A stretch of 63,096 nt of DNA. Source: a virus (taxonomy: Duplodnaviria > Caudoviricetes). Positions within the stretch are counted from its first letter, which is position 1. Each line of letters starts with the position of its first letter. A program made the translations under genes and the position numbers. Below are positions 1 through 63,096 of this stretch, in pieces. The notes under the pieces were generated by a model, which worked only from the letters and a program-made list of their open reading frames with translations, was not told the DNA's origin and made no database searches. The DNA lies in IMG/VR virus record IMGVR_UViG_3300008267_000043, positions 1 to 63,096 of that record. One strand, written 5' to 3'.

Positions 1-61
1 TTGACCCGGATCAGCTTTCTAAACATCTTGTGGAAGTACGTGATAGCAAGGCAAAACTTCT
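1..61. repeat. Terminal overlap, identical to 63036..63096 (circular assembly)
   Basis: Exact 61-nt identity between the two window ends; the polA frame is continuous across the join. Confidence 0.95.
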
Positions 62-1301
62 TGAGGCCGCCGGGGCCAACCTTGAGAATCTCATGTCCAA
101 CAACAAGTTTGCAGAACTGCTCAAGGGCTTGGGGGTTGAGCCGCCAACCAAGATCAGCCCCACAACGGGTAAAGAGACGCTTGCACTGGCTAAGAGCGAC
201 GAGGGATTCAAGGCTTTGGCTGAACATCCTGACGTGCGTGTACAAACGCTGGTAGCCGCACGGCTTGGCAACAAGACCACGCTGGAGGAAACGCGAACCG
301 AACGGTTGATTGGGATTGCGGGGCGAGGACTGATACCTGTTCCCCTCTCTTACTACGCCGCCCACACAGGACGGTGGGGTGGTGCAGACAAACTGAACTT
401 CCAAAACTTCCCGTCACGTGGTGAGAACGCAGGCAAGCTCAAGAGCGCCATCCTTGCACCCGAGGGGCACGTCATCATTGACTGTGACTCATCCCAAATT
501 GAAGCGCGGGTGCTGGCATGGTTTGCAGGTCAGGAAGACTTGATTGAAGTCTTTGAAAAGAACAACGCTGAGATTGCGGCAGGGGTGAAGAAGAAAGACA
601 TGAAGTTTGACCCCTACAAACTTATGGCGGCACAAATCTACAACAAGTCGGTTGAAGAAGTTTTAGACACCAAGGAAAATCCTGAACGGTTTGTGGGCAA
701 GACCACGATTCTTGGGGCAGGGTACGGCATGGGTGCGGCAAAGTTTCAAGCTCAACTCAAGGCTTTTAACACAACTATTTCCCTTGAGGAAGCCGCCCAC
801 ATCATAAAGGTGTACCGTGATACATACCCGTGGATACCCGCAGTTTGGAAGTCAGGTGGGCTGGCCATCGAAGCCATGTCCAAGGGACGTACTGCCACGT
901 GGGGCAACGGTGTGGTGCAGATTGGTGCAGATGGCATCCTCATGCCCAACGGCATGTACCAACGGTACCCAAACCTCAAAAAAGTTTTAGACAAAGACGG
1001 CAAACAGCAGTATATTTACGACTCCCGCAAGGGAGCCGTGAAGTTGTACGGAGGCAAGTTGACAGAGAACATTTGTCAGGGCTTGGCACGTATCATCATT
1101 GGCGAACAGATGTTGAAGATTGCCAAGAGATACCGTGTCGTGCTTACTGTTCACGATGCTGTGGCATGTGTTGCGCCAAAAGAAGAAGCCGAAGAAGCAA
1201 TGGCGTTCGTGATGGACTGTATGCGACAAGTGCCTGAGTGGGCAAAGGGTATTCCGCTGAACTGTGAGGCGGGGTATGGAGAGAACTACGGAGACTGTTG
1301 A
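1..1301 (+). CDS. polA: DNA polymerase family A, C-terminal part (gene begins at 62462; ~624 aa in total)
   Basis: Motif A DSSQIEARV, motif B RFVGKTTILGAGYG, motif C TVHD, and HTGRW..NFQN. Confidence 0.95.
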   Translation, partial: DPDQLSKHLVEVRDSKAKLLEAAGANLENLMSNNKFAELLKGLGVEPPTKISPTTGKETLALAKSDEGFKALAEHPDVRVQTLVAARLGNKTTLEETRTERLIGIAGRGLIPVPLSYYAAHTGRWGGADKLNFQNFPSRGENAGKLKSAILAPEGHVIIDCDSSQIEARVLAWFAGQEDLIEVFEKNNAEIAAGVKKKDMKFDPYKLMAAQIYNKSVEEVLDTKENPERFVGKTTILGAGYGMGAAKFQAQLKAFNTTISLEEAAHIIKVYRDTYPWIPAVWKSGGLAIEAMSKGRTATWGNGVVQIGADGILMPNGMYQRYPNLKKVLDKDGKQQYIYDSRKGAVKLYGGKLTENICQGLARIIIGEQMLKIAKRYRVVLTVHDAVACVAPKEEAEEAMAFVMDCMRQVPEWAKGIPLNCEAGYGENYGDC

Positions 1302-1310
1302 AAGCGTTTA

Positions 1311-1997
1311 ATGACAAAAGCACCTGCATGGAGTTACTCCAGCATCACGATGTTTGACCAGTGCCCCAAGAAGTACTACCACCTGCGTGTGGTCAAGGAT
1401 ATCAAGGAGCCTGAAAGCGATGCCATGATGTACGGCAAAGACCTGCACTTGGCGGCTGAGAACTACGTCCATGCGGGTACGCCAATCCCTGAGAAGTATG
1501 CGTACATCATCCCAATGCTGGACAAGCTCAAATCCATATCTGGTGAGAAGTTGGTGGAGCAGAAAATGGGGTTGAAGAAGGTGGACGGGCGGCTTGTACC
1601 CTGCGACTTCTTTGACAAGGAAGTTTGGTATCGGGGCGTGGCTGACTTGCTCATCATTGACCGTGAGAAGGGCGAAGCCCGTGTGGTGGACTACAAGACA
1701 GGCAAGAACGCAAAGTATGCTGATTTGAAACAGCTCGCTCTTATGTCAGCTTGTGTGTTCTTGCACTTCCCTGAAATTACCAAAGTAAAATCTGGACTGC
1801 TTTTTGTGGTGTCCAAAGAATTCATCAAGATGGATTACAAGGCTGAGACTGGCCTCAACATCTTTTCAGAACTTGATGGCACACTGGTGGCTCGTGATAC
1901 AGCGTACAGCACAGGTGTGTTCAACCCCAAGAAGAATTTCTCTTGTAAAGCATGGTGCCCAGTGGTAGATTGTCATCACAATGGAAGGAACGTGTAA
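1311..1997 (+). CDS. PD-(D/E)XK Cas4/RecB-like exonuclease
   Basis: WSYSS..CPKKY, GVADLL, VDYKTG, QL..Y-like helix and a C-terminal CxxC cluster. Confidence 0.85.
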   Translation: MTKAPAWSYSSITMFDQCPKKYYHLRVVKDIKEPESDAMMYGKDLHLAAENYVHAGTPIPEKYAYIIPMLDKLKSISGEKLVEQKMGLKKVDGRLVPCDFFDKEVWYRGVADLLIIDREKGEARVVDYKTGKNAKYADLKQLALMSACVFLHFPEITKVKSGLLFVVSKEFIKMDYKAETGLNIFSELDGTLVARDTAYSTGVFNPKKNFSCKAWCPVVDCHHNGRNV

Positions 1998-2317
1998 TGC
2001 CGTATAAGAACAAAGCAGACCGCAACCCCAAGCGTGAATGGGAAGTAGAAAAGAAACGTGCCGGAGCGCATGAAGCCCGTATGGAGCGTCAACGTGCGCG
2101 TAGAGCCTTGGACAAGAAAATGCCTGACCGCAATGGCAATGGTGAAGCAGACGTACGTGAAGGCAAAGACGTTTCACATCGTGTTGCGTTGAGCAAGGGC
2201 GGCAGTAACAAGCAGGGGGTGACGCTTCAATCACCCTCAGCAAACAGATCATTTAAGCGCGGTGCGAACCACAAGGTGGTGTCAGAAACAAGCACCAAGG
2301 AGCGCAAAAAGAAGTAA
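1997..2317 (+). CDS. HNH-like endonuclease
   Basis: ATG overlaps the upstream stop; GKDVSH..LSKGGSN...ANRS resembles the HNH motif. Confidence 0.6.
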   Translation: MPYKNKADRNPKREWEVEKKRAGAHEARMERQRARRALDKKMPDRNGNGEADVREGKDVSHRVALSKGGSNKQGVTLQSPSANRSFKRGANHKVVSETSTKERKKK

Positions 2318-2520
2318 TCTTGCATAGTGCCGCAGAAGTAAGGTGTGAGTGATAAGCGGCACGGGTGGAGTTTTTTGATTTTCTCCCCCTCATGAAGAAT
2401 AACCACACCAGTCAGCACGGTGCACCCCCCTTTCACACTGGGAACTGACCGTCCCACCCACGATACGGGTGACCTACCCTCCAGACAGCATGTTTGGAGT
2501 GCAACGATATTGGAGAGTAA

Positions 2521-4068
2521 ATGGAGATCATCGACAACAGGGCAGTGCTACTCAAGGTACGTGACCCAGACCGTATCACCACAGTGATACCAAAGAGCAA
2601 AGTCATTGAGGACGATGGCACGACAGCGAGTGTGCTTGTCAACTGGGGGCTGGAAGAAACGATTGTCTTGAAGAACCTCAAGATCACAGTGCCGTCACCC
2701 ATCAACGGCGCATACAAATGGCCGGGTTTATTCAAGCCGTTTGACCACCAGAAAACAACTTCCTCGTTCCTCACCCTACACCGCAGGGCGTTTTGCTTCA
2801 ACGAACAGGGCACAGGAAAAACTGCCAGTGTGATTTGGGCGGCTGACTACCTGATTACTCACGGCTTCGTCAAACGTGTGCTGGTCATCTGCCCACTGTC
2901 CATCATGGATTCAGCATGGCGTAATGACTTGTTCAAATTTGCTATGCACCGCAGGGTGGATGTGGCGTACGGCAAGCCAGAGAAACGCAGGGAGATCATT
3001 GGGGGTGACGCTGAGTTTGTGGTCATCAACTATGACGGTGTGGAGATCGTGTCGGAGGCCGTTGCCAACGGTGGCTTTGATTTGATTGTGATTGACGAGG
3101 CCAACGCATACAAGAACCCACAGACCAAACGCTGGAAAGTTTTGAACAAGCTCGTCACACCAAGCACGTGGTTGTGGATGCTCACGGGCACACCTGCCTC
3201 ACAGTCCCCCGTAGATGCGTATGGCATCGCCAAGCTGGTGAACCCTGATGGCGTACCAAGATTCTTTGGTGGCTTTCGAGATCAGGTCATGAACAAGGTC
3301 ACGCAGTTCAAGTGGGTGCCCAAACCAGACGCGAACAGTACAGTGTTCCGTGCCCTCCAACCTGCAATACGTTACACGAAGGAACAGTGTCTCGACCTAC
3401 CGGAGATGACGTATGTTGTGCGAGATGTGCCCTTGAGCCCACAGCAGGAGAAATACTATGAGTTGCTACGTAGGCAACTGATTGTCCAAGCGGCAGGAGA
3501 GGAGATCACCACAGTCAATGCGGCGGCAAACCTGAACAAGCTCTTGCAGTTATCAGGCGGCGCAGTGTATTCAGACACAGGTGAAGTAGTTCAGTTTGAC
3601 GCAAGCAACCGATTGGCGGTGTTGCGTGAGGTAGTGGAGGAGTCAAGCCACAAGGTCTTGGTGTTTGTTCCGTACAGACATGCCATTGAAGTTGTGGCTG
3701 AGGATTTGAAGAAGCATGGCTACGCAACGGCAACCATCCACGGGGGTGTGCCAGCGGGTAAACGCTCGGAAATTTTTGAGAGGTTCCAAACGACCAACAG
3801 CCCACAAGTGCTGGTCATTCAGCCGCAAGCGGCGTCACATGGGGTCACGCTCCATGCCGCCAACACGATTGTTTATTGGAGCCCAGTAATGTCCGTAGAG
3901 ACATATTTGCAATGCAATGCACGGGTGCACAGGGCAGGACAAAAGAACCCAACCACCGTTGTGCACTTACAAGGAAGTGGTGTCGAGAAACGAATGTATT
4001 CCATGCTTAACAACAAGGTTGACATTCACCACAAGATCATCGACCTATACGGGGAAATACTGAGATGA
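2521..4068 (+). CDS. SNF2-family (SF2) helicase
   Basis: EQGTGKT, DEA, LTGTP, HGVTL and ARVHRAGQ motifs. Confidence 0.9.
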   Translation: MEIIDNRAVLLKVRDPDRITTVIPKSKVIEDDGTTASVLVNWGLEETIVLKNLKITVPSPINGAYKWPGLFKPFDHQKTTSSFLTLHRRAFCFNEQGTGKTASVIWAADYLITHGFVKRVLVICPLSIMDSAWRNDLFKFAMHRRVDVAYGKPEKRREIIGGDAEFVVINYDGVEIVSEAVANGGFDLIVIDEANAYKNPQTKRWKVLNKLVTPSTWLWMLTGTPASQSPVDAYGIAKLVNPDGVPRFFGGFRDQVMNKVTQFKWVPKPDANSTVFRALQPAIRYTKEQCLDLPEMTYVVRDVPLSPQQEKYYELLRRQLIVQAAGEEITTVNAAANLNKLLQLSGGAVYSDTGEVVQFDASNRLAVLREVVEESSHKVLVFVPYRHAIEVVAEDLKKHGYATATIHGGVPAGKRSEIFERFQTTNSPQVLVIQPQAASHGVTLHAANTIVYWSPVMSVETYLQCNARVHRAGQKNPTTVVHLQGSGVEKRMYSMLNNKVDIHHKIIDLYGEILR

Positions 4069-4074
4069 CAACTC

Positions 4075-4102
4075 TTGACATTGTAAAATTTAGCTGTATC
4101 AT
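4075..4102 (+). promoter_or_regulatory. Sigma70-like promoter
   Basis: TTGACA-16 nt-TATCAT upstream of the RBS of the gene at 4131. Confidence 0.6.
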
Positions 4103-4130
4103 CACCTCATAAAAGCAAAAGGAGAGAGCA

Positions 4131-4538
4131 ATGACCGAAGAAGTATCGGTAGATAAACTCGTCGCCGTCTACATCAAGATGCGCGACAAAAGGTCTGAAC
4201 TTTTAAAAGAGTATGAGACCGCAGATAGTGGTGTCAAAGAACAGATGGAAGTTGTGGAGGGCAAGTTGCTTGACCTGTGCAAAACCATCGGCGCTGACAA
4301 CATTAAAACCAAGCACGGTACTGTGATTCGTGGTGTCAAAACCCGTTACTGGACAAGTGATTGGGCATCCATGCACAAATTCGTTTTGGAACATCAAATG
4401 CCTGACCTTCTGGAAAAGCGTGTGAGCCAGTCCACCATGAAACAACTGCTGGATGAAAACCCCGACATGATGCCGCCCGGCATGAATGTCGATTCAAAGT
4501 ACTCAGTGACTATAAGGAGAAACGCAAGTGGAAACTGA
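4131..4538 (+). CDS. Hypothetical replication-module protein (N-terminal coiled coil)
   Basis: 135-aa ORF with a strong RBS (AAGGAG). Confidence 0.75.
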   Translation: MTEEVSVDKLVAVYIKMRDKRSELLKEYETADSGVKEQMEVVEGKLLDLCKTIGADNIKTKHGTVIRGVKTRYWTSDWASMHKFVLEHQMPDLLEKRVSQSTMKQLLDENPDMMPPGMNVDSKYSVTIRRNASGN

Positions 4539-4713
4539 AACCCTGACCGTGCAGGAGGTGGCAAATTATTTGCGTGTCTCCCGTCAAACGGTATACGTGA
4601 TGATTCGTGCGGGTCAAATCCCGCATTTCAAAGTGGGCACAAAGGTACGTATCAAACGTGCTGACCTTGAAGCCATGACCAACACCAAACCACAGGAGAA
4701 ACCAAATGAGTGA
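4528..4713 (+). CDS. Excisionase/MerR-type HTH DNA-binding protein
   Basis: LTVQEVANYLRVSRQTVYVMIRAGQIP fits the HTH_17 pattern. Confidence 0.8.
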   Translation: METETLTVQEVANYLRVSRQTVYVMIRAGQIPHFKVGTKVRIKRADLEAMTNTKPQEKPNE

Positions 4714-4840
4714 TGAAGAACTGCGGTTAAACGCCATGCAATTAGCTATTAGAGCTTTTCAAGACACCGCTTTTGACGATGGTGACCTTGTGAAACTGGC
4801 AAAACAAATTTACAAATTTATCAAAGGAGAAACCAAATGA
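4706..4840 (+). CDS. Small hypothetical protein (44 aa, MSDEELRLNAMQ...)
   Basis: Translated by hand; AGGAG RBS; overlaps both neighbours; flanked by a 20-bp direct repeat. Confidence 0.6.
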   Translation: MSDEELRLNAMQLAIRAFQDTAFDDGDLVKLAKQIYKFIKGETK

Positions 4841-5715
4841 GTGAAATGACCCTGTTTTCTAAAGGTGGCAATACCCTTCCCGCGCACCTGCGCAACCTTG
4901 AGCTTGATGAAACCACGAAAGCCCTGATGGGTTCTGGCGGCGGTGGCGGCAAGCGTATCTCAATCAAAGGCGGCGTGTTCCGCATGATCGTTGACGGTAA
5001 AGAAATTGCACAGAATGAAGACCGTGCAATGAACATCGTTATCGTTGCGGCCAACGCCCATGTATCCCGTAGCTACTATGCAGAAACTTATGTTGAAGGA
5101 CAAATCCTCGCCCCTACTTGCTGGTCAAACGATGGAGTCTCCCCAGACACCAAAGTCAGCGAACCACAATCAGGTAAATGTGCTTCCTGCCCACAAAACA
5201 TCGCAGGCTCTGCTGAACAGGGCAAAGGTCGTGCTTGCCGTTTCAGCCAACGACTGGCAGTTACCCTTGAGAACGATCTCAAAGGTGACGTGTACCAACT
5301 GACCCTCCCTGCGCAGTCAATTTTTGGCAACGTTGAGAACGGCAAGATGCCCTTGCAGGCTTACGCTAAGTTCTTGGGCAGTCATGGTTTGCCAATCACA
5401 GCCATCGTGACCGAGATGCGTTTCGATACCGCAAGCGCAACACCCAAGCTGACGTTCAAAGCCGTGCGTCCTTTGGAAGCGGATGAGATGGCACTGGCAC
5501 AAGAAAAAGGCCAGTCAGCAGAAGCCAAGACTGCCATCGCCAACAACCCTGCAACCTTGGATGGCGCAAAGCCCAAGGCCGTAGCCCCACCTGCCCCCAA
5601 AGCAGAGGCAGAAGAATCAGAAGCGCCTGAAGCGCCAGCGGCTGAGCCAACCAAACGAGCCAAGAAAGCCGCACCCAAAGATGTGGCCGACATTCTGGAC
5701 GACTGGGCAGAGTAA
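4837..5715 (+). CDS. Putative single-stranded DNA-binding protein
   Basis: Position in the replication module, Cys cluster, Ala/Pro linker and acidic-aromatic C-terminus DILDDWAE. Confidence 0.6.
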   Translation: MSEMTLFSKGGNTLPAHLRNLELDETTKALMGSGGGGGKRISIKGGVFRMIVDGKEIAQNEDRAMNIVIVAANAHVSRSYYAETYVEGQILAPTCWSNDGVSPDTKVSEPQSGKCASCPQNIAGSAEQGKGRACRFSQRLAVTLENDLKGDVYQLTLPAQSIFGNVENGKMPLQAYAKFLGSHGLPITAIVTEMRFDTASATPKLTFKAVRPLEADEMALAQEKGQSAEAKTAIANNPATLDGAKPKAVAPPAPKAEAEESEAPEAPAAEPTKRAKKAAPKDVADILDDWAE

Positions 5716-5722
5716 GGAGTTC

Positions 5723-5848
5723 GGGAGGGGTTGTGCGCTCGTTGGGGCAACCCGGGTTTAGCTTGATCGCCAACCTTGCCAGAAGCGGGAAGCCGTGATG
5801 ACCGGAAACTTCACGGTAGCAAGACGGTAGTAAACCACAACTCCTCCC
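5723..5848 (+). ncRNA. Candidate structured intergenic RNA
   Basis: 13-bp closing stem (5723-5735/5836-5848, one G-U pair) enclosing three further stems. Confidence 0.35.
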
Positions 5849-5858
5849 ACCTAACACT

Positions 5859-6104
5859 ATGAACAACAGAGGCTATTCAAAGAAATTTGCCACGTCAAAC
5901 AGGCAAGCCGATCAGTCACATGTTGGTGTGCGGTTAGGGCGTGTTTGCATTGACAAGGATATCCCCGTACCGCACGTTGCTGAGTACCTTGGGGTTTCAC
6001 GACAGGCCGTGTATATGTGGTTTTTGGGCAGAGCCACGCCCCACCCAGATATGCGCTTGAAGATCATTGAGATCACCAAAAAACTTAAAGAAACCCAAAC
6101 CTGA
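5859..6104 (+). CDS. Cro/CI-like HTH protein
   Basis: VPHVAEYLGVSRQAVYMWFLG helix-turn-helix. Confidence 0.7.
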   Translation: MNNRGYSKKFATSNRQADQSHVGVRLGRVCIDKDIPVPHVAEYLGVSRQAVYMWFLGRATPHPDMRLKIIEITKKLKETQT

Positions 6105-6149
6105 CCATTGCCTGTCGCCAGCAGGTAATGTTCATCACCAGAGCGAATA

Positions 6150-9023
6150 ATGACATCACGGATTCCCTTTCTTTCCGCAGTACTTGCCGACGACGGCATT
6201 TATTGTGTGGTTGGGTTGAAGAAAGGTGCACCAAAACAAACGTTTGTAGAGACAGTTGAAGAAATTGATGGGGTAGTGGATGGGTTGATTGCACAGGGGT
6301 ACGATGCGTACTTCGGATGTGCCAAATATCTGAACGCCAATGAAGGGCGTACAGCACAAAACGCAAAATGGTTCAAGGCTTTCTGGCTTGACCTTGATTG
6401 CGGAGAATCAAAACCATACGCCACCCAAGCAGAAGCAATCGACGCACTACGGCAGTTTGTAAAGGACACTGGACTTCCAAGACCCATACTGGTCAACTCA
6501 GGGCGCGGTATACACGTGTACTGGGCATTGACCGAAGCAATCTTCTACAACGACTGGAAGCCAACAGCCGAAGCGTTCAAGAAGTTCTGTTCGGCATACA
6601 ACCTACATGCTGACCCAGCCGTTACTGCGGATGCGGCACGGATACTTCGTATCCCTGAAACCTTGAATTACAAGGACAGCCCTCCCAAGCCGGTGGATGT
6701 ACTGGTCACGTCACAACCTGTTGCATTTGAAAAGTTCCAAGCGATCATCGGTGCAGGTACTGAGGAAGTAGACCCAGCCCTGCCATTTGCCGCACCTGTA
6801 CACCGCCAGCCAATAGATGCCACCACCCGCGCCTTGATGGGCAACAGTGTGTCAAGGTTTGGCACGATCATGCGCAAAAGCGCAGATGGCAAAGGGTGCG
6901 CACAGCTTGTGCATATCTATCGCAACCAGAGCGAAATTGAAGAGCCTCTGTGGAGAGCTGGTCTTTCCATCGCGGCAAACTGTGAAGATGGTGAATTGGC
7001 CATCCACAAAATTTCTCATGCTCATGAGGAGTATGACCCCAGAGACACCAAGCAGAAGGCAGATGCCCTGATTGGCAAGCCCTACAAATGCGCAACGTTT
7101 TCTGGACTGAACCCAGAGTTGTGTGCTGACTGCCCCAACAAAGGCAAGATTACTTCACCAATTCAGATTGGTGCACAGATTGCGGCGGCTACCGCAGAAG
7201 ACAACATTGTGGTGATGCGCAACGCCACGCTTGAGGAAGAAATCACAGTTGAAATCCCCTCATACCCGTTCCCATATTTCCGTGGCAAGAACGGTGGCGT
7301 GTACCGCAAGGGCATCCCCTCAGACAAACCAAAGAAAAAAGATGATGAGGATGACGACGAAGACCGCGACATTCTTGTATATGAGTATGACTTCTACGTG
7401 GTCAAACGTTTGACCGACCCTGATGCTGGTGAGTCGCTTTGGATGCGCTTGCATATGCCCAAGGACGGCATACGTGAATTCTCTGCGCCACTGGCGAGTG
7501 TGCTGTCCAAGGATAAATTCCGTGAGGTGCTGGCATATCAGGGCGTGACTGCGTACAACAAAAAACTGGACAACATCATGGCGTATGTAACTAGGTGGGT
7601 GAGCGAATTGCAACAAGTATCTGAGGCTGAAAAGGCACGGCAACAATTTGGCTGGTGTGACAACGACACCAAGTTCATCGTGGGCAACCGTGAGATCACG
7701 GCGGCGGGTGTCAATTACAGCCCGTCATCAACGGCAACTGCCGAGCTGTCCACCATGTACCAGAAAAAGGGCAGTGTCAGCGAGTGGTCAAAAGTGGCCA
7801 ACAACTACGCCAAGAAAGGCAATGAGGTTCGGGCGTTCACCCTGTTTGCAGGGTTCGGGTCTGCACTGTTCAAGTTCACCAAACTCAGCGGCGCAATCAT
7901 CCACCTGACCAACAACGGTTCTGGTGTGGGTAAGACGACCATCCAGTACATGGTCAACAGCATCTGGGGGCGTCCAGTGGAGACCCTGCTGAATCAGGAG
8001 GACAAGTATCTGGCACGGATGCACCGTGTGTCTGTGCTTGGCAACCTGCCAGCAACCATTGACGAGTTGACCAACATGGCTGATGAAGAAGTCAGCAACA
8101 TGGCGTACAGCATTACGCACGGGCGGGGGCGCAACCGTATGCAATCCCAAACCAATGCTGAGCGGAGCAACACCCTGCGCTGGGCGTTGATCGCAATTAC
8201 ATCAGGTAACAAGAGCTTATACGACCAGTTATTCAACCTCAAGGACTTTCCAGAGGGTGAACTGATGCGGATACTGGAGTTCAACGTCTCCAAGAACGAC
8301 AGCATGTCCAAGGCTGAGTCTGACGAAGCGTTCAACGGCATGTACGAAAACTATGGCGTAGCTGGTGACGTGTTCATGCGTTACGTGCTGACAAACTTGC
8401 CAGAGGTCATCAACATGCTGGGCAAAATCCAGCGTAAGTTTGACAAGGCGGCAGGGATTACACAGCGTGAGCGGTTCTGGTCTGCCACAGCCGCATGTGC
8501 GATTACCGCAGGGCTCATCACCAAGAAACTGGGTCTGCACGACATTGACGTGGCCGAGGTTTACAACTGGGCGGTCAAGACGATTGGCTCCATGCGTGTT
8601 GAGGTACGTCCCGGTGTGGCTGGCCCTCTTGCCCAACTGGGCCTGTTCTTGAACGCCCACAACAACAATATGTTGATTGTGAAAAGCACGTCCGACAAAC
8701 GCTCAGGACTGTTTGAAACGCCAGTGCGGGAACCCCGTGGGGAACTGATTACTCGGTTTGAACCAGACACCAAGCACCTGTTCATCAGCGTCAAGGCACT
8801 GCGGGAGTGGTGCAGTGAGAACCAAGTGTCCTACAAAGCGTTGACGGATGACCTTCACAGCATGGGTGCCGGATTGGGCGTAATGAAGAAGTCCATGTCT
8901 CGGGGCTCTGATATGTCCACACCAGCAGTGAGTGCACTGGTCGTTGATTGCGCAAAAGCAACAGTGCTTGACCCCGAAGATAGTGCGCCATTACCTTCAC
9001 CATCTGATGACGATTTACAATAG
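6150..9023 (+). CDS. Primase-helicase (RepB/AEP-like primase + DUF927-like + P-loop domain)
   Basis: WLDLD, NSGRGIHVYW, RILRIP, Cys cluster, Walker A GSGVGKT and IDE. Confidence 0.85.
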   Translation: MTSRIPFLSAVLADDGIYCVVGLKKGAPKQTFVETVEEIDGVVDGLIAQGYDAYFGCAKYLNANEGRTAQNAKWFKAFWLDLDCGESKPYATQAEAIDALRQFVKDTGLPRPILVNSGRGIHVYWALTEAIFYNDWKPTAEAFKKFCSAYNLHADPAVTADAARILRIPETLNYKDSPPKPVDVLVTSQPVAFEKFQAIIGAGTEEVDPALPFAAPVHRQPIDATTRALMGNSVSRFGTIMRKSADGKGCAQLVHIYRNQSEIEEPLWRAGLSIAANCEDGELAIHKISHAHEEYDPRDTKQKADALIGKPYKCATFSGLNPELCADCPNKGKITSPIQIGAQIAAATAEDNIVVMRNATLEEEITVEIPSYPFPYFRGKNGGVYRKGIPSDKPKKKDDEDDDEDRDILVYEYDFYVVKRLTDPDAGESLWMRLHMPKDGIREFSAPLASVLSKDKFREVLAYQGVTAYNKKLDNIMAYVTRWVSELQQVSEAEKARQQFGWCDNDTKFIVGNREITAAGVNYSPSSTATAELSTMYQKKGSVSEWSKVANNYAKKGNEVRAFTLFAGFGSALFKFTKLSGAIIHLTNNGSGVGKTTIQYMVNSIWGRPVETLLNQEDKYLARMHRVSVLGNLPATIDELTNMADEEVSNMAYSITHGRGRNRMQSQTNAERSNTLRWALIAITSGNKSLYDQLFNLKDFPEGELMRILEFNVSKNDSMSKAESDEAFNGMYENYGVAGDVFMRYVLTNLPEVINMLGKIQRKFDKAAGITQRERFWSATAACAITAGLITKKLGLHDIDVAEVYNWAVKTIGSMRVEVRPGVAGPLAQLGLFLNAHNNNMLIVKSTSDKRSGLFETPVREPRGELITRFEPDTKHLFISVKALREWCSENQVSYKALTDDLHSMGAGLGVMKKSMSRGSDMSTPAVSALVVDCAKATVLDPEDSAPLPSPSDDDLQ

Positions 9024-9210
9024 CGGTGTGCCAGTAGTTATTGAATGGCACAAGTTTATAGTGGGAAGCTCTTTTTATATCCCAACGCTAACACCTGACA
9101 CGTTGGCAAAGGATATACAAAGGGCGGCTCACGCAAGAAACATGAAAATCAAGTTTCGTTTTTGTCTAGAGCGTGATACGCAAGGTGTGAGGTTCTGGCG
9201 GGTAAATTGA
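9007..9210 (+). CDS. Small hypothetical protein
   Basis: GSSFYIP...GVRFWRV; last gene of the + arm. Confidence 0.6.
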   Translation: MTIYNSGVPVVIEWHKFIVGSSFYIPTLTPDTLAKDIQRAAHARNMKIKFRFCLERDTQGVRFWRVN

Positions 9211-9271
9211 TCTTGTGCTAGAGTTCGCCTAGCAACTGATCTCCTCTCTCCTTTGCGTTGCTACTCCTAGA

Positions 9272-9300
9272 CCCCCCGGCTAAACACCGGGGGTTTTTTT
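9272..9300 (+). terminator. Rho-independent terminator at the convergence of the two arms
   Basis: CCCCCGG-loop-CCGGGGG followed by T7. Confidence 0.8.
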
Positions 9301-9302
9301 CG

Positions 9303-12300
9303 CTACTCAAATTCCTTGATGGCTTCCTCAATGCGGGGGCGTAGCTTCTTGTCCAACTGAACCCCGTGGTACATCTCCTCAGAGATTTTGTCCCGCGCCT
9401 TGACTGAGGCAGTCAGGGTCTTGCCAGTGATGCCAAGCTCAGGGTACTTTTCACCCAGCGCATACAGTTTGTCCTCAAGCTCATTGGCGCGTTCATAGTC
9501 GCCCTCACGTTGTGCCACGTAGTATTTCTTGAGCAGGGACTTCTCTTGTTTGCGGATTTCGTCACCCATTTTCTTGGCGTATGCGTTGGTCTCGTATTGA
9601 GCCAGCAAGTCAGCAGGGGCAAAGCCCAGCACCTGCATGGCGGCGTTGTAACCGTTGACTTCACCCATCACTGGGTCACCACGTAGTGTATTCACACCTT
9701 CGGTGGCGTAACGCACACCCTTGAACACGTTGCGGATGGCGATAGGCAGCATGGCCTCAATGCCGCGCTCTATATGTCCGTCTGCAATCAGTTCTTTGGC
9801 ACGGAAGAAGTTGTTGACGATGGCGTACGGCGCACCAAGCACTGCCTCCACAATGCCGCTCAGGGCGCTGGCATCTGCTTTATCGGTTTTGTTTTCACGG
9901 TAGATCAAGTCCGTCCAGCCCACACGGTCAGCAATACCAAGGTTGGTGATGTAATTGACTGGGCCTTTGAACGCCATCTCACCCAAGTATCTGCGCATCA
10001 CAGAATCAAAGTCTTCTTCGTCATCATCGGTGGTTGCGTTGTATGCGGCTTCGGCAATCCAATACAAGGGTAAACCCTTGACGCCAGAAAACAGCGCCCC
10101 TATGAAGTAAATACCAGCCAACTGCCTACGTGCGGCGTAGATTTCCTCAAGTTCTTTACCTGTCGCGCCTTCAACGGGCAGCGAACGCTTTATGGTATTG
10201 AACAACATGTAGTACATGGTGAAGCTAAACCGCTTGAACACGGTAAGAACTTTGCCTATGTCTGACTGACCAATGCTTGGCCCGGATTCAGTGTGACCCG
10301 CACCGTGTGCAAACTCCACCAGACGGATGGCCTTTTCAATGGCTTGTTCCTTGTTGCCGCTCTTGGCCATTTCCAACTCATATGCGGCAATCGCCGTGAC
10401 CTCACGGTTGTAGCGTTCGGCTTGGTGGAACATGGAGGCTGACAAAATCGCAACCTTTTCGGCAACACCCTCGGTGCTTTTTGGGTCAAGGGCTTCATGC
10501 GCCATCGACTCCACCAACAGGCCAAGTTTGTCAAGGCGACCAAACAGGTCTTTGTACTGCGGCAACTTGCCGTTCCCAATCAAGTTCTCAACGGACATGC
10601 CCACACTGACAAACCCACGTTGCTCAACTTCTTGCCCGTTGATGTCCACAACCTTACGGGTGATACCACTCCCCCCAAACAACTTGGTAGCCGCCAAAAT
10701 TGCACGGCCCGCGTTGGCGAAGCCGTAAGTGCCCCCCAACTGTGGAAGAACGATCAAAGGCACTGAGGTGGTGTTGACCACTGCGGATGAGACGTTACCA
10801 GCCAAGTTGAAATAGAACGCACTGGAACTGGCCAACCGTGCCCAGCCAGCAAACGTGGGGTTCATTGCAAACTCACGGCGGCTCTCCAACTCTTGCCACA
10901 ACTCCTTGGCACGTACGGCGTCATCTCCGCGCAGCTCAGCGCCCTTTTCTTTCACTTCGTCCAAAAGTTTTTGCAGGGGCTCGTTGTACCGCATCCGGGA
11001 GAGTTGACGTGCCGTGCGATCAGTCACGCTGGCAAAGCCTTTGGCCACATCACGCTCATATCCGGGTGTACCCTTACGGGTTTGGAATGACTTCAACAGA
11101 CTGGTCTCTGGCAGGGCACTCACGATCAGCTCAAGGAACTTCTCAACTGCGGTGTCTTCTGCGCCGCCGTCCTTCATGATTTTGACGATCTGTGCGGCCA
11201 CGGTTCCACGTGGAACGTTGCGGGGCTTCATGCTCTCCACACGGGAGTATTCTTCAATGCCAGTATGACCTGCGGCTTCCGCTTCGGCTTTTGCCCTGCG
11301 GCGATCAGCTTGGGTGTCAAACAAACGTTGCACGGTTTCGTTTGTGGTTTTATCCACGTACTGCATCCAGTACTCACCAGAACGGAACAGCGGCGAATAG
11401 TGGTCGATGCCCATCTTGGTGATCTGGTCGATGATCTTCTGGTACGCAGTCATCGCCTGAGCTTTGTCTTCAAAGGTGGCATCCATGTGGGTACGGATGG
11501 AGTCTTTCAACTCTTTGAACAGCACCTTGAATGAGGCGAAGTGGTCGTTGTACAGCTTCTTCTCGGTCTCAGACAACTTGTTGTACCGCTTGTTCAGGTC
11601 ATCCCATGCGGCCAATTTCTCAGGACTGCCTGTGTATTTACTGCGTGGGGCGGCAGGGTTCACGTCCTCCAGTGTGGAGTCGTTCACCAAATCACACCAG
11701 AAGTCATAGTTTTGGGTTTGGGAGAACTCTTGCAGGCGTTCTTTCAACGGTTGGAGCTTGGCGGACAGGTTCTGGTAGTACCCAGCCATCTCATTCACCG
11801 TATCAGCAAACTCAACGGATGCGTTGCCAACCAGCTTGGCACCCACTTGGCCCAAGGCCGACAGGTTCAAAAACCGCTGGGAGAACGCACGGAGGGACAG
11901 CCCAGTTTTCTCCAAGCCGCCAAGGATTTCAGCGGCTCGCTCGGGGGTCACCAATGGTTGGTTGTTGATGATGTAGTCAGTGCCCTTGAAGATTGCGTCC
12001 ACAACTCCGGGGTTCTTGATTGATTGAGCGTACAGGGTGTTGCCTGTGCGTTGGTCAGGGGGCACACTCACTATCTCATTGAGTAACCGGTCAATCGTAT
12101 CTGTCACGCTCTCAGATGTTTTAGGTTGGAAGCCCAACGCCCGACGGATGACGTTCATGATCTTGTCCCAAACGGACAACTTGTTGCCGGGAGCGTACTT
12201 CTCGCTAAGCTGCGTGCGGAATGAATCGTTACTCCAAAACTCAGCCACAAACTCCTGTAAGTCTGTCGCGCCGTACGCACCGTCAATGTCTGCCTTCACG

Positions 12301-15293
12301 CCATCAAAAATCTGCTGTAACTGGCGAGTTACAGGATGTGAAGGGTTGGCAATGATGTGGGACAGGCCAGCATGAGCTGCTTCGTGCAGGATTTCATACT
12401 CGGTGGCGTTTGTTGGCAGGTAGATTGTGTTGGTCTCTGGGTCGTACTGGGCTTTCTCTGCGCCATACACCAGCTTTACATCGCCCATGAGCTTGGACAA
12501 CACACCAGCAATCTTGCCTGCAAACTCCGATGAGGGGCTGTCAGCCAAAGCATCCAAGGCACCAACCAGATCACCCCGCGCCAAGAGTTCAAGAACCGCA
12601 GGATGTGCCTCAGTGTGCAGTGCGGCAGTCTCTGGGGACGCATCGTATCGGTTACGACCATCATTCACGATGCCATCAAACGCATCATCAGTTGCTTCGC
12701 CAAAGTACACGTCGTCAATGACTTGTTGCAGGGAGGCTTTTTTAGCCGCCTGCTTTTCGGTCTTGACCTGCTCTTTGGTGGCCTTCTTTACTTTTTGCTG
12801 TTTTTCCAGCTTTGCAGTCGCAGTTTGGCTTCTGCGGTTTTCTTTTTCATAAAGGTTAATGTGCTTGTCCAAGAAGCTGACAGCTTCTTTTGACATGTTT
12901 GCACGAACCCAATCAGCAGCTCTTTTCGCATGAATGCCACCTTGTCCTTTAAAAAATTCGGCTTCGGCTTTGGTGCCGAACATCATCTCTGGCTCGCCTT
13001 TCAGCGAGGTCATTTTGGAATTACGGTACGCAGTAGGCTGATACACCAAGTCGTTGGCAATTGATTTCAACGCCAGCTCAGGGAGAACTTTGCCAAAGTA
13101 CGCCTTGGCATCTTTTTCCTCTTGGGTCAGCTTGCCCTTCTTGCCCAGCTTCTCTTGAGCAACGGCTAAATCTTGAGCAAACGTAGCAACAGTCGGTGCT
13201 TTACCTTCTTCGGCAACGGCAATTTCAGTAGCCGTACGAGGAGCCTTCTTTCGTCCTTTAGCAACCACGGGAGCGGCAGGAGCAACAGGAGCAGTGACAA
13301 CAGGAGCAGCTTCATTAGATACCTCGCTTACTGCAACGGCTGGCTGTCCTTCTCCGACAGCAAGCTCTCCAGCATTCTGCTCAGCAGGAACCACTCCATC
13401 TCGTTCAGATGTTGCAGGGGTTTCGGTGGTGGCTCCTGCAACGGGTTCGCTAACCACGCCAGTGCCTCCTCCACTTGTGTCGGTGACAGGTTCTGCAACA
13501 TTTTGATCTCCAAATGCAAACGCACGGGTGGCTGCTTGTTGCTTGGCCTTGGTAGGGGAAGTAACCTCAGCCTTCATTTCTGCGCGGGCATCTTCAACTT
13601 CTTTGCCACGGCCATCAGCATACAGGCTGTCCAAAACTTTGGCGTAGTTTTCTTCGTTAACGTTGGTCATGCCCACTTTGGATGGGTCTTCAATTGTCTG
13701 GATAAATTGGCGCACACCATCAGGTGTTGCCATGTCCACGCCAAGCAGGGAGTTGCCCAGTTTGGATGTGGCTGGGATACGCAGAGCCTTGAGAACATCA
13801 ACGGTCACTGGGTCAGCAGGGGCGTTCGTTGCCCCCATGTCGCCAAACGCGAACCCACGCATACCTTGCTCTTGGCTGACCTTACGTTCAGTCCGCGCCT
13901 TCTCGACCCCGGGGGCAAACATGCCGCCCGTACCGGGTGTTGGCTTGGCAGTTGAGAACGCACTCTCAGCGGCTTTCTTGGCGTCGATGGCGGCAATGTC
14001 GTCTTTGGCTTTCTGTACTTGGGCTTCCAAGTCAGCGTACGCCTGTGAACCGGGACGCTGCTCGTCCATGCGCGAAGCCAAGGCATTGAGTTCCATCTCA
14101 CGGGCTTTGCGTGCCTCGTTGTCTGCGATGGCGGCTTCCATGTCCGCTTGTGTGCGGCCAGCCTTGGGGAACTGCTTGTCAATCTGTTGTTGAAGTGCCG
14201 TGGGGCCACGTGTGGCTTGTGCCGCAGCTTCTGCCTGTGCTTGCGCATCAAGCGCTTCTTTGGCTTCCTTGGTAGTGGCAATGTCTTTCTTGGCTGTGCG
14301 GTACTCCGACACGCCTGTGGGCACACCAAACCCTGCGCCACCGATTGCGCCCTTGACGAACGCTTCTTTATATTGCTGAATGTTTTCAGGGGACAGCAGG
14401 TCTTTTGTGCTGCCCGCAATTTGTTCTGCGTAGGCACCGATGGCCTCTTGCGTAGATTCAGTCAAGCCTTCCGTAGCGGCAGACTTGGTAGCGGCTGTAG
14501 CGATGGACTTCCACACTTTCGGTGCGGCACCGGATTCTTTGGCCAGCTTCTCAATGACCTTCAACTTGCCATAAGGCCCGAGCGTATCCAGCACGTTACC
14601 GGGCACTACTGAGTCCAATGCGGCACTCAAGCCACCTGTCAAGGCAGCAAGGCCGGGTTCAAACTTACCGGTTTCACGGTAGATGCCTTCAAAGATTTCA
14701 GGGGCGTTCTGGGCGTATGAGCCCAAGTACACACCGCCGTACATGCCAGCACGGCCACCAGCTTCAGCAGCTTTTGTAACTCCAGCCAAGGCCGCACGTG
14801 TGGGAGGGCCAGCTTTTGTTGCAGCTTCTAACGCCGCACGTCCAGCAATACGACTACCCACCATGCTGCCGCCAACACCGGGAATGATTGCAGTTGCCGC
14901 AGTGGGCACCAGCTCGCCAAGGGTTTCTGTGGCGTATTGGGCGGCTTCAAATGGACTGGTAACTTCTGTGTACGACTTGAACTGTGTGGGGTATTTGCGC
15001 TCCAACGCCTCGCGGCTGGCCTGCGCTTCATCCATTTGTTGCTTGGAATAGTCTTCAAACCCCAACGCACTGCCAGCCATTGCTGGGAGGGTATCGGCCA
15101 AAGCGATACCTGTTTCCCCCAAAGAACGCATGGCCCCACGTTTAAAAATTGTGCCCAAACTTGCTTCAGGCTTTGGAACTGGGAAATCATATTTTTCCGC
15201 AAGCTTTGTCACCAGTGACTGAAACTGCTCTGGGGATAGCCCATCGGGGAATGAAACATCCCCGATCTTTGGAAACTTAATGATTGTTGGCAT
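9303..15293 (-). CDS. Giant internal virion/ejection protein (polyvalent type) with an HExxH metallopeptidase-like domain
   Basis: 1996 aa, last late gene; ILHEAAH...QEFVAE zincin-like motif. Confidence 0.7.
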   Translation of the reverse strand: MPTIIKFPKIGDVSFPDGLSPEQFQSLVTKLAEKYDFPVPKPEASLGTIFKRGAMRSLGETGIALADTLPAMAGSALGFEDYSKQQMDEAQASREALERKYPTQFKSYTEVTSPFEAAQYATETLGELVPTAATAIIPGVGGSMVGSRIAGRAALEAATKAGPPTRAALAGVTKAAEAGGRAGMYGGVYLGSYAQNAPEIFEGIYRETGKFEPGLAALTGGLSAALDSVVPGNVLDTLGPYGKLKVIEKLAKESGAAPKVWKSIATAATKSAATEGLTESTQEAIGAYAEQIAGSTKDLLSPENIQQYKEAFVKGAIGGAGFGVPTGVSEYRTAKKDIATTKEAKEALDAQAQAEAAAQATRGPTALQQQIDKQFPKAGRTQADMEAAIADNEARKAREMELNALASRMDEQRPGSQAYADLEAQVQKAKDDIAAIDAKKAAESAFSTAKPTPGTGGMFAPGVEKARTERKVSQEQGMRGFAFGDMGATNAPADPVTVDVLKALRIPATSKLGNSLLGVDMATPDGVRQFIQTIEDPSKVGMTNVNEENYAKVLDSLYADGRGKEVEDARAEMKAEVTSPTKAKQQAATRAFAFGDQNVAEPVTDTSGGGTGVVSEPVAGATTETPATSERDGVVPAEQNAGELAVGEGQPAVAVSEVSNEAAPVVTAPVAPAAPVVAKGRKKAPRTATEIAVAEEGKAPTVATFAQDLAVAQEKLGKKGKLTQEEKDAKAYFGKVLPELALKSIANDLVYQPTAYRNSKMTSLKGEPEMMFGTKAEAEFFKGQGGIHAKRAADWVRANMSKEAVSFLDKHINLYEKENRRSQTATAKLEKQQKVKKATKEQVKTEKQAAKKASLQQVIDDVYFGEATDDAFDGIVNDGRNRYDASPETAALHTEAHPAVLELLARGDLVGALDALADSPSSEFAGKIAGVLSKLMGDVKLVYGAEKAQYDPETNTIYLPTNATEYEILHEAAHAGLSHIIANPSHPVTRQLQQIFDGVKADIDGAYGATDLQEFVAEFWSNDSFRTQLSEKYAPGNKLSVWDKIMNVIRRALGFQPKTSESVTDTIDRLLNEIVSVPPDQRTGNTLYAQSIKNPGVVDAIFKGTDYIINNQPLVTPERAAEILGGLEKTGLSLRAFSQRFLNLSALGQVGAKLVGNASVEFADTVNEMAGYYQNLSAKLQPLKERLQEFSQTQNYDFWCDLVNDSTLEDVNPAAPRSKYTGSPEKLAAWDDLNKRYNKLSETEKKLYNDHFASFKVLFKELKDSIRTHMDATFEDKAQAMTAYQKIIDQITKMGIDHYSPLFRSGEYWMQYVDKTTNETVQRLFDTQADRRRAKAEAEAAGHTGIEEYSRVESMKPRNVPRGTVAAQIVKIMKDGGAEDTAVEKFLELIVSALPETSLLKSFQTRKGTPGYERDVAKGFASVTDRTARQLSRMRYNEPLQKLLDEVKEKGAELRGDDAVRAKELWQELESRREFAMNPTFAGWARLASSSAFYFNLAGNVSSAVVNTTSVPLIVLPQLGGTYGFANAGRAILAATKLFGGSGITRKVVDINGQEVEQRGFVSVGMSVENLIGNGKLPQYKDLFGRLDKLGLLVESMAHEALDPKSTEGVAEKVAILSASMFHQAERYNREVTAIAAYELEMAKSGNKEQAIEKAIRLVEFAHGAGHTESGPSIGQSDIGKVLTVFKRFSFTMYYMLFNTIKRSLPVEGATGKELEEIYAARRQLAGIYFIGALFSGVKGLPLYWIAEAAYNATTDDDEEDFDSVMRRYLGEMAFKGPVNYITNLGIADRVGWTDLIYRENKTDKADASALSGIVEAVLGAPYAIVNNFFRAKELIADGHIERGIEAMLPIAIRNVFKGVRYATEGVNTLRGDPVMGEVNGYNAAMQVLGFAPADLLAQYETNAYAKKMGDEIRKQEKSLLKKYYVAQREGDYERANELEDKLYALGEKYPELGITGKTLTASVKARDKISEEMYHGVQLDKKLRPRIEEAIKEFE

Positions 15294-15295
15294 GA

Positions 15296-17749
15296 TTATT
15301 CTTGGAGGAAATCAAACACAGAGCGTGCACCACCACTTGCCACAGGTGCGGCTGAGTCCGCATTTTGCTGCATCACGTCATTGATGTACTGGTTGCGTAA
15401 CTGGTTGTACTGATACTGCCCTTGAATTGGGCCAAGTTGCTGCACCAACTCCGCTTGTTTACGGGCGTTACGGTTATCAAAGTCCGCAATTGCTTGGCGA
15501 CGAACACCCGCCAGCCGTGCTTGTGCTTGTGAGCTTTGAGCGGCGGCAGAGGCTCCCTTGACACCCAGCAACTGGTTGAACTGCTGGGCTTTCTCTTTAC
15601 GGCCTTCGCGGGCCTCAGCCAACGAACCTTGTTGGTAAGCACCTTGTTGAGCAAGTTCCCGCTTCCTGAGTTCAAGCTGCTGTTGTTGCATCTGCAACTG
15701 ACGGACGTTGCTGGCAAACTGTGTAGCGGCTGCGGTGTCGCCTTTGGAAAGCGCAACCTTGTACTTGGTGTACTCCATCTGCATACGAGCGTCGTTTGCG
15801 TCAGCTTCTTGCATGAGCTTTTGGCTTTCCTTGGCGGATGCGGCCAATGTTGGGGACGCACCTGCGGCACTCTCCAAGAACCGGGCACCGGGCTTCGCAG
15901 CACCTGCGGCCATTGCAAAGCCAAACTCAGCCAAGGCTTTACCCAAGGCTTGCTCTTTGATTTCTTTGGACTTGCCAGACTGTTTGTCAATCATGGCTTG
16001 AAGTCCCTTCAAGTCTTCTGCGCTTTCAGACGCAAAATACTCTTTGGCTTTTTTGATCTCAGCAAGCAGGTCATCGCTTGTGTAGCCCTTTTCAGCGGCG
16101 GCGGCTTTGATTCCCGCTGGGATTGCGGGTAACTCTGCGCTGGGTTTGGCTTTGGGCTCAGCTTTGGCTGCTGGCAGTTTGATATCCGATGCGGCGTTGT
16201 ACCCTTGATACGAGCCACGGCCAGCACCCGCTGTGGATGTTGTTGGTGGTTTTGCTGCGGTAGTGGTTTTGGCTTTTTCTTCAGCCACGCTTTTTTCATA
16301 CCGTTGGCGGTTTTCTAAGGCAGCTTTGGGGGTCAGGAAGTCTCTGATACCACTCAAGGTAGGTAGGTTGTAATCTTCAGGGGTCAACTCATCAGGGTCA
16401 ACCACGGCCCCACGATCAGCAAACGCCACGATGCCACCATCGGCATACTGCTCCATCAAGCGGTCAGCGTACTGGTCAGTGATGCCAGCGCCCAAGCCAT
16501 TACGCATGGAGGCACGTTCTGCCAATTCAGCTTCAATCATCTGCAACTGACCAACATCACGTCGGTTCATGGCGGCTTCACGGGCAGCAGCAAGCTGTTG
16601 ATCGCTCAACTTGGCCAGAATGTTCTCAACGTTGCCTTCGCTGGTCACGCCACCATCAGCATACGAATTCACTTCGCCGCCTTCAGCCATGAACTTGCTC
16701 AAGCCATAGATGCCGGTACCCAAGCCAGCAATTTGACCAAGCGCAGAGCCTTCTGGCTGATACATCTGGGTAACGCTGGATGAACCTGTTGGAGTACCAC
16801 GCAACAAGTCGGACATGAAGCCCAACTGTTTGTACGGATAATTCTCTTGGTTAAGGAAGTCCTGATACGCAATATCTAAACCGCGCTGGCGTTGCGCCTG
16901 CTCCATACCACCATATGCAGACTGGAGCTTGTTGATGTCCATGCCTTGCTGGAACTGCTGACCACCCAACTGGCCAAGAGTACCGGCTGCTTGCAGACCA
17001 GTTTGAAGTCCTTGCATACCCAAGCCAGCGCCATACTGACGAGACTGCTCACCCAACTGCTGGGCTTGCATACGACGAGCTTGGTCGGCGTTGAATTGTG
17101 CTTGTGCTTGCTGGAATGACTGATTCAAACCCTGAGCTTGGATATCACCTTTTTGCAGCGCCAGATTGCGTGCAGCCTCTGCATCTGTAATTGCTTGACG
17201 TGAGCCGCCAAACGCGCCTGATCTGACTGCTTGTGCGCCACGTTGGGTGCCAGCAATATCTGCTTGGCGTTGTGCTTCGCGCTGTTGAACATCCACCACA
17301 TTCTGCATGTAGGGGTTCATGTACTGTTCAGCGGCACGATTACCGAACTGCCCCCCTGAGAAACGCCCAGCCTGATAGTTAGTACCCAACGCGCCCATGC
17401 CAGCCATGCCAGCCAAGCCAGTAGCCGTACCTAATTGAGATGCGGGGGCCATTGTGCTTGCGCCAGTCATTGCTTTGTTTTGGAGGTCACCAAATCCAGC
17501 AATTCGGGATTTATCGTATGTTTGATATGGGTTTTGGCCAGTATCAGTTAAGGCTTCGCCTTTTGCCAATATGTTTTTGGCATACGGTTTGGCCCAATCT
17601 GGCAAGTCAGAAGTTTGGGTTGTTTGTTGGGTGGTGCTACCGCCACCGCCACCACCGTCACCATAAACAATACGCCCGCCTTCAGCGCGGGTTACTGAAT
17701 CGCCCAAGGGCTCGCCCAATGCGTAAAGTTGGCGACGTGAATAGCTCAT
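15296..17749 (-). CDS. Internal virion/DNA ejection protein
   Basis: YMNPY..NV and GAFGGSR motifs, Q/A-rich coiled coils, position in the ejection cluster. Confidence 0.65.
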   Translation of the reverse strand: MSYSRRQLYALGEPLGDSVTRAEGGRIVYGDGGGGGGSTTQQTTQTSDLPDWAKPYAKNILAKGEALTDTGQNPYQTYDKSRIAGFGDLQNKAMTGASTMAPASQLGTATGLAGMAGMGALGTNYQAGRFSGGQFGNRAAEQYMNPYMQNVVDVQQREAQRQADIAGTQRGAQAVRSGAFGGSRQAITDAEAARNLALQKGDIQAQGLNQSFQQAQAQFNADQARRMQAQQLGEQSRQYGAGLGMQGLQTGLQAAGTLGQLGGQQFQQGMDINKLQSAYGGMEQAQRQRGLDIAYQDFLNQENYPYKQLGFMSDLLRGTPTGSSSVTQMYQPEGSALGQIAGLGTGIYGLSKFMAEGGEVNSYADGGVTSEGNVENILAKLSDQQLAAAREAAMNRRDVGQLQMIEAELAERASMRNGLGAGITDQYADRLMEQYADGGIVAFADRGAVVDPDELTPEDYNLPTLSGIRDFLTPKAALENRQRYEKSVAEEKAKTTTAAKPPTTSTAGAGRGSYQGYNAASDIKLPAAKAEPKAKPSAELPAIPAGIKAAAAEKGYTSDDLLAEIKKAKEYFASESAEDLKGLQAMIDKQSGKSKEIKEQALGKALAEFGFAMAAGAAKPGARFLESAAGASPTLAASAKESQKLMQEADANDARMQMEYTKYKVALSKGDTAAATQFASNVRQLQMQQQQLELRKRELAQQGAYQQGSLAEAREGRKEKAQQFNQLLGVKGASAAAQSSQAQARLAGVRRQAIADFDNRNARKQAELVQQLGPIQGQYQYNQLRNQYINDVMQQNADSAAPVASGGARSVFDFLQE

Positions 17750-18174
17750 GATTCATCCTTAAAAAACTTTTGGTACGTCACACTCTGTACCTCATACCCG
17801 TGAGAGCCAGCAGATTTTCTCCAGCCCGGGCGTCCAATAAATTCAATGCCGGAACATCCGGCGTCCTTGGCAAACCTGTCCAGCAGGTCGTACATCTCAT
17901 CTTCTACATACTGCATGTGATTGGGTTCTCCCGCGCAGTACTGCACCGTCAACATCTTGCACCGTGGGTAGTCTTTAACTTCCGTTATGACATGCCCGTA
18001 AATTTCGTTGTCGTCATGTCCTACCCACAACTGCATCTGGCCGTTCAACACAAACCGCAAAATGTCATCGACTGTGGCACGCCCCCGTGTCCATTCCTGT
18101 GATTTCACCAAGTAAGGCAACAAAGGGGAAATGACCCCCGCTACCGTCCCGGGCGGAATCAACGACATCCTCAT
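17746..18174 (-). CDS. GNAT-like acetyltransferase in the ejection cluster
   Basis: QLW..., FAKDAGCSGIEFIGRPGW; position analogous to T7 gp13. Confidence 0.55.
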   Translation of the reverse strand: MRMSLIPPGTVAGVISPLLPYLVKSQEWTRGRATVDDILRFVLNGQMQLWVGHDDNEIYGHVITEVKDYPRCKMLTVQYCAGEPNHMQYVEDEMYDLLDRFAKDAGCSGIEFIGRPGWRKSAGSHGYEVQSVTYQKFFKDES

Positions 18175-20279
18175 GCTGGCAGATATTTCTCAGAGCGGCT
18201 GTTCTTGGCAACCTTGCCTTTACCCACTGTTTTACCGCGAGCCTTTTGAATTCTGTCCATCATGGCGTACAGCTTACGTGCGCCAGCCTCAGTCGAGCCA
18301 TTGCCCAACTCAGAAACGATACGTGCAGGTACAACAAATTCACCGTCGGCCAAACGTGCGGGTTGCTTTTTGCCAATCATGGCTGGGATGGAATCAGACA
18401 CGCCGTCACCGGGGCCACGAAGCAGTCGGCCACCGTCAGAGTAGTCGCCAAGGTGAGAGCCACCAGCCGCATAAGCAGCCATCAAACCACCATTTGCTGC
18501 ACCAGAAGCAGCGCCAGCAGCCATACCATGCCCGCCTGTACCCATAGCAGCAGCACCGCCGCCACTTCCACTACCGGTAGAAACACCGCCCCCGCCGCCA
18601 CCGCCACCGCCAACGCCATGTAGGCCAGATAAACCAGACGAGGGGCTGCTAACACCGATACCCCCAACGGATTGCGAGGCCATACCTGCTGGGCCAAAGC
18701 CCATTGCACCAGCATTGCCTGATGTTGCGCCGGGCGCACCAAAACCGGCGCTCATGCCACCGTCACCACCAACACCATGTAAAGCGGATAAAGCCGCAGA
18801 AATAGCCTGTGCTTGTTGGGCGTTGTTTGCATCGGCTTTTGTTTGCGCATCGGCCAATGTGCTTTCAACTTGGGTGAAGTTGGGCGAATCATTAAAAGTT
18901 AAACCCTCAGACACTTGAACATTTTGTGGGTTTGGGTTTGGCTTGCTCATTTTGAAAGCAAGGTACCCAAGGCCCGTTTGAGCGGCATCGCCTATTTTGC
19001 TCAACGCCAAAGAAGGCACGGCCATAGGAGTAATCTTCCCGCCGCCATCAACCATTGCGGTTGGAAGGGCTCTGGTTCCCGGTGTTTGGTTGCCTTGGTT
19101 ACTGCTGTAACCCCCGCCCACTGGAAGAGGTTCGGCAGGTTGGTTGGTTTTAACTTGGTTGTCCGACGGCATTGCCTCAATCTTTTTGAACATCTGAGTC
19201 AACGGGTCATACGAATACTTGTCTGGTACAGCAACTTCACCGCCATCAGCAAAGTTCATTTCGCCAGTCATAGGGTTTACACCAGTATCCGACACACCCT
19301 GCAACACGTTCCGGGAGATAGGTGTTTGATACGGCGTGGCGTATGCGCCCTTGTTGATGTCGGCCATTGGGTAGCCAGTATTTGCACCGACAGCGTTTGC
19401 GTCCGACATAGCCTCGATTGGGCCACCGCCAGCGTACCCATAGATATTCTTGGCTTGTGGCTGGCTGATTGGTGTAAACGTCGGACTGAAATATCTTTGC
19501 TCTCTGCCCAATGGGTCAGGTTCCGAGGTTTCTTTAGTACGTCCGGGGGAGTATGTGTACCGTTGTCCGGGGTCAGTGTCCGTTTTGATTTCAGGCTGCT
19601 TGGTAGTTGTTTGAGGAGCCGTCAAAACAGGTGCGGCTGCGGCCATCCCGTATTTCATAAGTCCTTTGGCACCGCCAATGTTGCTCATGAAGGCATCGCG
19701 GCCAGCTTCTGAGCCAAGTCCTTTTACGCCAGCCAGTGCTGAGTCAAACGCAGACCCGACTACAGGAGCGGCTCCCGGTGCAACCGCCGCGCTTTGCCCC
19801 AAAGCTTCCAGACCAGCCTGACCAAATCCTGCATTTTGTGCGGCAAGCATGGCTGCTTGTGAACCAGCTCCAGTAGCAGCCCCGGGGACTCCCAGTGCGC
19901 CAGCAGTGGCTTGAGCAGTGCCTGCGCCTGCGCCCATGAACCCGCCCATCAAGCCTGCGCCACCATATGCGCCAAGACCGGCCATCAAGCCTTTACTCAA
20001 GCTGCCAGACGCTACTCCTGTGACCCCACCCATAACCAAGCTTGCCATCATTGGGGGCATACCCATAGCAGTTAAAGCAGCGCCGCCAATCATGGGCAGT
20101 AAACTGGACAAAAAGCCAGCTTCAGGCAGGCCGGTCTGGGGGTTAATAGTCAATTGCCCGCCGTGGGCCATCGCCAAATCGTTCAAGCCTTTTACCTCGT
20201 CACGGGACATGTGGACGAGGGTCGTGTCTGGGCCGCGACCATGCGCAGCTAGGTGATTGGCGGCAAGCTGTAGGCTCAT
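18171..20279 (-). CDS. Internal virion/ejection protein, Gly/Ala-rich
   Basis: N-terminal INPQTGLPEA leader, hydrophobic helices, C-terminal GPGDGVSDSIPA..LADGEFVVPA module. Confidence 0.6.
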   Translation of the reverse strand: MSLQLAANHLAAHGRGPDTTLVHMSRDEVKGLNDLAMAHGGQLTINPQTGLPEAGFLSSLLPMIGGAALTAMGMPPMMASLVMGGVTGVASGSLSKGLMAGLGAYGGAGLMGGFMGAGAGTAQATAGALGVPGAATGAGSQAAMLAAQNAGFGQAGLEALGQSAAVAPGAAPVVGSAFDSALAGVKGLGSEAGRDAFMSNIGGAKGLMKYGMAAAAPVLTAPQTTTKQPEIKTDTDPGQRYTYSPGRTKETSEPDPLGREQRYFSPTFTPISQPQAKNIYGYAGGGPIEAMSDANAVGANTGYPMADINKGAYATPYQTPISRNVLQGVSDTGVNPMTGEMNFADGGEVAVPDKYSYDPLTQMFKKIEAMPSDNQVKTNQPAEPLPVGGGYSSNQGNQTPGTRALPTAMVDGGGKITPMAVPSLALSKIGDAAQTGLGYLAFKMSKPNPNPQNVQVSEGLTFNDSPNFTQVESTLADAQTKADANNAQQAQAISAALSALHGVGGDGGMSAGFGAPGATSGNAGAMGFGPAGMASQSVGGIGVSSPSSGLSGLHGVGGGGGGGGGVSTGSGSGGGAAAMGTGGHGMAAGAASGAANGGLMAAYAAGGSHLGDYSDGGRLLRGPGDGVSDSIPAMIGKKQPARLADGEFVVPARIVSELGNGSTEAGARKLYAMMDRIQKARGKTVGKGKVAKNSRSEKYLPA

Positions 20280-20307
20280 TTTTGCCTCTTAAAACGGGGG
20301 TTGGTGG

Positions 20308-20336
20308 ATACTATCATGTGGGGCGTTTACAGACAA
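20308..20336 (-). promoter_or_regulatory. Sigma70-like promoter for the ejection-protein genes
   Basis: TTGTCT-17 nt-TAGTAT with an extended TG, in the intergenic gap. Confidence 0.5.
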
Positions 20337-20663
20337 CTACACTTTGACGCGCAGAGGGTAGCTTGATGCGGCTCCACCAGAAGTGTCGTAGTACACATCG
20401 CCGGGGCGAAGGTTGGCAAAGTCGGCATCAGACGGCAGACTAATTTCCGACGCACCGGGTGTGTTTGGGTCAGGCTGCGCAAAGGTCATTGCCGATATAA
20501 CCACTGTTGTGCCCACACCCTGAGAAGCAAATAAGGCAGGAGATGCGTTGTTCAGTTGGGCAAAATACAAACGCATGGCGTTAATAAGCTGATCCATGTA
20601 CTGAGGATCGTATTCCATCGGCGGTGTAGGAAAGCGTGGTTGAGTTGCGTTTTTTAAACCCAT
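20337..20663 (-). CDS. Small tail-associated protein
   Basis: 108 aa, directly downstream of the nozzle-like gene. Confidence 0.55.
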   Translation of the reverse strand: MGLKNATQPRFPTPPMEYDPQYMDQLINAMRLYFAQLNNASPALFASQGVGTTVVISAMTFAQPDPNTPGASEISLPSDADFANLRPGDVYYDTSGGAASSYPLRVKV

Positions 20664-20665
20664 GT

Positions 20666-22882
20666 TTATCTCCTGCCGTCAGGCCGTGTATCAATCCGAG
20701 GAACGCCCAACTGCCATGCAACACCAAGGTCATTGGACACAATCTTGAATGCCATCTGACGACCACGGATACGCACAAACACTTGTTCTGTGAACTGCTG
20801 CACTGTGTAATACCGCTGGTTCAGATAATTGTCCGCGCTAGTGACGGTTGGAGAATCTGACGCACCATAGTTTGTGCCGGGGAACTGACGGGGGCGCACC
20901 GTGAAATCTAATGACGGCGCAAGCGCATCTGACCCATCAAACGTCACATCGGGGATGATGCGGGTCACCAAACCAAAATTGTGGCCGTCACCAATGTCAA
21001 AGTCGGAAGACTGCACATACGCTGTGATTGGGGTTGGTGGGTCTGTTGTGCCATCATCGTTACCGTTCTCATGGTAAAGAAGTTGCCCGTTATAGCCCGC
21101 TGCCATAGGAGAAGGCCGCAGAGGGCTGTCCATCCAATATGTACGCGCCATAGTCCCGTAGTACCAAGTGCGCTCAAGGTGGTTGAAGATGACGTATTTG
21201 TCAATCGTTTCGGAATTGGCCGAGCAATAGAACCACCATACTTCGTTGTAGCCCTCATTGGTGCTGGCAAAGAATTGGAAAGACTGTGTGAGGTTGATGT
21301 CTTCATACACGTACTGGCGCAGGGCGCAAGGGAGCGTTTCCACACGACCTGAGTACATGTAAAACTTATCAGTGCCCATCCAATATGTGATGTTGTTCAC
21401 TGTTGCTACAGCATTTGGCCCCATGATGGAGATGTTGTCACCCATCAATTGGAAGCCCCACACATAGGGTGGGCCAAGATACTGCATAGAGTAAACGGCG
21501 GCATCAGTAAACACCAAAATCTCTTGGCGAGTTTGCATGGCCGCTATGATCTGTGACCCGCGACTGATGGTAAAGCTACCAGCCTGATTGGTTGCCTGTG
21601 GAAGCCATGTTTCAATGTCTTCTTGATTTGACCAACAGACAAACATAGGGTTTTGAACAGTGCTTCCAGCCACAGCATCGTTTGCACCAAAGGCAATGAC
21701 AAACCGTGATGAGTCAGACACCATCACAATATTGGCAACTGATGGGCAATAGGCGTCAACGGTCAAAGTACCCGCCTTGGTCGTTATAGTGGTGCTGGGG
21801 CCAAGGCGCTGCCCACGGTTAAATACATTTGGGTTGGCGGCGTTTGCCCAGTAATACAGCGGGCCACCACGAGGGTTGAACACCAAGTCCTCACCAAAGT
21901 TTGATTGACTCCAAAGACGCAACTGCTCGCCAATGCTGGTTACCGCCGCAGCTCCCCAACCAGTAAAGTCTGTTGATTGGACAACAGCCGCGCCATTTAC
22001 ATGGGTAGTGGCCGCGCCGGAGCCCGCGCCACTTACACCCCGAGTACAGCCAGTAAATGTAGTTGGGGAAATCCCTGTGTAAGTAATTGTTTCTTGGTCA
22101 ATCAAAATTGAGCCGGTAGCGGTGAACCCTGTGGTGGAAGTCACAGTCACCGTGGTGTTTGAATTGGACAACGTGCCGCCAGCCACAGCAGTGGTAGCTG
22201 TACCAAGAACAACGCCGCCCCAAGTACCTGCACCCCAGCCCACGTTTTGAGTGAAGGCTGCGTTACCTGTGGTGATCTGAAAAGTAAACGTTGCCGCGCC
22301 GGTTGTGCCAGCAGTCACGTTTGCTGTCACATACACCTGTATGGAAAATTGATTGGTGCTGATATATGTGACTTGAAATTCTGTATTTAAAGAAGCCAAC
22401 GGAATGCCGTTGACATCACTAGCCACGCCAGAGATTGTTACAAAGTCCCCAGTTTGAGCGCCATGCGCCGGTACGTCGCAAACGACAGTGACAAATCCGG
22501 AAGGGGGCGCAGTGTAAGCAGTTGTTGTAAACGCATTTGAAGCGACTGCTGTGCCGCTTGGGTTTCTCAGGGGGGTTATGTCATAAATATTGCCCCCGTT
22601 ACCATTTTGAATGTAGTACTTGAGGCTGGTGCCCAGCGCCAGCAGGTTGTAGCCAGACAGATTTAGCCAATTCCACATGGAACGACAAACACCCCAAAAC
22701 TCTCCCGTTGGGGGCGGCGCTAAATCAGTTGATGTACCTTGGTCTAAAACCCAACCCCCAATTTTTTCGGGGTAGCCAGAACGGAAACGCACTTTATCCG
22801 ATTCAAACCAACCGCCTTCGTTGGAAAGCGTTGTGCCTTCGCGGTTGATGCCGGGTCTAAATTGCAGTTTCTGTAATGGCAT
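20666..22882 (-). CDS. Tail nozzle / DNA stabilisation protein (P22 gp10-like)
   Basis: 738 aa, beta-rich, MPL.KL.FRPG start and RPDGRR end, as I recall for this protein class. Confidence 0.65.
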   Translation of the reverse strand: MPLQKLQFRPGINREGTTLSNEGGWFESDKVRFRSGYPEKIGGWVLDQGTSTDLAPPPTGEFWGVCRSMWNWLNLSGYNLLALGTSLKYYIQNGNGGNIYDITPLRNPSGTAVASNAFTTTAYTAPPSGFVTVVCDVPAHGAQTGDFVTISGVASDVNGIPLASLNTEFQVTYISTNQFSIQVYVTANVTAGTTGAATFTFQITTGNAAFTQNVGWGAGTWGGVVLGTATTAVAGGTLSNSNTTVTVTSTTGFTATGSILIDQETITYTGISPTTFTGCTRGVSGAGSGAATTHVNGAAVVQSTDFTGWGAAAVTSIGEQLRLWSQSNFGEDLVFNPRGGPLYYWANAANPNVFNRGQRLGPSTTITTKAGTLTVDAYCPSVANIVMVSDSSRFVIAFGANDAVAGSTVQNPMFVCWSNQEDIETWLPQATNQAGSFTISRGSQIIAAMQTRQEILVFTDAAVYSMQYLGPPYVWGFQLMGDNISIMGPNAVATVNNITYWMGTDKFYMYSGRVETLPCALRQYVYEDINLTQSFQFFASTNEGYNEVWWFYCSANSETIDKYVIFNHLERTWYYGTMARTYWMDSPLRPSPMAAGYNGQLLYHENGNDDGTTDPPTPITAYVQSSDFDIGDGHNFGLVTRIIPDVTFDGSDALAPSLDFTVRPRQFPGTNYGASDSPTVTSADNYLNQRYYTVQQFTEQVFVRIRGRQMAFKIVSNDLGVAWQLGVPRIDTRPDGRR

Positions 22883-22894
22883 AACACCCTCGGT

Positions 22895-23359
22895 TTAGGC
22901 TACAAGACCGGGAAGATAGGTTGTTTTACCTGCTACTTTTGTAGCGGTCAACTCCTGATTCTTCAGGTTGCTTGGGTCGTAAGAGACATGCACCCAGCCA
23001 CTGTCAGGGATGCCGGGGGTGTAAAACTCAAGAATGAGTTGGGTGTATTCTAAGTTATCCATGATCCATTGAGCAAGCTCTGCGTTCGCCACCCCGGGTA
23101 TCTCAATATCGGCTGCTTGCCCCTTGCAATGGTCTGAGGTCTTTGAGCCTCCCGTGGCTTGGTTCACGGCTGGAGCGCGGAACCCTGAGTTCACCTTGAC
23201 GCCTTTGCCAAAGTGGTCACGCACGGGCTGGAGGACTTTCTCACACAGCAAGCGCAGGTTCTCTGTTTCGGCTTCGCCGGGGGTGTTATCCAGATCATTG
23301 CGCAGGGCGGTCTCAGATTTGGTCAGTTCGTGCAGGGAGAAATTGGGAGACAAGTTCAT
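22895..23359 (-). CDS. Endolysin, peptidase M15A family
   Basis: LSPNFSL.E, SGFR, SDHCKGQAAD and WVHVS zinc ligands. Confidence 0.9.
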   Translation of the reverse strand: MNLSPNFSLHELTKSETALRNDLDNTPGEAETENLRLLCEKVLQPVRDHFGKGVKVNSGFRAPAVNQATGGSKTSDHCKGQAADIEIPGVANAELAQWIMDNLEYTQLILEFYTPGIPDSGWVHVSYDPSNLKNQELTATKVAGKTTYLPGLVA

Positions 23360-23817
23360 TTGATACCTTTCTGTGATTCAAGGGCTTGGTTGTACAAATT
23401 AATGCAAGCGTTCAGCTTTTGAATGGCTCTGTCGCCTTCTTCGGCTATGGCGATAAGATTTTTAGCAGTCTCTCTGTCAAGCTCGGCTGATGCCTCTCCT
23501 CCACCACTTCCGGTGGCAACGGCGGTATCTGCGGAGGCAGGTACGGGGCAGGACGTTTTGAGGCGCAGCCTGAGAGCACCAGAGTCAATAGCAGCGTCGC
23601 GCTCTTTTGTGGCCAGTTTAGCTTTTTCATTGGTCTTCCTCAGTGCATCAGCGGTGGTGGTTACGGCAACAGCCAAGGCTTGTTCCTTGGCCCGGGCTTC
23701 GGTGTTCAGTCGGTCAACTTCAGCCTGTTGAACTTCCCTCTCAACATGCTTACCGTAGAAATACCCGCCGCCAAAAGTTAGCAGCAGGGCAATCAATCCA
23801 GAGAGTAAACCCTTCAT
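23356..23817 (-). CDS. Rz: i-spanin (Rz-like)
   Basis: N-terminal transmembrane segment plus coiled coil, next to the endolysin. Confidence 0.8.
   Translation of the reverse strand: MKGLLSGLIALLLTFGGGYFYGKHVEREVQQAEVDRLNTEARAKEQALAVAVTTTADALRKTNEKAKLATKERDAAIDSGALRLRLKTSCPVPASADTAVATGSGGGEASAELDRETAKNLIAIAEEGDRAIQKLNACINLYNQALESQKGIK
23445..23630 (-). CDS. Rz1: o-spanin lipoprotein (Rz1-like), fully embedded in Rz
   Basis: Signal peptide with lipobox LSGC and a Pro-rich mature part, in an alternative frame inside Rz. Confidence 0.8.
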   Translation of the reverse strand: MKKLNWPQKSATLLLTLVLSGCASKRPAPYLPPQIPPLPPEVVEERHQPSLTERLLKILSP

Positions 23818-24137
23818 GGCTTTGGTGGCTCATCAGTGTCGTTAGCTTCGGCCTTGGCCACGGCGTTGGCTACAGCTTTAATCCCTGAGCGCCCTGCCAC
23901 ACCACCCAGAACGCCCGTGATGAACACCATGATGGTGCTGATCTGCTGGGTGTAGATTTTGTCAATAGGGGCCATGCCCGCCATTGGCTGGGTAACGTAG
24001 GTCACCGAGTACAGGAACGCCACCATAGCGCCAAGCAGGATAGTCACCAGAATGACGATGACGAAAGCCCAGACACGGACTTCAATCTCTTCGGCGGTCA
24101 GGCGGTTGTTTGTTTTGTATGCAACTGTAGGCATCAC
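23814..24137 (-). CDS. Putative holin (2 TM)
   Basis: Two hydrophobic helices, located in the lysis cluster. Confidence 0.55.
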   Translation of the reverse strand: MMPTVAYKTNNRLTAEEIEVRVWAFVIVILVTILLGAMVAFLYSVTYVTQPMAGMAPIDKIYTQQISTIMVFITGVLGGVAGRSGIKAVANAVAKAEANDTDEPPKP

Positions 24138-24322
24138 TTCTTCTCCTGTTCAGGTTTGATAAGCTGTTCTGGGCAAGTGCCAGTGGCAGTGCAGATTGGT
24201 GGCTTGCACTCCGCGTTATTCCAGTTTGCCGGGTTTTGGCAGGGGTAACGAAAACGGTCTTCGCACCCTGTCAAACACAGGGCCACTGCCAAAAGAATCA
24301 GGCTCTTTGCGGTCTTGGTCAC
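24134..24322 (-). CDS. Small Cys-rich lipoprotein
   Basis: GTG start after AAGGA; lipobox LTGC; four further Cys. Confidence 0.6.
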   Translation of the reverse strand: MTKTAKSLILLAVALCLTGCEDRFRYPCQNPANWNNAECKPPICTATGTCPEQLIKPEQEKK

Positions 24323-24470
24323 GCTGCTTCCTTTCAATGCGTTGTTCAATCTTTTCTAACTGCTGCAAAGCACGTTTTGTTTCATTCTTTGCGTTCAAAA
24401 TGTCCAAGTACAAGAACCCCAACATGGGAAGAAGCAGGGCGACCAACACACAAGCGGCAATCCATCCCAT
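24216..24470 (-). CDS. Membrane-anchored coiled-coil protein
   Basis: ATG overlaps the upstream TGA; one TM segment followed by a coiled coil. Confidence 0.5.
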   Translation of the reverse strand: MGWIAACVLVALLLPMLGFLYLDILNAKNETKRALQQLEKIEQRIERKQRDQDRKEPDSFGSGPVFDRVRRPFSLPLPKPGKLE

Positions 24471-25165
24471 CACGTCTTCCCCAAACGACTTACGAACAGG
24501 AGCCACAACCACAGGTAAAGGAGGAATAGGAAAGTCACTACGAGATACGCCGACTTTGCTCGGAAGTTTCTTTTTGCCTCCTGCCGTTGCCATTGCTTGT
24601 ACCTCTCCTGCGCTTCTTCCTTCAGCCTTGCCTTCTCCTGCTCCTCCTGTATGACGCTTCGCATGTCAAACACTTTGCTGTACAGCGCACCCATTTCGGG
24701 TGGGCTTTGATACACCATCGTTTCCCTGATCGTCACTTCCAGTGCCGCCATCTGGTCTTGCGCCATCACCCTCTTCAGGGCCGCTTCCATCAGGTTGGCA
24801 TCGGGGTCGTAGACGTTCTGGCTTTTTTCTTCCTCCGCCCTTATATGCGCTGCCAACTGCTCTTGCAGCTTGAAGAACTCAGTAAGCTGGCTGACAACAT
24901 CCGCCATGACTTTGGACTCGTCAACAGCAACGTACTTTTCCTTCTTTTTCGCCACAGGCTTGGGCGCGGCGGGGGTGGGGTCTCCACCAAACATCTTGGC
25001 AAGCTTGCCCCAGAACCCATGAACTTCCTTGGCAATCCCAACAGCTTCGTCAACTGTAGCCTTGACCTCCATGAAAGAGACCTTGGCCTGTTTGTAAAGC
25101 TCACACCCTTCCTTGATGGCAGCAACGCAAGCATTGGCGGCAAAGAGGATGCTGATCGGATCAAT
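24470..25165 (-). CDS. Coiled-coil protein with C-terminal TM; probable ATT start
   Basis: The frame is open for 31 codons upstream of ATG 25072, back to an ATT preceded by GAGG. Confidence 0.6.
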   Translation of the reverse strand: MDPISILFAANACVAAIKEGCELYKQAKVSFMEVKATVDEAVGIAKEVHGFWGKLAKMFGGDPTPAAPKPVAKKKEKYVAVDESKVMADVVSQLTEFFKLQEQLAAHIRAEEEKSQNVYDPDANLMEAALKRVMAQDQMAALEVTIRETMVYQSPPEMGALYSKVFDMRSVIQEEQEKARLKEEAQERYKQWQRQEAKRNFRAKSAYLVVTFLFLLYLWLWLLFVSRLGKT

Positions 25166-25173
25166 TTACAGCC

Positions 25174-25440
25174 TCACTTGATGATATTCACAATACGTGA
25201 GTCATCTTCCAAAGCAATGAACTCATGGCTCTGATTCGTGGGGAAGTCAATGACTGCACCTGCGCTGTACTCAGCTTCCCAACCGTTGCCGTGGGCTTTG
25301 ATCTTGCCCCGGGCCACGATGGTGATGTGGGCGTCGCCACCAGCATGGGTGTGCATAGGCAGCATGTCCCCCACCTTTTCAAAGGTGTAAACCACGCCGT
25401 AGAGTTTTCCAGCGTTGAGCGGGGTACTAAGCAATGACAT
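25174..25440 (-). CDS. Cupin-domain protein
   Basis: PMHTH...HITIVARG...HEF cupin metal ligands. Confidence 0.75.
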   Translation of the reverse strand: MSLLSTPLNAGKLYGVVYTFEKVGDMLPMHTHAGGDAHITIVARGKIKAHGNGWEAEYSAGAVIDFPTNQSHEFIALEDDSRIVNIIK

Positions 25441-25684
25441 CTGGGGCATCGCCAATTACATTAGAGACCGTATTAATTGGTGCAGTCGGTTGTGGGGGTT
25501 CAACAAATTGCCCGCCTACATACTTCCAGCCAATACTTAACATTGACCAAGACCCAGAAACACCTTCCGTTGGGAACTCCACTGCCAAGTATGTATCCGT
25601 TGAAGGCCAAGTGTCGCCATCCGCTACGAAGATGATGTTCTCAATCACTTCTGTTTCTCTATTGATAATTGCCCAATTTGCCAT
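25427..25684 (-). CDS. Tail fibre assembly-like small protein
   Basis: WAII...IENI and IGWKY.GGQFVEP; follows the Gly-rich fibre gene. Confidence 0.5.
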   Translation of the reverse strand: MANWAIINRETEVIENIIFVADGDTWPSTDTYLAVEFPTEGVSGSWSMLSIGWKYVGGQFVEPPQPTAPINTVSNVIGDAPDVIA

Positions 25685-25693
25685 TTTTTATCC

Positions 25694-26491
25694 TCAGTAA
25701 AAGAACAAAGTAACCCGGCCTGCTGCTCCTGCGCCGCCGGTAGTGTTAATTGACGCCGATGTGCCCCCTCCACCGCCGGGTACAGTGCCGTTACCAGCAG
25801 CGCCAGACCCTAAAGCACCACCATTGCCACCATAAACTGATTGTGCGGTTGGAGTATTACTGGTCTGCGTATTTCCTCCTGCGCCACCAAAAAGAGCATC
25901 TCCGGGCACGGCATTAGTTGCTCCGTTACCACCGTTATAAGTAGCAACACCTCCACCACCGCCGCCCGCAATACCGTAAGAAGATGCTGGTCTAGCATAA
26001 CCTCCAGTAGAACCTAACATTTGCCCACCGGCAGCTAACTGACCTCCTCCAACTCCTGCGGATTCGCAATTGAATGTGCGCCCGCCGCCGCCACCGCCAA
26101 ATGCTTGAATGGCGGTTCTACCGTTGTACGCTGTATTCAAATTTACTTGTGATGTCCCGCCCACCCCGCCAATTTGGGTGTCGTTAACTGTGCCAGCAGC
26201 GCCACCAGTACCAACAGTCACGGACAACGGAAACGTCAAATAAGATTTAGGTACGGTAACTGTGTTGTAACCGCCGCCACCACCGCCGTAGCCAGTATTG
26301 CCTCTGCTTGAGCCGCCACCGCCGCCCCACATTTGTATTGTTACAAATCTGTAAGAACTTCCGGGATCAGCATAGCTTGCATTTGAAGATGCAAAGGTTA
26401 CGAGCAATGGTGTCGGGGAAGCCGCAGCCGCCGTACTTTGCGTAGTAGCGTCATTAAAGGTGATGGTTGTTCCACTTACTGTAATTGGCAT
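25694..26491 (-). CDS. Glycine-rich tail fibre/adhesin protein
   Basis: Repeated GGGGG blocks (WGGGGG...GAGAAGRV). Confidence 0.65.
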   Translation of the reverse strand: MPITVSGTTITFNDATTQSTAAAASPTPLLVTFASSNASYADPGSSYRFVTIQMWGGGGGSSRGNTGYGGGGGGYNTVTVPKSYLTFPLSVTVGTGGAAGTVNDTQIGGVGGTSQVNLNTAYNGRTAIQAFGGGGGGRTFNCESAGVGGGQLAAGGQMLGSTGGYARPASSYGIAGGGGGGVATYNGGNGATNAVPGDALFGGAGGNTQTSNTPTAQSVYGGNGGALGSGAAGNGTVPGGGGGTSASINTTGGAGAAGRVTLFFY

Positions 26492-26500
26492 GATTTCTCC

Positions 26501-27286
26501 TTAAGGTGTACCGCCAGCATCAAGAGAGCCAGCAGCAATGATATTACCGGTTGAACTGATTGATACGATGGTTGTTGCCCCGTACTTGATTACTAATTTA
26601 CCGCCAGATTCTTCAATGGTGAAGTTGGTGGTAAGCAGTTTAGGACTGGACGCCGCAGTCCCTGTTGTGTTCTGGTTGAGGGTGGGCACATCAGCCGCCT
26701 GAATTGCGGACATGACCACATCCGTGCCATTGCCACGCAAATATTGCCCGCTGGTAACTGCGCCTGCCAAAGCATCCATTGCATTTTGACGTGTTGTTTG
26801 CCCTGTACCGCCGTTGGCGATAGGCAGCGTACCCGAAGCCACGGATAGATCGACGGTCAGTTTATAAAAGTTGGTTGCATCAGACCAGATCAGTGCTCTT
26901 TCGCCAGCAGCCAAAGTGATGGTCGCTCCGCCCGTAGAGGTTGTGCCGCCCAATGCAGTTGCATTACCAATCGTTGCTGTGTAAGAAGTTGCGTTCCAAA
27001 CAATGTATTGCTTGGCTGCTGGGGGCGCATATAGGGTAAAAGCCGCTGGCGCACTTATCAACTTCAGTGTGGCATACACCGCTTGGTTCAAAGCTGGTGA
27101 AGATGTTGGGCCTTGGATTGCCGTCAATGCTTGAGGCGTTCCAGCAATAGTCACATCAATTGCGCCAGCAATTGCGGCGTCAAAAATGTAGTTGAAATTG
27201 TTGTCGGTGGTCGTCCCCCAAGTACCAGCTTGGTCACCTGAGCCAATCAGTTCAACTCGTAGGTTGGATGAGTACGTGCTGCTCAT
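26501..27286 (-). CDS. Tail fibre-related protein
   Basis: GTWGTTT..N N-terminus; GTLPIANGGTG repeat shared with the adjacent fibre. Confidence 0.6.
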   Translation of the reverse strand: MSSTYSSNLRVELIGSGDQAGTWGTTTDNNFNYIFDAAIAGAIDVTIAGTPQALTAIQGPTSSPALNQAVYATLKLISAPAAFTLYAPPAAKQYIVWNATSYTATIGNATALGGTTSTGGATITLAAGERALIWSDATNFYKLTVDLSVASGTLPIANGGTGQTTRQNAMDALAGAVTSGQYLRGNGTDVVMSAIQAADVPTLNQNTTGTAASSPKLLTTNFTIEESGGKLVIKYGATTIVSISSTGNIIAAGSLDAGGTP

Positions 27287-29652
27287 GATTTATCCTTTGT
27301 CAATTGTTCCAATTTTGCCTCAAGCTCCACAATACGCTCAGCCAATTTTATTGCGGCTACCAAGGCGGCATTACCGTAAGCAACGGACAACATGCCTTTC
27401 TCGTCTGCCAAAACCGCATGTTCAAGCACGGGTTGCAAAGACTGCGCTGATACCCCGACTTGCGTAATAAGCGTTTCGTAATCTGTACGGTCATAGACAC
27501 CTGCTTTAACTTTTGCAAGTTGTTCAATGAAGTCCGCTGGCAGATCGCGCCAGTTTGTCTTCAACCGCGCATCGGAACTACCTGCAACCGTTGTTGATGA
27601 AAACGCGCCCGTGCTAGGGTTGAAAGTCATCTTGGTGCTTGAGACCCGCACACCACCATTACCGCTGGTAGCGGTCATAAACGCCGGGTAGTACGTTGCG
27701 GCGGTTGTTGTGTCGTTTGTAATCGCCACGTTGGTGGCATTGGTTGCAGTTGTCGCAGTTGTCGCAGTAGCCGAATTACCAGTACACGAGCCTGATGACC
27801 CAGTTGTGTTTTGGTTAAATGTAGGCCAAGTGAATGTGCCGGTGCTGAAGTTACCGGACTGAGGTGTGCCCAAAATTGGGGTTGTGAAGCTCGGTGAGGT
27901 TGCCAACGCAACCACAGTGCCAGAGCCAGATGTGCTGTACGAAGTGCCCCACGATGTGCCTGTGGAGTTTGCAATCCCCGCGCCGGGGTACACCTGTGAA
28001 CTTGGAGCCGCAGCAGACACCCAAGTTGTTCCATTTGATTGGAGCACGTTACCGTTTGTACCGGGGGCCACGACTTGGAACGCTGAAGTGCCGTTGCCCA
28101 GCAAGACGTTGTTGGCTGTGAATGTAGCCGCGCCTGTACCGCCGTTGCCAACAGGAAGTGTTCCTGTGACGTTGGTGGCCAAGTCCACAAACTGAGTTGA
28201 TGTAGAGCCTGTACCGCCGTTGGCGATTGGAAGCGTGCCGGACACATGAGTGGCCAAGCCAATCTTGCCGTAGCTTGGGGCAGCGCCAACACCACCAGAG
28301 ATCAGTGCATTGCCAACCGCTACGTCTGGGAGTTTGGCGAGCGACGTGGTCGTGTCGGCGTAAACAAGGTCTCCCACAGCATACGAAGTAAGGCCCGTGC
28401 CACCGTAAACGGGGCCAATAGCAGTAGCGTTCCAAGTGCCAGCAGTAAGAGTACCGACCCCAGTAATGCCCGTATAACTTCCCGACAACCGTGAAGTGCC
28501 AAGCGTACCCGTTGTGATATTTGAAGCATCGGTTGTGTCCGTTGTTGCTGAAGCTGCCAAGCCTGAAACTGCCGCCGAAGAAATGGCGATCCCTGTATTT
28601 GTGACCGATGTAACTTGGCCCTGCGCGTTGGTAACAAAAACTGGGACGGATGATGCTGAACCATACGTACCCGCCGTACCTGTGTTGGCAATATTGAATG
28701 TGTAGGTTGGGGACTCACTTAAGCCCGTCCCTGCGGTATAGGTAATGGGAGCGGAAAACTGTTGAAAGACAATCGCTGTTGTGCCAATTGTTATCGGGGG
28801 AGCAGTCTGCTGCACCCAAGCGGTATTGGCGTTAGCAGTTCCGCTGGTCACTAAGAAAAAGTCACCCTCGTCAATCTGGTCAACGCCGGTTCCAACAGTG
28901 TCAAAGTCAGTTGCGCGGGTCAAAATAAATGGCGCACCGGGGGACGAGTTACCTGCTTGAGTGAGCGTGTAAACGCCGTTGTGAGCTTGATTTGCCTGAT
29001 TCTTAATCAGAACCCGCTCTCCATCATCCGCAGGAGAAGTGAATGTGTAGCTATCAACCGTCAAAGCGCCGTTAGCATCTCCGGTCAGCGTAGCCCCTAC
29101 TCCCGATGTGCCGTTGTTGTACGTACAAGCAGGCAACGCTGCGGTGGTTGCGTAGCCCACAGCTTCATGGAAGTGGATGCCCGAAGCAATTGCGTCTGCA
29201 TACGCCTTGTTGACGATATCTGTGTTGTTGGTTGGCGTTGTTGAAACTGTGCCGGACGTAATATTTGCCGTTGTAATGTTTGCAGTGCTCGCACCCAGTG
29301 TGCCAATGTCTAACAAAGTCACAGCAGACCCTGCTGCGTCTAAATACACCGCCCTTTCCGCCGGGTATGTACAAAACACATTTTTTGTCCCGGCGGCAAA
29401 ATTCACCAAACTACCAGAATTGCTGGACTCAAAAACAGTGGTGCGGCTTAACGTTGTGCCCGAAGCTGTGTACGTGCCAATACCTACTTCCCAGTCCCCC
29501 GCAGTTGGATCGGCAATTGCGTAGTACGTAGTGTTACCGTTACCAATAATTGCAAAAGTCTGGAAACCTAAAACAGCGCCGCCAAGAGTCAGTGTTCCAG
29601 TGCCTGTTGTGGTGGTGGTTTCTTGAACTCTATCTTTGACTACGAATGCCAT
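27283..29652 (-). CDS. Tail fibre with C-terminal intramolecular chaperone (peptidase S74)
   Basis: GGTG repeats; SDARLKTN autocleavage motif, GVSAQ and a terminal coiled coil. Confidence 0.85.
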   Translation of the reverse strand: MAFVVKDRVQETTTTTGTGTLTLGGAVLGFQTFAIIGNGNTTYYAIADPTAGDWEVGIGTYTASGTTLSRTTVFESSNSGSLVNFAAGTKNVFCTYPAERAVYLDAAGSAVTLLDIGTLGASTANITTANITSGTVSTTPTNNTDIVNKAYADAIASGIHFHEAVGYATTAALPACTYNNGTSGVGATLTGDANGALTVDSYTFTSPADDGERVLIKNQANQAHNGVYTLTQAGNSSPGAPFILTRATDFDTVGTGVDQIDEGDFFLVTSGTANANTAWVQQTAPPITIGTTAIVFQQFSAPITYTAGTGLSESPTYTFNIANTGTAGTYGSASSVPVFVTNAQGQVTSVTNTGIAISSAAVSGLAASATTDTTDASNITTGTLGTSRLSGSYTGITGVGTLTAGTWNATAIGPVYGGTGLTSYAVGDLVYADTTTSLAKLPDVAVGNALISGGVGAAPSYGKIGLATHVSGTLPIANGGTGSTSTQFVDLATNVTGTLPVGNGGTGAATFTANNVLLGNGTSAFQVVAPGTNGNVLQSNGTTWVSAAAPSSQVYPGAGIANSTGTSWGTSYSTSGSGTVVALATSPSFTTPILGTPQSGNFSTGTFTWPTFNQNTTGSSGSCTGNSATATTATTATNATNVAITNDTTTAATYYPAFMTATSGNGGVRVSSTKMTFNPSTGAFSSTTVAGSSDARLKTNWRDLPADFIEQLAKVKAGVYDRTDYETLITQVGVSAQSLQPVLEHAVLADEKGMLSVAYGNAALVAAIKLAERIVELEAKLEQLTKDKS

Positions 29653-29661
29653 ATGCGCCTC

Positions 29662-30483
29662 TTACGATTGGGTTTTTACAACCTGCCAAGTGGTAGATTG
29701 TGAGTTGTTGATTTCCGCCCAGTTTGCTGTCTGCGCGTCGTTGATTATTTCCCAAAGCAGTCTTGCAACAACTTGATCTACACCTATCGCGCCATCACTG
29801 ATGGTAGCAATAAAGGTTGCCGCCGCCAAGACAGAATCAAGCGTCGTGGCTGTTTCGCTGGCTGTGGCGTTAAAGATTGATGGGGCTACCAAAGTACTGT
29901 CAGAGCCAGCCGCAGTTTCAGAAACTGCAACACCAAACCCGGCGGCTGCGCTGGGGGTATCCAACCCAGAAATAAGTTCAGTCACTGCGACGTTGAACCC
30001 TGCGTTTGCAGAAGGTGTGTCTAACGCATTTGCCAGCTCAGCGATAACGCCTGAATAGACCTGCCCCGCAACAAAAATATCACTACCCGCAACGGACTCA
30101 GCAATTGAAGCTGCAAAGACCGCGACAGCAGATACAAGCTCCGAAACTGTGGAAGCTTCAAGTACTGCGGCCTCAAACGTAGCCAAAGCAGTATTGGTGT
30201 CAGAACCCGTTGCAGTTTCAGTTATGGCTGTAGCGTAAACCACCAGCGCAGTGACCGGGTCAGAAATTGATGCCGACTCAGGTACCGTTACATTGAATAC
30301 AGATGCCGCCACAGAAACAGAATCTGATCCTGTCCCACCCTCTGCTACCAACGGAGTAAAGTTTGCTACGGCTGACGTAAATTCTGATGCCGCCGCAGAC
30401 TCTTCTATATCAGAGTCAAAAGTTCGCCCAGCCTTCCCCTGAGAGGCGAAGGGGGCAGAAGCAAATGGGGCATCAGCGAACAC
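29662..30483 (-). CDS. Virion structural protein with E/S/A/T-rich repeats
   Basis: ~19-21-aa periodic (V/I)xExxxxxD repeats. Confidence 0.55.
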   Translation of the reverse strand: MFADAPFASAPFASQGKAGRTFDSDIEESAAASEFTSAVANFTPLVAEGGTGSDSVSVAASVFNVTVPESASISDPVTALVVYATAITETATGSDTNTALATFEAAVLEASTVSELVSAVAVFAASIAESVAGSDIFVAGQVYSGVIAELANALDTPSANAGFNVAVTELISGLDTPSAAAGFGVAVSETAAGSDSTLVAPSIFNATASETATTLDSVLAAATFIATISDGAIGVDQVVARLLWEIINDAQTANWAEINNSQSTTWQVVKTQS

Positions 30484-30486
30484 GCT

Positions 30487-31062
30487 TTACGCAGCGTCGA
30501 GGCTGAATGTGTAGGTCACGTTCAGAGTGTCACCAGACACCACGGTACGATCACCGGGGGCTTGAAAGTCTGATTCAGAGAACAACACACCAGAAGTGCC
30601 ACTGGACACGGTACACAGAAACGCGCCTGCAATCACGCCACCTGCACCAGAAATGGTGAAGGAAGAAGGCGAAGCAGAATTGCTGATGACTGAGGGGTCT
30701 GCGGTTGTGGCCGTACCAAAAGTCACAGCTTTACGTGAACCAGCGTAGTCGGTGTACTCAGTCCAAGCCTTGGAAGCCAAGGTGTCGGCTGCGGCAAAGG
30801 TTGTACCAGAACCGGGGCCAGTAATCAGACCAAGGAAGAACGCGGCGGTGTAGGTTGAACCCTTAAAGTACTGGGTATTCATGTTCTGCAAGCCTTCATT
30901 GACCACGAGGTTGTGCATTTGGTCTTCCCATTTCAGGTTGCCGTCTTTGTCCAGACACTGAACATGGAACACGCCGCCTGCGCGGGAGGCTTCTGTAAAG
31001 CCAGTACGAGCAACTAAGCCCGCGCTGACGTTGTCTGTTGAGGTTGCTTTTTCTTTAAACAT
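30487..31062 (-). CDS. Tail-associated structural protein
   Basis: NLVVNEG...GDTLNVTY pattern; context. Confidence 0.55.
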   Translation of the reverse strand: MFKEKATSTDNVSAGLVARTGFTEASRAGGVFHVQCLDKDGNLKWEDQMHNLVVNEGLQNMNTQYFKGSTYTAAFFLGLITGPGSGTTFAAADTLASKAWTEYTDYAGSRKAVTFGTATTADPSVISNSASPSSFTISGAGGVIAGAFLCTVSSGTSGVLFSESDFQAPGDRTVVSGDTLNVTYTFSLDAA

Positions 31063-31071
31063 GGTTGCTCC

Positions 31072-31497
31072 TTATACAAGCCGAATGAGTGCCGATGTAC
31101 TGGTGTTAGCAGGCATCGCCACAGTGAAAGTTGACGTTGATGTTTTGTCGTTGCCAAAATCTAAAACACAGACAGCAGCGCCAGTGGTGTTGTTGTAGAT
31201 CAAAGCGCCACGAGCTGTGATTGACCCAGTCCATGCTGGCGCGGCGAAGTTGACATACACAGTACTTCCAGACGCTGTTGTTTCTGACGAAACAGTTGCA
31301 GCAACGACCTGCCCACCAGCCGCATAGTTACCGCCTGAAGCCTCACCTGTGGCTGTGTAGCCTGTGGTGGTCTCGTCAAGCGTTGCAGCGTTTGTGTACA
31401 GCGCCAGCTTAAAAACATCGGATGAGAAATTCATCGTGCCGTTCATCAGCGCGGTACGCAGGGTGTTGCAGGAAAAGTTGCCGGTAAACGCCATCAA
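31072..31497 (-). CDS. Tail-associated structural protein
   Basis: FKLALYT...ARGALIYN...VLDFG pattern; context. Confidence 0.55.
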   Translation of the reverse strand: MMAFTGNFSCNTLRTALMNGTMNFSSDVFKLALYTNAATLDETTTGYTATGEASGGNYAAGGQVVAATVSSETTASGSTVYVNFAAPAWTGSITARGALIYNNTTGAAVCVLDFGNDKTSTSTFTVAMPANTSTSALIRLV

Positions 31498-32222
31498 CGC
31501 ACTCCGTTATTCTGGGCCAGAGGAGGAACTCTGAACTGGCCGCTTCGGTATGCGTCACTGCGCTCCAGACCGTCACCCAGACGCTGAGCCATTGCAAGTG
31601 CTTCTTTGTACTTGCCGTCATATAGCCCAATAATGTCTTGCTCACCCTTCATGAAGGTGTACGCCTCAACCAATGAACCGTACAACAGCACGGTGTCAAA
31701 GTTGTCACCCAACCATGTTTGGCCAGAGGCCGCAGTGGTGATTGATTCTGGGTAGTAGTAATAGTGAAGCTCAACGTTGTAAGCCGCATCAGGTGTTGGG
31801 CCAAGAATAAACGTCAGCTCGTTGGTGATTACAGGGCTGGGGTCATTCGTGGTCGTTGGGCCAAACAGCGCATAGTACTTCGGTGTGGCAGTGTCAGTAG
31901 CCTTGGGGTATGCCTGACGGATGAAGTTCACATCCTTGTTCAACAAGAACTCTTGTCCGTCCGCAGTCTCAACAGCCAGAGAAAACGAAGACAGAAAGTC
32001 CGATGGGCATGACAAGTACTTATTGCCGTTTGTTGTAATGCCCGTTACGTTTTTACGCAACGATGGAAACTGAACCGTGTTGAAAATGCGCTGCTCAGCC
32101 TGCTCAATGAAGGTGTTCAACTGCGTCGTTGAAGACACAGTACTCCCACTGGCAAGGTACGTCGCCGGGAACGTGTTCTCGGTGTACGACTGAATTGCAG
32201 CGATCAACTCGTTATAGGTCAT
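31494..32222 (-). CDS. Head-tail adaptor protein
   Basis: MTYNEL..AI, FI.QAEQRI, LGPTPD and LLYGSLVEA pattern. Confidence 0.6.
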   Translation of the reverse strand: MTYNELIAAIQSYTENTFPATYLASGSTVSSTTQLNTFIEQAEQRIFNTVQFPSLRKNVTGITTNGNKYLSCPSDFLSSFSLAVETADGQEFLLNKDVNFIRQAYPKATDTATPKYYALFGPTTTNDPSPVITNELTFILGPTPDAAYNVELHYYYYPESITTAASGQTWLGDNFDTVLLYGSLVEAYTFMKGEQDIIGLYDGKYKEALAMAQRLGDGLERSDAYRSGQFRVPPLAQNNGVR

Positions 32223-32479
32223 GCCATCGGGCCTCTAGACATCAAGCCTTTGGTTGCAGCACCTGTGCCCCGCATTTTGATACCAGAAGTTTTTGGTTCT
32301 GGGTAGTCATTGCTGTGGCTGTTAGCGACAGAGACGTTTGCTTTACGCATGTACTCTTTGTTGTCGCTCACACCAGCGGGCTCAATCTTGAGCTTCTTGC
32401 CAGTCATTGTGTGGGGCTCAGCGTAAACGCTGGCGGGGCCGACTTCTTTGCCGCCCTTTTTCATGCTGTATTTAGCCAT
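32219..32479 (-). CDS. Small basic late protein
   Basis: 86 aa; MKKGG and RGTGAATKG motifs. Confidence 0.65.
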   Translation of the reverse strand: MAKYSMKKGGKEVGPASVYAEPHTMTGKKLKIEPAGVSDNKEYMRKANVSVANSHSNDYPEPKTSGIKMRGTGAATKGLMSRGPMA

Positions 32480-32481
32480 GA

Positions 32482-32643
32482 TTAACCTTTACGTCCGGGA
32501 GACTTCTGGTTGGCGATCTTGGCCAAATTACGGCCCATCTTCAACATGTCACTGTTGGTCTTGCCACCAGCACGCAGCTTGGTTGGCGTTTTGCCGGGGT
32601 GCATGTTCTGTTCGTGCTTGCGCACTGCTTTTTTTGCGTCCAT
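32482..32643 (-). CDS. Small basic late protein (53 aa, MDAKKAVRKHE...LRAGGK)
   Basis: Translated by hand; AAGGAG RBS; fills the intergenic gap. Confidence 0.65.
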   Translation of the reverse strand: MDAKKAVRKHEQNMHPGKTPTKLRAGGKTNSDMLKMGRNLAKIANQKSPGRKG

Positions 32644-32653
32644 TTTCGACTCC

Positions 32654-33082
32654 TTATGTCGTAACTACCGTGACTGTACCAAGTTCCACCGTTAACACCA
32701 AGTTATTTGGTGTCAAGGCAGCATCAAAAAACGATGACCCCCCAACCGGGTTCCACCCCCACTGGAAGACGCGGCTACCCGCTTCTACCGTGCCCGTACC
32801 TGTTGGCCCTGTGCCCCCGCTGATGCTGGTCTGTAACCCACTTGTGCCTGAGAGCAAATAGCTCCGATCAGGGCGAGGATTACGTAATCCTTGCGGATCA
32901 TCAACCGGATACATACCCAACTGCAACTGGGGCTGGTCAGGATCCCAGCACTCGGGGCACACCAGCAAGTTGTAATTCTTGGTCTTGATGATCTCAGTCT
33001 TCAATACCTTGAGCTTGAACCGCTGGTCACACCGGTCGCATTGAGCAATCGCCCATTTGCCGCTGGCGAACCTATTTCCCAT
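32654..33082 (-). CDS. Zn-ribbon virion-associated protein
   Basis: CDRC...CPEC. Confidence 0.6.
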   Translation of the reverse strand: MGNRFASGKWAIAQCDRCDQRFKLKVLKTEIIKTKNYNLLVCPECWDPDQPQLQLGMYPVDDPQGLRNPRPDRSYLLSGTSGLQTSISGGTGPTGTGTVEAGSRVFQWGWNPVGGSSFFDAALTPNNLVLTVELGTVTVVTT

Positions 33083-34011
33083 CAGGTGCCCCCAATGTAC
33101 TGCTGTCTAGGCACGAACCGAATCGCTGCTTTCTCATGATCTTCATACGCCGCCAGCTCCCAAGCCTCGTCGTACTGAGCCTTCAGAAACTGAAGACGTT
33201 CAGCGCCTTGCGGAATCTTGCCAGCCACGTAATAAGACAAACCTGCAACCATGCAAGGAATGAAGCGGAACGGCACGTCCATCACATTTACACCGCCGCC
33301 AGCGTCTTGGGTGCGGCGCAAGCGCCAGTACACAAACTGATATGTCTGGGCATTGTCGGGGGTTGGCCACACCGTGACGGCGGGTACTTGAGCCCAATAG
33401 ACCGCAGTTGCAGTCAGATGTGAGGCCGCTGTGGTGTCTTGCTGGCCACGGAAACAGTCATACAACACGTTGCCGATGATGTAGCTGTAGTTGATGATCT
33501 CACTGTCCACTTTGATGAACCCAGCAGCGGGCAAACCAATTGTGGAGTTCAATGTAATCTGGGTGGCTGTGGATGTGATGGCACCATTCAGGGTTAACCC
33601 TGTGGTTGAGTTCTGCCCATTCAACCGCTGTATCCACACCTGAATCGGGCGGGCCTGTTGAATTTTGTTGGGGATGGTTGCGTATGTAGACACGCTGATG
33701 CGGGTGATTGTCAAGTCCGCTTGGGTCGAAGAAACGTTCGCGCCCGTACGAATGACGTGCTCCAACAAATCAACGGTGTCATTGGGCAACGGGTAAGTGT
33801 TCTGGCCGGGAACCAAATCAATAACACCTTGCTCAATTGTCCACAAGTTGATGCCACGATTGGCCCACTCAGCAAACATGATGTTCAGGCTACGCCGTGC
33901 AGTGCGCAGGTCATACCCCGTGCGCAGCTCGCCTCCGGCGCGTTCAAACGCCTCCTCAACCAGATCGGTCAAGTCGAGGTTAAATGTAGTTACGCCAGAA
34001 GTTGTTGCCAT
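33082..34011 (-). CDS. Head-tail adaptor/connector protein with an inserted beta domain
   Basis: EEAFERAG, WANRG.NLWT, WPTPD and DVPFRF motifs. Confidence 0.6.
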   Translation of the reverse strand: MATTSGVTTFNLDLTDLVEEAFERAGGELRTGYDLRTARRSLNIMFAEWANRGINLWTIEQGVIDLVPGQNTYPLPNDTVDLLEHVIRTGANVSSTQADLTITRISVSTYATIPNKIQQARPIQVWIQRLNGQNSTTGLTLNGAITSTATQITLNSTIGLPAAGFIKVDSEIINYSYIIGNVLYDCFRGQQDTTAASHLTATAVYWAQVPAVTVWPTPDNAQTYQFVYWRLRRTQDAGGGVNVMDVPFRFIPCMVAGLSYYVAGKIPQGAERLQFLKAQYDEAWELAAYEDHEKAAIRFVPRQQYIGGT

Positions 34012-34244
34012 TATCTAAATCCTGCGGTTTTCTTTGCAATCCTCTTGGGTTGCGCCACAAACTGCTTGCCTGCCTTTTTACCAGCCCGCTTGGCCTTTGT
34101 TGTAGCAGCATATTCCGCTGGTGACAAAGACTTGATGGCGGCTTCTGGCAAATAACGTTCGCCTGTCTTGGAAGACGGTTTCCCCGACTTGGTACGCCAT
34201 TTCTGGTCGCCCCAAGCTTTTAGGGATTGTTGCGGCGCTTTCAA
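34011..34244 (-). CDS. Small basic protein
   Basis: QSLKAW..QKWRTKSGK...ERYLP. Confidence 0.65.
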   Translation of the reverse strand: MKAPQQSLKAWGDQKWRTKSGKPSSKTGERYLPEAAIKSLSPAEYAATTKAKRAGKKAGKQFVAQPKRIAKKTAGFR

Positions 34245-34519
34245 TCTCGGTAGCCCCCGCCCGCCGCCTTGTACTTCTTGGCAACAAGCTGTGCTTTACG
34301 GGCTGACCACTGACCTGCGCCAGTGCCGTGGGTAGCTGCGGCTTTGACCTGAGACACGATCCGCTTGCGCAGACCGGGCTTGGTGTAGTTACCAGCAGCG
34401 TTGACTTTCCCGCCACCCGCATATACAGAGACATCATTCGGGTCGTCTTTTCTTTGGACGACCTTTTTCCCGGGCATCTTGGATGCCTTGATGGCTCCCA
34501 TGCCGCGAGAGGCCATCAT
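34241..34519 (-). CDS. Small basic protein
   Basis: MMASRGMG...GQWSARKAQ...YKAAGGGY; start overlaps the upstream stop. Confidence 0.65.
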   Translation of the reverse strand: MMASRGMGAIKASKMPGKKVVQRKDDPNDVSVYAGGGKVNAAGNYTKPGLRKRIVSQVKAAATHGTGAGQWSARKAQLVAKKYKAAGGGYRD

Positions 34520-34761
34520 CAGATCATCGTCCCACGGGTTTTGCCACGCTGAGCACATCCATCAGCACGGCTAGAGGCGCTACCACCAGAAGCCATATTT
34601 TTGGTTTTGTACGCAGCCTCAGTTTTTCTCTGAGTCTCCGCCTCATCCTTTTGCTCTTGCATCTTTTTGATGTCTTCAGAGGTCATGGAATCTTCGTATG
34701 TTGTGCCGGGGCGGCGTGGTTTATACGCGCCCATTGTTCCAGCTTGAGTGCTATTTGCCAT
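34519..34761 (-). CDS. Small late protein with a MASGG..ADG..RGKT tail
   Basis: 80-aa ORF with RBS. Confidence 0.65.
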   Translation of the reverse strand: MANSTQAGTMGAYKPRRPGTTYEDSMTSEDIKKMQEQKDEAETQRKTEAAYKTKNMASGGSASSRADGCAQRGKTRGTMI

Positions 34762-34769
34762 GATTCACC

Positions 34770-35681
34770 TCAATACATCTTGCATTTGGTTTTGCCGCGA
34801 GATGCAATCCCGTCAGCACGGCTGGAAGCAGTCATGCCGCCAGAGGCCATCTTCTTGACTTTGCCGCCCTTTTTCATGGGGTTGCCAGCTTCATCAAAGC
34901 CGGGCATTCCAGCATTGCTTGGCAAGCGACGACCAGCCTCGTCATAACCGGGGCGACCAGCCATGCTTGAAGGCACTTTAGCTGCCGACTGAAGGTTGCG
35001 CACAGCATCCACTGTTGATTGGCCGGGGCCGGAGGGCATTTCCCGACGACCACGTGACATGCCAGCTTCCAAGTCTCTTGCGCCAGAAGGCTTGACTACG
35101 TCGGGATTCACTGAACCACGGCCAGAACCGGCCATTGACGTAGCACGGCTGCCACGAGACATGCCAGCTTCAGCGGCGCGAGCATCAGATGCTGTAACAC
35201 TGCTAGGGTTGACAGTCCCACGGCCAGAACCGGCCATTGAAGTGCTGCGAGTACCACGGCTCATACCAGCTTCAGCAGCACGGGCATCAGATGCGGTAAC
35301 ACTGCTAGGGTTCACTGAACCACGACCAGCGCCAGCGGTTGAAGTAGTACGGGTACCACGAGACATGCCAGCTTCAGCGGCACGGGCATCTGCGGCACGA
35401 GTGCCACGGCTCATACCAGCTTCAGAGTCAGGAGAACCAGTTGCTTTACCAGCCGCTGAAGAAACGCGTTGTTTTGCCGAAGCAGTAGGAGACACAGCCA
35501 TTGATGTGCGACGGCCTTCGTTGCCATAGTCAACATCTTTCGCTTCTACTTTTTTGGTGTCGCCAGTGTAAGAGCTTGTCTTTTGATCGCCCGCATCTTC
35601 TTTGGACTTGTCACGGGTCAACATGTAACCCAGTGCACCAAGGGCCGCAAGGCCCGCTAATTTACCTGCTTTTTTAGACAT
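34770..35681 (-). CDS. Low-complexity repeat protein with N-terminal hydrophobic helix
   Basis: 34-aa internal repeats; C-terminal MASGG..ADG..RGKT. Confidence 0.7.
   Translation of the reverse strand: MSKKAGKLAGLAALGALGYMLTRDKSKEDAGDQKTSSYTGDTKKVEAKDVDYGNEGRRTSMAVSPTASAKQRVSSAAGKATGSPDSEAGMSRGTRAADARAAEAGMSRGTRTTSTAGAGRGSVNPSSVTASDARAAEAGMSRGTRSTSMAGSGRGTVNPSSVTASDARAAEAGMSRGSRATSMAGSGRGSVNPDVVKPSGARDLEAGMSRGRREMPSGPGQSTVDAVRNLQSAAKVPSSMAGRPGYDEAGRRLPSNAGMPGFDEAGNPMKKGGKVKKMASGGMTASSRADGIASRGKTKCKMY
35050..35425. repeat. ~102-bp coding tandem repeat (about 3 copies plus partials)
   Basis: Repeated ASDARAAEAGMSRG.R.TS.AG.GRG.VNP unit. Confidence 0.8.
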
Positions 35682-35696
35682 GGTACGTTCCTTAAA

Positions 35697-36194
35697 TCAG
35701 CATTTGCCGCCGCGTTTCATGCCCAGAGGCTTGCTGCCGGACATTTTGACCATAGTACCTTTGGAGATACCTTTGGACTGAATGGCGTGCTCGCCTTTAC
35801 CTTTGTTGCCGCCGGAAGGAACTTTGCCCATCTTGGCAGAAGTAATACCGCCATTGGCCATTTTCTTGGTCTTCATTTCGGATTCCTCATGCTTAATCAT
35901 TTTTGCGGGTGCGCCCTTCTTTTTCATGAAGGACACTTCTTTTTTGACCATTGCTTTAGATTCAGCCATTTCGCCACCTTTTTTAAATAATGCCGACTGA
36001 CCATGATCGGTCTTTGGCTTGTTGAGTTTTTGCCGATCAGCGCGGGTTTCGGCACCCGATCCAAATTTCTGGCCTTTGCTGGCCGTGCTGAATTCTTTGG
36101 CAACCTTTGTGGGGATGCCTACCTTCTTGGCAAACGCAGGGTTGTGAGCCGCTGCATCCATCAATCGTTTTTGTTCAGGACTCTTTGCTGGCAT
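35697..36194 (-). CDS. Lys-rich late protein
   Basis: MPAKSPEQKR start with AAGGAG RBS; three xxxGG motifs. Confidence 0.65.
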   Translation of the reverse strand: MPAKSPEQKRLMDAAAHNPAFAKKVGIPTKVAKEFSTASKGQKFGSGAETRADRQKLNKPKTDHGQSALFKKGGEMAESKAMVKKEVSFMKKKGAPAKMIKHEESEMKTKKMANGGITSAKMGKVPSGGNKGKGEHAIQSKGISKGTMVKMSGSKPLGMKRGGKC

Positions 36195-36378
36195 CTGTGT
36201 TCTCCTTGCGGCCCACAAGCCGTTGGACGGTATCTGTTTCATAGATACGAATAGCGACCCAAACAATACTGAGAACCGCAGATACGGCGGGTAAGAATTC
36301 CACAAGCGTTCCTATGACAGTGAGGATTGATACACCATCAATCATGTGCTTTACGGTTTCTTGGTCATGCTGGTTCAT
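36175..36378 (-). CDS. Small membrane protein (holin-like)
   Basis: 67 aa with two hydrophobic segments. Confidence 0.5.
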   Translation of the reverse strand: MNQHDQETVKHMIDGVSILTVIGTLVEFLPAVSAVLSIVWVAIRIYETDTVQRLVGRKENTDASKES

Positions 36379-36698
36379 ACAAACCTGCCTTTCGTTTTGC
36401 CTTTGGTAGCACAGCCATCAGCCTGCGTTACGTACCCACCATCAGCACAGTTCCAAGCTCTCAAGGACTTGTTGATCCTTGAATCCGGGTCACTTGCGGT
36501 TTTGGCGCTCGTGAGCTTTGCTTTCATCCCCTTCATACGGGCGCAAAAAGAGTCTCGCCTGCTGCCGCCCTCGGGTTGAGGGCGCTTCAACCCCGGTTTC
36601 CCGGGGTTCGCTGCGTTGTAGGAAGCCCGTCCTTTGGCGTTCAAACCGCCTTTGGGGTTCTTCCCTTCTTTGCGCGTCCATGCAGGGGACTTAGCCAT
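36375..36698 (-). CDS. Basic late protein
   Basis: AWTRKEGKNPKGGLN...SFCARM...LRAWNC plus an ADG..KGKT tail. Confidence 0.65.
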   Translation of the reverse strand: MAKSPAWTRKEGKNPKGGLNAKGRASYNAANPGKPGLKRPQPEGGSRRDSFCARMKGMKAKLTSAKTASDPDSRINKSLRAWNCADGGYVTQADGCATKGKTKGRFV

Positions 36699-37164
36699 AG
36701 AACACCGTAATATGCGTGTTAGCGCCAAGGAAAAGACGTATACCATCGTGAGCCAGAACACCTTCACCGGGAATTGGTACGCTGTAACCTGTTTGATTTG
36801 AAGCATCCAATTGCAACAGCACGTCGTTCCACACTGTTACATTTCCACTTGCTGCGCCCGAGTTGGCAACAGTCACAGTAAACGTGTTTACCCCTGTCAC
36901 GGTTACTTGGTATGGGTTGTCTGCCAAATCCCAATCCAAATACACCCACTGACCTGTACTTAACCCATGATTTGCAGAGGTAATAGTAGCTGTTGTGGTT
37001 GCCCGGGCATACGTACCTGTGATGGAAGTGTCATCCACTAAAACAGTGTACTCAGTAGCGCCGGAAAACGGAAAAACGACCGCGCCTTTAAGGCGGGTGC
37101 GGTACGGAACCATTAGGCCAGAAACGCTACCATGTTGTGATTTAACGTCGTATTGCATCGCCAT
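36691..37164 (-). CDS. Virion structural protein with an inserted beta domain
   Basis: MQYDVK...IPGEGVL..TVFYG, with an NHGLSTG insert. Confidence 0.6.
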   Translation of the reverse strand: MAMQYDVKSQHGSVSGLMVPYRTRLKGAVVFPFSGATEYTVLVDDTSITGTYARATTTATITSANHGLSTGQWVYLDWDLADNPYQVTVTGVNTFTVTVANSGAASGNVTVWNDVLLQLDASNQTGYSVPIPGEGVLAHDGIRLFLGANTHITVFYG

Positions 37165-37318
37165 TTTGTTGCTCCGGTTCTGGTGCTTCTAAGCGGTTGA
37201 TAAGCATCTGATACGCTTCAATTGTGCCCTGAGCTTTGAGGAGGAAGACTTCCGCCCTCCCTGCCTCTTTTCTCAAATCAGCAATTTCTGCTTCCAGAAA
37301 TTCCTTGGTTATCTGCAT
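37142..37318 (-). CDS. Small coiled-coil protein
   Basis: MQITKEFLEAEI..., 58 aa. Confidence 0.55.
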   Translation of the reverse strand: MQITKEFLEAEIADLRKEAGRAEVFLLKAQGTIEAYQMLINRLEAPEPEQQNGDAIRR

Positions 37319-37319
37319 A

Positions 37320-37922
37320 TCAGGCAAATGTTGCGTAAGCAGGAACGTAGTACACAGTGCCACCGATCATCACTTTGATCGCTTTAGAAACTGTAGTCAC
37401 GCTGCTTGCAGTTGGTGCAATCGTTGCGGCTGGGCCAGTTTCAATATTTGCAAACAAAGGGATTTCACCAGTAGCGGAACCGCTGTCAGACACACGAATA
37501 AACGATGCTGTGGCTGGCAAAGAAGCATTGACTGTGTAGTTGGTGTCCAACTGAATCACAGCCAAAGTGCCGCCGGGAGTTGCGTCTGTGCCGCCCAAAG
37601 TAGCGCGAATTGCGTTAGCTGCGCCAGAAATGGTTGCGGATGCGCCGTCAACTTCCAAAGAAATGTGTGCGCCGTTGATAGTGCCAGCAGTAGCCGCGCC
37701 AGTACCAGTCACAACAGAGAAAGCGCGAAGGGTTTCGCCTGAACCTGTTGAAGTGAAGGTCAACTTGCTGTAGTTCAGACGTGTGTCGCCTGTGGCAGCA
37801 GAAGTTGTGGCGTAAGCAGCGTCAATATTTTGAGCTGTAGTTACTGTGATGGGGTCGGTAGCGGTACCAGAGATGAAGCCGTTGAGGGATCGTACTGGGC
37901 CGGAGAAAGTGGTCAATGCCAT
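37320..37922 (-). CDS. Capsid fibre/decoration-like protein
   Basis: MALTTFSGPVRS start after AAGGA; immediately downstream of the major capsid gene. Confidence 0.55.
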   Translation of the reverse strand: MALTTFSGPVRSLNGFISGTATDPITVTTAQNIDAAYATTSAATGDTRLNYSKLTFTSTGSGETLRAFSVVTGTGAATAGTINGAHISLEVDGASATISGAANAIRATLGGTDATPGGTLAVIQLDTNYTVNASLPATASFIRVSDSGSATGEIPLFANIETGPAATIAPTASSVTTVSKAIKVMIGGTVYYVPAYATFA

Positions 37923-37935
37923 AATTTTTTTCCTT

Positions 37936-38005
37936 ACATGCAAGTTGGGGTGTATCTGTCTGCATGTCGTCAGCCGGGACTGTCAGATACACCGGATGAC
38001 CCCGG
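37936..38005 (-). ncRNA. Candidate double-pseudoknot 5' leader RNA
   Basis: Three interleaved helices of 6, 10 and 7 bp between the promoter and the RBS. Confidence 0.45.
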
Positions 38006-38014
38006 GATGGCTGC

Positions 38015-38043
38015 AATATACACCAAAAGAAATTGACACGCAA
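38015..38043 (-). promoter_or_regulatory. Sigma70-like promoter after the capsid terminator
   Basis: TTGCGT-17 nt-TATATT. Confidence 0.55.
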
Positions 38044-38046
38044 CAA

Positions 38047-38074
38047 ATAAAAAAGGGGGCCGAAGCCCCCTTTT
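38047..38074 (-). terminator. Rho-independent terminator after the major capsid gene
   Basis: GGGGGC-TTCG-GCCCCC followed by T6. Confidence 0.9.
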
Positions 38075-38083
38075 CCGTGGTCA

Positions 38084-38995
38084 TCAGGTCGAACCTGAAG
38101 AACCCCACATACCCAATGGGTCAGACCAGCCGAAGCTGTAACGCTCACGGGCCTTGTAACGGACGTTGCCAGTGTCGAAATCACCGTCCATTGAGTTCTG
38201 GAGAGGTGTACGAACGAAGTGCTTCAGACCGTTAGGCACGTCAGTGGTCAGGAACCATGCGCTGGTGTCTGTCAAGAAGTGGTTGACAGTGTAGCCTTCA
38301 GGGATTGCGCCCATCTGCTTGATCGCGTTGATGTCGTTGTCAGCAGTTGCCACACGCAGTTCGGTGTCCAACAGGCGCTTGGCCGTGAACATCAAAGCAG
38401 GAGGAACAATCAGCTTCTTGGGTTTTGCTGCGATCAACAAACCACGCTCATCAGTCCAAGCGGCGATTTGAATAACGGCGGCTTCCAAGGAAGTCTCGTT
38501 CAAATCAACTTGAGTACCGGGAGTGTTGCTGTTGACGCCACCAGAGATCAGGGGGTGGTTGGCGTTGAACAAAGACACGCCGTCGCCACCGGGGTAGCTG
38601 GAGCTGAAGCCATTGTTCAGGACGGCAGCAGCCTTGACCTGTTTGGTGTATGCCATAGCACGGGCCAAAGACTTGGTGTAACGGCCAGACAAGCTGTCGT
38701 ACAAGTTATCTTCAATCGCTTCTTCAGTGATTGAGAAACCCAAGGCGATGGTTTCGTGGGTGTAGCGGGTTGACCATGCTTCTTGTGCATTGTCATAAGC
38801 GATGGCGGAACCTTCGTTTTTGACAGGTGCGGCAGAGAAGCCGGACAGTTTGGTTTCTTCTTCAAACGAACGCTCAGAAGTCTCTGTTTCGTAGATTTCT
38901 TTGTGTTCTTCGCCGTAACGAGCGTACTCCATACCGAACAAAGCGTTCAGACCGGGGAGCAACTCTTTCAGCAGTTGTGCGCGTGAAATAGCCAT
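38084..38995 (-). CDS. Major capsid protein
   Basis: MAISRAQLLKELLPGLNALFG...YKARERYSFG; followed by a strong terminator. Confidence 0.85.
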   Translation of the reverse strand: MAISRAQLLKELLPGLNALFGMEYARYGEEHKEIYETETSERSFEEETKLSGFSAAPVKNEGSAIAYDNAQEAWSTRYTHETIALGFSITEEAIEDNLYDSLSGRYTKSLARAMAYTKQVKAAAVLNNGFSSSYPGGDGVSLFNANHPLISGGVNSNTPGTQVDLNETSLEAAVIQIAAWTDERGLLIAAKPKKLIVPPALMFTAKRLLDTELRVATADNDINAIKQMGAIPEGYTVNHFLTDTSAWFLTTDVPNGLKHFVRTPLQNSMDGDFDTGNVRYKARERYSFGWSDPLGMWGSSGST

Positions 38996-39010
38996 GATTT
39001 AGCTCCTTGA

Positions 39011-39667
39011 TTAAACGCCAGAAGCGATAGTGGTTGTGTGAATCTCAAAGTTCCAACGAACGATGATCTCGGGGAACACGATGTTGCCAGAACCGTTGAC
39101 ATAGGATGTCTCAGGCACAACGTCAACGACGTTCAAGGGCAGTGTTCCTGTGGTTGCAGATGATGCAACAGCTACGCGGCTATCGCCAGTAGTTGTCAAA
39201 CCAGAGTTCTGCACCAACGCTACGTTTGTACCAATGACGGTGTACTCAGTAGTGGAGGAAGGCAACAAACCAGAAGTGGTGTCGTTGGGGGTAGCGCCAG
39301 TGGCGATCACAGCTTTGAACAGGGTATCAGGGTCATTACACACGTAAGCGGTAATGTATGTACCTGTGGGGGCTGTGGTGTTTGCAGGGAAGTACTGAGC
39401 AAAAATGGTCTGGCCTTGCGCATTGACGTAAGAACAGCCCAAGAAAATACCCATAACTTGTGAGGTTGTCACAGTTGCGCGAGCGGTTGTAATGGCAGAT
39501 TTGATGATCGTGCCAGAGTTAACCATTTCAACGACATCACCATAAAAAATGCTGGTGTCGTATGCCGAAGCAATCCGGTACTGGCGAGTAGCGCCCGCGA
39601 AGGGTGTACCACCGTACAGATTGAGCGGCTTCAGCCCGTAGGGGGCGTTTACCGTTGGATAAGCCAT
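39011..39667 (-). CDS. Capsid cement/decoration protein
   Basis: APYGLKP...IFYGD.V pattern, upstream of the capsid gene. Confidence 0.55.
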   Translation of the reverse strand: MAYPTVNAPYGLKPLNLYGGTPFAGATRQYRIASAYDTSIFYGDVVEMVNSGTIIKSAITTARATVTTSQVMGIFLGCSYVNAQGQTIFAQYFPANTTAPTGTYITAYVCNDPDTLFKAVIATGATPNDTTSGLLPSSTTEYTVIGTNVALVQNSGLTTTGDSRVAVASSATTGTLPLNVVDVVPETSYVNGSGNIVFPEIIVRWNFEIHTTTIASGV

Positions 39668-39685
39668 TTGAAAGACTCCTAAATT

Positions 39686-40156
39686 TTAAGAACCAGAACC
39701 GAAAGTGACCTTGGATTTCTTCTCAGAGAAAAGAGGCATCCGGGGGTCATTTTCACGAAGGAAGTTATTGTCCACCGAGTCCATCTGGGCTTTATTTTGG
39801 TTTTCGTAATATTTCATACGTTGATCCAAAAACTCAGAAGGGATACGGCAAAGCAACAATCCACCCACTTCGATGTTGCCTTTAAAGCGACCCTCAGTGG
39901 TAGCGTGCATCATGAGTTCAGGATAGTCATCTGCTTTGCAGGGTTCATATCCTTCCCGCAACCGAGATGAAATGTTGCTGGGGTCAGAAGTTCCCAGTGT
40001 GCTCAAGCGCACCCAGCGATGTTTCCAACCGGGACGTTCGTCCGGTGAGGGCAACGCTTCTGGGGGACGCCACGATTCAGGACGTTGAAACGTCGCTTTA
40101 CGGGCTTCCAACTCGCGGCTGAGCCGATTTTGTGTTTGTGCTTCTGCCATTTTCAT
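39686..40156 (-). CDS. Head-module hypothetical protein
   Basis: HRWVR..REGYEP..VGGLLLCRIP. Confidence 0.6.
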   Translation of the reverse strand: MKMAEAQTQNRLSRELEARKATFQRPESWRPPEALPSPDERPGWKHRWVRLSTLGTSDPSNISSRLREGYEPCKADDYPELMMHATTEGRFKGNIEVGGLLLCRIPSEFLDQRMKYYENQNKAQMDSVDNNFLRENDPRMPLFSEKKSKVTFGSGS

Positions 40157-41145
40157 TCACCTCGATTAAGTAGTGCAACCTGTTTTGCGTATTGTTCTGG
40201 AGTAATCCCAAGCTTGCGGGCAAGCAAAACTTGTGACTGCTTCAACTTCACGCGGTTAGGCGGGGTGCTTCGGGTGGCGGGGGCCACTGGCGAAGCTGAT
40301 CTTGTTGCACGGCGCTGGGGTTCTTCCTCTGCTGCCGGTTCTGACGAATTTTGTGGATCGTCATCATCCTCATTGCTCCTGAAATGCTCAGGGAATCTTT
40401 TCCGCATGGTACGGTCAACTGTGCGGAAATAATCTTCCGTACCAATAAATTCCGCACCATACTCGCGTTGTAACCGTTTGTCAAGGCCCATAGCTGCCAT
40501 TGTCATTTCATCATCAACTCCAAACCAATCACTATTAGTTTGCAGCCATTTCTGGGTGCGGGGGCTGACTTTGGATTGCGCAGGTGCAGGAGCCTGAAAC
40601 TGGCGATCCTCAACCTCAATGGGCTTCATGCCTTCGGCTCTGTCAAGTTTCAAGGTTGCCTTGGCGATGGCGGTCTGAGCTGCTACCAGCTCGTCTGAAT
40701 TGCCTGCGTCGTAAGCATCTTTGTACTTCTTCTGAGCCGACTCCAACTCCACCTCAGCGGCGGACTTGGATGTTTCAATGAACGCTTTACTACCATTTGA
40801 GAGCTGTTGTTGGAGTCTTTTGTTCTCCTCAAACACCTGACGGGCAAACTCTTCAGCAGCTTCACGCTCCCGCTGGGCTTGCTCTTTGGCGCGACGCTCA
40901 TCATGGTAGCCACGTGTAAATTTCTTGATCCGTGATTGAACCTTCTCATCGTAGCTGGCCAACTCATCCTCAGTAGGGTCTTCTGGTGGGGGCGCAGGTT
41001 TGCGGCCACGATCCTCTGGTGGAGTGTCATCTTCGATTTCAAGTTCAAACTTGTCCTCTTCCTTCTTCGCGGCTTTCGCCTTGGCTTTTTCTTCCTTCTC
41101 GTCGGGGAACTCGTAGCCGTCGTCTTCAAATTTTGGCAATGGCAT
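40153..41145 (-). CDS. Putative scaffolding protein
   Basis: Acidic N-terminus, long coiled coil, C-terminal ARKLGITPEQYAKQ. Confidence 0.6.
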   Translation of the reverse strand: MPLPKFEDDGYEFPDEKEEKAKAKAAKKEEDKFELEIEDDTPPEDRGRKPAPPPEDPTEDELASYDEKVQSRIKKFTRGYHDERRAKEQAQREREAAEEFARQVFEENKRLQQQLSNGSKAFIETSKSAAEVELESAQKKYKDAYDAGNSDELVAAQTAIAKATLKLDRAEGMKPIEVEDRQFQAPAPAQSKVSPRTQKWLQTNSDWFGVDDEMTMAAMGLDKRLQREYGAEFIGTEDYFRTVDRTMRKRFPEHFRSNEDDDDPQNSSEPAAEEEPQRRATRSASPVAPATRSTPPNRVKLKQSQVLLARKLGITPEQYAKQVALLNRGE

Positions 41146-41155
41146 GATTTACTCC

Positions 41156-41566
41156 TTATGCTGCACGGGTGATGCCACGGGGGTCTTCCACAACCGCTTC
41201 CACGCTGTCATCGTTGATGATGCGGAACTCACGGCCATGAATCTTCAGGCGGGTGCCTGAATTGGGGCGGACGATGACGAAGTCACCTTCCTTGCAACTC
41301 GGCCCGTGGGGGAACCGAGTGGCGTCCTTGTATGCGTCGGGGCCAAGTTTGACCACAAACAATACAGGGGTCAGCACTTCTTCATAGTGCATGGACTGAC
41401 TGGATTTCACAATCCCAATGTCGCTGTCCGCATATTCTTCCATTGCTTCTGGAACAACAGTCAAGACGTGAAAGGTTTTGGGGTCAGGCAACTGCTTGGC
41501 TTTTTGCTCCGCAGTTGTGTTCAAGATACCCGACAGGTCAACTGCCGCAACGTCAAATTCAGTCAT
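41156..41566 (-). CDS. groES: Co-chaperonin GroES (Cpn10)-like protein
   Basis: VVKLGPD...KEGDFV...FRIINDDSVEAVV. Confidence 0.75.
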   Translation of the reverse strand: MTEFDVAAVDLSGILNTTAEQKAKQLPDPKTFHVLTVVPEAMEEYADSDIGIVKSSQSMHYEEVLTPVLFVVKLGPDAYKDATRFPHGPSCKEGDFVIVRPNSGTRLKIHGREFRIINDDSVEAVVEDPRGITRAA

Positions 41567-41756
41567 CAGATTTCTCCATTTTTTGCACAAGGTCTTCAAT
41601 GATGTTTTCTGCGTAGTTCAAACCTTGGATAACTCCGCAGATTCTTCGGTACTCTTCAATGTGGTCAACTCGTCCAGCAGCCACGTAAGCTTCACGCTCT
41701 TGTTTCAGCTTCTGGATTTCCTTGACCGTCAGGGACAACAGTTTGTAGTCGTTCAA
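41559..41756 (-). CDS. Small head-module protein
   Basis: EYRRICGVIQGL; lies between portal and groES. Confidence 0.65.
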   Translation of the reverse strand: MNDYKLLSLTVKEIQKLKQEREAYVAAGRVDHIEEYRRICGVIQGLNYAENIIEDLVQKMEKSDD

Positions 41757-44263
41757 TCATTTTCCTTTTTGGGTTTGTTGCTAGGCTGATTTCGTTGCGC
41801 CGCCCGTTGCGCGTTTTGCACGGCCATCTGTGCCCGGTGTTTCGCAATGTCCACGCCCAGACGGGCACCTTCGGACTCTTGCGCTTGTTTCAGTTTGTCT
41901 TTCGCAGCGGCTGCGTTTGCCGCGACCTGCATTGCAGCGATCTCTTTTTGAGCCGCGATACGGGACTCTTCAATACGGATTTGATCCGCCTTGGCAGCGG
42001 CGTCCATCGCCTGCTTCTGCTGCTTGAGCTGCAACTCTTGGCCTTTCAACTGCAACTCTTGCATCTGCATCTGGACAACAGGGTCTTGCATCTGCTGTTG
42101 AGCTTGCTGCTGCTTGGCCTCCTGCTGGTTCTGCTGGAGCAACATCTGTGAGGCTTGCGCGGCCATGATCGCAATCTGATCTGCAATCGCTGGGTCAACA
42201 CGCTCTGGGTCTTCTCCGTGTTCTGCCATCGGTGGCAACGATATACCCATCGCTCTTTCAACCTGCAACCGATACTCAAACGCCATGTGCTCATTGATAT
42301 GAGACATCGCGGCAGACATGATCGCTTGGGCTTGCGGGTTCATCTGCATCAACTGCTGAATCTTCGGGTCTTGGATTGCGGACATGTGCACAGCGATGTG
42401 CGCTTTGTGGTTCTGCTCAATGAACGCCTTGACCGGCTTCATGGTCATGAGACTCTGGTTCTCTTGCACGGGGTCAACCGGAACCATGTCTTCTTCCATC
42501 GGCACAAGTTTGTTGGCGTTCTTCACACCCAACACCTCAATCATTTGACGGTGCAGCATGGGCATGTCGTAGTACTGAGGGGCAGACTGCGCCAACTGGA
42601 ACACAGCTTGGTACTGAACAATCTTCTGCGCCATCGTTGACGCATTGGGATCGCTCACAGGAATCACATCCACCAAGTCATAGTCCGTTTTCTTCGCCTT
42701 ACGGCTGCCGTCAACCGGCTCATAGTCGTACTCATCTGGTGTGTAGTCAGCAATGATGACCTTGAGCAGCTTGAACTCCTGCTTCATGGTGAAGTGCATC
42801 CGGGCCTGAACAGCGCCCATCACTTTCAGGGTGCGCTCCAGAATCGCCAGTGTTGTGCCCACGGGTGCGTTCGCACTCATGTCACTCACCTTCATGTCAC
42901 CACTTGAGGCGAACTGACGACCTTCTTGCACGATGCGGTCAAACAGTGTGTACAGAGTTTGGCTTGGTTCTTTGTACGGCAGGGGCAGAATGTTGTCGCG
43001 GATCGAGCCACTTGGCACGTCCACGTCCCGCCACTCACCGGGTGCTATCGGTGTGTCATCACCCTTAATGCGAAGACCTCTAGCTTTGAGGCCCCCGGGT
43101 AGGTTTGAGAGTGTTCCCGCATCCACGAGTTGACGGATGAGCATCGTTGCCGATTTCGCATATCCACCGATAAGGTGGATAAGACCGTAACCATAGAAGC
43201 CAAAACCGGGGATGTACTGGTAGTGGACGAAGTGTTGTCGCTTGAGGTGGAGTTGATCTCCTTCATACCAATTTCTCCTGATGGCCAAAACTTTGCGTGT
43301 GCCCTTCTCGATTGTCACCACGTACGGCAGTGCAATCCCAGTCTCTTCACCCTTCTTGTCCTTGTCCTCATAGCCTTTCAAGTCCAAGTCAACGTGCATC
43401 TCAAGAATACGGAACCGGTCATCTTCAATGGCAGACATGCCCATTTCTTCGGCTTTCTGCTTCTCAATGTCGTCCAGCTCATATGTGGGGTCACCCAACT
43501 CAATGTCACGGTAGAACCCAGCCGCTTGCAACTTCAACACGTCGTTCTCGGTCTTGCGCATCACGTGGGTCACACGCTCGGCAGTCTCCAAGTTACTGGC
43601 CCCATACGGCACAACGATGTCTTCCGCAGGAATAAACACCGCCATCTGACGGCCTTTGCTCGGGTCATAGTACACCTTCTTAAAGGCTGAGCCCGCGATG
43701 GGCAAGTTCCACAGCATCTTTTCATGCTCTGGGCGGTACTCATACATCACTTCCGTCAACTGGTAGTTCATGTCGTCACGCACACGCACCGACGCTTCTT
43801 CCACTTCAGGGGTGTCTTTGCCAATGATGACAGTCTTCACCGGCCCTGCTGCTGGGAACGTTTCAGTGATACCTTCACTCTGGAACCTGACAACCGATTC
43901 AGTCAGCATCGGGTGGAACACACCACACGCACCCTGCCAAGGTTCTGTGCGGTCTTCATATTTGAGACCCAGCAACTTCAGACCCTCAACGTAAGTCTGC
44001 ATCCAGTCTTTGCGGTCATTGATGTCTTTGCCAAAGTCCTCAACCAAGTCTTCACCAAGTGACTGCAAGTCGCTGTCATCCATGAACTCAGCCAAGTTGG
44101 CATCAAAGTCTTCACCAGTTTCAGCGTCAGGACGAAGAACAATCTCCATGCCATCAGCGCCAATCCTCACCTCATCAGGGTTCTCAATCTCAATTTCCAA
44201 GTCGGGTTCTGACAACGCAGAGAGTCCTTGCGGTGCTTGGTAGAGTGCTTTGTCCATTGCCAT
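41753..44263 (-). CDS. Portal protein (P22-like, long C-terminal barrel)
   Basis: 836 aa after terL; GSAFKKVYYD and GFYGYG motifs; Q-rich coiled-coil tail. Confidence 0.85.
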   Translation of the reverse strand: MAMDKALYQAPQGLSALSEPDLEIEIENPDEVRIGADGMEIVLRPDAETGEDFDANLAEFMDDSDLQSLGEDLVEDFGKDINDRKDWMQTYVEGLKLLGLKYEDRTEPWQGACGVFHPMLTESVVRFQSEGITETFPAAGPVKTVIIGKDTPEVEEASVRVRDDMNYQLTEVMYEYRPEHEKMLWNLPIAGSAFKKVYYDPSKGRQMAVFIPAEDIVVPYGASNLETAERVTHVMRKTENDVLKLQAAGFYRDIELGDPTYELDDIEKQKAEEMGMSAIEDDRFRILEMHVDLDLKGYEDKDKKGEETGIALPYVVTIEKGTRKVLAIRRNWYEGDQLHLKRQHFVHYQYIPGFGFYGYGLIHLIGGYAKSATMLIRQLVDAGTLSNLPGGLKARGLRIKGDDTPIAPGEWRDVDVPSGSIRDNILPLPYKEPSQTLYTLFDRIVQEGRQFASSGDMKVSDMSANAPVGTTLAILERTLKVMGAVQARMHFTMKQEFKLLKVIIADYTPDEYDYEPVDGSRKAKKTDYDLVDVIPVSDPNASTMAQKIVQYQAVFQLAQSAPQYYDMPMLHRQMIEVLGVKNANKLVPMEEDMVPVDPVQENQSLMTMKPVKAFIEQNHKAHIAVHMSAIQDPKIQQLMQMNPQAQAIMSAAMSHINEHMAFEYRLQVERAMGISLPPMAEHGEDPERVDPAIADQIAIMAAQASQMLLQQNQQEAKQQQAQQQMQDPVVQMQMQELQLKGQELQLKQQKQAMDAAAKADQIRIEESRIAAQKEIAAMQVAANAAAAKDKLKQAQESEGARLGVDIAKHRAQMAVQNAQRAAQRNQPSNKPKKEND

Positions 44264-44272
44264 GTTCGTTCC

Positions 44273-45838
44273 TTAAACTGTGTAATACCGTTCGCGCCGG
44301 TAACCTTTGAACCATTGTGGATCGTCTTGCTCATCTGATGGCAAGCGTAAATAACCGCCTTGGCGAAAGCGCATCAATGCCAGTGTCATTGAGTCCACCA
44401 AGTCATCATGTTCTCCTGATGGGAACGAGGCAACCTCATCCACCAGCTCCTCAGCCCACCGGGTCTGTGGTGCCCACACTTTACCTGATGCAAACAAATC
44501 TGCAACCGAATTCAACCGGCTGATCTTGTCCTGCCCCTTGCCGGGACTGAACTCTTGGACTGGGATGCCCATGTGCCGGAACTCTTGGATGAGCGGCGCA
44601 CCTGCCGCCTTCTTCTCCACAAGGAACGAGTCAGGATCCCATTCTTCCCATTCTTCAAACGCCCGCTTCTTCAAATCTGGGAACTCCAGCCGCACCCTGA
44701 ATGAGTTGAGCAGGATGATGTTGGGCAGGCTTCTGTCTTCGTCGTTGTAAAAGACACCCCATGTCGTGCACGCACTGTAGTCGTTCACTTTCTTCAGTTC
44801 ATGCGCCGTATCCCATGCTTGTATCGTGAACTCACACTGGGGCGGATGGTCGTGCTCCCACCATTTCCACCACTCCCGCTTGATGATTGCGCTTGTATCT
44901 GAGGTCGGCTGCTGCTGGTACTGAGCCATCCACTTGCCTGTGGGCAGTTCTTCCCGCAGTGCTTTCAGTTCTTTTTCTGACCAGAATTCTGGCCAAAGTG
45001 GCCTGTCGTTGGGCAAAATCGCAGGAAATTCAATGACTTTCCACTCTTCTCCACCCCGTTGGGCAGCACTTTTCAGCACCTGAGCGGTCAAATCCCGCAG
45101 TGACCAGCGTGTCATCACGATCACAATCGCCCCGCCCGGCTGCAACCGTTGCCGTGGGCCTGACGTGTACCACTCATACACCTTGTCATACACATCTGGG
45201 TTGTATGCACCGATGGCCGCTTCCTGTTCTGAGTGCGGATCATCAATAATCAGCACATCCGCGCCCTTACCCGTCACCGCACCGCCCACACCGATAGCGA
45301 AATAGTCGCCACCGAAGTTTGTGTTCCACCGGCCAGCCGCTTTTGAGTCAGTTTGCAGCTCAATCTGGGGAAAAATCCGCTTGTACGCCTCAGAATCCAC
45401 CAAATTTCGTACTTTTCTACCAAATCCTGTGGCCAATTCAGCCGTGTGGCTGGTCTGAATCACCTTTTTCTGTGGAAATTTCCCCAAAAACCAAGCTGGG
45501 AGCAGGTACGAGGCAAATTCTGACTTCGTATGGCGGGGCGGCATATTAATAATGAGCCGTTTGCACGTCCCATTGGCCACTTCCTCAAACGCCTGTGCCA
45601 TCCTTGAGTGGTGCCGACCCCCAATGAAGTGAGGCCACACTTCATGCACGAACTCCATGAAGTCCTCAGACGCTTTGGCCCTGACCTTGCGGGTGCGCAG
45701 CTCCTCAAGAATCTCAGTGATCGCCCCTTGCTCGTCTTTTGGGAACCTATGTATCAGCGCAGACAACTGCGCCTGCGTCATTGCTTGAATCTTCTCAATG
45801 ACTTGGGGGTTCTTGAACGCATCGCGGGGGTTACTCAT
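44273..45838 (-). CDS. terL: Terminase large subunit
   Basis: MPPRHTKS, IIDDP, MTRW, YQQQP, WDTA and HDDLVD. Confidence 0.95.
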   Translation of the reverse strand: MSNPRDAFKNPQVIEKIQAMTQAQLSALIHRFPKDEQGAITEILEELRTRKVRAKASEDFMEFVHEVWPHFIGGRHHSRMAQAFEEVANGTCKRLIINMPPRHTKSEFASYLLPAWFLGKFPQKKVIQTSHTAELATGFGRKVRNLVDSEAYKRIFPQIELQTDSKAAGRWNTNFGGDYFAIGVGGAVTGKGADVLIIDDPHSEQEAAIGAYNPDVYDKVYEWYTSGPRQRLQPGGAIVIVMTRWSLRDLTAQVLKSAAQRGGEEWKVIEFPAILPNDRPLWPEFWSEKELKALREELPTGKWMAQYQQQPTSDTSAIIKREWWKWWEHDHPPQCEFTIQAWDTAHELKKVNDYSACTTWGVFYNDEDRSLPNIILLNSFRVRLEFPDLKKRAFEEWEEWDPDSFLVEKKAAGAPLIQEFRHMGIPVQEFSPGKGQDKISRLNSVADLFASGKVWAPQTRWAEELVDEVASFPSGEHDDLVDSMTLALMRFRQGGYLRLPSDEQDDPQWFKGYRRERYYTV

Positions 45839-46460
45839 CCGCCTCTTCCACCTCAGCAGGACTCAAGCCCAGTTCGGCATCCAAGTCGATCACCTCAAGC
45901 GCGGGAGCTTCTGGCAACGGGTCATACTCTCTTGGCATGTCACGGGACTCCACATCAATGATGTCACCCATGTACTGAGCAAGTTTTGTAGCAAGCTCAT
46001 TTTCAAGTTCTTCTGTGGTGCGGTGTGTCACGTTCACCTCAACACGTTCTACAAAGGCACCCACATCAGACAACTTGCCCAGCATGTCCAGCGCCTTGAG
46101 TTCGATCTTGTCATCCCCGCACGCCGACTTCTCCAACAGTTTCAGCTTGATATATCCGCGCAGTTGCTGCGCATTACGGATGATGTCGAAATCATACTCA
46201 TTCAGCAGGGCTTTCAACATCAGCGCTTTCGCTGGGGTGTCAATCGCTTTGTGTGTATGGACAGGGCTGTCCATAAAAACCGCTCTCGCATCTTTACGGT
46301 CAGTCTCGGTGACTGCCGTTTGTGCATCGTCAAGTCCATTGGCTTGCAAGAACTCAACTGTATTGAACGCTCGCTGCGCCTTTTCATGAAGTGACAACAT
46401 CTCCTCATCCGTCATGCGGAAAGGCAGGGGCACATCTAGTTCAGGCGTGACAAGGATCAT
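45831..46460 (-). CDS. Putative terminase small subunit
   Basis: Directly upstream of terL; LKALDMLGK helix; acidic tail. Confidence 0.55.
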   Translation of the reverse strand: MILVTPELDVPLPFRMTDEEMLSLHEKAQRAFNTVEFLQANGLDDAQTAVTETDRKDARAVFMDSPVHTHKAIDTPAKALMLKALLNEYDFDIIRNAQQLRGYIKLKLLEKSACGDDKIELKALDMLGKLSDVGAFVERVEVNVTHRTTEELENELATKLAQYMGDIIDVESRDMPREYDPLPEAPALEVIDLDAELGLSPAEVEEADE

Positions 46461-46864
46461 AAGCACCGAGGAAACGGGAATGGGTCGAAATGTACACGAA
46501 AAATATATACCGTGCAACAAAGGAGGTAGGGACTCCTAGCCGGGGGGTGTTCTGGGATTGAATACTTAAAGCGCCCGGCTGTAAACTTAAAAGGGGGGAG
46601 GGGGGCTACAACATCTTGTGGTGTGTTGAAACTACATTCGTTAGCGCCTAACTGTGTGGCGTTAAGGTGGCTCAACCTGACCCTACCTGAAATAAGCTGA
46701 CACGAAACTTACTGAGATTCCAAAACTTGGTGGCGTAATGAGCATTTTCGAGTAGTAGTACCTGCCGATGGTACCTAATCCTATATCTGGGGGGTGGGGG
46801 TCGCTGGGGCCGCTCTCTGTGGAAACTTTCGTACGGTACGAAAATGTAACGTCTTAGCTATCCC

Positions 46865-46893
46865 GTGCAAAGCCCTGTAATTTGTGATACAGT
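46865..46893 (+). promoter_or_regulatory. Possible promoter of the first early gene
   Basis: GTGCAA-17 nt-TACAGT with an extended TG. Confidence 0.4.
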
Positions 46894-46951
46894 ATAGGCA
46901 TTGGCTCAGGGATTGGCTCTGAGGCAATAAGCCAAACGAAAGGAATTCATC

Positions 46952-47500
46952 ATGGCTAAAGCAAAACTCTCTATCGTTGCAACCACTGAAACAACTACTT
47001 TGGACAATGCCTCTTTGGCACGTTCAATAGGTGCATCCATCGGCGAAATGAATGCCTTGGAAAACAAGGCGGCACAAATCAAAGCCGAGGCGAATAAGTC
47101 AATTCAGGCTTTGCATAAAAACAAAGTAGTAATTGGCACGTACCGGAAAGACGGCACGGGTTGTTTGGTTGCCACGGCATTTGTTGACGGGTGCACGTCA
47201 AAAGGTATTTCACCAAGCACGGCACAAAAGACTTATTTGCCCACGTTCAAAGCCCACGTTGCATCGGGCAAGGAAGTGATTGATTGGAATAGTCAACGGG
47301 CAAAGAACAAGGGCACCGGCGGCAAAGCCAAAGCCAAAAAAGAATTGGCCGATAAATTGGCCACGTGCTATCGGGATGCTGAATTCGCTGAATTCATCGC
47401 TGATTTGCAAGCATCTTATGACAATGACGAAGGCGATTTGATAACGTGCATCGAATCCTACTTGGAAATGAACGGCATCAAAACCAAAACCGCTGAGTAA
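46952..47500 (+). CDS. Hypothetical protein, first early gene (monocistronic)
   Basis: 182 aa; AAGGA RBS; has its own terminator. Confidence 0.75.
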   Translation: MAKAKLSIVATTETTTLDNASLARSIGASIGEMNALENKAAQIKAEANKSIQALHKNKVVIGTYRKDGTGCLVATAFVDGCTSKGISPSTAQKTYLPTFKAHVASGKEVIDWNSQRAKNKGTGGKAKAKKELADKLATCYRDAEFAEFIADLQASYDNDEGDLITCIESYLEMNGIKTKTAE

Positions 47501-47511
47501 GTAAAAACCCT

Positions 47512-47539
47512 AAGCCCTGCGAAAGCAGGGCTTTTTTTT
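47512..47539 (+). terminator. Rho-independent terminator
   Basis: AGCCCTGC-GAAA-GCAGGGCT followed by a T-tract. Confidence 0.9.
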
Positions 47540-47624
47540 CGCCCAAAATTTCCCGCATCAACTACATGCCACGGAATGAGCTTGTGCCTAATCTAATCAC
47601 ACCACAACAAGTTATTTCTAAGAT

Positions 47625-47769
47625 ACCTGTTCCCTCTACGTTGGCCGCACTGCCCTGCACGCCGTTACACCACGTTGCGTTACAGATGCTATACGTTATT
47701 ACGTCCTGCACTTTCGTACTGTACGAAAGTCAAACCCCCGAAACCTGTTCCCTCTACGTTGGCCGCACT
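47625..47769. repeat. 27-bp perfect direct repeat, two copies
   Basis: ACCTGTTCCCTCTACGTTGGCCGCACT at 47625 and 47743. Confidence 0.9.
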
Positions 47770-47824
47770 ATGCGTGGGAAGTAGCACTTTCGTACCGTAC
47801 GAAAGCCTTTTTGATTGTCAACCT

Positions 47825-48169
47825 GTTATATTGTCTATTTTGTCCAGCAATATTCTTGCCACAAGAATAAAACAAACCCCAATAGGCATGGGACTTTCCA
47901 AGGGAAAAGGTATGTATTATTCTATTATTCTATAAAATATATATATACACCCCCATTTTATTTTTTCTTTTTGTACTTATCCACAGGGCGCATGTTCTTT
48001 TTTATTTTTTCTTGGTCTCGTTCTCGCTCGTCCGTTTTTCTCTCTCACATCCCCATTTTTCGAGAATAAAGGAATATTACAAGAAAAATCACCTCGCAAC
48101 CCGCACCAATCCTCATCTTTCTATTATACTTATGGCAGGAATATTGCTGAACAAAATAGACAATATAAC
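47825..48169. repeat. 41-bp inverted repeat around an AT-rich core (origin-like)
   Basis: Arms 47825-47865 and 48129-48169 match at 38/41; TTATCCACA at 47977-47985. Confidence 0.8.
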
Positions 48170-48217
48170 TTCCTAAACTCTCAACACACCCAACCAACCA
48201 AAAGGAGAAACCCAACC

Positions 48218-48622
48218 ATGACCAAACAAACCCCATCAACACTTCCATATCTCTCTGACTACGCACGTGGCAAACTACTCACCGAGGCTGGCATCAAGAA
48301 CGCCAAGGGACTGCACTACCACCGACTGCGGAACTCCAAACCAAACAGCGACCCCAACAACAAACCCACCACACGAACCACCAGCACCACCAAGCGACCT
48401 GTGAAGTGCATACAGACTGGCGAAGTGTTTGAGTCCATCCACGCATGTGCCCGAGCACACGACCTCACACCATCCAACCTATGCGCTCACCTCAAGGGCA
48501 AACTGTATGCGGTGAAGAAGCGTCAGTACAAGTACACCACGGACAGCCAGCTCAAGCTACATCAGAAACGGAATAAAACACCAGCCAACACCACACAGCT
48601 ACAACTTGACAAGAACATGTAA
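48218..48622 (+). CDS. NUMOD1-like HTH DNA-binding protein
   Basis: KRPVKCIQTGEVFESIHACAR...SNLCAHLKGK. Confidence 0.6.
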   Translation: MTKQTPSTLPYLSDYARGKLLTEAGIKNAKGLHYHRLRNSKPNSDPNNKPTTRTTSTTKRPVKCIQTGEVFESIHACARAHDLTPSNLCAHLKGKLYAVKKRQYKYTTDSQLKLHQKRNKTPANTTQLQLDKNM

Positions 48623-48634
48623 ATCCCCTATAAT
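48606..48634 (+). promoter_or_regulatory. Consensus sigma70 early promoter
   Basis: TTGACA-17 nt-TATAAT, a perfect match. Confidence 0.9.
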
Positions 48635-48730
48635 TAAGGCTCATTCGGAATAAATCTGTTTTGAATGACTCGGCAACTTTCGTACGGTACGAAAGCCTGA
48701 GAAACAAGGTCAAATGAAAAGGGATACATC

Positions 48731-48904
48731 ATGAAACTGACCAAGCAACAACGTGGTGCGCTCAAGCGCAAGTGGGAACGGGACAACCAAGGTATGAGTT
48801 ACCTGCAATTCAGGCGCACAGTCGTGCAGGGGTTCGACTGCATCATGGTGCCGTGGTGTGGGATGTGGCTCGGTATTGAGCTGGACGGATACACACATTC
48901 ATAA
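48731..48904 (+). CDS. Small early protein (57 aa, ...WCGMWLGIELDGYTHS)
   Basis: Translated by hand; first ORF after the promoter. Confidence 0.65.
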   Translation: MKLTKQQRGALKRKWERDNQGMSYLQFRRTVVQGFDCIMVPWCGMWLGIELDGYTHS

Positions 48905-48915
48905 GGGGTTACAAC

Positions 48916-49119
48916 ATGTTGACAAACGAATTCGACACAGCGGATGGCAAGTACACCATCAAGAGCTACGGCAATGGCTGGGCGTATGAGGTGGTGGATA
49001 TTGGGACAGGTGAATCGTTGTGGTTTCAAGACCATGCCGCAAGCCAGTTGCAAACGGATACCAACGACTTTGAGGACACCTGCACCATCGACCAATACTT
49101 TGAATGTTTGGAGGGCTGA
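48916..49119 (+). CDS. Hypothetical early protein
   Basis: ORF with RBS in a tightly packed operon. Confidence 0.65.
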   Translation: MLTNEFDTADGKYTIKSYGNGWAYEVVDIGTGESLWFQDHAASQLQTDTNDFEDTCTIDQYFECLEG

Positions 49120-49121
49120 CC

Positions 49122-49373
49122 ATGAAACTCAAATTTGAAATGACGGACACGTTCGCAGGGGAAGCCAACTATTCATGGGTCAAACGTGGTGAGGCCATCG
49201 TGCCTGACTCTGCCACTGACCTGAGCATCGTGCACAAGGCCAAGAAATGGGCTGGCCTGAAAGGTGTACGCACCATCACTGAGAAGTATGGTGACTTCAT
49301 GGCCATACGTTGTATCGGTGCATGTTTGGTGGTGTTTATCAACTTTGACTATGAGAATGATTGGAGGGAATGA
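49122..49373 (+). CDS. Hypothetical early protein
   Basis: TDTFAGEANYSWV; GGAGG RBS. Confidence 0.65.
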   Translation: MKLKFEMTDTFAGEANYSWVKRGEAIVPDSATDLSIVHKAKKWAGLKGVRTITEKYGDFMAIRCIGACLVVFINFDYENDWRE

Positions 49374-49540
49374 GTATGTATAGCTTTGAATGTTTTTGGA
49401 AGATGAAGCGCATGACTGTGCAAGCGGCAACAAGTTATGACGCACAACGCAAGGCCGCACTGCTGTGGGGTATCGGACGCAGGTCATGGGATGTGACTGT
49501 GATGCGAGCTGATGTTGGGCACGATGGGGCTGTGCTGTGA
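49370..49540 (+). CDS. Small early protein (56 aa)
   Basis: Translated by hand; coupled start/stop overlaps on both sides. Confidence 0.55.
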   Translation: MSMYSFECFWKMKRMTVQAATSYDAQRKAALLWGIGRRSWDVTVMRADVGHDGAVL

Positions 49541-49812
49541 AGGTGCTGATTGAGATTGATACGGATGAGATTGTCAGCAAGATGCTGGAGTTGGGTGCAG
49601 GTGAGTACATGTTCTCGGGTGAATTCTGGGATGTGATGGCTGAGCTGTATCCAACCGTGACGACTGAGGTGCATGAGGAAGTGACCCGACTGCACAACGC
49701 AGTGCAAGCCGTGGCTGATGCTGGCACGGAGAACATGCGGGCATGGTTCACCGCTGAGGAACTGAACGCCCACGTGGACAAGTTTATTTATGGAAACGGA
49801 ATTGAAAGGTAA
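49537..49812 (+). CDS. Hypothetical acidic early protein
   Basis: 91 aa, rich in E/D. Confidence 0.6.
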   Translation: MKVLIEIDTDEIVSKMLELGAGEYMFSGEFWDVMAELYPTVTTEVHEEVTRLHNAVQAVADAGTENMRAWFTAEELNAHVDKFIYGNGIER

Positions 49813-49816
49813 TCAA

Positions 49817-49993
49817 ATGAACAAACTGGAACGCAAGCAACTGAACGAGCGAAAAGAAAATCAAAGGTACACACGTGACAACATGTTGTGGATTGGTATG
49901 GCTACACAAACTACTGGTTCGCCAGTGAAGTACAACGCCAAGAAAGAGAAAGCACTTTCGTACCGTACGAAAGATGTGGATGGGTGGAAATGA
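49817..49993 (+). CDS. Small early protein
   Basis: AAGG RBS; contains palindrome copy 5. Confidence 0.5.
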   Translation: MNKLERKQLNERKENQRYTRDNMLWIGMATQTTGSPVKYNAKKEKALSYRTKDVDGWK

Positions 49994-50397
49994 TGGGCAA
50001 GAAGGACTACGACACGTCCCATCTCAGATACATAGCAATGAAACAGGGGAACTACATGAGTAACAAGATGATTGCAAACGGCAAGGCACGGAACATGGTG
50101 GATATCAAGGCCGCATTCAGGGGCAGTAATGTGTGGGCTGAGTGGGGGCGCAACGCATACGACCAGAAGTTGTATGTCGTGTACAGCTACCGATACACGT
50201 GGCCGCTGTATGTATATGACGAGACTGCTGACACGTGGTACGAGAACTGCAACCAGTACAGCCAGACCACCAGCCGACACCGTACCCAGTGCAGACCCAC
50301 GGGTGTGAAGACCATACCGTTAGGCACGGATGACATGCGGTTGGTTGCCACGTGTGGCGGTGTTGGGTTGATTGAACGTGCGAATAAGGAGGAGTGA
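49990..50397 (+). CDS. Hypothetical early protein (start uncertain)
   Basis: YVVYSY..WPLYVY...YSQTTSRH. Confidence 0.65.
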   Translation: MMGKKDYDTSHLRYIAMKQGNYMSNKMIANGKARNMVDIKAAFRGSNVWAEWGRNAYDQKLYVVYSYRYTWPLYVYDETADTWYENCNQYSQTTSRHRTQCRPTGVKTIPLGTDDMRLVATCGGVGLIERANKEE

Positions 50398-50630
50398 GCA
50401 TGAAGAATGAACATAAAGATTGTGTGGTGTGTGGTGATGACGTGCCGCTGCCCCGGTGGCGCTTGGGGTATCGCATATGTTTATTTTGTGGGGAAGAAAA
50501 CGCGAGGATGGAAAGGAAAAGCTGGACTGTGGTGCAGGAGTATCAGAAGGGTGGGTACATGTTCATCACGCCAGCGGCAGTAAGTACCACGCTGAAACAA
50601 ACAAACCAAAAGAACTTGAGAGGAGATTGA
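50394..50630 (+). CDS. DksA/TraR-like C4 zinc-finger protein
   Basis: CVVCG...RW.LG.RICLFC. Confidence 0.55.
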   Translation: MSMKNEHKDCVVCGDDVPLPRWRLGYRICLFCGEENARMERKSWTVVQEYQKGGYMFITPAAVSTTLKQTNQKNLRGD

Positions 50631-50631
50631 T

Positions 50632-50838
50632 ATGACGTTTACTGAATTGGAATACTGTTTGATGCTGGCCGTAGCTGTGCTGTTATGGCGCAACAGTGTG
50701 TTGCAGGGCAGGTTGCACCACATGACCGCACGTGCTGACAGATACGTGGAGTACTTGTTGGGTGTGCACCGTGGCGAGGGGCGTGTGGTGGAGGATGACA
50801 ACGGGTTCAGGTACGAGCAGAGGAAGGAAGCGAAATGA
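50632..50838 (+). CDS. Small membrane-anchored protein
   Basis: N-terminal hydrophobic helix. Confidence 0.55.
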   Translation: MTFTELEYCLMLAVAVLLWRNSVLQGRLHHMTARADRYVEYLLGVHRGEGRVVEDDNGFRYEQRKEAK

Positions 50839-50934
50839 ATGGAGACAACCCCCGATTACTTTGTCAGGATTGCTCTGTCCCGCTGTTCCGTTGGTTCTTA
50901 TCAAGGATTGACTCTATGCGGGTGCTCAAACAAC

Positions 50935-50963
50935 TTGACAAGTATGTGTAAAGCTGTTATACT
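50935..50963 (+). promoter_or_regulatory. Sigma70 promoter of the AAA/VWA operon
   Basis: TTGACA-17 nt-TATACT with an extended TG. Confidence 0.85.
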
Positions 50964-51033
50964 ATGGGCTTGTTAGTTAGTAATGTGTGTAAGTTAATCA
51001 ACAACGGTTTCGTACCGTACGAAAGGGAACAAC

Positions 51034-51903
51034 ATGGAACAAGTAAACGTAAGTAAGTTATCAGGCTCAGCCCTGATTGTGAATCTGTCACTGTCCGTAT
51101 GGACTGGCCGCAAGCTGGACAAGCGGGTGAGTGAGGAGGTTGACCAAGCCAAGTCAACCAAGACCCGTGCAGGTAACTACCACAAGAACCTGCTGGCTGG
51201 CTCAGGCAAGCTGGAGGAAATCACCAAGGTTGCCAACGCTGTGCGTACATGGCACTACACGGTGACTCAGCCTTGGGGTGACAACGGCGACCGTGTGCTG
51301 AACATGGCGTCATTCATGGACTACAAGTCACGGCTGGCGGAGTACGAGACTCAGTTTGCCACTGCTGTCAACATGTTTCTGAATGAGTACGACACGCTGG
51401 TTGCGGCGGCGGCGTTCCAACTGGGTGACTTGTTCAACCGTGAGGACTACCCACTGCGTGAGCAGATTGTGGACAAGTTTGGTTTCAGGTATGCGTTCAC
51501 GCCACTGCCGATGGCGGGTGACTTCCGTATTGACATTGGTGAGGAGGGACTGCGTGAGATGCAAGACCACTACGAGGGTGTGTTGACCACACGGCTCAAC
51601 GATGCGATGCGTGATGCGTGGGACAGGTTGCATGATGTGTTGTCACGTATGAGTGAACGACTGGCTGATGACGATGGTGGCAAGCGCAAGATTTTCCGTG
51701 ACTCGCTTGTTGAGAACGCCATCGAGGTGTGCGGGTTACTGCGTCACTTCAACATCACTGGTGACACACGGTTGGAGGCACTGCGTATGCAGTTGGAGGA
51801 CACGATGCGTGGCGTGGATGCGGCATCGTTGCGAGAGAGTGACATGTTGCGTGAGCAGACCAAGCGCAAGGTGGACTCTATGTTGGAGAAGTTTTCTCTG
51901 TGA
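51034..51903 (+). CDS. DUF3150-like helical protein
   Basis: LSVWTGRKLD...T.PW...LFNREDYP...FNITGD; precedes the AAA/VWA pair. Confidence 0.55.
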   Translation: MEQVNVSKLSGSALIVNLSLSVWTGRKLDKRVSEEVDQAKSTKTRAGNYHKNLLAGSGKLEEITKVANAVRTWHYTVTQPWGDNGDRVLNMASFMDYKSRLAEYETQFATAVNMFLNEYDTLVAAAAFQLGDLFNREDYPLREQIVDKFGFRYAFTPLPMAGDFRIDIGEEGLREMQDHYEGVLTTRLNDAMRDAWDRLHDVLSRMSERLADDDGGKRKIFRDSLVENAIEVCGLLRHFNITGDTRLEALRMQLEDTMRGVDAASLRESDMLREQTKRKVDSMLEKFSL

Positions 51904-51978
51904 TTTTCGTACCGTACGAAAGTTGTTTTTGTGTAAGTGTTGGGGTACAACCCGTACCCCGTTTGAAAGGAAGTAATC

Positions 51979-53064
51979 ATGGCTATGTATAAATCTCTGT
52001 CTCTGCAACAAACTGCTGACCTGATTGGTGCAGTGGGTGACGTTCAAACAATCTTGGCTCAGGGTGAAATGGGTATTGGCAAGTCGTCCATGCTCAAGAT
52101 GTTGCGAAACAATCCCAAGTTCAAGAACCACATGTTCTGTTACGTGGACATCACAACCAAGGATGTTGGTGACTTCGTTGTCCCCAAGATTCGCACGGTG
52201 GATGGTGTTGAGGTGTGCTCGTTCATTCCAAACGAGGAGTTCGGTATGCACTTGGTGGACACACCCATCATGATGATGCTGGATGAGTTGGGCAAGGCCA
52301 AGGGCGGTGTGATGAACGCATGTTTGCGGCTGATGCAGGAACGTGCACTGGGTACGTATACCCTGCACCCTGACTCTGTGGTGTTTGCCACAACTAACTT
52401 GAGCGTAGAGGGTATCGGTGACAACGTGCCACCACATGCTCGAAACCGTGTGACTCAGGTACGTGTAGCCAAGCCTACGGCTGATGAGTGGATAGGGTAT
52501 GCCATCAACAACGGTGTGAACCCCATCGTCATCGCCACTGTGCAAGAGTTCCCTGAGATGCTGGCATCGTTTGAGGACTATGAACGCCCCGAGCAGAACA
52601 CGTATGTGTATGACCCACGTGATGTACGTATGTCGTTCGTGACACCACGTTCATTGGAGAAAGCTGGTCACATCATTTCTCGCACGATGGTGTTGGGTGA
52701 CGATGTGCTGTGCCATGCGTTGAAGGGTACGGTGGGTGAGAAGGCCATGCACAACATGTTGACGATGGTGAAGATGGACACACAGTTGACTAATTGGGAT
52801 GACCTGATTAAATCCCCTGCGACTGCGACTGTGCCTACCAGTGCGGCGGCGGCATGTATGTTGGTGGCCAAGGCTGTGCAACGTATTGAGAAGGCATCCA
52901 TTGATTCATGGATGGAGTTTCTCCCACGTATGAGCAAGGAATCCCAAGGCTTGTTTGCACGTAGTGTGATGAGCGAGCTGTGCCCCAAACGTACTGTGGC
53001 GGCAACCAATCCCAAGTTTGCCAAGTGGGCGGCTGACAACAACTATTTGTTTGCCAAGAAGTAA
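51979..53064 (+). CDS. AAA+ ATPase (MoxR/dynein-related type)
   Basis: Walker A GEMGIGKS, Walker B MMLDE, TTN sensor, NR finger and TPRS. Confidence 0.85.
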   Translation: MAMYKSLSLQQTADLIGAVGDVQTILAQGEMGIGKSSMLKMLRNNPKFKNHMFCYVDITTKDVGDFVVPKIRTVDGVEVCSFIPNEEFGMHLVDTPIMMMLDELGKAKGGVMNACLRLMQERALGTYTLHPDSVVFATTNLSVEGIGDNVPPHARNRVTQVRVAKPTADEWIGYAINNGVNPIVIATVQEFPEMLASFEDYERPEQNTYVYDPRDVRMSFVTPRSLEKAGHIISRTMVLGDDVLCHALKGTVGEKAMHNMLTMVKMDTQLTNWDDLIKSPATATVPTSAAAACMLVAKAVQRIEKASIDSWMEFLPRMSKESQGLFARSVMSELCPKRTVAATNPKFAKWAADNNYLFAKK

Positions 53065-53094
53065 TCAACATTCGTACCGTACGAAAGGAATAAC

Positions 53095-54273
53095 ATGTTT
53101 GTAACAACAACACAATCATTACCCGCAATCAAGCGGATTGAACGTGCACACGTAGAGTTGATGGCTCACAAGGCCACGATGGAATACGCTGGCATCATCA
53201 TGGTCGGCAAGTACAAGGTGGTGGACAACATCCCCACCGCATGTACCAACGGCATCGACTGTCTGTATGGCAAAGAGTTCACCGAGAAGTTGCCCGAGGC
53301 TGAGTTGCGTGGTGTCATCCTGCATGAGAACCTGCACAAGACTTTCCAACATACATTCCTGTGGCGGCATCTGTATGAGGAGAACGCACGGTGTGCAAAC
53401 ATGGCGTGTGACTACGTAATCAACTTACTAATCCACGACATTGAGAAATCATCCAACGGGTTTGTTGTACTGCCCAAGGTGGGTCTGCTTGATGAACGCT
53501 TCCGTGACATGGACTCCCAAGAGGTGTTCCGCATCCTGATGGACGAGGGGCAGGGCGAGGGTAACGGTGACGGTGGTGAGGGCGCTGGCCTTGACTCCCA
53601 TGATTGGGACACATCGGGCATGACACAGGAAGAAGTTGAACAGCACGTCAAGGAGGTCAACCAAGCCATCCGTCAAGGTCAACTGCTGGCTGGCAAGATG
53701 GGCGGCAAACAATCCCGTGAGTTGGGTGACTTGGTTGAACCCAAGGTTGACTGGCGTGAACAACTGCGTGACTTCGTGAATTCACTGGCTGACGGTAAAG
53801 ATATATCCACGTGGCAACGTGTCAACCGCCGCTGGCTTCAACATGACATGTACATGCCAAGCACTTTGAGTGAGAGCATGGGACGCATGGTGATTGCCAT
53901 CGACACATCGGGCTCTATCGGTGGTGAGGACTTGAACAAGTTCTTGTCCGAGGTGCAGTCAATCTGTATGAACGTGCAACCCGAGCTTGTTGACTTGTTG
54001 TATTGGGACACCGAGGTGGCAGGTCATGAGGTGTATGGACGTGACACACAGGACAAACTTGTGAAGTCAACCAAACCTGCTGGCGGTGGCGGCACTGACC
54101 CGTCGTGTATCCCTGAGTACATCGAGGCCAAGGGGCTCAAGCCTGACTGCGTGGTGGTGCTGACTGACGGCTACGTGGGGTCATGGGGTACGTGGAAACA
54201 TCCCGTGCTGTGGGCGGTGTGTGGTGGGTACAAGCCAACACCATCCGTGGGCGTGGCAATCTACGTTGATTAA
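53095..54273 (+). CDS. HExxH metallopeptidase-like + VWA protein (DUF2201-type)
   Basis: TACTNG and LHENLH; MIDAS DTSGS, GGGT and LTDG. Confidence 0.85.
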   Translation: MFVTTTQSLPAIKRIERAHVELMAHKATMEYAGIIMVGKYKVVDNIPTACTNGIDCLYGKEFTEKLPEAELRGVILHENLHKTFQHTFLWRHLYEENARCANMACDYVINLLIHDIEKSSNGFVVLPKVGLLDERFRDMDSQEVFRILMDEGQGEGNGDGGEGAGLDSHDWDTSGMTQEEVEQHVKEVNQAIRQGQLLAGKMGGKQSRELGDLVEPKVDWREQLRDFVNSLADGKDISTWQRVNRRWLQHDMYMPSTLSESMGRMVIAIDTSGSIGGEDLNKFLSEVQSICMNVQPELVDLLYWDTEVAGHEVYGRDTQDKLVKSTKPAGGGGTDPSCIPEYIEAKGLKPDCVVVLTDGYVGSWGTWKHPVLWAVCGGYKPTPSVGVAIYVD

Positions 54274-54306
54274 TTTGGGAACAGGTATCTTTGAACAGGA
54301 GGTTTT

Positions 54307-55299
54307 ATGCCAAGCGCAAAAGAGTTTAAACACACACGGTACAGCGGCTGGTATGGGTACAGCGTACGCACCAACAACTTAACAGAAGCCAAAGCCAAGT
54401 TTGAGAGCACCAAGCCCGTCCAAGGCACACGTAAAAAACATGGCTGTGAGATTCGCCCACTGGCAAAACGTGCCCGTATATGGGAAGCGTGGCATCACGA
54501 TGAAGCCACAGGAAGTTATGGCATGGCGTTTGTCAGGTCGTACCCAATACTTGTACAGGCGGGTGCAAACAAAACGATTTCCCGTTTCGATAAGGAAGTT
54601 AATCCAGTGTTGATGTGGCATCCTGATGGGCGGTTGGTGTTTAGCCCCATGTACATGTACAGCTACACCACGTGGGAGATGTTGGCGACGTTGTTACCTG
54701 ATGGCATTACGTTTGTGAAGTACGGTGCGAAGCCTTACTTCAAGTTGGATACGCCAGAGGGTAAGCCCGTGTACATGCACAGCCCTATGGGTGTGACCAT
54801 GACTTTCGTACCGTACGAAAAGGAAGGCAAACAGTATTTCCACCTAACTACACCCTACCCTGAGCAGAAGATTCTGATTGACAAAGAAGCGTCCAAGGTG
54901 GTGCGTGGTGAGGCCAAAGCGTTCTTTGAGTACGCAGAGACTATGTGGGGGTTGATGACTGCGGATATTGATGTTGAAAACCTTGCTTCAGTGACATGGG
55001 CTGGCAGGCGTCAGTACGAAGACCTTTTGCTCAGCAACTGGTTGTCACGTAGTAAGGGCGAAGAAATAGGTGGGCGTTGGGCTGATGCGATTAACGCTTT
55101 CATAAAGATGAACACCCGTGTACGTTTCAAGTACGACAGGGACGCACTCGAAATGGAAAAAAATGTGTACGTCCCAACCGTAGAGGACATTAGAGACAGG
55201 CTACGTGGCGAGAGGTTGAACCGTATCACCAAGCCGTACCGTCTGGTTGATGTGCCGTTGGGCGAACCGTTCTTTGACAACGGGAGAGGTAATGAATAA
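54307..55299 (+). CDS. Hypothetical protein
   Basis: 330 aa, AGGAGG RBS. Confidence 0.75.
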   Translation: MPSAKEFKHTRYSGWYGYSVRTNNLTEAKAKFESTKPVQGTRKKHGCEIRPLAKRARIWEAWHHDEATGSYGMAFVRSYPILVQAGANKTISRFDKEVNPVLMWHPDGRLVFSPMYMYSYTTWEMLATLLPDGITFVKYGAKPYFKLDTPEGKPVYMHSPMGVTMTFVPYEKEGKQYFHLTTPYPEQKILIDKEASKVVRGEAKAFFEYAETMWGLMTADIDVENLASVTWAGRRQYEDLLLSNWLSRSKGEEIGGRWADAINAFIKMNTRVRFKYDRDALEMEKNVYVPTVEDIRDRLRGERLNRITKPYRLVDVPLGEPFFDNGRGNE

Positions 55300-55378
55300 C
55301 GAAGCTGTTTGGTTGACAGTGGTGTGCGTTGTTGCACTGGCTGTTGTTGTGTTGGATGTATTTTTCTGGAGGGTATGA
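55292..55378 (+). CDS. 28-aa single-TM peptide
   Basis: MNNEAVWLTVVCVVALAVVVLDVFFWRV; GAGG RBS; overlaps both neighbours. Confidence 0.5.
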   Translation: MNNEAVWLTVVCVVALAVVVLDVFFWRV

Positions 55379-56256
55379 GCATGATGAAACGAGAAGAATA
55401 TCTGGGCCTGTATAGCTACGACAGATACCAAGATGTTTACACGACTGCAAAAGACAACGACCACCGGCATTGGATTGGTGACGTGCCAGTTGCTCTCAAC
55501 TTGGTGAAGTTTTTCACTGAGCTGAAATTCAAACGCCCTGACATTGTGTTGCGTGTGGACAAGCGTCCAGCAAGATACAACGGGTTGGAGTACACCGTGT
55601 TTGCTGATGTAGGTATTGGCTTCAAGGATGCGCCTGAGTTGGTGTGTGGGTTCATTGGTATAGACATGGACAAAGACCGCAACATCTTGTTCACCGTAAC
55701 GTCAGACCGTATCAAGAATGAGAAGTACGCCGCACACAGTGACGGATACCGTATCAAGTCCACCAAGAACTTTGCCAATGCGGTGAAGAACGCCTTGCAG
55801 TACATCAAGCCCACGTCATTTGATGAGCTGATAGACCACACTGGCAGTGACTTAGAACGTGCCGTACACAAGCTGAGAGCCCCCTCTGATGAGAAGCTGT
55901 ACAACGCCACGAACATTGGCAAGTCAATCATCTCAGAGGAACTACGCAACATGATTGCAACAGGGTACACACCTGCAACCGAGTCATTCAAACGTGCTGT
56001 GAAGCTGTTACAGGATGAGGGTGATGAGATTAAGCGCATGATTAACTACAAGCCCCGCAAGTGTTTCGTGTGGGCAAAGCCTGACCGTGTGCTGTATCGG
56101 ATTGATGATGAGGAATCCTGCATTGTGTTCAACCTACAAGATGTTCCTGAGCACATCAGAGACAAGATTGCCGTGTTGCAGATTGGTAGCAACGGGTCAG
56201 CCATTGTGGACGTTGGGCTCAAAGTCAGCGACAGCATGTATTGGGTGTTCGTATGA
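55375..56256 (+). CDS. Hypothetical protein
   Basis: GGAGG RBS before ATG 55375. Confidence 0.7.
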   Translation: MSMMKREEYLGLYSYDRYQDVYTTAKDNDHRHWIGDVPVALNLVKFFTELKFKRPDIVLRVDKRPARYNGLEYTVFADVGIGFKDAPELVCGFIGIDMDKDRNILFTVTSDRIKNEKYAAHSDGYRIKSTKNFANAVKNALQYIKPTSFDELIDHTGSDLERAVHKLRAPSDEKLYNATNIGKSIISEELRNMIATGYTPATESFKRAVKLLQDEGDEIKRMINYKPRKCFVWAKPDRVLYRIDDEESCIVFNLQDVPEHIRDKIAVLQIGSNGSAIVDVGLKVSDSMYWVFV

Positions 56257-56606
56257 TTGATACGAAAGCCCTTTGGGTTTACGTGATGGGCGATACGATA
56301 GATACTTCTTTGGATGTAATTGGTATTGCCTCACGCATGTCCCCCGATGCAATCGCAATGATGGAGAACGCCGCACTGCGGGTTGAGGTAAACCCTGATG
56401 GAACATTTAGCATCGTAGACTTTACATTGCCAAGTTCTAGCGGTAGACTAAGGCAAAACATTCCGCAAGAGGATGTACCGAAACATGTCATTGAAGCGAT
56501 GGCTATGTTGCAGATTGCAGAGGAAGGAAGCTACGTTAAAAGCATCGGATTTCGTGTATCCGATAGCCTTTATTACGTGCATGAAAACTGGGAGGAAAAA
56601 TGTTAG
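56253..56606 (+). CDS. Hypothetical protein; C-terminus paralogous to the upstream gene
   Basis: DVPKHVIEAMAMLQI...IGFRVSDSLYYV. Confidence 0.7.
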   Translation: MIDTKALWVYVMGDTIDTSLDVIGIASRMSPDAIAMMENAALRVEVNPDGTFSIVDFTLPSSSGRLRQNIPQEDVPKHVIEAMAMLQIAEEGSYVKSIGFRVSDSLYYVHENWEEKC

Positions 56607-56716
56607 ATGTATTTGCTTTGATTGCCACATTGTTCATTGGTCTTGGTCTTGGCGGCATAGCCATAGCAGTGTTCTTGTACGCCCTCGACTGGATGCAAAA
56701 CGGAGGCAAGAAATGA
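56600..56716 (+). CDS. 38-aa membrane peptide
   Basis: MLDVFALIATLFIGLGLGGIAIAVFLYALDW...; GGAGG RBS. Confidence 0.5.
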   Translation: MLDVFALIATLFIGLGLGGIAIAVFLYALDWMQNGGKK

Positions 56717-57895
56717 CTGAATTTAAGTACCGAATCACATACAACAACGGTAATTTTGCTGATTGGGATGCGATGCAGAAAGAACTGGCGTGGGCCTACA
56801 AATGGGGCATCTTCTTGTATGCCATCCGTTTAAACATTGGCGCATGGAGGGCAGGGCATAAGTCATTCAAGTATTGGCTGTATGTCTTACGCAGGAAACC
56901 AAAAATCACAAGGGAGCGAACATGATTGATGACCCCGAAGACGAAGCGTTCAACGAGATTGAACGGCAAGCACAACAACGCAAGGAGGCTGTGAAAGCCA
57001 GCGTATCTCTGAACCCATACCGAAGCCAAGTCATTGAAGAAGTGGCGCAACACATTGAGAAGATGAAGGGCTTTGGTCAGGACACTGTGCAGAGTTTTGC
57101 AACGTACATCAGGGGGTTGAAATGAACAACGAAAAAGTAATCGCCCTACCAGCATCCACAAACTACACGGCTGAACAAGCATTGCAGTCCGCACTGCAAA
57201 TGGAGTTGACCGATGTGATGGTTATTGGGTACGACTTTGAAGGGGAACTGTTTGTGCGTTCGTCCAAGATGACCCGAGCAGAGGGTTTGTTTATGGTGAA
57301 GAAGGCTGAGGAGTGGAGTATGTATGGGGGTAAAGAATGACTTGTCCTGACTGCGAACGATACAAACTCAGTGCGTCCATGTGGCGCAACGAAGCGTACA
57401 AACATGCGGGAGTAGAACTGCCGTGGAACCCTGAAGAACTGCTACGCAAAGAGTACGAGCGTGGGTTCATTGATGGGATGCAAGAGCAACTGCGTAGAGT
57501 AGTTGATAAAAAAGTAAAGGGGGGCACATGACCGCAAACGACTTGCACGACCTGAGTAAATTCTTGATGGACTTGCACTTTATCCAAGCCAACGCAATCG
57601 TAGGGGCTGAGTTGCAGGGTAACAAACAAGCCATCAAGTACATGAAGCGCATCGCAGAACTGCGTGAGTTGATTAAGTTGGAAGCCGGAATCAAGGAGAA
57701 GCAAGCATGAGTGTTCCGTACAACAACGACACAAGAGACAGCTACGTTGAACGCATGAAAGGCAACCATTTGGATATAGCTGAAACGCACTATGACCTTG
57801 GCAACAAGGTGTCCATGTGGCAACAGTTGTTTACATGGGTGCAAGCTGGCGAAATATACGGCGATCACTGGGACAAATTGAAGGAGAAGCTATGA
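56713..57895 (+). other. Run of six small translationally coupled hypothetical genes (56713-56925, 56922-57125, 57122-57340, 57337-57531, 57528-57710, 57707-57895)
   Basis: Consecutive ATGA overlaps, each with an RBS. Confidence 0.65.
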
Positions 57896-58125
57896 CACAA
57901 GACATCATTGAGATGGCAAGACAGGCTGGCTTTGAAATTGATTGCTGTTCTCTTGATTGGCATAAGCGAATAACAGCCTTTGCCAACCTTGTAGCCGCCA
58001 AGGAAAGAGAAGCCTGTGCAAAGTTGTGTGATGACATTGAATTACGGTGCATTGCAAAAGATGTTGATGACCCGCCATTGAAGCACGTTGCCGCCGCCAT
58101 TAGAGCCAGAGGAGAACAAGCATGA
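57892..58125 (+). CDS. Small modular phage protein (EREACAK..AAAIRARG)
   Basis: Motif I recall as common in proteobacterial phage accessory genes. Confidence 0.65.
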   Translation: MTQDIIEMARQAGFEIDCCSLDWHKRITAFANLVAAKEREACAKLCDDIELRCIAKDVDDPPLKHVAAAIRARGEQA

Positions 58126-58520
58126 CACAAGACATCAAAGATGTATTGAAGCTGGCGCTTGAGGGCGTGGAAATCCATTCGCCTAATTCGCCTGAATACA
58201 TTGTGTGTGCCGCATTGATTGAAGCCTTGAGAGAAAACGCCATGCGTGAAGTCCAGAGGCTTGGGCAAGAGATTGAGCAAGAGCCTGTGGCGTTGCCTTG
58301 TTGCGGTTACGCAGATGCAAGTGCAGTCAAATGGAACCCACATAACCAAGTCGTGCAATGCCATAACTGCGGACAAGTCTACGAGACCCCACCACAACGC
58401 AAGCCGTTGACGGATGAGCAGATTGAAGACGCATGGCGCAAAGTAGAGACAGGTGACTTTTACGATTGCGTACAGCCTTTTGCCAGAGCCATTGAAGCCG
58501 CCCACGGCATAAGGGATTGA
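58122..58520 (+). CDS. Modular phage protein (QEPVA...PLTDEQI...FARAIE)
   Basis: Same general modular class; Cys-containing insert. Confidence 0.65.
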   Translation: MTQDIKDVLKLALEGVEIHSPNSPEYIVCAALIEALRENAMREVQRLGQEIEQEPVALPCCGYADASAVKWNPHNQVVQCHNCGQVYETPPQRKPLTDEQIEDAWRKVETGDFYDCVQPFARAIEAAHGIRD

Positions 58521-58521
58521 A

Positions 58522-58725
58522 GTGACTGACAGCCCCTGCATAGCAGTCTGCACAACCTTGTATGACGAGGTATGCAAGGGATGTGGTCGGACATACATTG
58601 AGGTGGCGCAGTGGAACGGCATGACAGAAGAAGAAAAGCAAAAGATATGGACACGCATTGATGCAGAGGCAACAGCGTGGCGATACAACATCTACAAAAA
58701 CCGAGTGATTGAAAGGAACACATGA
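58522..58725 (+). CDS. DUF1289-like Cys-rich protein
   Basis: SPCIAVC...CKGCGRT..E...W. Confidence 0.75.
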   Translation: MTDSPCIAVCTTLYDEVCKGCGRTYIEVAQWNGMTEEEKQKIWTRIDAEATAWRYNIYKNRVIERNT

Positions 58726-58943
58726 GCTGGAAAAATATAACGATTGAGTACATCAAGGCGCTGGTCAAGCCAAGGCCGATCAGCGAAATCATCGAGCAAG
58801 AATTGCGTGAAGCGTATTTGAGGAAGATGCAAGCAGAGACAGACCTTGAATACTCAAGGTCAATCGTTCAGTACAACCAACAACGTATTGAGCGTTTAGA
58901 GAGACGACTGTATGAACATTCCGATGGAGATGGCCGTGATTAG
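58722..58943 (+). CDS. Small coiled-coil protein
   Basis: 73 aa, translationally coupled. Confidence 0.6.
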   Translation: MSWKNITIEYIKALVKPRPISEIIEQELREAYLRKMQAETDLEYSRSIVQYNQQRIERLERRLYEHSDGDGRD

Positions 58944-59145
58944 CAGAGCAATTCTTTTGAGCGCAGTAATTGGGTGGGCAGGGAGTAACTTGCTGGCCAC
59001 AGCAGAACCAGCAAAGCCCTTGACCCCAGCGCAGTTGCAAGCCAAGGCCAAACAGAAGTCGGTGAGCAACGTGTGCAAGGGCAAGAGAAAAAGCAAGACC
59101 GTAAAAGAAATATGCAAACGATGGGAGGAACAACAAAATGCTTGA
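58912..59145 (+). CDS. Small protein with a signal-like N-terminus
   Basis: Hydrophobic N-terminus and two Cys. Confidence 0.5.
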   Translation: MNIPMEMAVISRAILLSAVIGWAGSNLLATAEPAKPLTPAQLQAKAKQKSVSNVCKGKRKSKTVKEICKRWEEQQNA

Positions 59146-59305
59146 AGTAATCAGAACATTTTTTGGCAGGGTGCGTGGGCAACACCGAGAAAAAGAAACC
59201 GTAGTTGTTGAAGGGAAGATGTGGCGCTGTACTCAATGCCAGATGATTTTTATAACCAAGTCAGCAGGAGAACAGCATCAATGCCAAGACCAAAAAGTGA
59301 GTTGA
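59138..59305 (+). CDS. Small zinc-finger protein (55 aa)
   Basis: Translated by hand: WRCTQC...EQHQC; GGAGG RBS. Confidence 0.55.
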   Translation: MLEVIRTFFGRVRGQHREKETVVVEGKMWRCTQCQMIFITKSAGEQHQCQDQKVS

Positions 59306-59478
59306 CTGACAACTGCAAAATCATAGGCGTTCGATTAACACAATGGGAGTTTGAAGAATGGAAGAAGTTGGGTGCACAGAAGTGGCTACGAAAGTTGTTA
59401 AAAGAAAGCAAGCTAAAAGCCGTCCCGTCATTGAGCAACTACTTGCAAGAAACGAATGGAACCCGTTTGAAAGAGTAG
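59281..59478 (+). CDS. Ribbon-helix-helix-like DNA-binding protein
   Basis: MPRPK...IGVRLT..E...WKKLG..KWLRKLL. Confidence 0.5.
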   Translation: MPRPKSELTDNCKIIGVRLTQWEFEEWKKLGAQKWLRKLLKESKLKAVPSLSNYLQETNGTRLKE

Positions 59479-59563
59479 ACCCAAAGATACTGGCGCACCT
59501 GCACAAGAAGCATGAGCAGACAGCACGTAAGTTTTTGTTAGTTAATTTTGAGGAGGCAACATT

Positions 59564-59815
59564 TTGAACACAAAGAACACCAGCACCAGCGCACTGGACA
59601 AGCAGGTAGGGGGCAACTACTACAAGGCCATGAAGATTCAGCCAGTGCAGTTTATCCATGCGAACAACATTGGATACCTTGAAGGCAACATCATCAAATA
59701 TGTTTGCAGATGGAGAGGCAAGAACGGCATGGCCGACCTTGAGAAAGCCAAACACTACATCGAGTTGTTGATGGCATTGGAGGGCGGCGATGCTGACACC
59801 AGAGAGGAAAGTTAA
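59564..59815 (+). CDS. DUF3310 protein
   Basis: QVGG.YY...GNIIKYVCR...KNG..DLEKA.HY. Confidence 0.85.
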   Translation: MNTKNTSTSALDKQVGGNYYKAMKIQPVQFIHANNIGYLEGNIIKYVCRWRGKNGMADLEKAKHYIELLMALEGGDADTREES

Positions 59816-60077
59816 AGCCGCAGTTGTGAAGGTGTTGAAGCAGTACGGTGCGTATTGTTTCTACCCCGTAGCGGGAGGCTTTGGCTCTAGCGGCATACCA
59901 GACATTGTGGTGTGTTACAGGGGCAGATTCATAGGTATCGAGTGCAAGGCTGGCAAGGGTAAGACCACCGCATTGCAGGAGAAGAACCTACAACAGATCA
60001 GAGACAGCGGGGGCATTGCTCTTGTAGTCAATGAGGAGAACCTGCACACCGTGCAGGAAGTTTTAGACAGTATCTAG
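59790..60077 (+). CDS. VRR-NUC nuclease (resolvase-like)
   Basis: E.KV, GIPD, IECKA and LQ motifs. Confidence 0.85.
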   Translation: MLTPERKVKAAVVKVLKQYGAYCFYPVAGGFGSSGIPDIVVCYRGRFIGIECKAGKGKTTALQEKNLQQIRDSGGIALVVNEENLHTVQEVLDSI

Positions 60078-60086
60078 GAGACCAAC

Positions 60087-60713
60087 ATGGGAACAATCGC
60101 AGATGAACTGAAAAAAGTTATGACTCAATGGGACAACACGTCCACAACCGAAACCAACGCAAAGGAAACAACAGTGAACACAACCACAAATAACTCTGAA
60201 CAACGCATGACTATCCGTGACAAGTTGATGCTCATCCTCAACGCCAACCCCGGTGTGAACGGTGTAGAACTCTGTGACTTGACAGCAGAAAGATACCCCG
60301 AAGTTTCAAAGGGCTCGCTCACGTCCACCATAACTCAGCTTGCACAACAGCACTACGCGACACGCAAGCCAGCCACCGTCAACAACCGTGCATCGTATTG
60401 CTACTACCCAGTGGATGACTCGACACGCAAGGCGCTGGTGGCAGAGGAAGAACGTCAGTTGAAACTTGCCCGTGCCCGTGCAGAGAAAGCCCGTGCCGCC
60501 AAAGCCGCCAAAGCCGCTGAGAGACAAGCTGAGGTTGAACCCAACGAACCTGCGCCAGTTGTTACGCAAGCACCTGCACCTGCGCCTGCGCCCACACCAG
60601 AACCTGCGCCAATCATCAAGTCAACGTGGGATGCGAAGACTGCACTGGAAGGCATCAGTGTGTTGCAAGCACGTGAGCTGTACAACGAGCTGAAAAACAT
60701 TTTTGGCAACTGA
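60087..60713 (+). CDS. Winged-helix-like protein with a Pro/Ala linker
   Basis: ILNANPGVNGVEL...SLTSTITQL; C-terminal SVLQARELYNELK. Confidence 0.55.
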   Translation: MGTIADELKKVMTQWDNTSTTETNAKETTVNTTTNNSEQRMTIRDKLMLILNANPGVNGVELCDLTAERYPEVSKGSLTSTITQLAQQHYATRKPATVNNRASYCYYPVDDSTRKALVAEEERQLKLARARAEKARAAKAAKAAERQAEVEPNEPAPVVTQAPAPAPAPTPEPAPIIKSTWDAKTALEGISVLQARELYNELKNIFGN

Positions 60714-60780
60714 GGTGAGCAAGAACTACACATGGGGGTGGACAGACCCCCGTGTACAACCAACAGGAGAGGGGAGAGAT

Positions 60781-61062
60781 ATGGCGATATCAACAGACAG
60801 AGGGATTGGCTCATGGCATCGTGAGGGTTTTGAAAACCACGTCGTCAAAGAAGTCAGGATGCTCTTGGACAAAGCGGAAGACCGACATAGAAACGATATG
60901 GAATCGCTCATGGCTAAGTTTGACAGCCAGATGCACGACCTACGCAGGAAAGTTAACACCACAAATGGGTTTTACACATGGCTGATTGAGGTGTACCCAG
61001 AGACAGTGGCGCAGTACAAGGCGTTGATGGACTTACAAAAACTAGGAGAGAAACATGAATGA
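60781..61062 (+). CDS. W-x4-YP family paralog 1
   Basis: FYTWLIEVYPETVAQYKALMDL. Confidence 0.7.
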   Translation: MAISTDRGIGSWHREGFENHVVKEVRMLLDKAEDRHRNDMESLMAKFDSQMHDLRRKVNTTNGFYTWLIEVYPETVAQYKALMDLQKLGEKHE

Positions 61063-61321
61063 AGGTGAATGGAAAGCAAACCACTTTGCAGACCCAGATG
61101 TACGTAAAGCCATGAGGCAGTTGCAGGACATGCGCTATGACTTGCAGATACAAGTTGAAGCCCTGACGGATTACACCGCATGGATTGAGGCAACGTATCC
61201 CAACATCAAGGCTGAGTACAAAGCTATCCAAGATTTGGAAGAAGCCAGCAGAGAACGTTCGCCACTTGGGTTTGCCCAAGCGCAAGCGAAAGCGGAGGGT
61301 AGCCATGTCTCTTATGAATAG
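61055..61321 (+). CDS. W-x4-YP family paralog 2
   Basis: YTAWIEATYPNIKAEYKAIQDL. Confidence 0.7.
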   Translation: MNEGEWKANHFADPDVRKAMRQLQDMRYDLQIQVEALTDYTAWIEATYPNIKAEYKAIQDLEEASRERSPLGFAQAQAKAEGSHVSYE

Positions 61322-61640
61322 CATCGGACTTGGGGGCATATTTGGTAGCCAAGCCAGCCAAGGAAGTATTCAGAACCTACCATCATCACAAGCAACACAA
61401 CTGGGGCAAGGCATGTGGGTTACCACATCCGGCAACACAAGTGGGCAGATGTTAACGGGGGGAATACAGGCACAGCAACAAACTAGCACCCTAACACACA
61501 GTTTGTTAGAAGAAAATAAAAAGTTGTTGGTGGAAATCAAAGACGAACTGCTGGACATGAAGAAGTGGCTGATCGCCACGTACCCAGACATATACAAACA
61601 GTATGTGTGCGTCAAACAACTTGAGGAGGCAAGCAAATGA
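61305..61640 (+). CDS. W-x4-YP family paralog 3
   Basis: MKKWLIATYPDIYKQYVCVKQL. Confidence 0.7.
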   Translation: MSLMNSIGLGGIFGSQASQGSIQNLPSSQATQLGQGMWVTTSGNTSGQMLTGGIQAQQQTSTLTHSLLEENKKLLVEIKDELLDMKKWLIATYPDIYKQYVCVKQLEEASK

Positions 61641-61972
61641 GCACAATGAAATCCCCGTACGAGGCGTACACCGCACGGTCAGCCATGAAACCCAATCAGG
61701 GGGTAGCAAGTGACCTCATCAGCAACGTACGATCACAGGGTGAGACAACATCAGAACTGTTCAGCATGTGCCTACAAATGTTGAATGACCATGCACTGCA
61801 CATCGACAGATTGAAACTGCAACTACATGAGACCAATGAGTTTATGAAGTGGGTATCTGAGACGCACCAAGAAGCGTTCAGTGAATACAAGGCAATCAGA
61901 GACCTTACCGTTGCAAGTGGTGGGGCTAACTCTACATTGACCAACATGTTGAAAGAATGGGGGGAAGCATGA
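61637..61972 (+). CDS. W-x4-YP family paralog 4
   Basis: FMKWVSETHQEAFSEYKAIRDL. Confidence 0.7.
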   Translation: MSTMKSPYEAYTARSAMKPNQGVASDLISNVRSQGETTSELFSMCLQMLNDHALHIDRLKLQLHETNEFMKWVSETHQEAFSEYKAIRDLTVASGGANSTLTNMLKEWGEA

Positions 61973-62232
61973 ACACAATCGAACGGGCAAACCACCACTA
62001 TTACAGCTCAACTGCGGCAAGAGGGTATACCCCAAGCATTGACCTCAACAGCCAAATAAACAACGCAGTACAAAACATCAACATGACTTTGAGCGACCAT
62101 GCCAATCGTCTTGATTCGCTTTTCATGGAACTCAATGACATGCGGGGTTTTTACATGTGGATAGTGAACACGTACCCTGAACATCTGGAACAGTACCGTG
62201 CGATTTTTGATTTGAAGGAAGCAAGCAAATGA
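61969..62232 (+). CDS. W-x4-YP family paralog 5
   Basis: FYMWIVNTYPEHLEQYRAIFDL. Confidence 0.7.
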   Translation: MNTIERANHHYYSSTAARGYTPSIDLNSQINNAVQNINMTLSDHANRLDSLFMELNDMRGFYMWIVNTYPEHLEQYRAIFDLKEASK

Positions 62233-62462
62233 ATAAAACCCCACAAATCATGGGTGAAGTTTTTGATGACGGCCAATTCCGTGGGCACGGCATAGCGCCC
62301 TCTGATGTGCATATCGAAAACGGGATAAAGGTGGGGAGATACGTCCTGCTGGATTCTGATGAGGACACGTTCTACATTTTTATTGACACGGGACAGGTGG
62401 GGGCGTTCAAGAAGTCAGACTTTGAAGCCCACGTTGCCGCTTTCTTTGGGTTGAACTTCTGA
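62229..62462 (+). CDS. Hypothetical protein upstream of polA
   Basis: 77 aa, coupled to the polA start. Confidence 0.65.
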   Translation: MNKTPQIMGEVFDDGQFRGHGIAPSDVHIENGIKVGRYVLLDSDEDTFYIFIDTGQVGAFKKSDFEAHVAAFFGLNF

Positions 62463-63096
62463 TGGATGTAATCACACTGGACTTTGAAACGTACTACACC
62501 AACACTGACTTGGGCTTCAAGAAGCAAACGACTGAGGAGTACGTACGTGACCCACGCTTCCACGCCATCGGTGTGGCGGTCAAAGTCAATGACGGGGCAA
62601 CACGTTGGTGTTCAGGCACACACAACCAGATCAAGGCGTTCCTCAAAACCTTTGACTGGAACAACGCCCTTGCGGTGGCACACAACGCCATATTTGATAT
62701 GGCCATCTTGAACTGGCACTTCGACATTCGCCCCAAGGGGATTGCAGACACCCTGAGCATGGGACGTGCTATTCATGGCATCGAGGTGGGCAACAGCTTG
62801 GACAAGCTGACTCAACATTACAAGTTGGGGCAAAAGGGCGACGACACCAGATGGGCAATCAACTTACGGCGTGAGGACTTCACAGCGCAACAGCTTGCTC
62901 AGTATGGGGCGTACTGCGTCAATGATGTGAACCTGACCTATGACTTGTTCAGGACGTTGATGCCCATGTTCAAGATGTCCGAACTCAAGCTGGTTGACCT
63001 GACCATCAGGATGTTTACAGAACCTGTATTGCGCCTTGACCCGGATCAGCTTTCTAAACATCTTGTGGAAGTACGTGATAGCAAGGCAAAACTTCT
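62462..63096 (+). CDS. polA: DNA polymerase A, N-terminal 3'-5' exonuclease part (continues at position 1)
   Basis: MDVITLDFETYY (ExoI), AHNAIFD (ExoII) and YCVND (ExoIII); in frame with 30..1301. Confidence 0.92.
   Translation, partial: MDVITLDFETYYTNTDLGFKKQTTEEYVRDPRFHAIGVAVKVNDGATRWCSGTHNQIKAFLKTFDWNNALAVAHNAIFDMAILNWHFDIRPKGIADTLSMGRAIHGIEVGNSLDKLTQHYKLGQKGDDTRWAINLRREDFTAQQLAQYGAYCVNDVNLTYDLFRTLMPMFKMSELKLVDLTIRMFTEPVLRLDPDQLSKHLVEVRDSKAKL

Follow-up and report, generated by a model that had tools for sequence, protein, structure and literature searches.

The early region of an uncultured freshwater virus, an environmental podophage available as a complete circular assembly of 63 kb, carries an array of nine nearly identical palindromes. 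Their core is invariant, other lineages have different palindromes in its place, bacterial genomes hold no cluster of it, and its type is associated with one residue of the protein encoded by the first early gene, 46952. We propose, at a probability of roughly 45%, that a homodimer of this protein would use the nine palindromes as operators in double-stranded DNA, binding them and blocking early transcription by the host RNA polymerase. The window referred to below is the whole stretch of DNA analyzed, 63,096 nucleotides in length.

An exact search of the window for TTTCGTACNGTACGAAA returned eight copies, namely palindromes 1–7 and 9 of Table 1, for which the chance level was a mean of 0.00 copies in 100 dinucleotide shuffles. 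When up to three mismatches were allowed, a single extra site appeared at 53070, which deviates by one mismatch at the outermost base, and no further site was found in the 63,096 bases (0.13 expected). The 15-bp core TTCGTACNGTACGAA (TTCGTAC-N-GTACGAA) was thus present in nine copies, all within 46827–54820 and eight of them perfect 17-mers, with C at the centre in six, G in two and T in one. The initial annotation of this DNA, which had reported a cluster restricted to the first 8 kb of the early region, with invariant arms around a C, G or T centre, was borne out by the mismatch scan; its nine copies also stood, with four positions (47710, 47787, 48677 and 49955) corrected by 1–2 bases and 53071 moved to 53070. 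That the cluster lies beside a genome end is a presumption, because the assembly of the window is circular, its prefix and suffix overlapping by 61 bp.

Seven of the nine sites are intergenic or lie in 5′ leaders, and two lie downstream of consensus promoters (Table 1). The local contexts described at the outset were mostly recovered: two copies some 45 bp past strong promoters, where sigma-70 promoters were found ~44 nt upstream of palindromes 48678 and 51008; two copies running into the GAAAGG that precedes the ATGs at 51034 and 53095; and one copy directly after a stop codon. Of two copies assigned to coding sequence, the one translated FVPYE was retained and the other (SYRTK) was not upheld, its ORFs probably not being genes. 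Intrinsic terminators were rejected as an account of the array, since a T-run lies 3′ of the palindrome at only two of nine sites (47788 and 51905) and the stems contain three G–C pairs.

Table 1. Palindromes, transcription signals and first early gene of the array region (window coordinates)
Feature	Position	Strand	Context
Palindrome 1 (TTTCGTACGGTACGAAA)	46827..46843	.	Divergent intergenic region, ~30 nt after G-run, 109 nt before gene 46952 start
First early gene, 182 aa; proposed palindrome-reading homodimer	46952..47500	+	Helix 88–105 bears candidate specificity residue T94
Strong intrinsic terminator	47512..47533	+	9-bp stem, T8; closes one-gene transcription unit of 46952
Palindrome 2	47712..47728	.	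Within non-coding 47540–48217; preceded by a copy of repeat ACCTGTTCCCTCTACGTTGGCCGCACT
Palindrome 3	47788..47804	.	Followed by CCTTTTTGATTG (terminator-like)
Sigma-70 early promoter, consensus	48606..48634	+	TTGACA-17-TATAAT, 12/12 matches; conserved in 7 relatives
Palindrome 4	48678..48694	.	Centre at +45 from predicted start of promoter 48606–48634
Palindrome 5	49956..49972	.	Precedes the likely true start of gene 49888–50397
Sigma-70 early promoter, near-consensus	50935..50963	+	TTGACA-17-TATACT, 11/12, with TG
Palindrome 6	51008..51024	.	Centre at +46 of promoter 50935–50963; right arm overlaps GAAAGG ribosome-binding site of gene 51034
Palindrome 7	51905..51921	.	Begins 2 nt past stop of gene 51034–51903; T-run after
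Palindrome 8 (ATTCGTACCGTACGAAA)	53070..53086	.	15-bp core perfect; overlaps ribosome-binding site of gene 53095
Palindrome 9	54804..54820	.	Inside gene 54307–55299, translated FVPYE

The survey of relatives covered 80 loci around terminase relatives, and lineage-specific palindromes were found in loci with long early flanks. Genomes with the CGTAC palindrome (G..C sites) are here called A-type and those with the CATAC palindrome (A..T sites) B-type. Across six A-type genomes, comprising the window phage and five complete relatives at ~73% nucleotide identity, 70 of 70 sites agreed in all 14 specified bases while the flanks drifted, and the centre base was A in 14, C in 31, G in 13 and T in 12. 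The variants were unmixed within genomes, with 70 G..C sites in the six A-type genomes, 36 A..T sites in five B-type genomes and no hybrids. Palindrome 1 has an orthologous site with the same flanking boxes in relatives, and the intragenic palindrome 9 was retained in all A-type relatives and exchanged for the B variant in B-type relatives. As the initial annotation had suggested checking, different palindromes occupy the same region in several other lineages: TTCATAC-N-GTATGAA, CCTAACA-W-TGTTAGG (CTAACA-N1/N2-TGTTAG), CGACAT-N-ATGTCG and TTTAGT-N4-ACTAAA. The block extends over 8 kb here and 8–13.5 kb in relatives, and begins ~30 nt after a G-run that adjoins terS and is conserved across lineages. 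Lineages G009, G010, L111, L112 and L159 possess a first early gene and, by the criteria used, no repeated palindrome, a point against the first gene product as reader.

Among 185,579 bacterial species (one genome each, a collection outside which the true host may lie), no motif cluster was detected; of the 51 matching stretches, all were isolated and dispersed apart from one phage-like contig of 9 kb, which has eight sites. The operator of a host regulon was rejected on these grounds, in agreement with the early impression that the motif is not a host box. Since the palindromes of relatives are lineage-specific and bacterial genomes lack a cluster, the reader would be phage-encoded. It is, for the same absence, highly improbable that the sites serve a host protein such as a global regulator or nucleoid protein, and equally so that they are promoters of hairpin form used by an RNA polymerase injected from the virion, as in phage N4; against both, a switch of variant among close relatives is accompanied by a change in a phage residue. 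The early promoters of N4 are formed by hairpins with 3-nt loops and lie within its first kilobases, and the 1996-aa virion protein of the present phage (9303–15293) has a C-terminal part of 700 aa in common with giant injected proteins (PHROGs 10089 and 11358). This giant protein, however, gave no RNA polymerase match in sequence searches of PDB sequences and Pfam, the sites are symmetric between the strands and tolerate any centre base, the region is already served by consensus sigma-70 promoters, and promoters overlapping ribosome-binding sites would yield transcripts lacking those sites.

The candidate reader was indicated by comparison of 62 unique homologues of the 46952 product: at residue 94, all 43 A-type proteins have T and all 19 B-type proteins have V (16) or N (3). 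The runner-up, column 88, made five errors, and columns 86–89 were partly associated with motif type. On a protein tree built without column 94, the motif type changed eight times, and residue 94 was the sole column to follow the motif switch in five of five independent pairs on well-supported branches. A sign test on these five pairs gave p = 0.0625, which tempers the firmness of the association, and cassette recombination around residues 86–94 could inflate the apparent independence of the pairs. In the linked genes, no perfectly associated column was present in TerS (202 usable columns) or TerL (514). Among 59 metagenome loci, the 41 with T at this residue carried 139 G..C sites, two A..T sites and two odd sites, and the 17 with V carried 67 A..T sites and no G..C site.

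The 46952 product was predicted to form a homodimer with a score of 0.78 versus 0.00 for the best control, a partner pLDDT of 78 and at least 94% of contacts shared between runs; in the calibration of the tool, 20 of 30 proteins with a solved paired structure and 1 of 23 solved as single chains attained that level. The modeled interface includes helix 72–81 and residues 91, 95 and 99, so the model gives no clear geometry for DNA contact, which counts against the operator reading. The protein matched nothing in Pfam or PHROGs and no DNA-binding family. In fold searches, the best Foldseek match had E = 1 and the best VIA match, chorismate mutase, had Z = 5.1, a value short of significance for a helical protein. 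Between the first-gene families of different lineages, homology was undetectable (hhalign probability <1%). Both this and the missing match to a DNA-binding family weigh against the 46952 product as the reader. The earlier suggestion of a dimeric phage protein that covaries with the palindrome has hence gained the covariation (62 proteins) and a predicted dimer, and the 46952 product would be expected to bind the sites.

Of the six candidate binders named initially, 46952 was sustained; 4528, 5859 and 60087 were set aside because they do not track the CGTAC/CATAC variant, and 48218 because its product is restricted to this genome, save for one 25% match. For the sixth, 59281, the observation is that ORF 59221–59478 had no homologue in the relatives. 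A distinctly unlikely account is that the true reader is the HTH_17 protein 4528–4713 or the Cro-like helix-turn-helix protein 5859–6104, the residue-94 association then reflecting linkage or chance. The former has a clear DNA-binding domain (HTH_17, E = 6e-19), is 62–84% conserved and is likewise confined to A- and B-type genomes, which weighs against 46952 as the reader; the latter has a weak HTH_3 match, and its column Y43 separates six A-type from three B-type genomes. However, A- and B-type genomes do not differ in SRQTVY, the recognition helix of 4528, or in the 5859 helix SRQAVYMWFLG (a weak test, with three B-type copies each), homologues of 5859 are also present in G009 and G010, both of which lack palindromes, and HTH_17 proteins usually bind direct repeats rather than palindromes.

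Whether DNA or RNA would be the ligand was assessed from the patterns of variation. The A-type flanks prefer R at −10 with Y at +10 and S at −9 with S at +9, and are mirror-symmetric yet not complementary within a site: over 70 sites, Watson–Crick pairs numbered 31 at ±9 versus 33.5 expected and 20 at ±10 versus 24.2 expected by permutation. In lineage E, the asymmetric 4-nt centre, read on a single strand, is CAAA at three sites and TTTG at three others. G..T sites, which would form a G–U pair in RNA, were absent among 106 A- and B-type sites, and folding of the core as RNA gives weak hairpins (−3.7 to −8 kcal/mol). From these patterns, we infer that the ligand would be DNA rather than RNA.

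An RNA hairpin in early transcripts (8-bp stem, CNG loop), bound by a phage protein, possibly the 46952 product, is accordingly regarded as unlikely, and so is its suggested use in repressing translation, in processing or stabilizing polycistronic mRNA, or in ending transcription. The early genes all lie on the + strand and therefore each site is transcribed; sites 51008 and 53070 would hide GAAAGG ribosome-binding sites, with like overlaps in other lineages, and the T-runs after sites 47788 and 51905 suit an RNA role. These four sites are compatible with an RNA role as well, and to that extent count against the DNA-operator reading. Furthermore, lineages E and H have 9–10-nt arms and 4–6-nt centres resembling true stem-loops, and two or three of five sites in lineage D show a sense-strand G–T wobble in the outer arm. 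On the other side, covariation does not lengthen the stem, any loop base is tolerated, with both orientations of the lineage E centre in use, and 59 further loci yielded one A..C hybrid and no G..T variant. The minimum-energy fold at site 51008 differs from the palindrome, the RNA fold at site 53070 has a z-score of 0.06, the next start codon follows at anywhere between 17 and several hundred nt, and Rfam gave no match.

The transcription signals bear on the purpose of the array. In the early region of all eight A- and B-type genomes compared, there are exactly two consensus promoters, each followed at +34 to +46 by the centre of a palindrome. Gene 46952 occupies its own short transcription unit, which a strong terminator closes, and the encoded protein is therefore probably one of the earliest that the phage produces. 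A DNA array read by 46952 or another phage protein for a purpose other than transcriptional shut-off, as a loading or coating zone on first-entering DNA, appears rather unlikely, as do the roles it might have there: to ratchet DNA entry or signal second-step transfer, to shield the DNA from host nucleases, or to serve beside the packaging genes as an organizing centre of the parS/KorB kind. Such a zone would suit sites that form a single block just past the terS-adjoining G-run, are conserved even within genes and are all identical, like the KorB operators of plasmid RK2, with the proposed reader encoded by the very first gene. Yet the fixed placement of two sites downstream of the promoters in eight genomes points to transcription, the location at a genome end is presumed, none of the scanned ORFs has a ParB-like domain, and a protein synthesized after entry cannot aid the entry of its own gene.

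Operators for the 46952 dimer would have several precedents. In L5 (cluster A mycobacteriophages) and Streptomyces R4-like phages, one repressor reads many near-identical stoperators at promoters and in short intergenic gaps, which are proposed to stop both initiation and elongation and whose variants co-evolve with the repressor toward new specificities (PMC9283540, PMC10276819, PMC6550527). The nine sites here resemble them in near-identity, in placement in short intergenic spaces and at promoters, and in changing together with the candidate reader. Stoperators, however, are 13-bp, asymmetric, monomer-read, oriented with transcription and distributed throughout a temperate phage genome, whereas the present sites are 15–21-bp palindromes without orientation, have a predicted homodimer as reader and are confined to 8 kb; no integrase, immunity or lysogeny module was found in PHROGs and Pfam scans of the phage ORFs. 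In sequence-family and fold searches, 46952 showed no detectable likeness to L5 gp71, which has an N-terminal helix-turn-helix and a stoperator domain and to which it may still be distantly related.

The CIR of the Streptomyces phage phiC31 is a 17-bp inverted repeat bound by repressor c, with many highly conserved copies in early intergenic regions, some beside terminators. The present array is likewise a multi-copy conserved inverted repeat of the early region, but phiC31 is temperate. Phage_Repressor_c (PF25746) reached a protein-atlas feature score of 0.77 against 46952, a weak lead only, and matched none of 31 family members of 46952 at E up to 10. The lambda Cro and CI operators are ~17-bp palindromes whose central base pair is left uncontacted by the dimers that read them, and such small early regulators are encoded beside the control region; the free centre, the length and a proposed dimer from a gene beside the control region are shared here. 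Lambdoid phages, however, have three plus three graded operators at two promoters, as opposed to 9–16 identical sites mostly away from promoters, and the 46952 product falls in no recognizable helix-turn-helix family. Site identity this perfect is unusual for operators of graded affinity, which counts against the operator reading. The KorB operators (OB) are some twelve palindromes of almost the same sequence, odd in their centre, whose spacing from promoters varies; the array resembles OB and parS in these respects and in the proposed dimer. Gene silencing by a dimer is described for KorB of plasmid RK2 and ParB–parS (PMC11790492, PMC13768133). In contrast, the present genome is a phage and not a plasmid, nothing suggests a CTP-dependent clamp, and no Pfam match to a ParB N-terminal (CTPase) or KorB-type domain was obtained among ~100 phage ORFs scanned.

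In the proposed mechanism, each subunit of the 46952 dimer would read one half-site, 5′-R-S-T-TTCGTAC, with residue 94 of helix 88–105 reading the base pair four from the centre. The DNA-bound dimers would halt the host RNA polymerase, so that transcription may stop at the two sites ~45 nt past both consensus sigma-70 early promoters, and the remaining sites, between early genes and once within one, may act as additional roadblocks. By this means, the phage would switch off its own 8-kb early region.

The 17-mer TTTCGTACNGTACGAAA occurred in eight exact copies in the window, as compared with 0.00 in shuffled sequences, and when up to three mismatches were allowed, only one extra site, 53070, was found, which differs at the outermost base. 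All nine sites of the palindrome, whose core is TTCGTAC-N-GTACGAA, were located within 46827-54820, the part of the early region to which the initial annotation had confined them. Past ±10 nt, the flanks of the copies bore no relation to one another, and the palindromes thus do not derive from a mobile element. Seven of the sites were intergenic or in leaders, and the positions of all nine are included in the Table. Just two strong sigma-70 consensus promoters were present in the region (48606-48634 and 50935-50963), each with one palindrome downstream, centred at +45 or +46 relative to the predicted start. A third strong promoter of sigma-70 type, TTGACA-16-TATCAT at 4075-4102 ahead of gene 4131, has no downstream palindrome and is kept in five of the compared genomes (G002, G003, G004, G005, and G007).

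Several other short elements accompany the sites. Two direct copies of ACCTGTTCCCTCTACGTTGGCCGCACT (47620-47650 and 47740-47770) lie within the non-coding stretch 47540-48217, each 20-65 nt ahead of a palindrome, and similar boxes (ACCTGTATCCT..., CCAGTTCCC..GCGG) precede palindromes in relatives and in the C-type lineages, whose palindromes are built on CTAACA/TGTTAG; boxes of this kind could represent a second promoter type or the start of a small RNA. The first palindrome is flanked by the G-run GGGGGGTGGGG and the box CTATCCCGTGCAA (46789-46799 and 46858-46870), both single-copy in the window; the G-run beside terS is kept even in lineages with other palindromes and is a candidate packaging or end signal. 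GTGTAAGT was found at 50987 and 51931, 21 nt ahead of palindrome 6 and 10 nt after palindrome 7, respectively, with related TGTGTAAG(T/G)T boxes in equivalent positions in relatives.

In this complete virus record of 63,096 bases, the first 61 bases recur at the end, which indicates a circular assembly that does not give the physical ends. The + strand carries the genes that run from 46952 up to the window end and onward to 9023, with small early genes ahead of DNA polymerase, nuclease, SNF2 helicase, and primase, and those from 46520 down to 9303 on the − strand encode TerS, TerL, portal, capsid, an SU10-type adaptor, tail and ejection proteins, a 1996-aa giant protein, and a lysis module. 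Neither an integrase nor an immunity module was seen in the window. The closest named phages by terminase were uncultured or aquatic podophages (at most 57% identity), near-identical DNA was absent among 50,697 phage records, and scans for Rfam families and tRNAs over the entire window returned no match. The last ~700 aa of the 1996-aa virion protein (9303-15293, − strand) matched giant injected proteins (phrog_10089 'DarB-like', E 1e-74), and no match was found for its first 1200 aa. A conserved early trio at 51034-54273, comprising a 289-aa protein, a MoxR-like ATPase (phrog_1297), and a DUF2201 metallopeptidase/VWA protein, occurred in nearly every lineage, whether or not it carries palindromes. 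A long inverted repeat (47815-47850/48140-48176) encloses ~300 nt of AT-rich, ORF-free DNA just before gene 48218-48622, whose product weakly matched the DNA-binding part of homing endonucleases (phrog_314, E 3.5e-4) and which, one 25% match excepted, was found in this genome only; the arrangement looks like an inserted element.

Among IMG/VR contigs, 23 carried the exact 17-mer, in 75 stretches altogether and mostly with many per contig. In five long relatives (four close to complete and one at 72%), which shared 72-74% identity with the window over 28-33 kb, the 15-mer core occurred in 16, 16, 10, 9, and 10 copies, all with 0 mismatches where one was allowed, and the reversed control pattern gave 0 copies. 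At the 70 sites compared across six genomes, none of the 14 specified core positions varied, the centre base was A in 14, C in 31, G in 13, and T in 12, and the flanks displayed a mirror-symmetric preference, with R-S-T preceding the core and A-S-Y following it. Flank covariation revealed no extension of the stem, Watson-Crick pairs numbering 31 at ±9 (33.5 by permutation) and 20 at ±10 (24.2). The palindrome array is a real, strongly selected, family-wide feature.

Around terminase relatives of 66-89% identity, 80 loci were fetched, and those with a long early flank carried lineage-specific repeats in the same region, as summarized in the Table. All palindrome lineages shared a layout in which the first site follows the conserved G-run next to terS, sites follow terminators or lie 37-78 nt downstream of consensus promoters, some touch ribosome-binding sites, and a few conserved ones are intragenic. 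Under the criteria used (6-nt arms with gaps of 0-4 and at least three copies, or 10-11-mers in at least four copies), no repeated palindrome was detected in some lineages (G009, G010, L111, L112, and L159).

Table. Positions of features in the window and in the 46952 protein (residues), and repeats of other lineages.
Feature	Position	Remark
Palindromes 1-4	46827, 47712, 47788, 48678	
Palindrome 5	49956	Ahead of the likely true start of its gene
Palindromes 6-8	51008, 51905, 53070	
Palindrome 9	54804	Within gene 54307-55299
Terminator, strong	47512-47533	Ends the one-gene unit of the first early gene
46952 protein, long helix	19-56	AlphaFold model
46952 protein, helices	72-83 and 88-105	pLDDT 86-93
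46952 protein, disordered Lys/Gly-rich linker	119-130	AlphaFold model
46952 protein, three helices	C-terminal	AlphaFold model
TTCATAC-N-GTATGAA		7-12 copies
CTAACA-W-TGTTAG		Up to 16 copies
CTAACA-NN-TGTTAG		Lineage-specific repeat
CGACAT-N-ATGTCG		Longer arms
TTTAGT-N4-ACTAAA		Lineage-specific repeat
Form with 10-nt arms and 5-nt centre		Lineage-specific repeat

In a motif scan covering one genome per species for 185,579 species of bacteria and archaea, 51 stretches were matched, all of them singletons scattered over many phyla, save for one 9-kb contig. This contig, JAIXXE010000033.1 (L223-L227; 9,096 bp, from an alphaproteobacterial pond MAG bin), carries eight palindrome copies and is probably a phage of this group; its presence in the MAG could reflect mis-binning or be a pointer to the host. 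No homologue of the 46952 protein was found in cultured phages, and no paper describing these palindromes was found in the literature, supplements lying outside the scope of the search.

The window's own palindrome (A-type, CGTAC) and TTCATAC-N-GTATGAA (B-type, CATAC) were unmixed: six genomes contained 70 A sites, five contained 36 B sites, and hybrids were absent. Three genes, 46952-47500, the HTH_17 gene 4528-4713, and 55309-56256, were found in every A and B genome of sufficient completeness and were undetected in C-type and motif-free genomes. The HTH_17 protein, which shares this distribution, is a main rival to the 46952 protein as the reader of the palindromes; its helix-turn-helix region and that of the Cro-like protein 5859 were identical in A versus B. 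For the 46952 protein, by comparison, all A-type sequences from 22 IMG/VR loci and four genomes had T at residue 94 (QK-T-YL) and all B-type sequences had V or N, and TerS and TerL in those loci had 0 perfectly associated columns of 202 and 514, respectively. A metagenome scan added 59 loci, one of which was unreadable at residue 94: the 41 T94 loci held 139 A sites, 2 B sites, and 2 odd sites, and the 17 V94 loci held 67 B sites and 0 A sites. The rare exceptions in T94 contigs (L409:1665, L410:2013, L421:2036, and L453:1333), namely one B-type site amid A-type sites (shared by two near-identical contigs at an equivalent position), a single hybrid TTCATAC-N-GTACGAA, and a single TTCCTAC-N-GTACGAA, may be sites in decay or in transition.

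Among 62 proteins, identical sequences and those below 120 aa having been removed, T94 was found in 43/43 of A-type and V (16) or N (3) in 19/19 of B-type; the runner-up of the 162 columns, position 88, made 5 errors, and positions 86-89 showed partial association with motif type. On a protein tree built with column 94 removed, the motif type changed eight times, and residue 94 was the sole column that changed alongside the motif in 5/5 independent pairs on well-supported branches (sign test, p = 0.0625), a clean pattern of low formal power. Small-cassette recombination would also give this pattern, and would equally implicate that segment. Judged from these comparisons, the first early gene 46952-47500 does follow the motif type, and the candidate reader is a specific one. 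Residue 78 (V/I) had looked diagnostic in 25 sequences and made 10 errors in the 62, showing partial association only. The wHTH-like protein 60087-60713 was rejected because its recognition region differs among A-type genomes with an identical motif. The Zn-ribbon protein 50394-50630, which had seemed A/B-diagnostic with three B genomes, was likewise rejected because across lineages it does not track the motif type, a C1-type copy being almost identical to an A-type one. This 78-aa protein, present in 29 of the 31 early regions compared, has a CxxC-x17-CxxC spacing like that of TraR/DksA zinc ribbons but lacks their N-terminal coiled coil, and a Pfam search with it gave no match.

For the 46952 protein, 210 clusters of homologues were found, none of which has a name or a Pfam domain, and its AlphaFold model was all-helical with a mean pLDDT of 77.7. 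A fold search gave nothing above noise, and two leads from a protein atlas, DUF3102 and Phage_Repressor_c, were not supported by HMM scans. The two-copy prediction scored 0.78 versus 0.00 for controls, with at least 94% of contacts agreeing between runs and a partner pLDDT of 78; in the calibration, 20 of the 30 known homodimers and one of the 23 monomers attained this mark, counts that apply only roughly given that a custom alignment was used. The first early genes of other lineages were comparable in size and position, and no homology was detectable between first-gene families across lineages (hhalign probability 0.9% and 0.2%).

The ligand is probably DNA rather than RNA. The half-site preferences are symmetric yet unpaired, the central base is free, and the 4-nt centre of lineage E (TTTAGT-N4-ACTAAA), read on one strand, was CAAA three times, TTTG three times, and TTAA once, all of which argue for DNA, as do the lack of G..T variants and the weakness of the RNA hairpins (−3.7 to −8 kcal/mol), two of five being no better than shuffles. 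An RNA-level role of the palindromes, a main rival and the less probable reading, is suggested by the transcription of all sites, the overlap of ribosome-binding sites by two palindromes, T-runs after two, and the longer arms and 4-6-nt centres in some lineages. Two RNA-library runs yielded only Logan contigs of a ~94% relative, which do not show transcript ends and may reflect DNA carry-over; one such contig of 3,076 nt covers 50632-53255 with three palindromes.

On the basis of a DNA ligand, we propose that the dimeric product of the first gene, a one-gene unit closed by a strong terminator, would build up and fill the identical sites, and that the bound dimers would stop host polymerase 45 nt past each strong early promoter and again between genes, by which the 8-kb early block would be switched off. 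A main rival to such silencing is a role of the DNA outside transcription, in entry, protection, or organisation. In the joint reading, to which we assign a probability of roughly one in four, the first-expressed gene of widespread, uncultured, apparently virulent freshwater podophages would encode a sequence-specific DNA-binding dimer of new fold that silences its own early region via 9-16 identical operators; exchange of T94 for V or N would have retargeted one base pair (G:C to A:T) repeatedly, and the palindromes would set immunity-like specificity groups among lytic phages.

Arrays of many invariant operators have been described chiefly in temperate actinophages and plasmid RK2, and a similar design is found here in a group of freshwater phages that is abundant, uncultured, and devoid of lysogeny genes, with a candidate reader of no known family. 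A likeness to the conserved inverted repeats of phiC31 is also apparent. The closest systems in working are the repressor-stoperator systems (PMC9283540; PMC10276819), and the KorB operators of RK2 (PMC11790492; PMC13768133) also work in a similar way. The array appears to be a member of none of the stoperator, phiC31, and KorB systems. Its sites are palindromic and orientation-free and form one block only, no lysogeny genes were seen in the window, and no match to a known repressor family was found for the candidate reader.

The natural pairing of T94/V94 with CGTAC/CATAC offers a one-residue, one-base-pair test of specificity, for which synthetic DNA and protein suffice and the host is not needed. 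If confirmed, the system would provide a new DNA-recognition fold, would reveal how early-gene shut-off, or cross-silencing among competing phages, is encoded, and would supply a sequence signature by which metagenomic phages could be sorted into regulatory specificity groups. If the joint reading is true, a resident phage could silence early genes in a co-infecting relative that belongs to its own group and not in one from another group.
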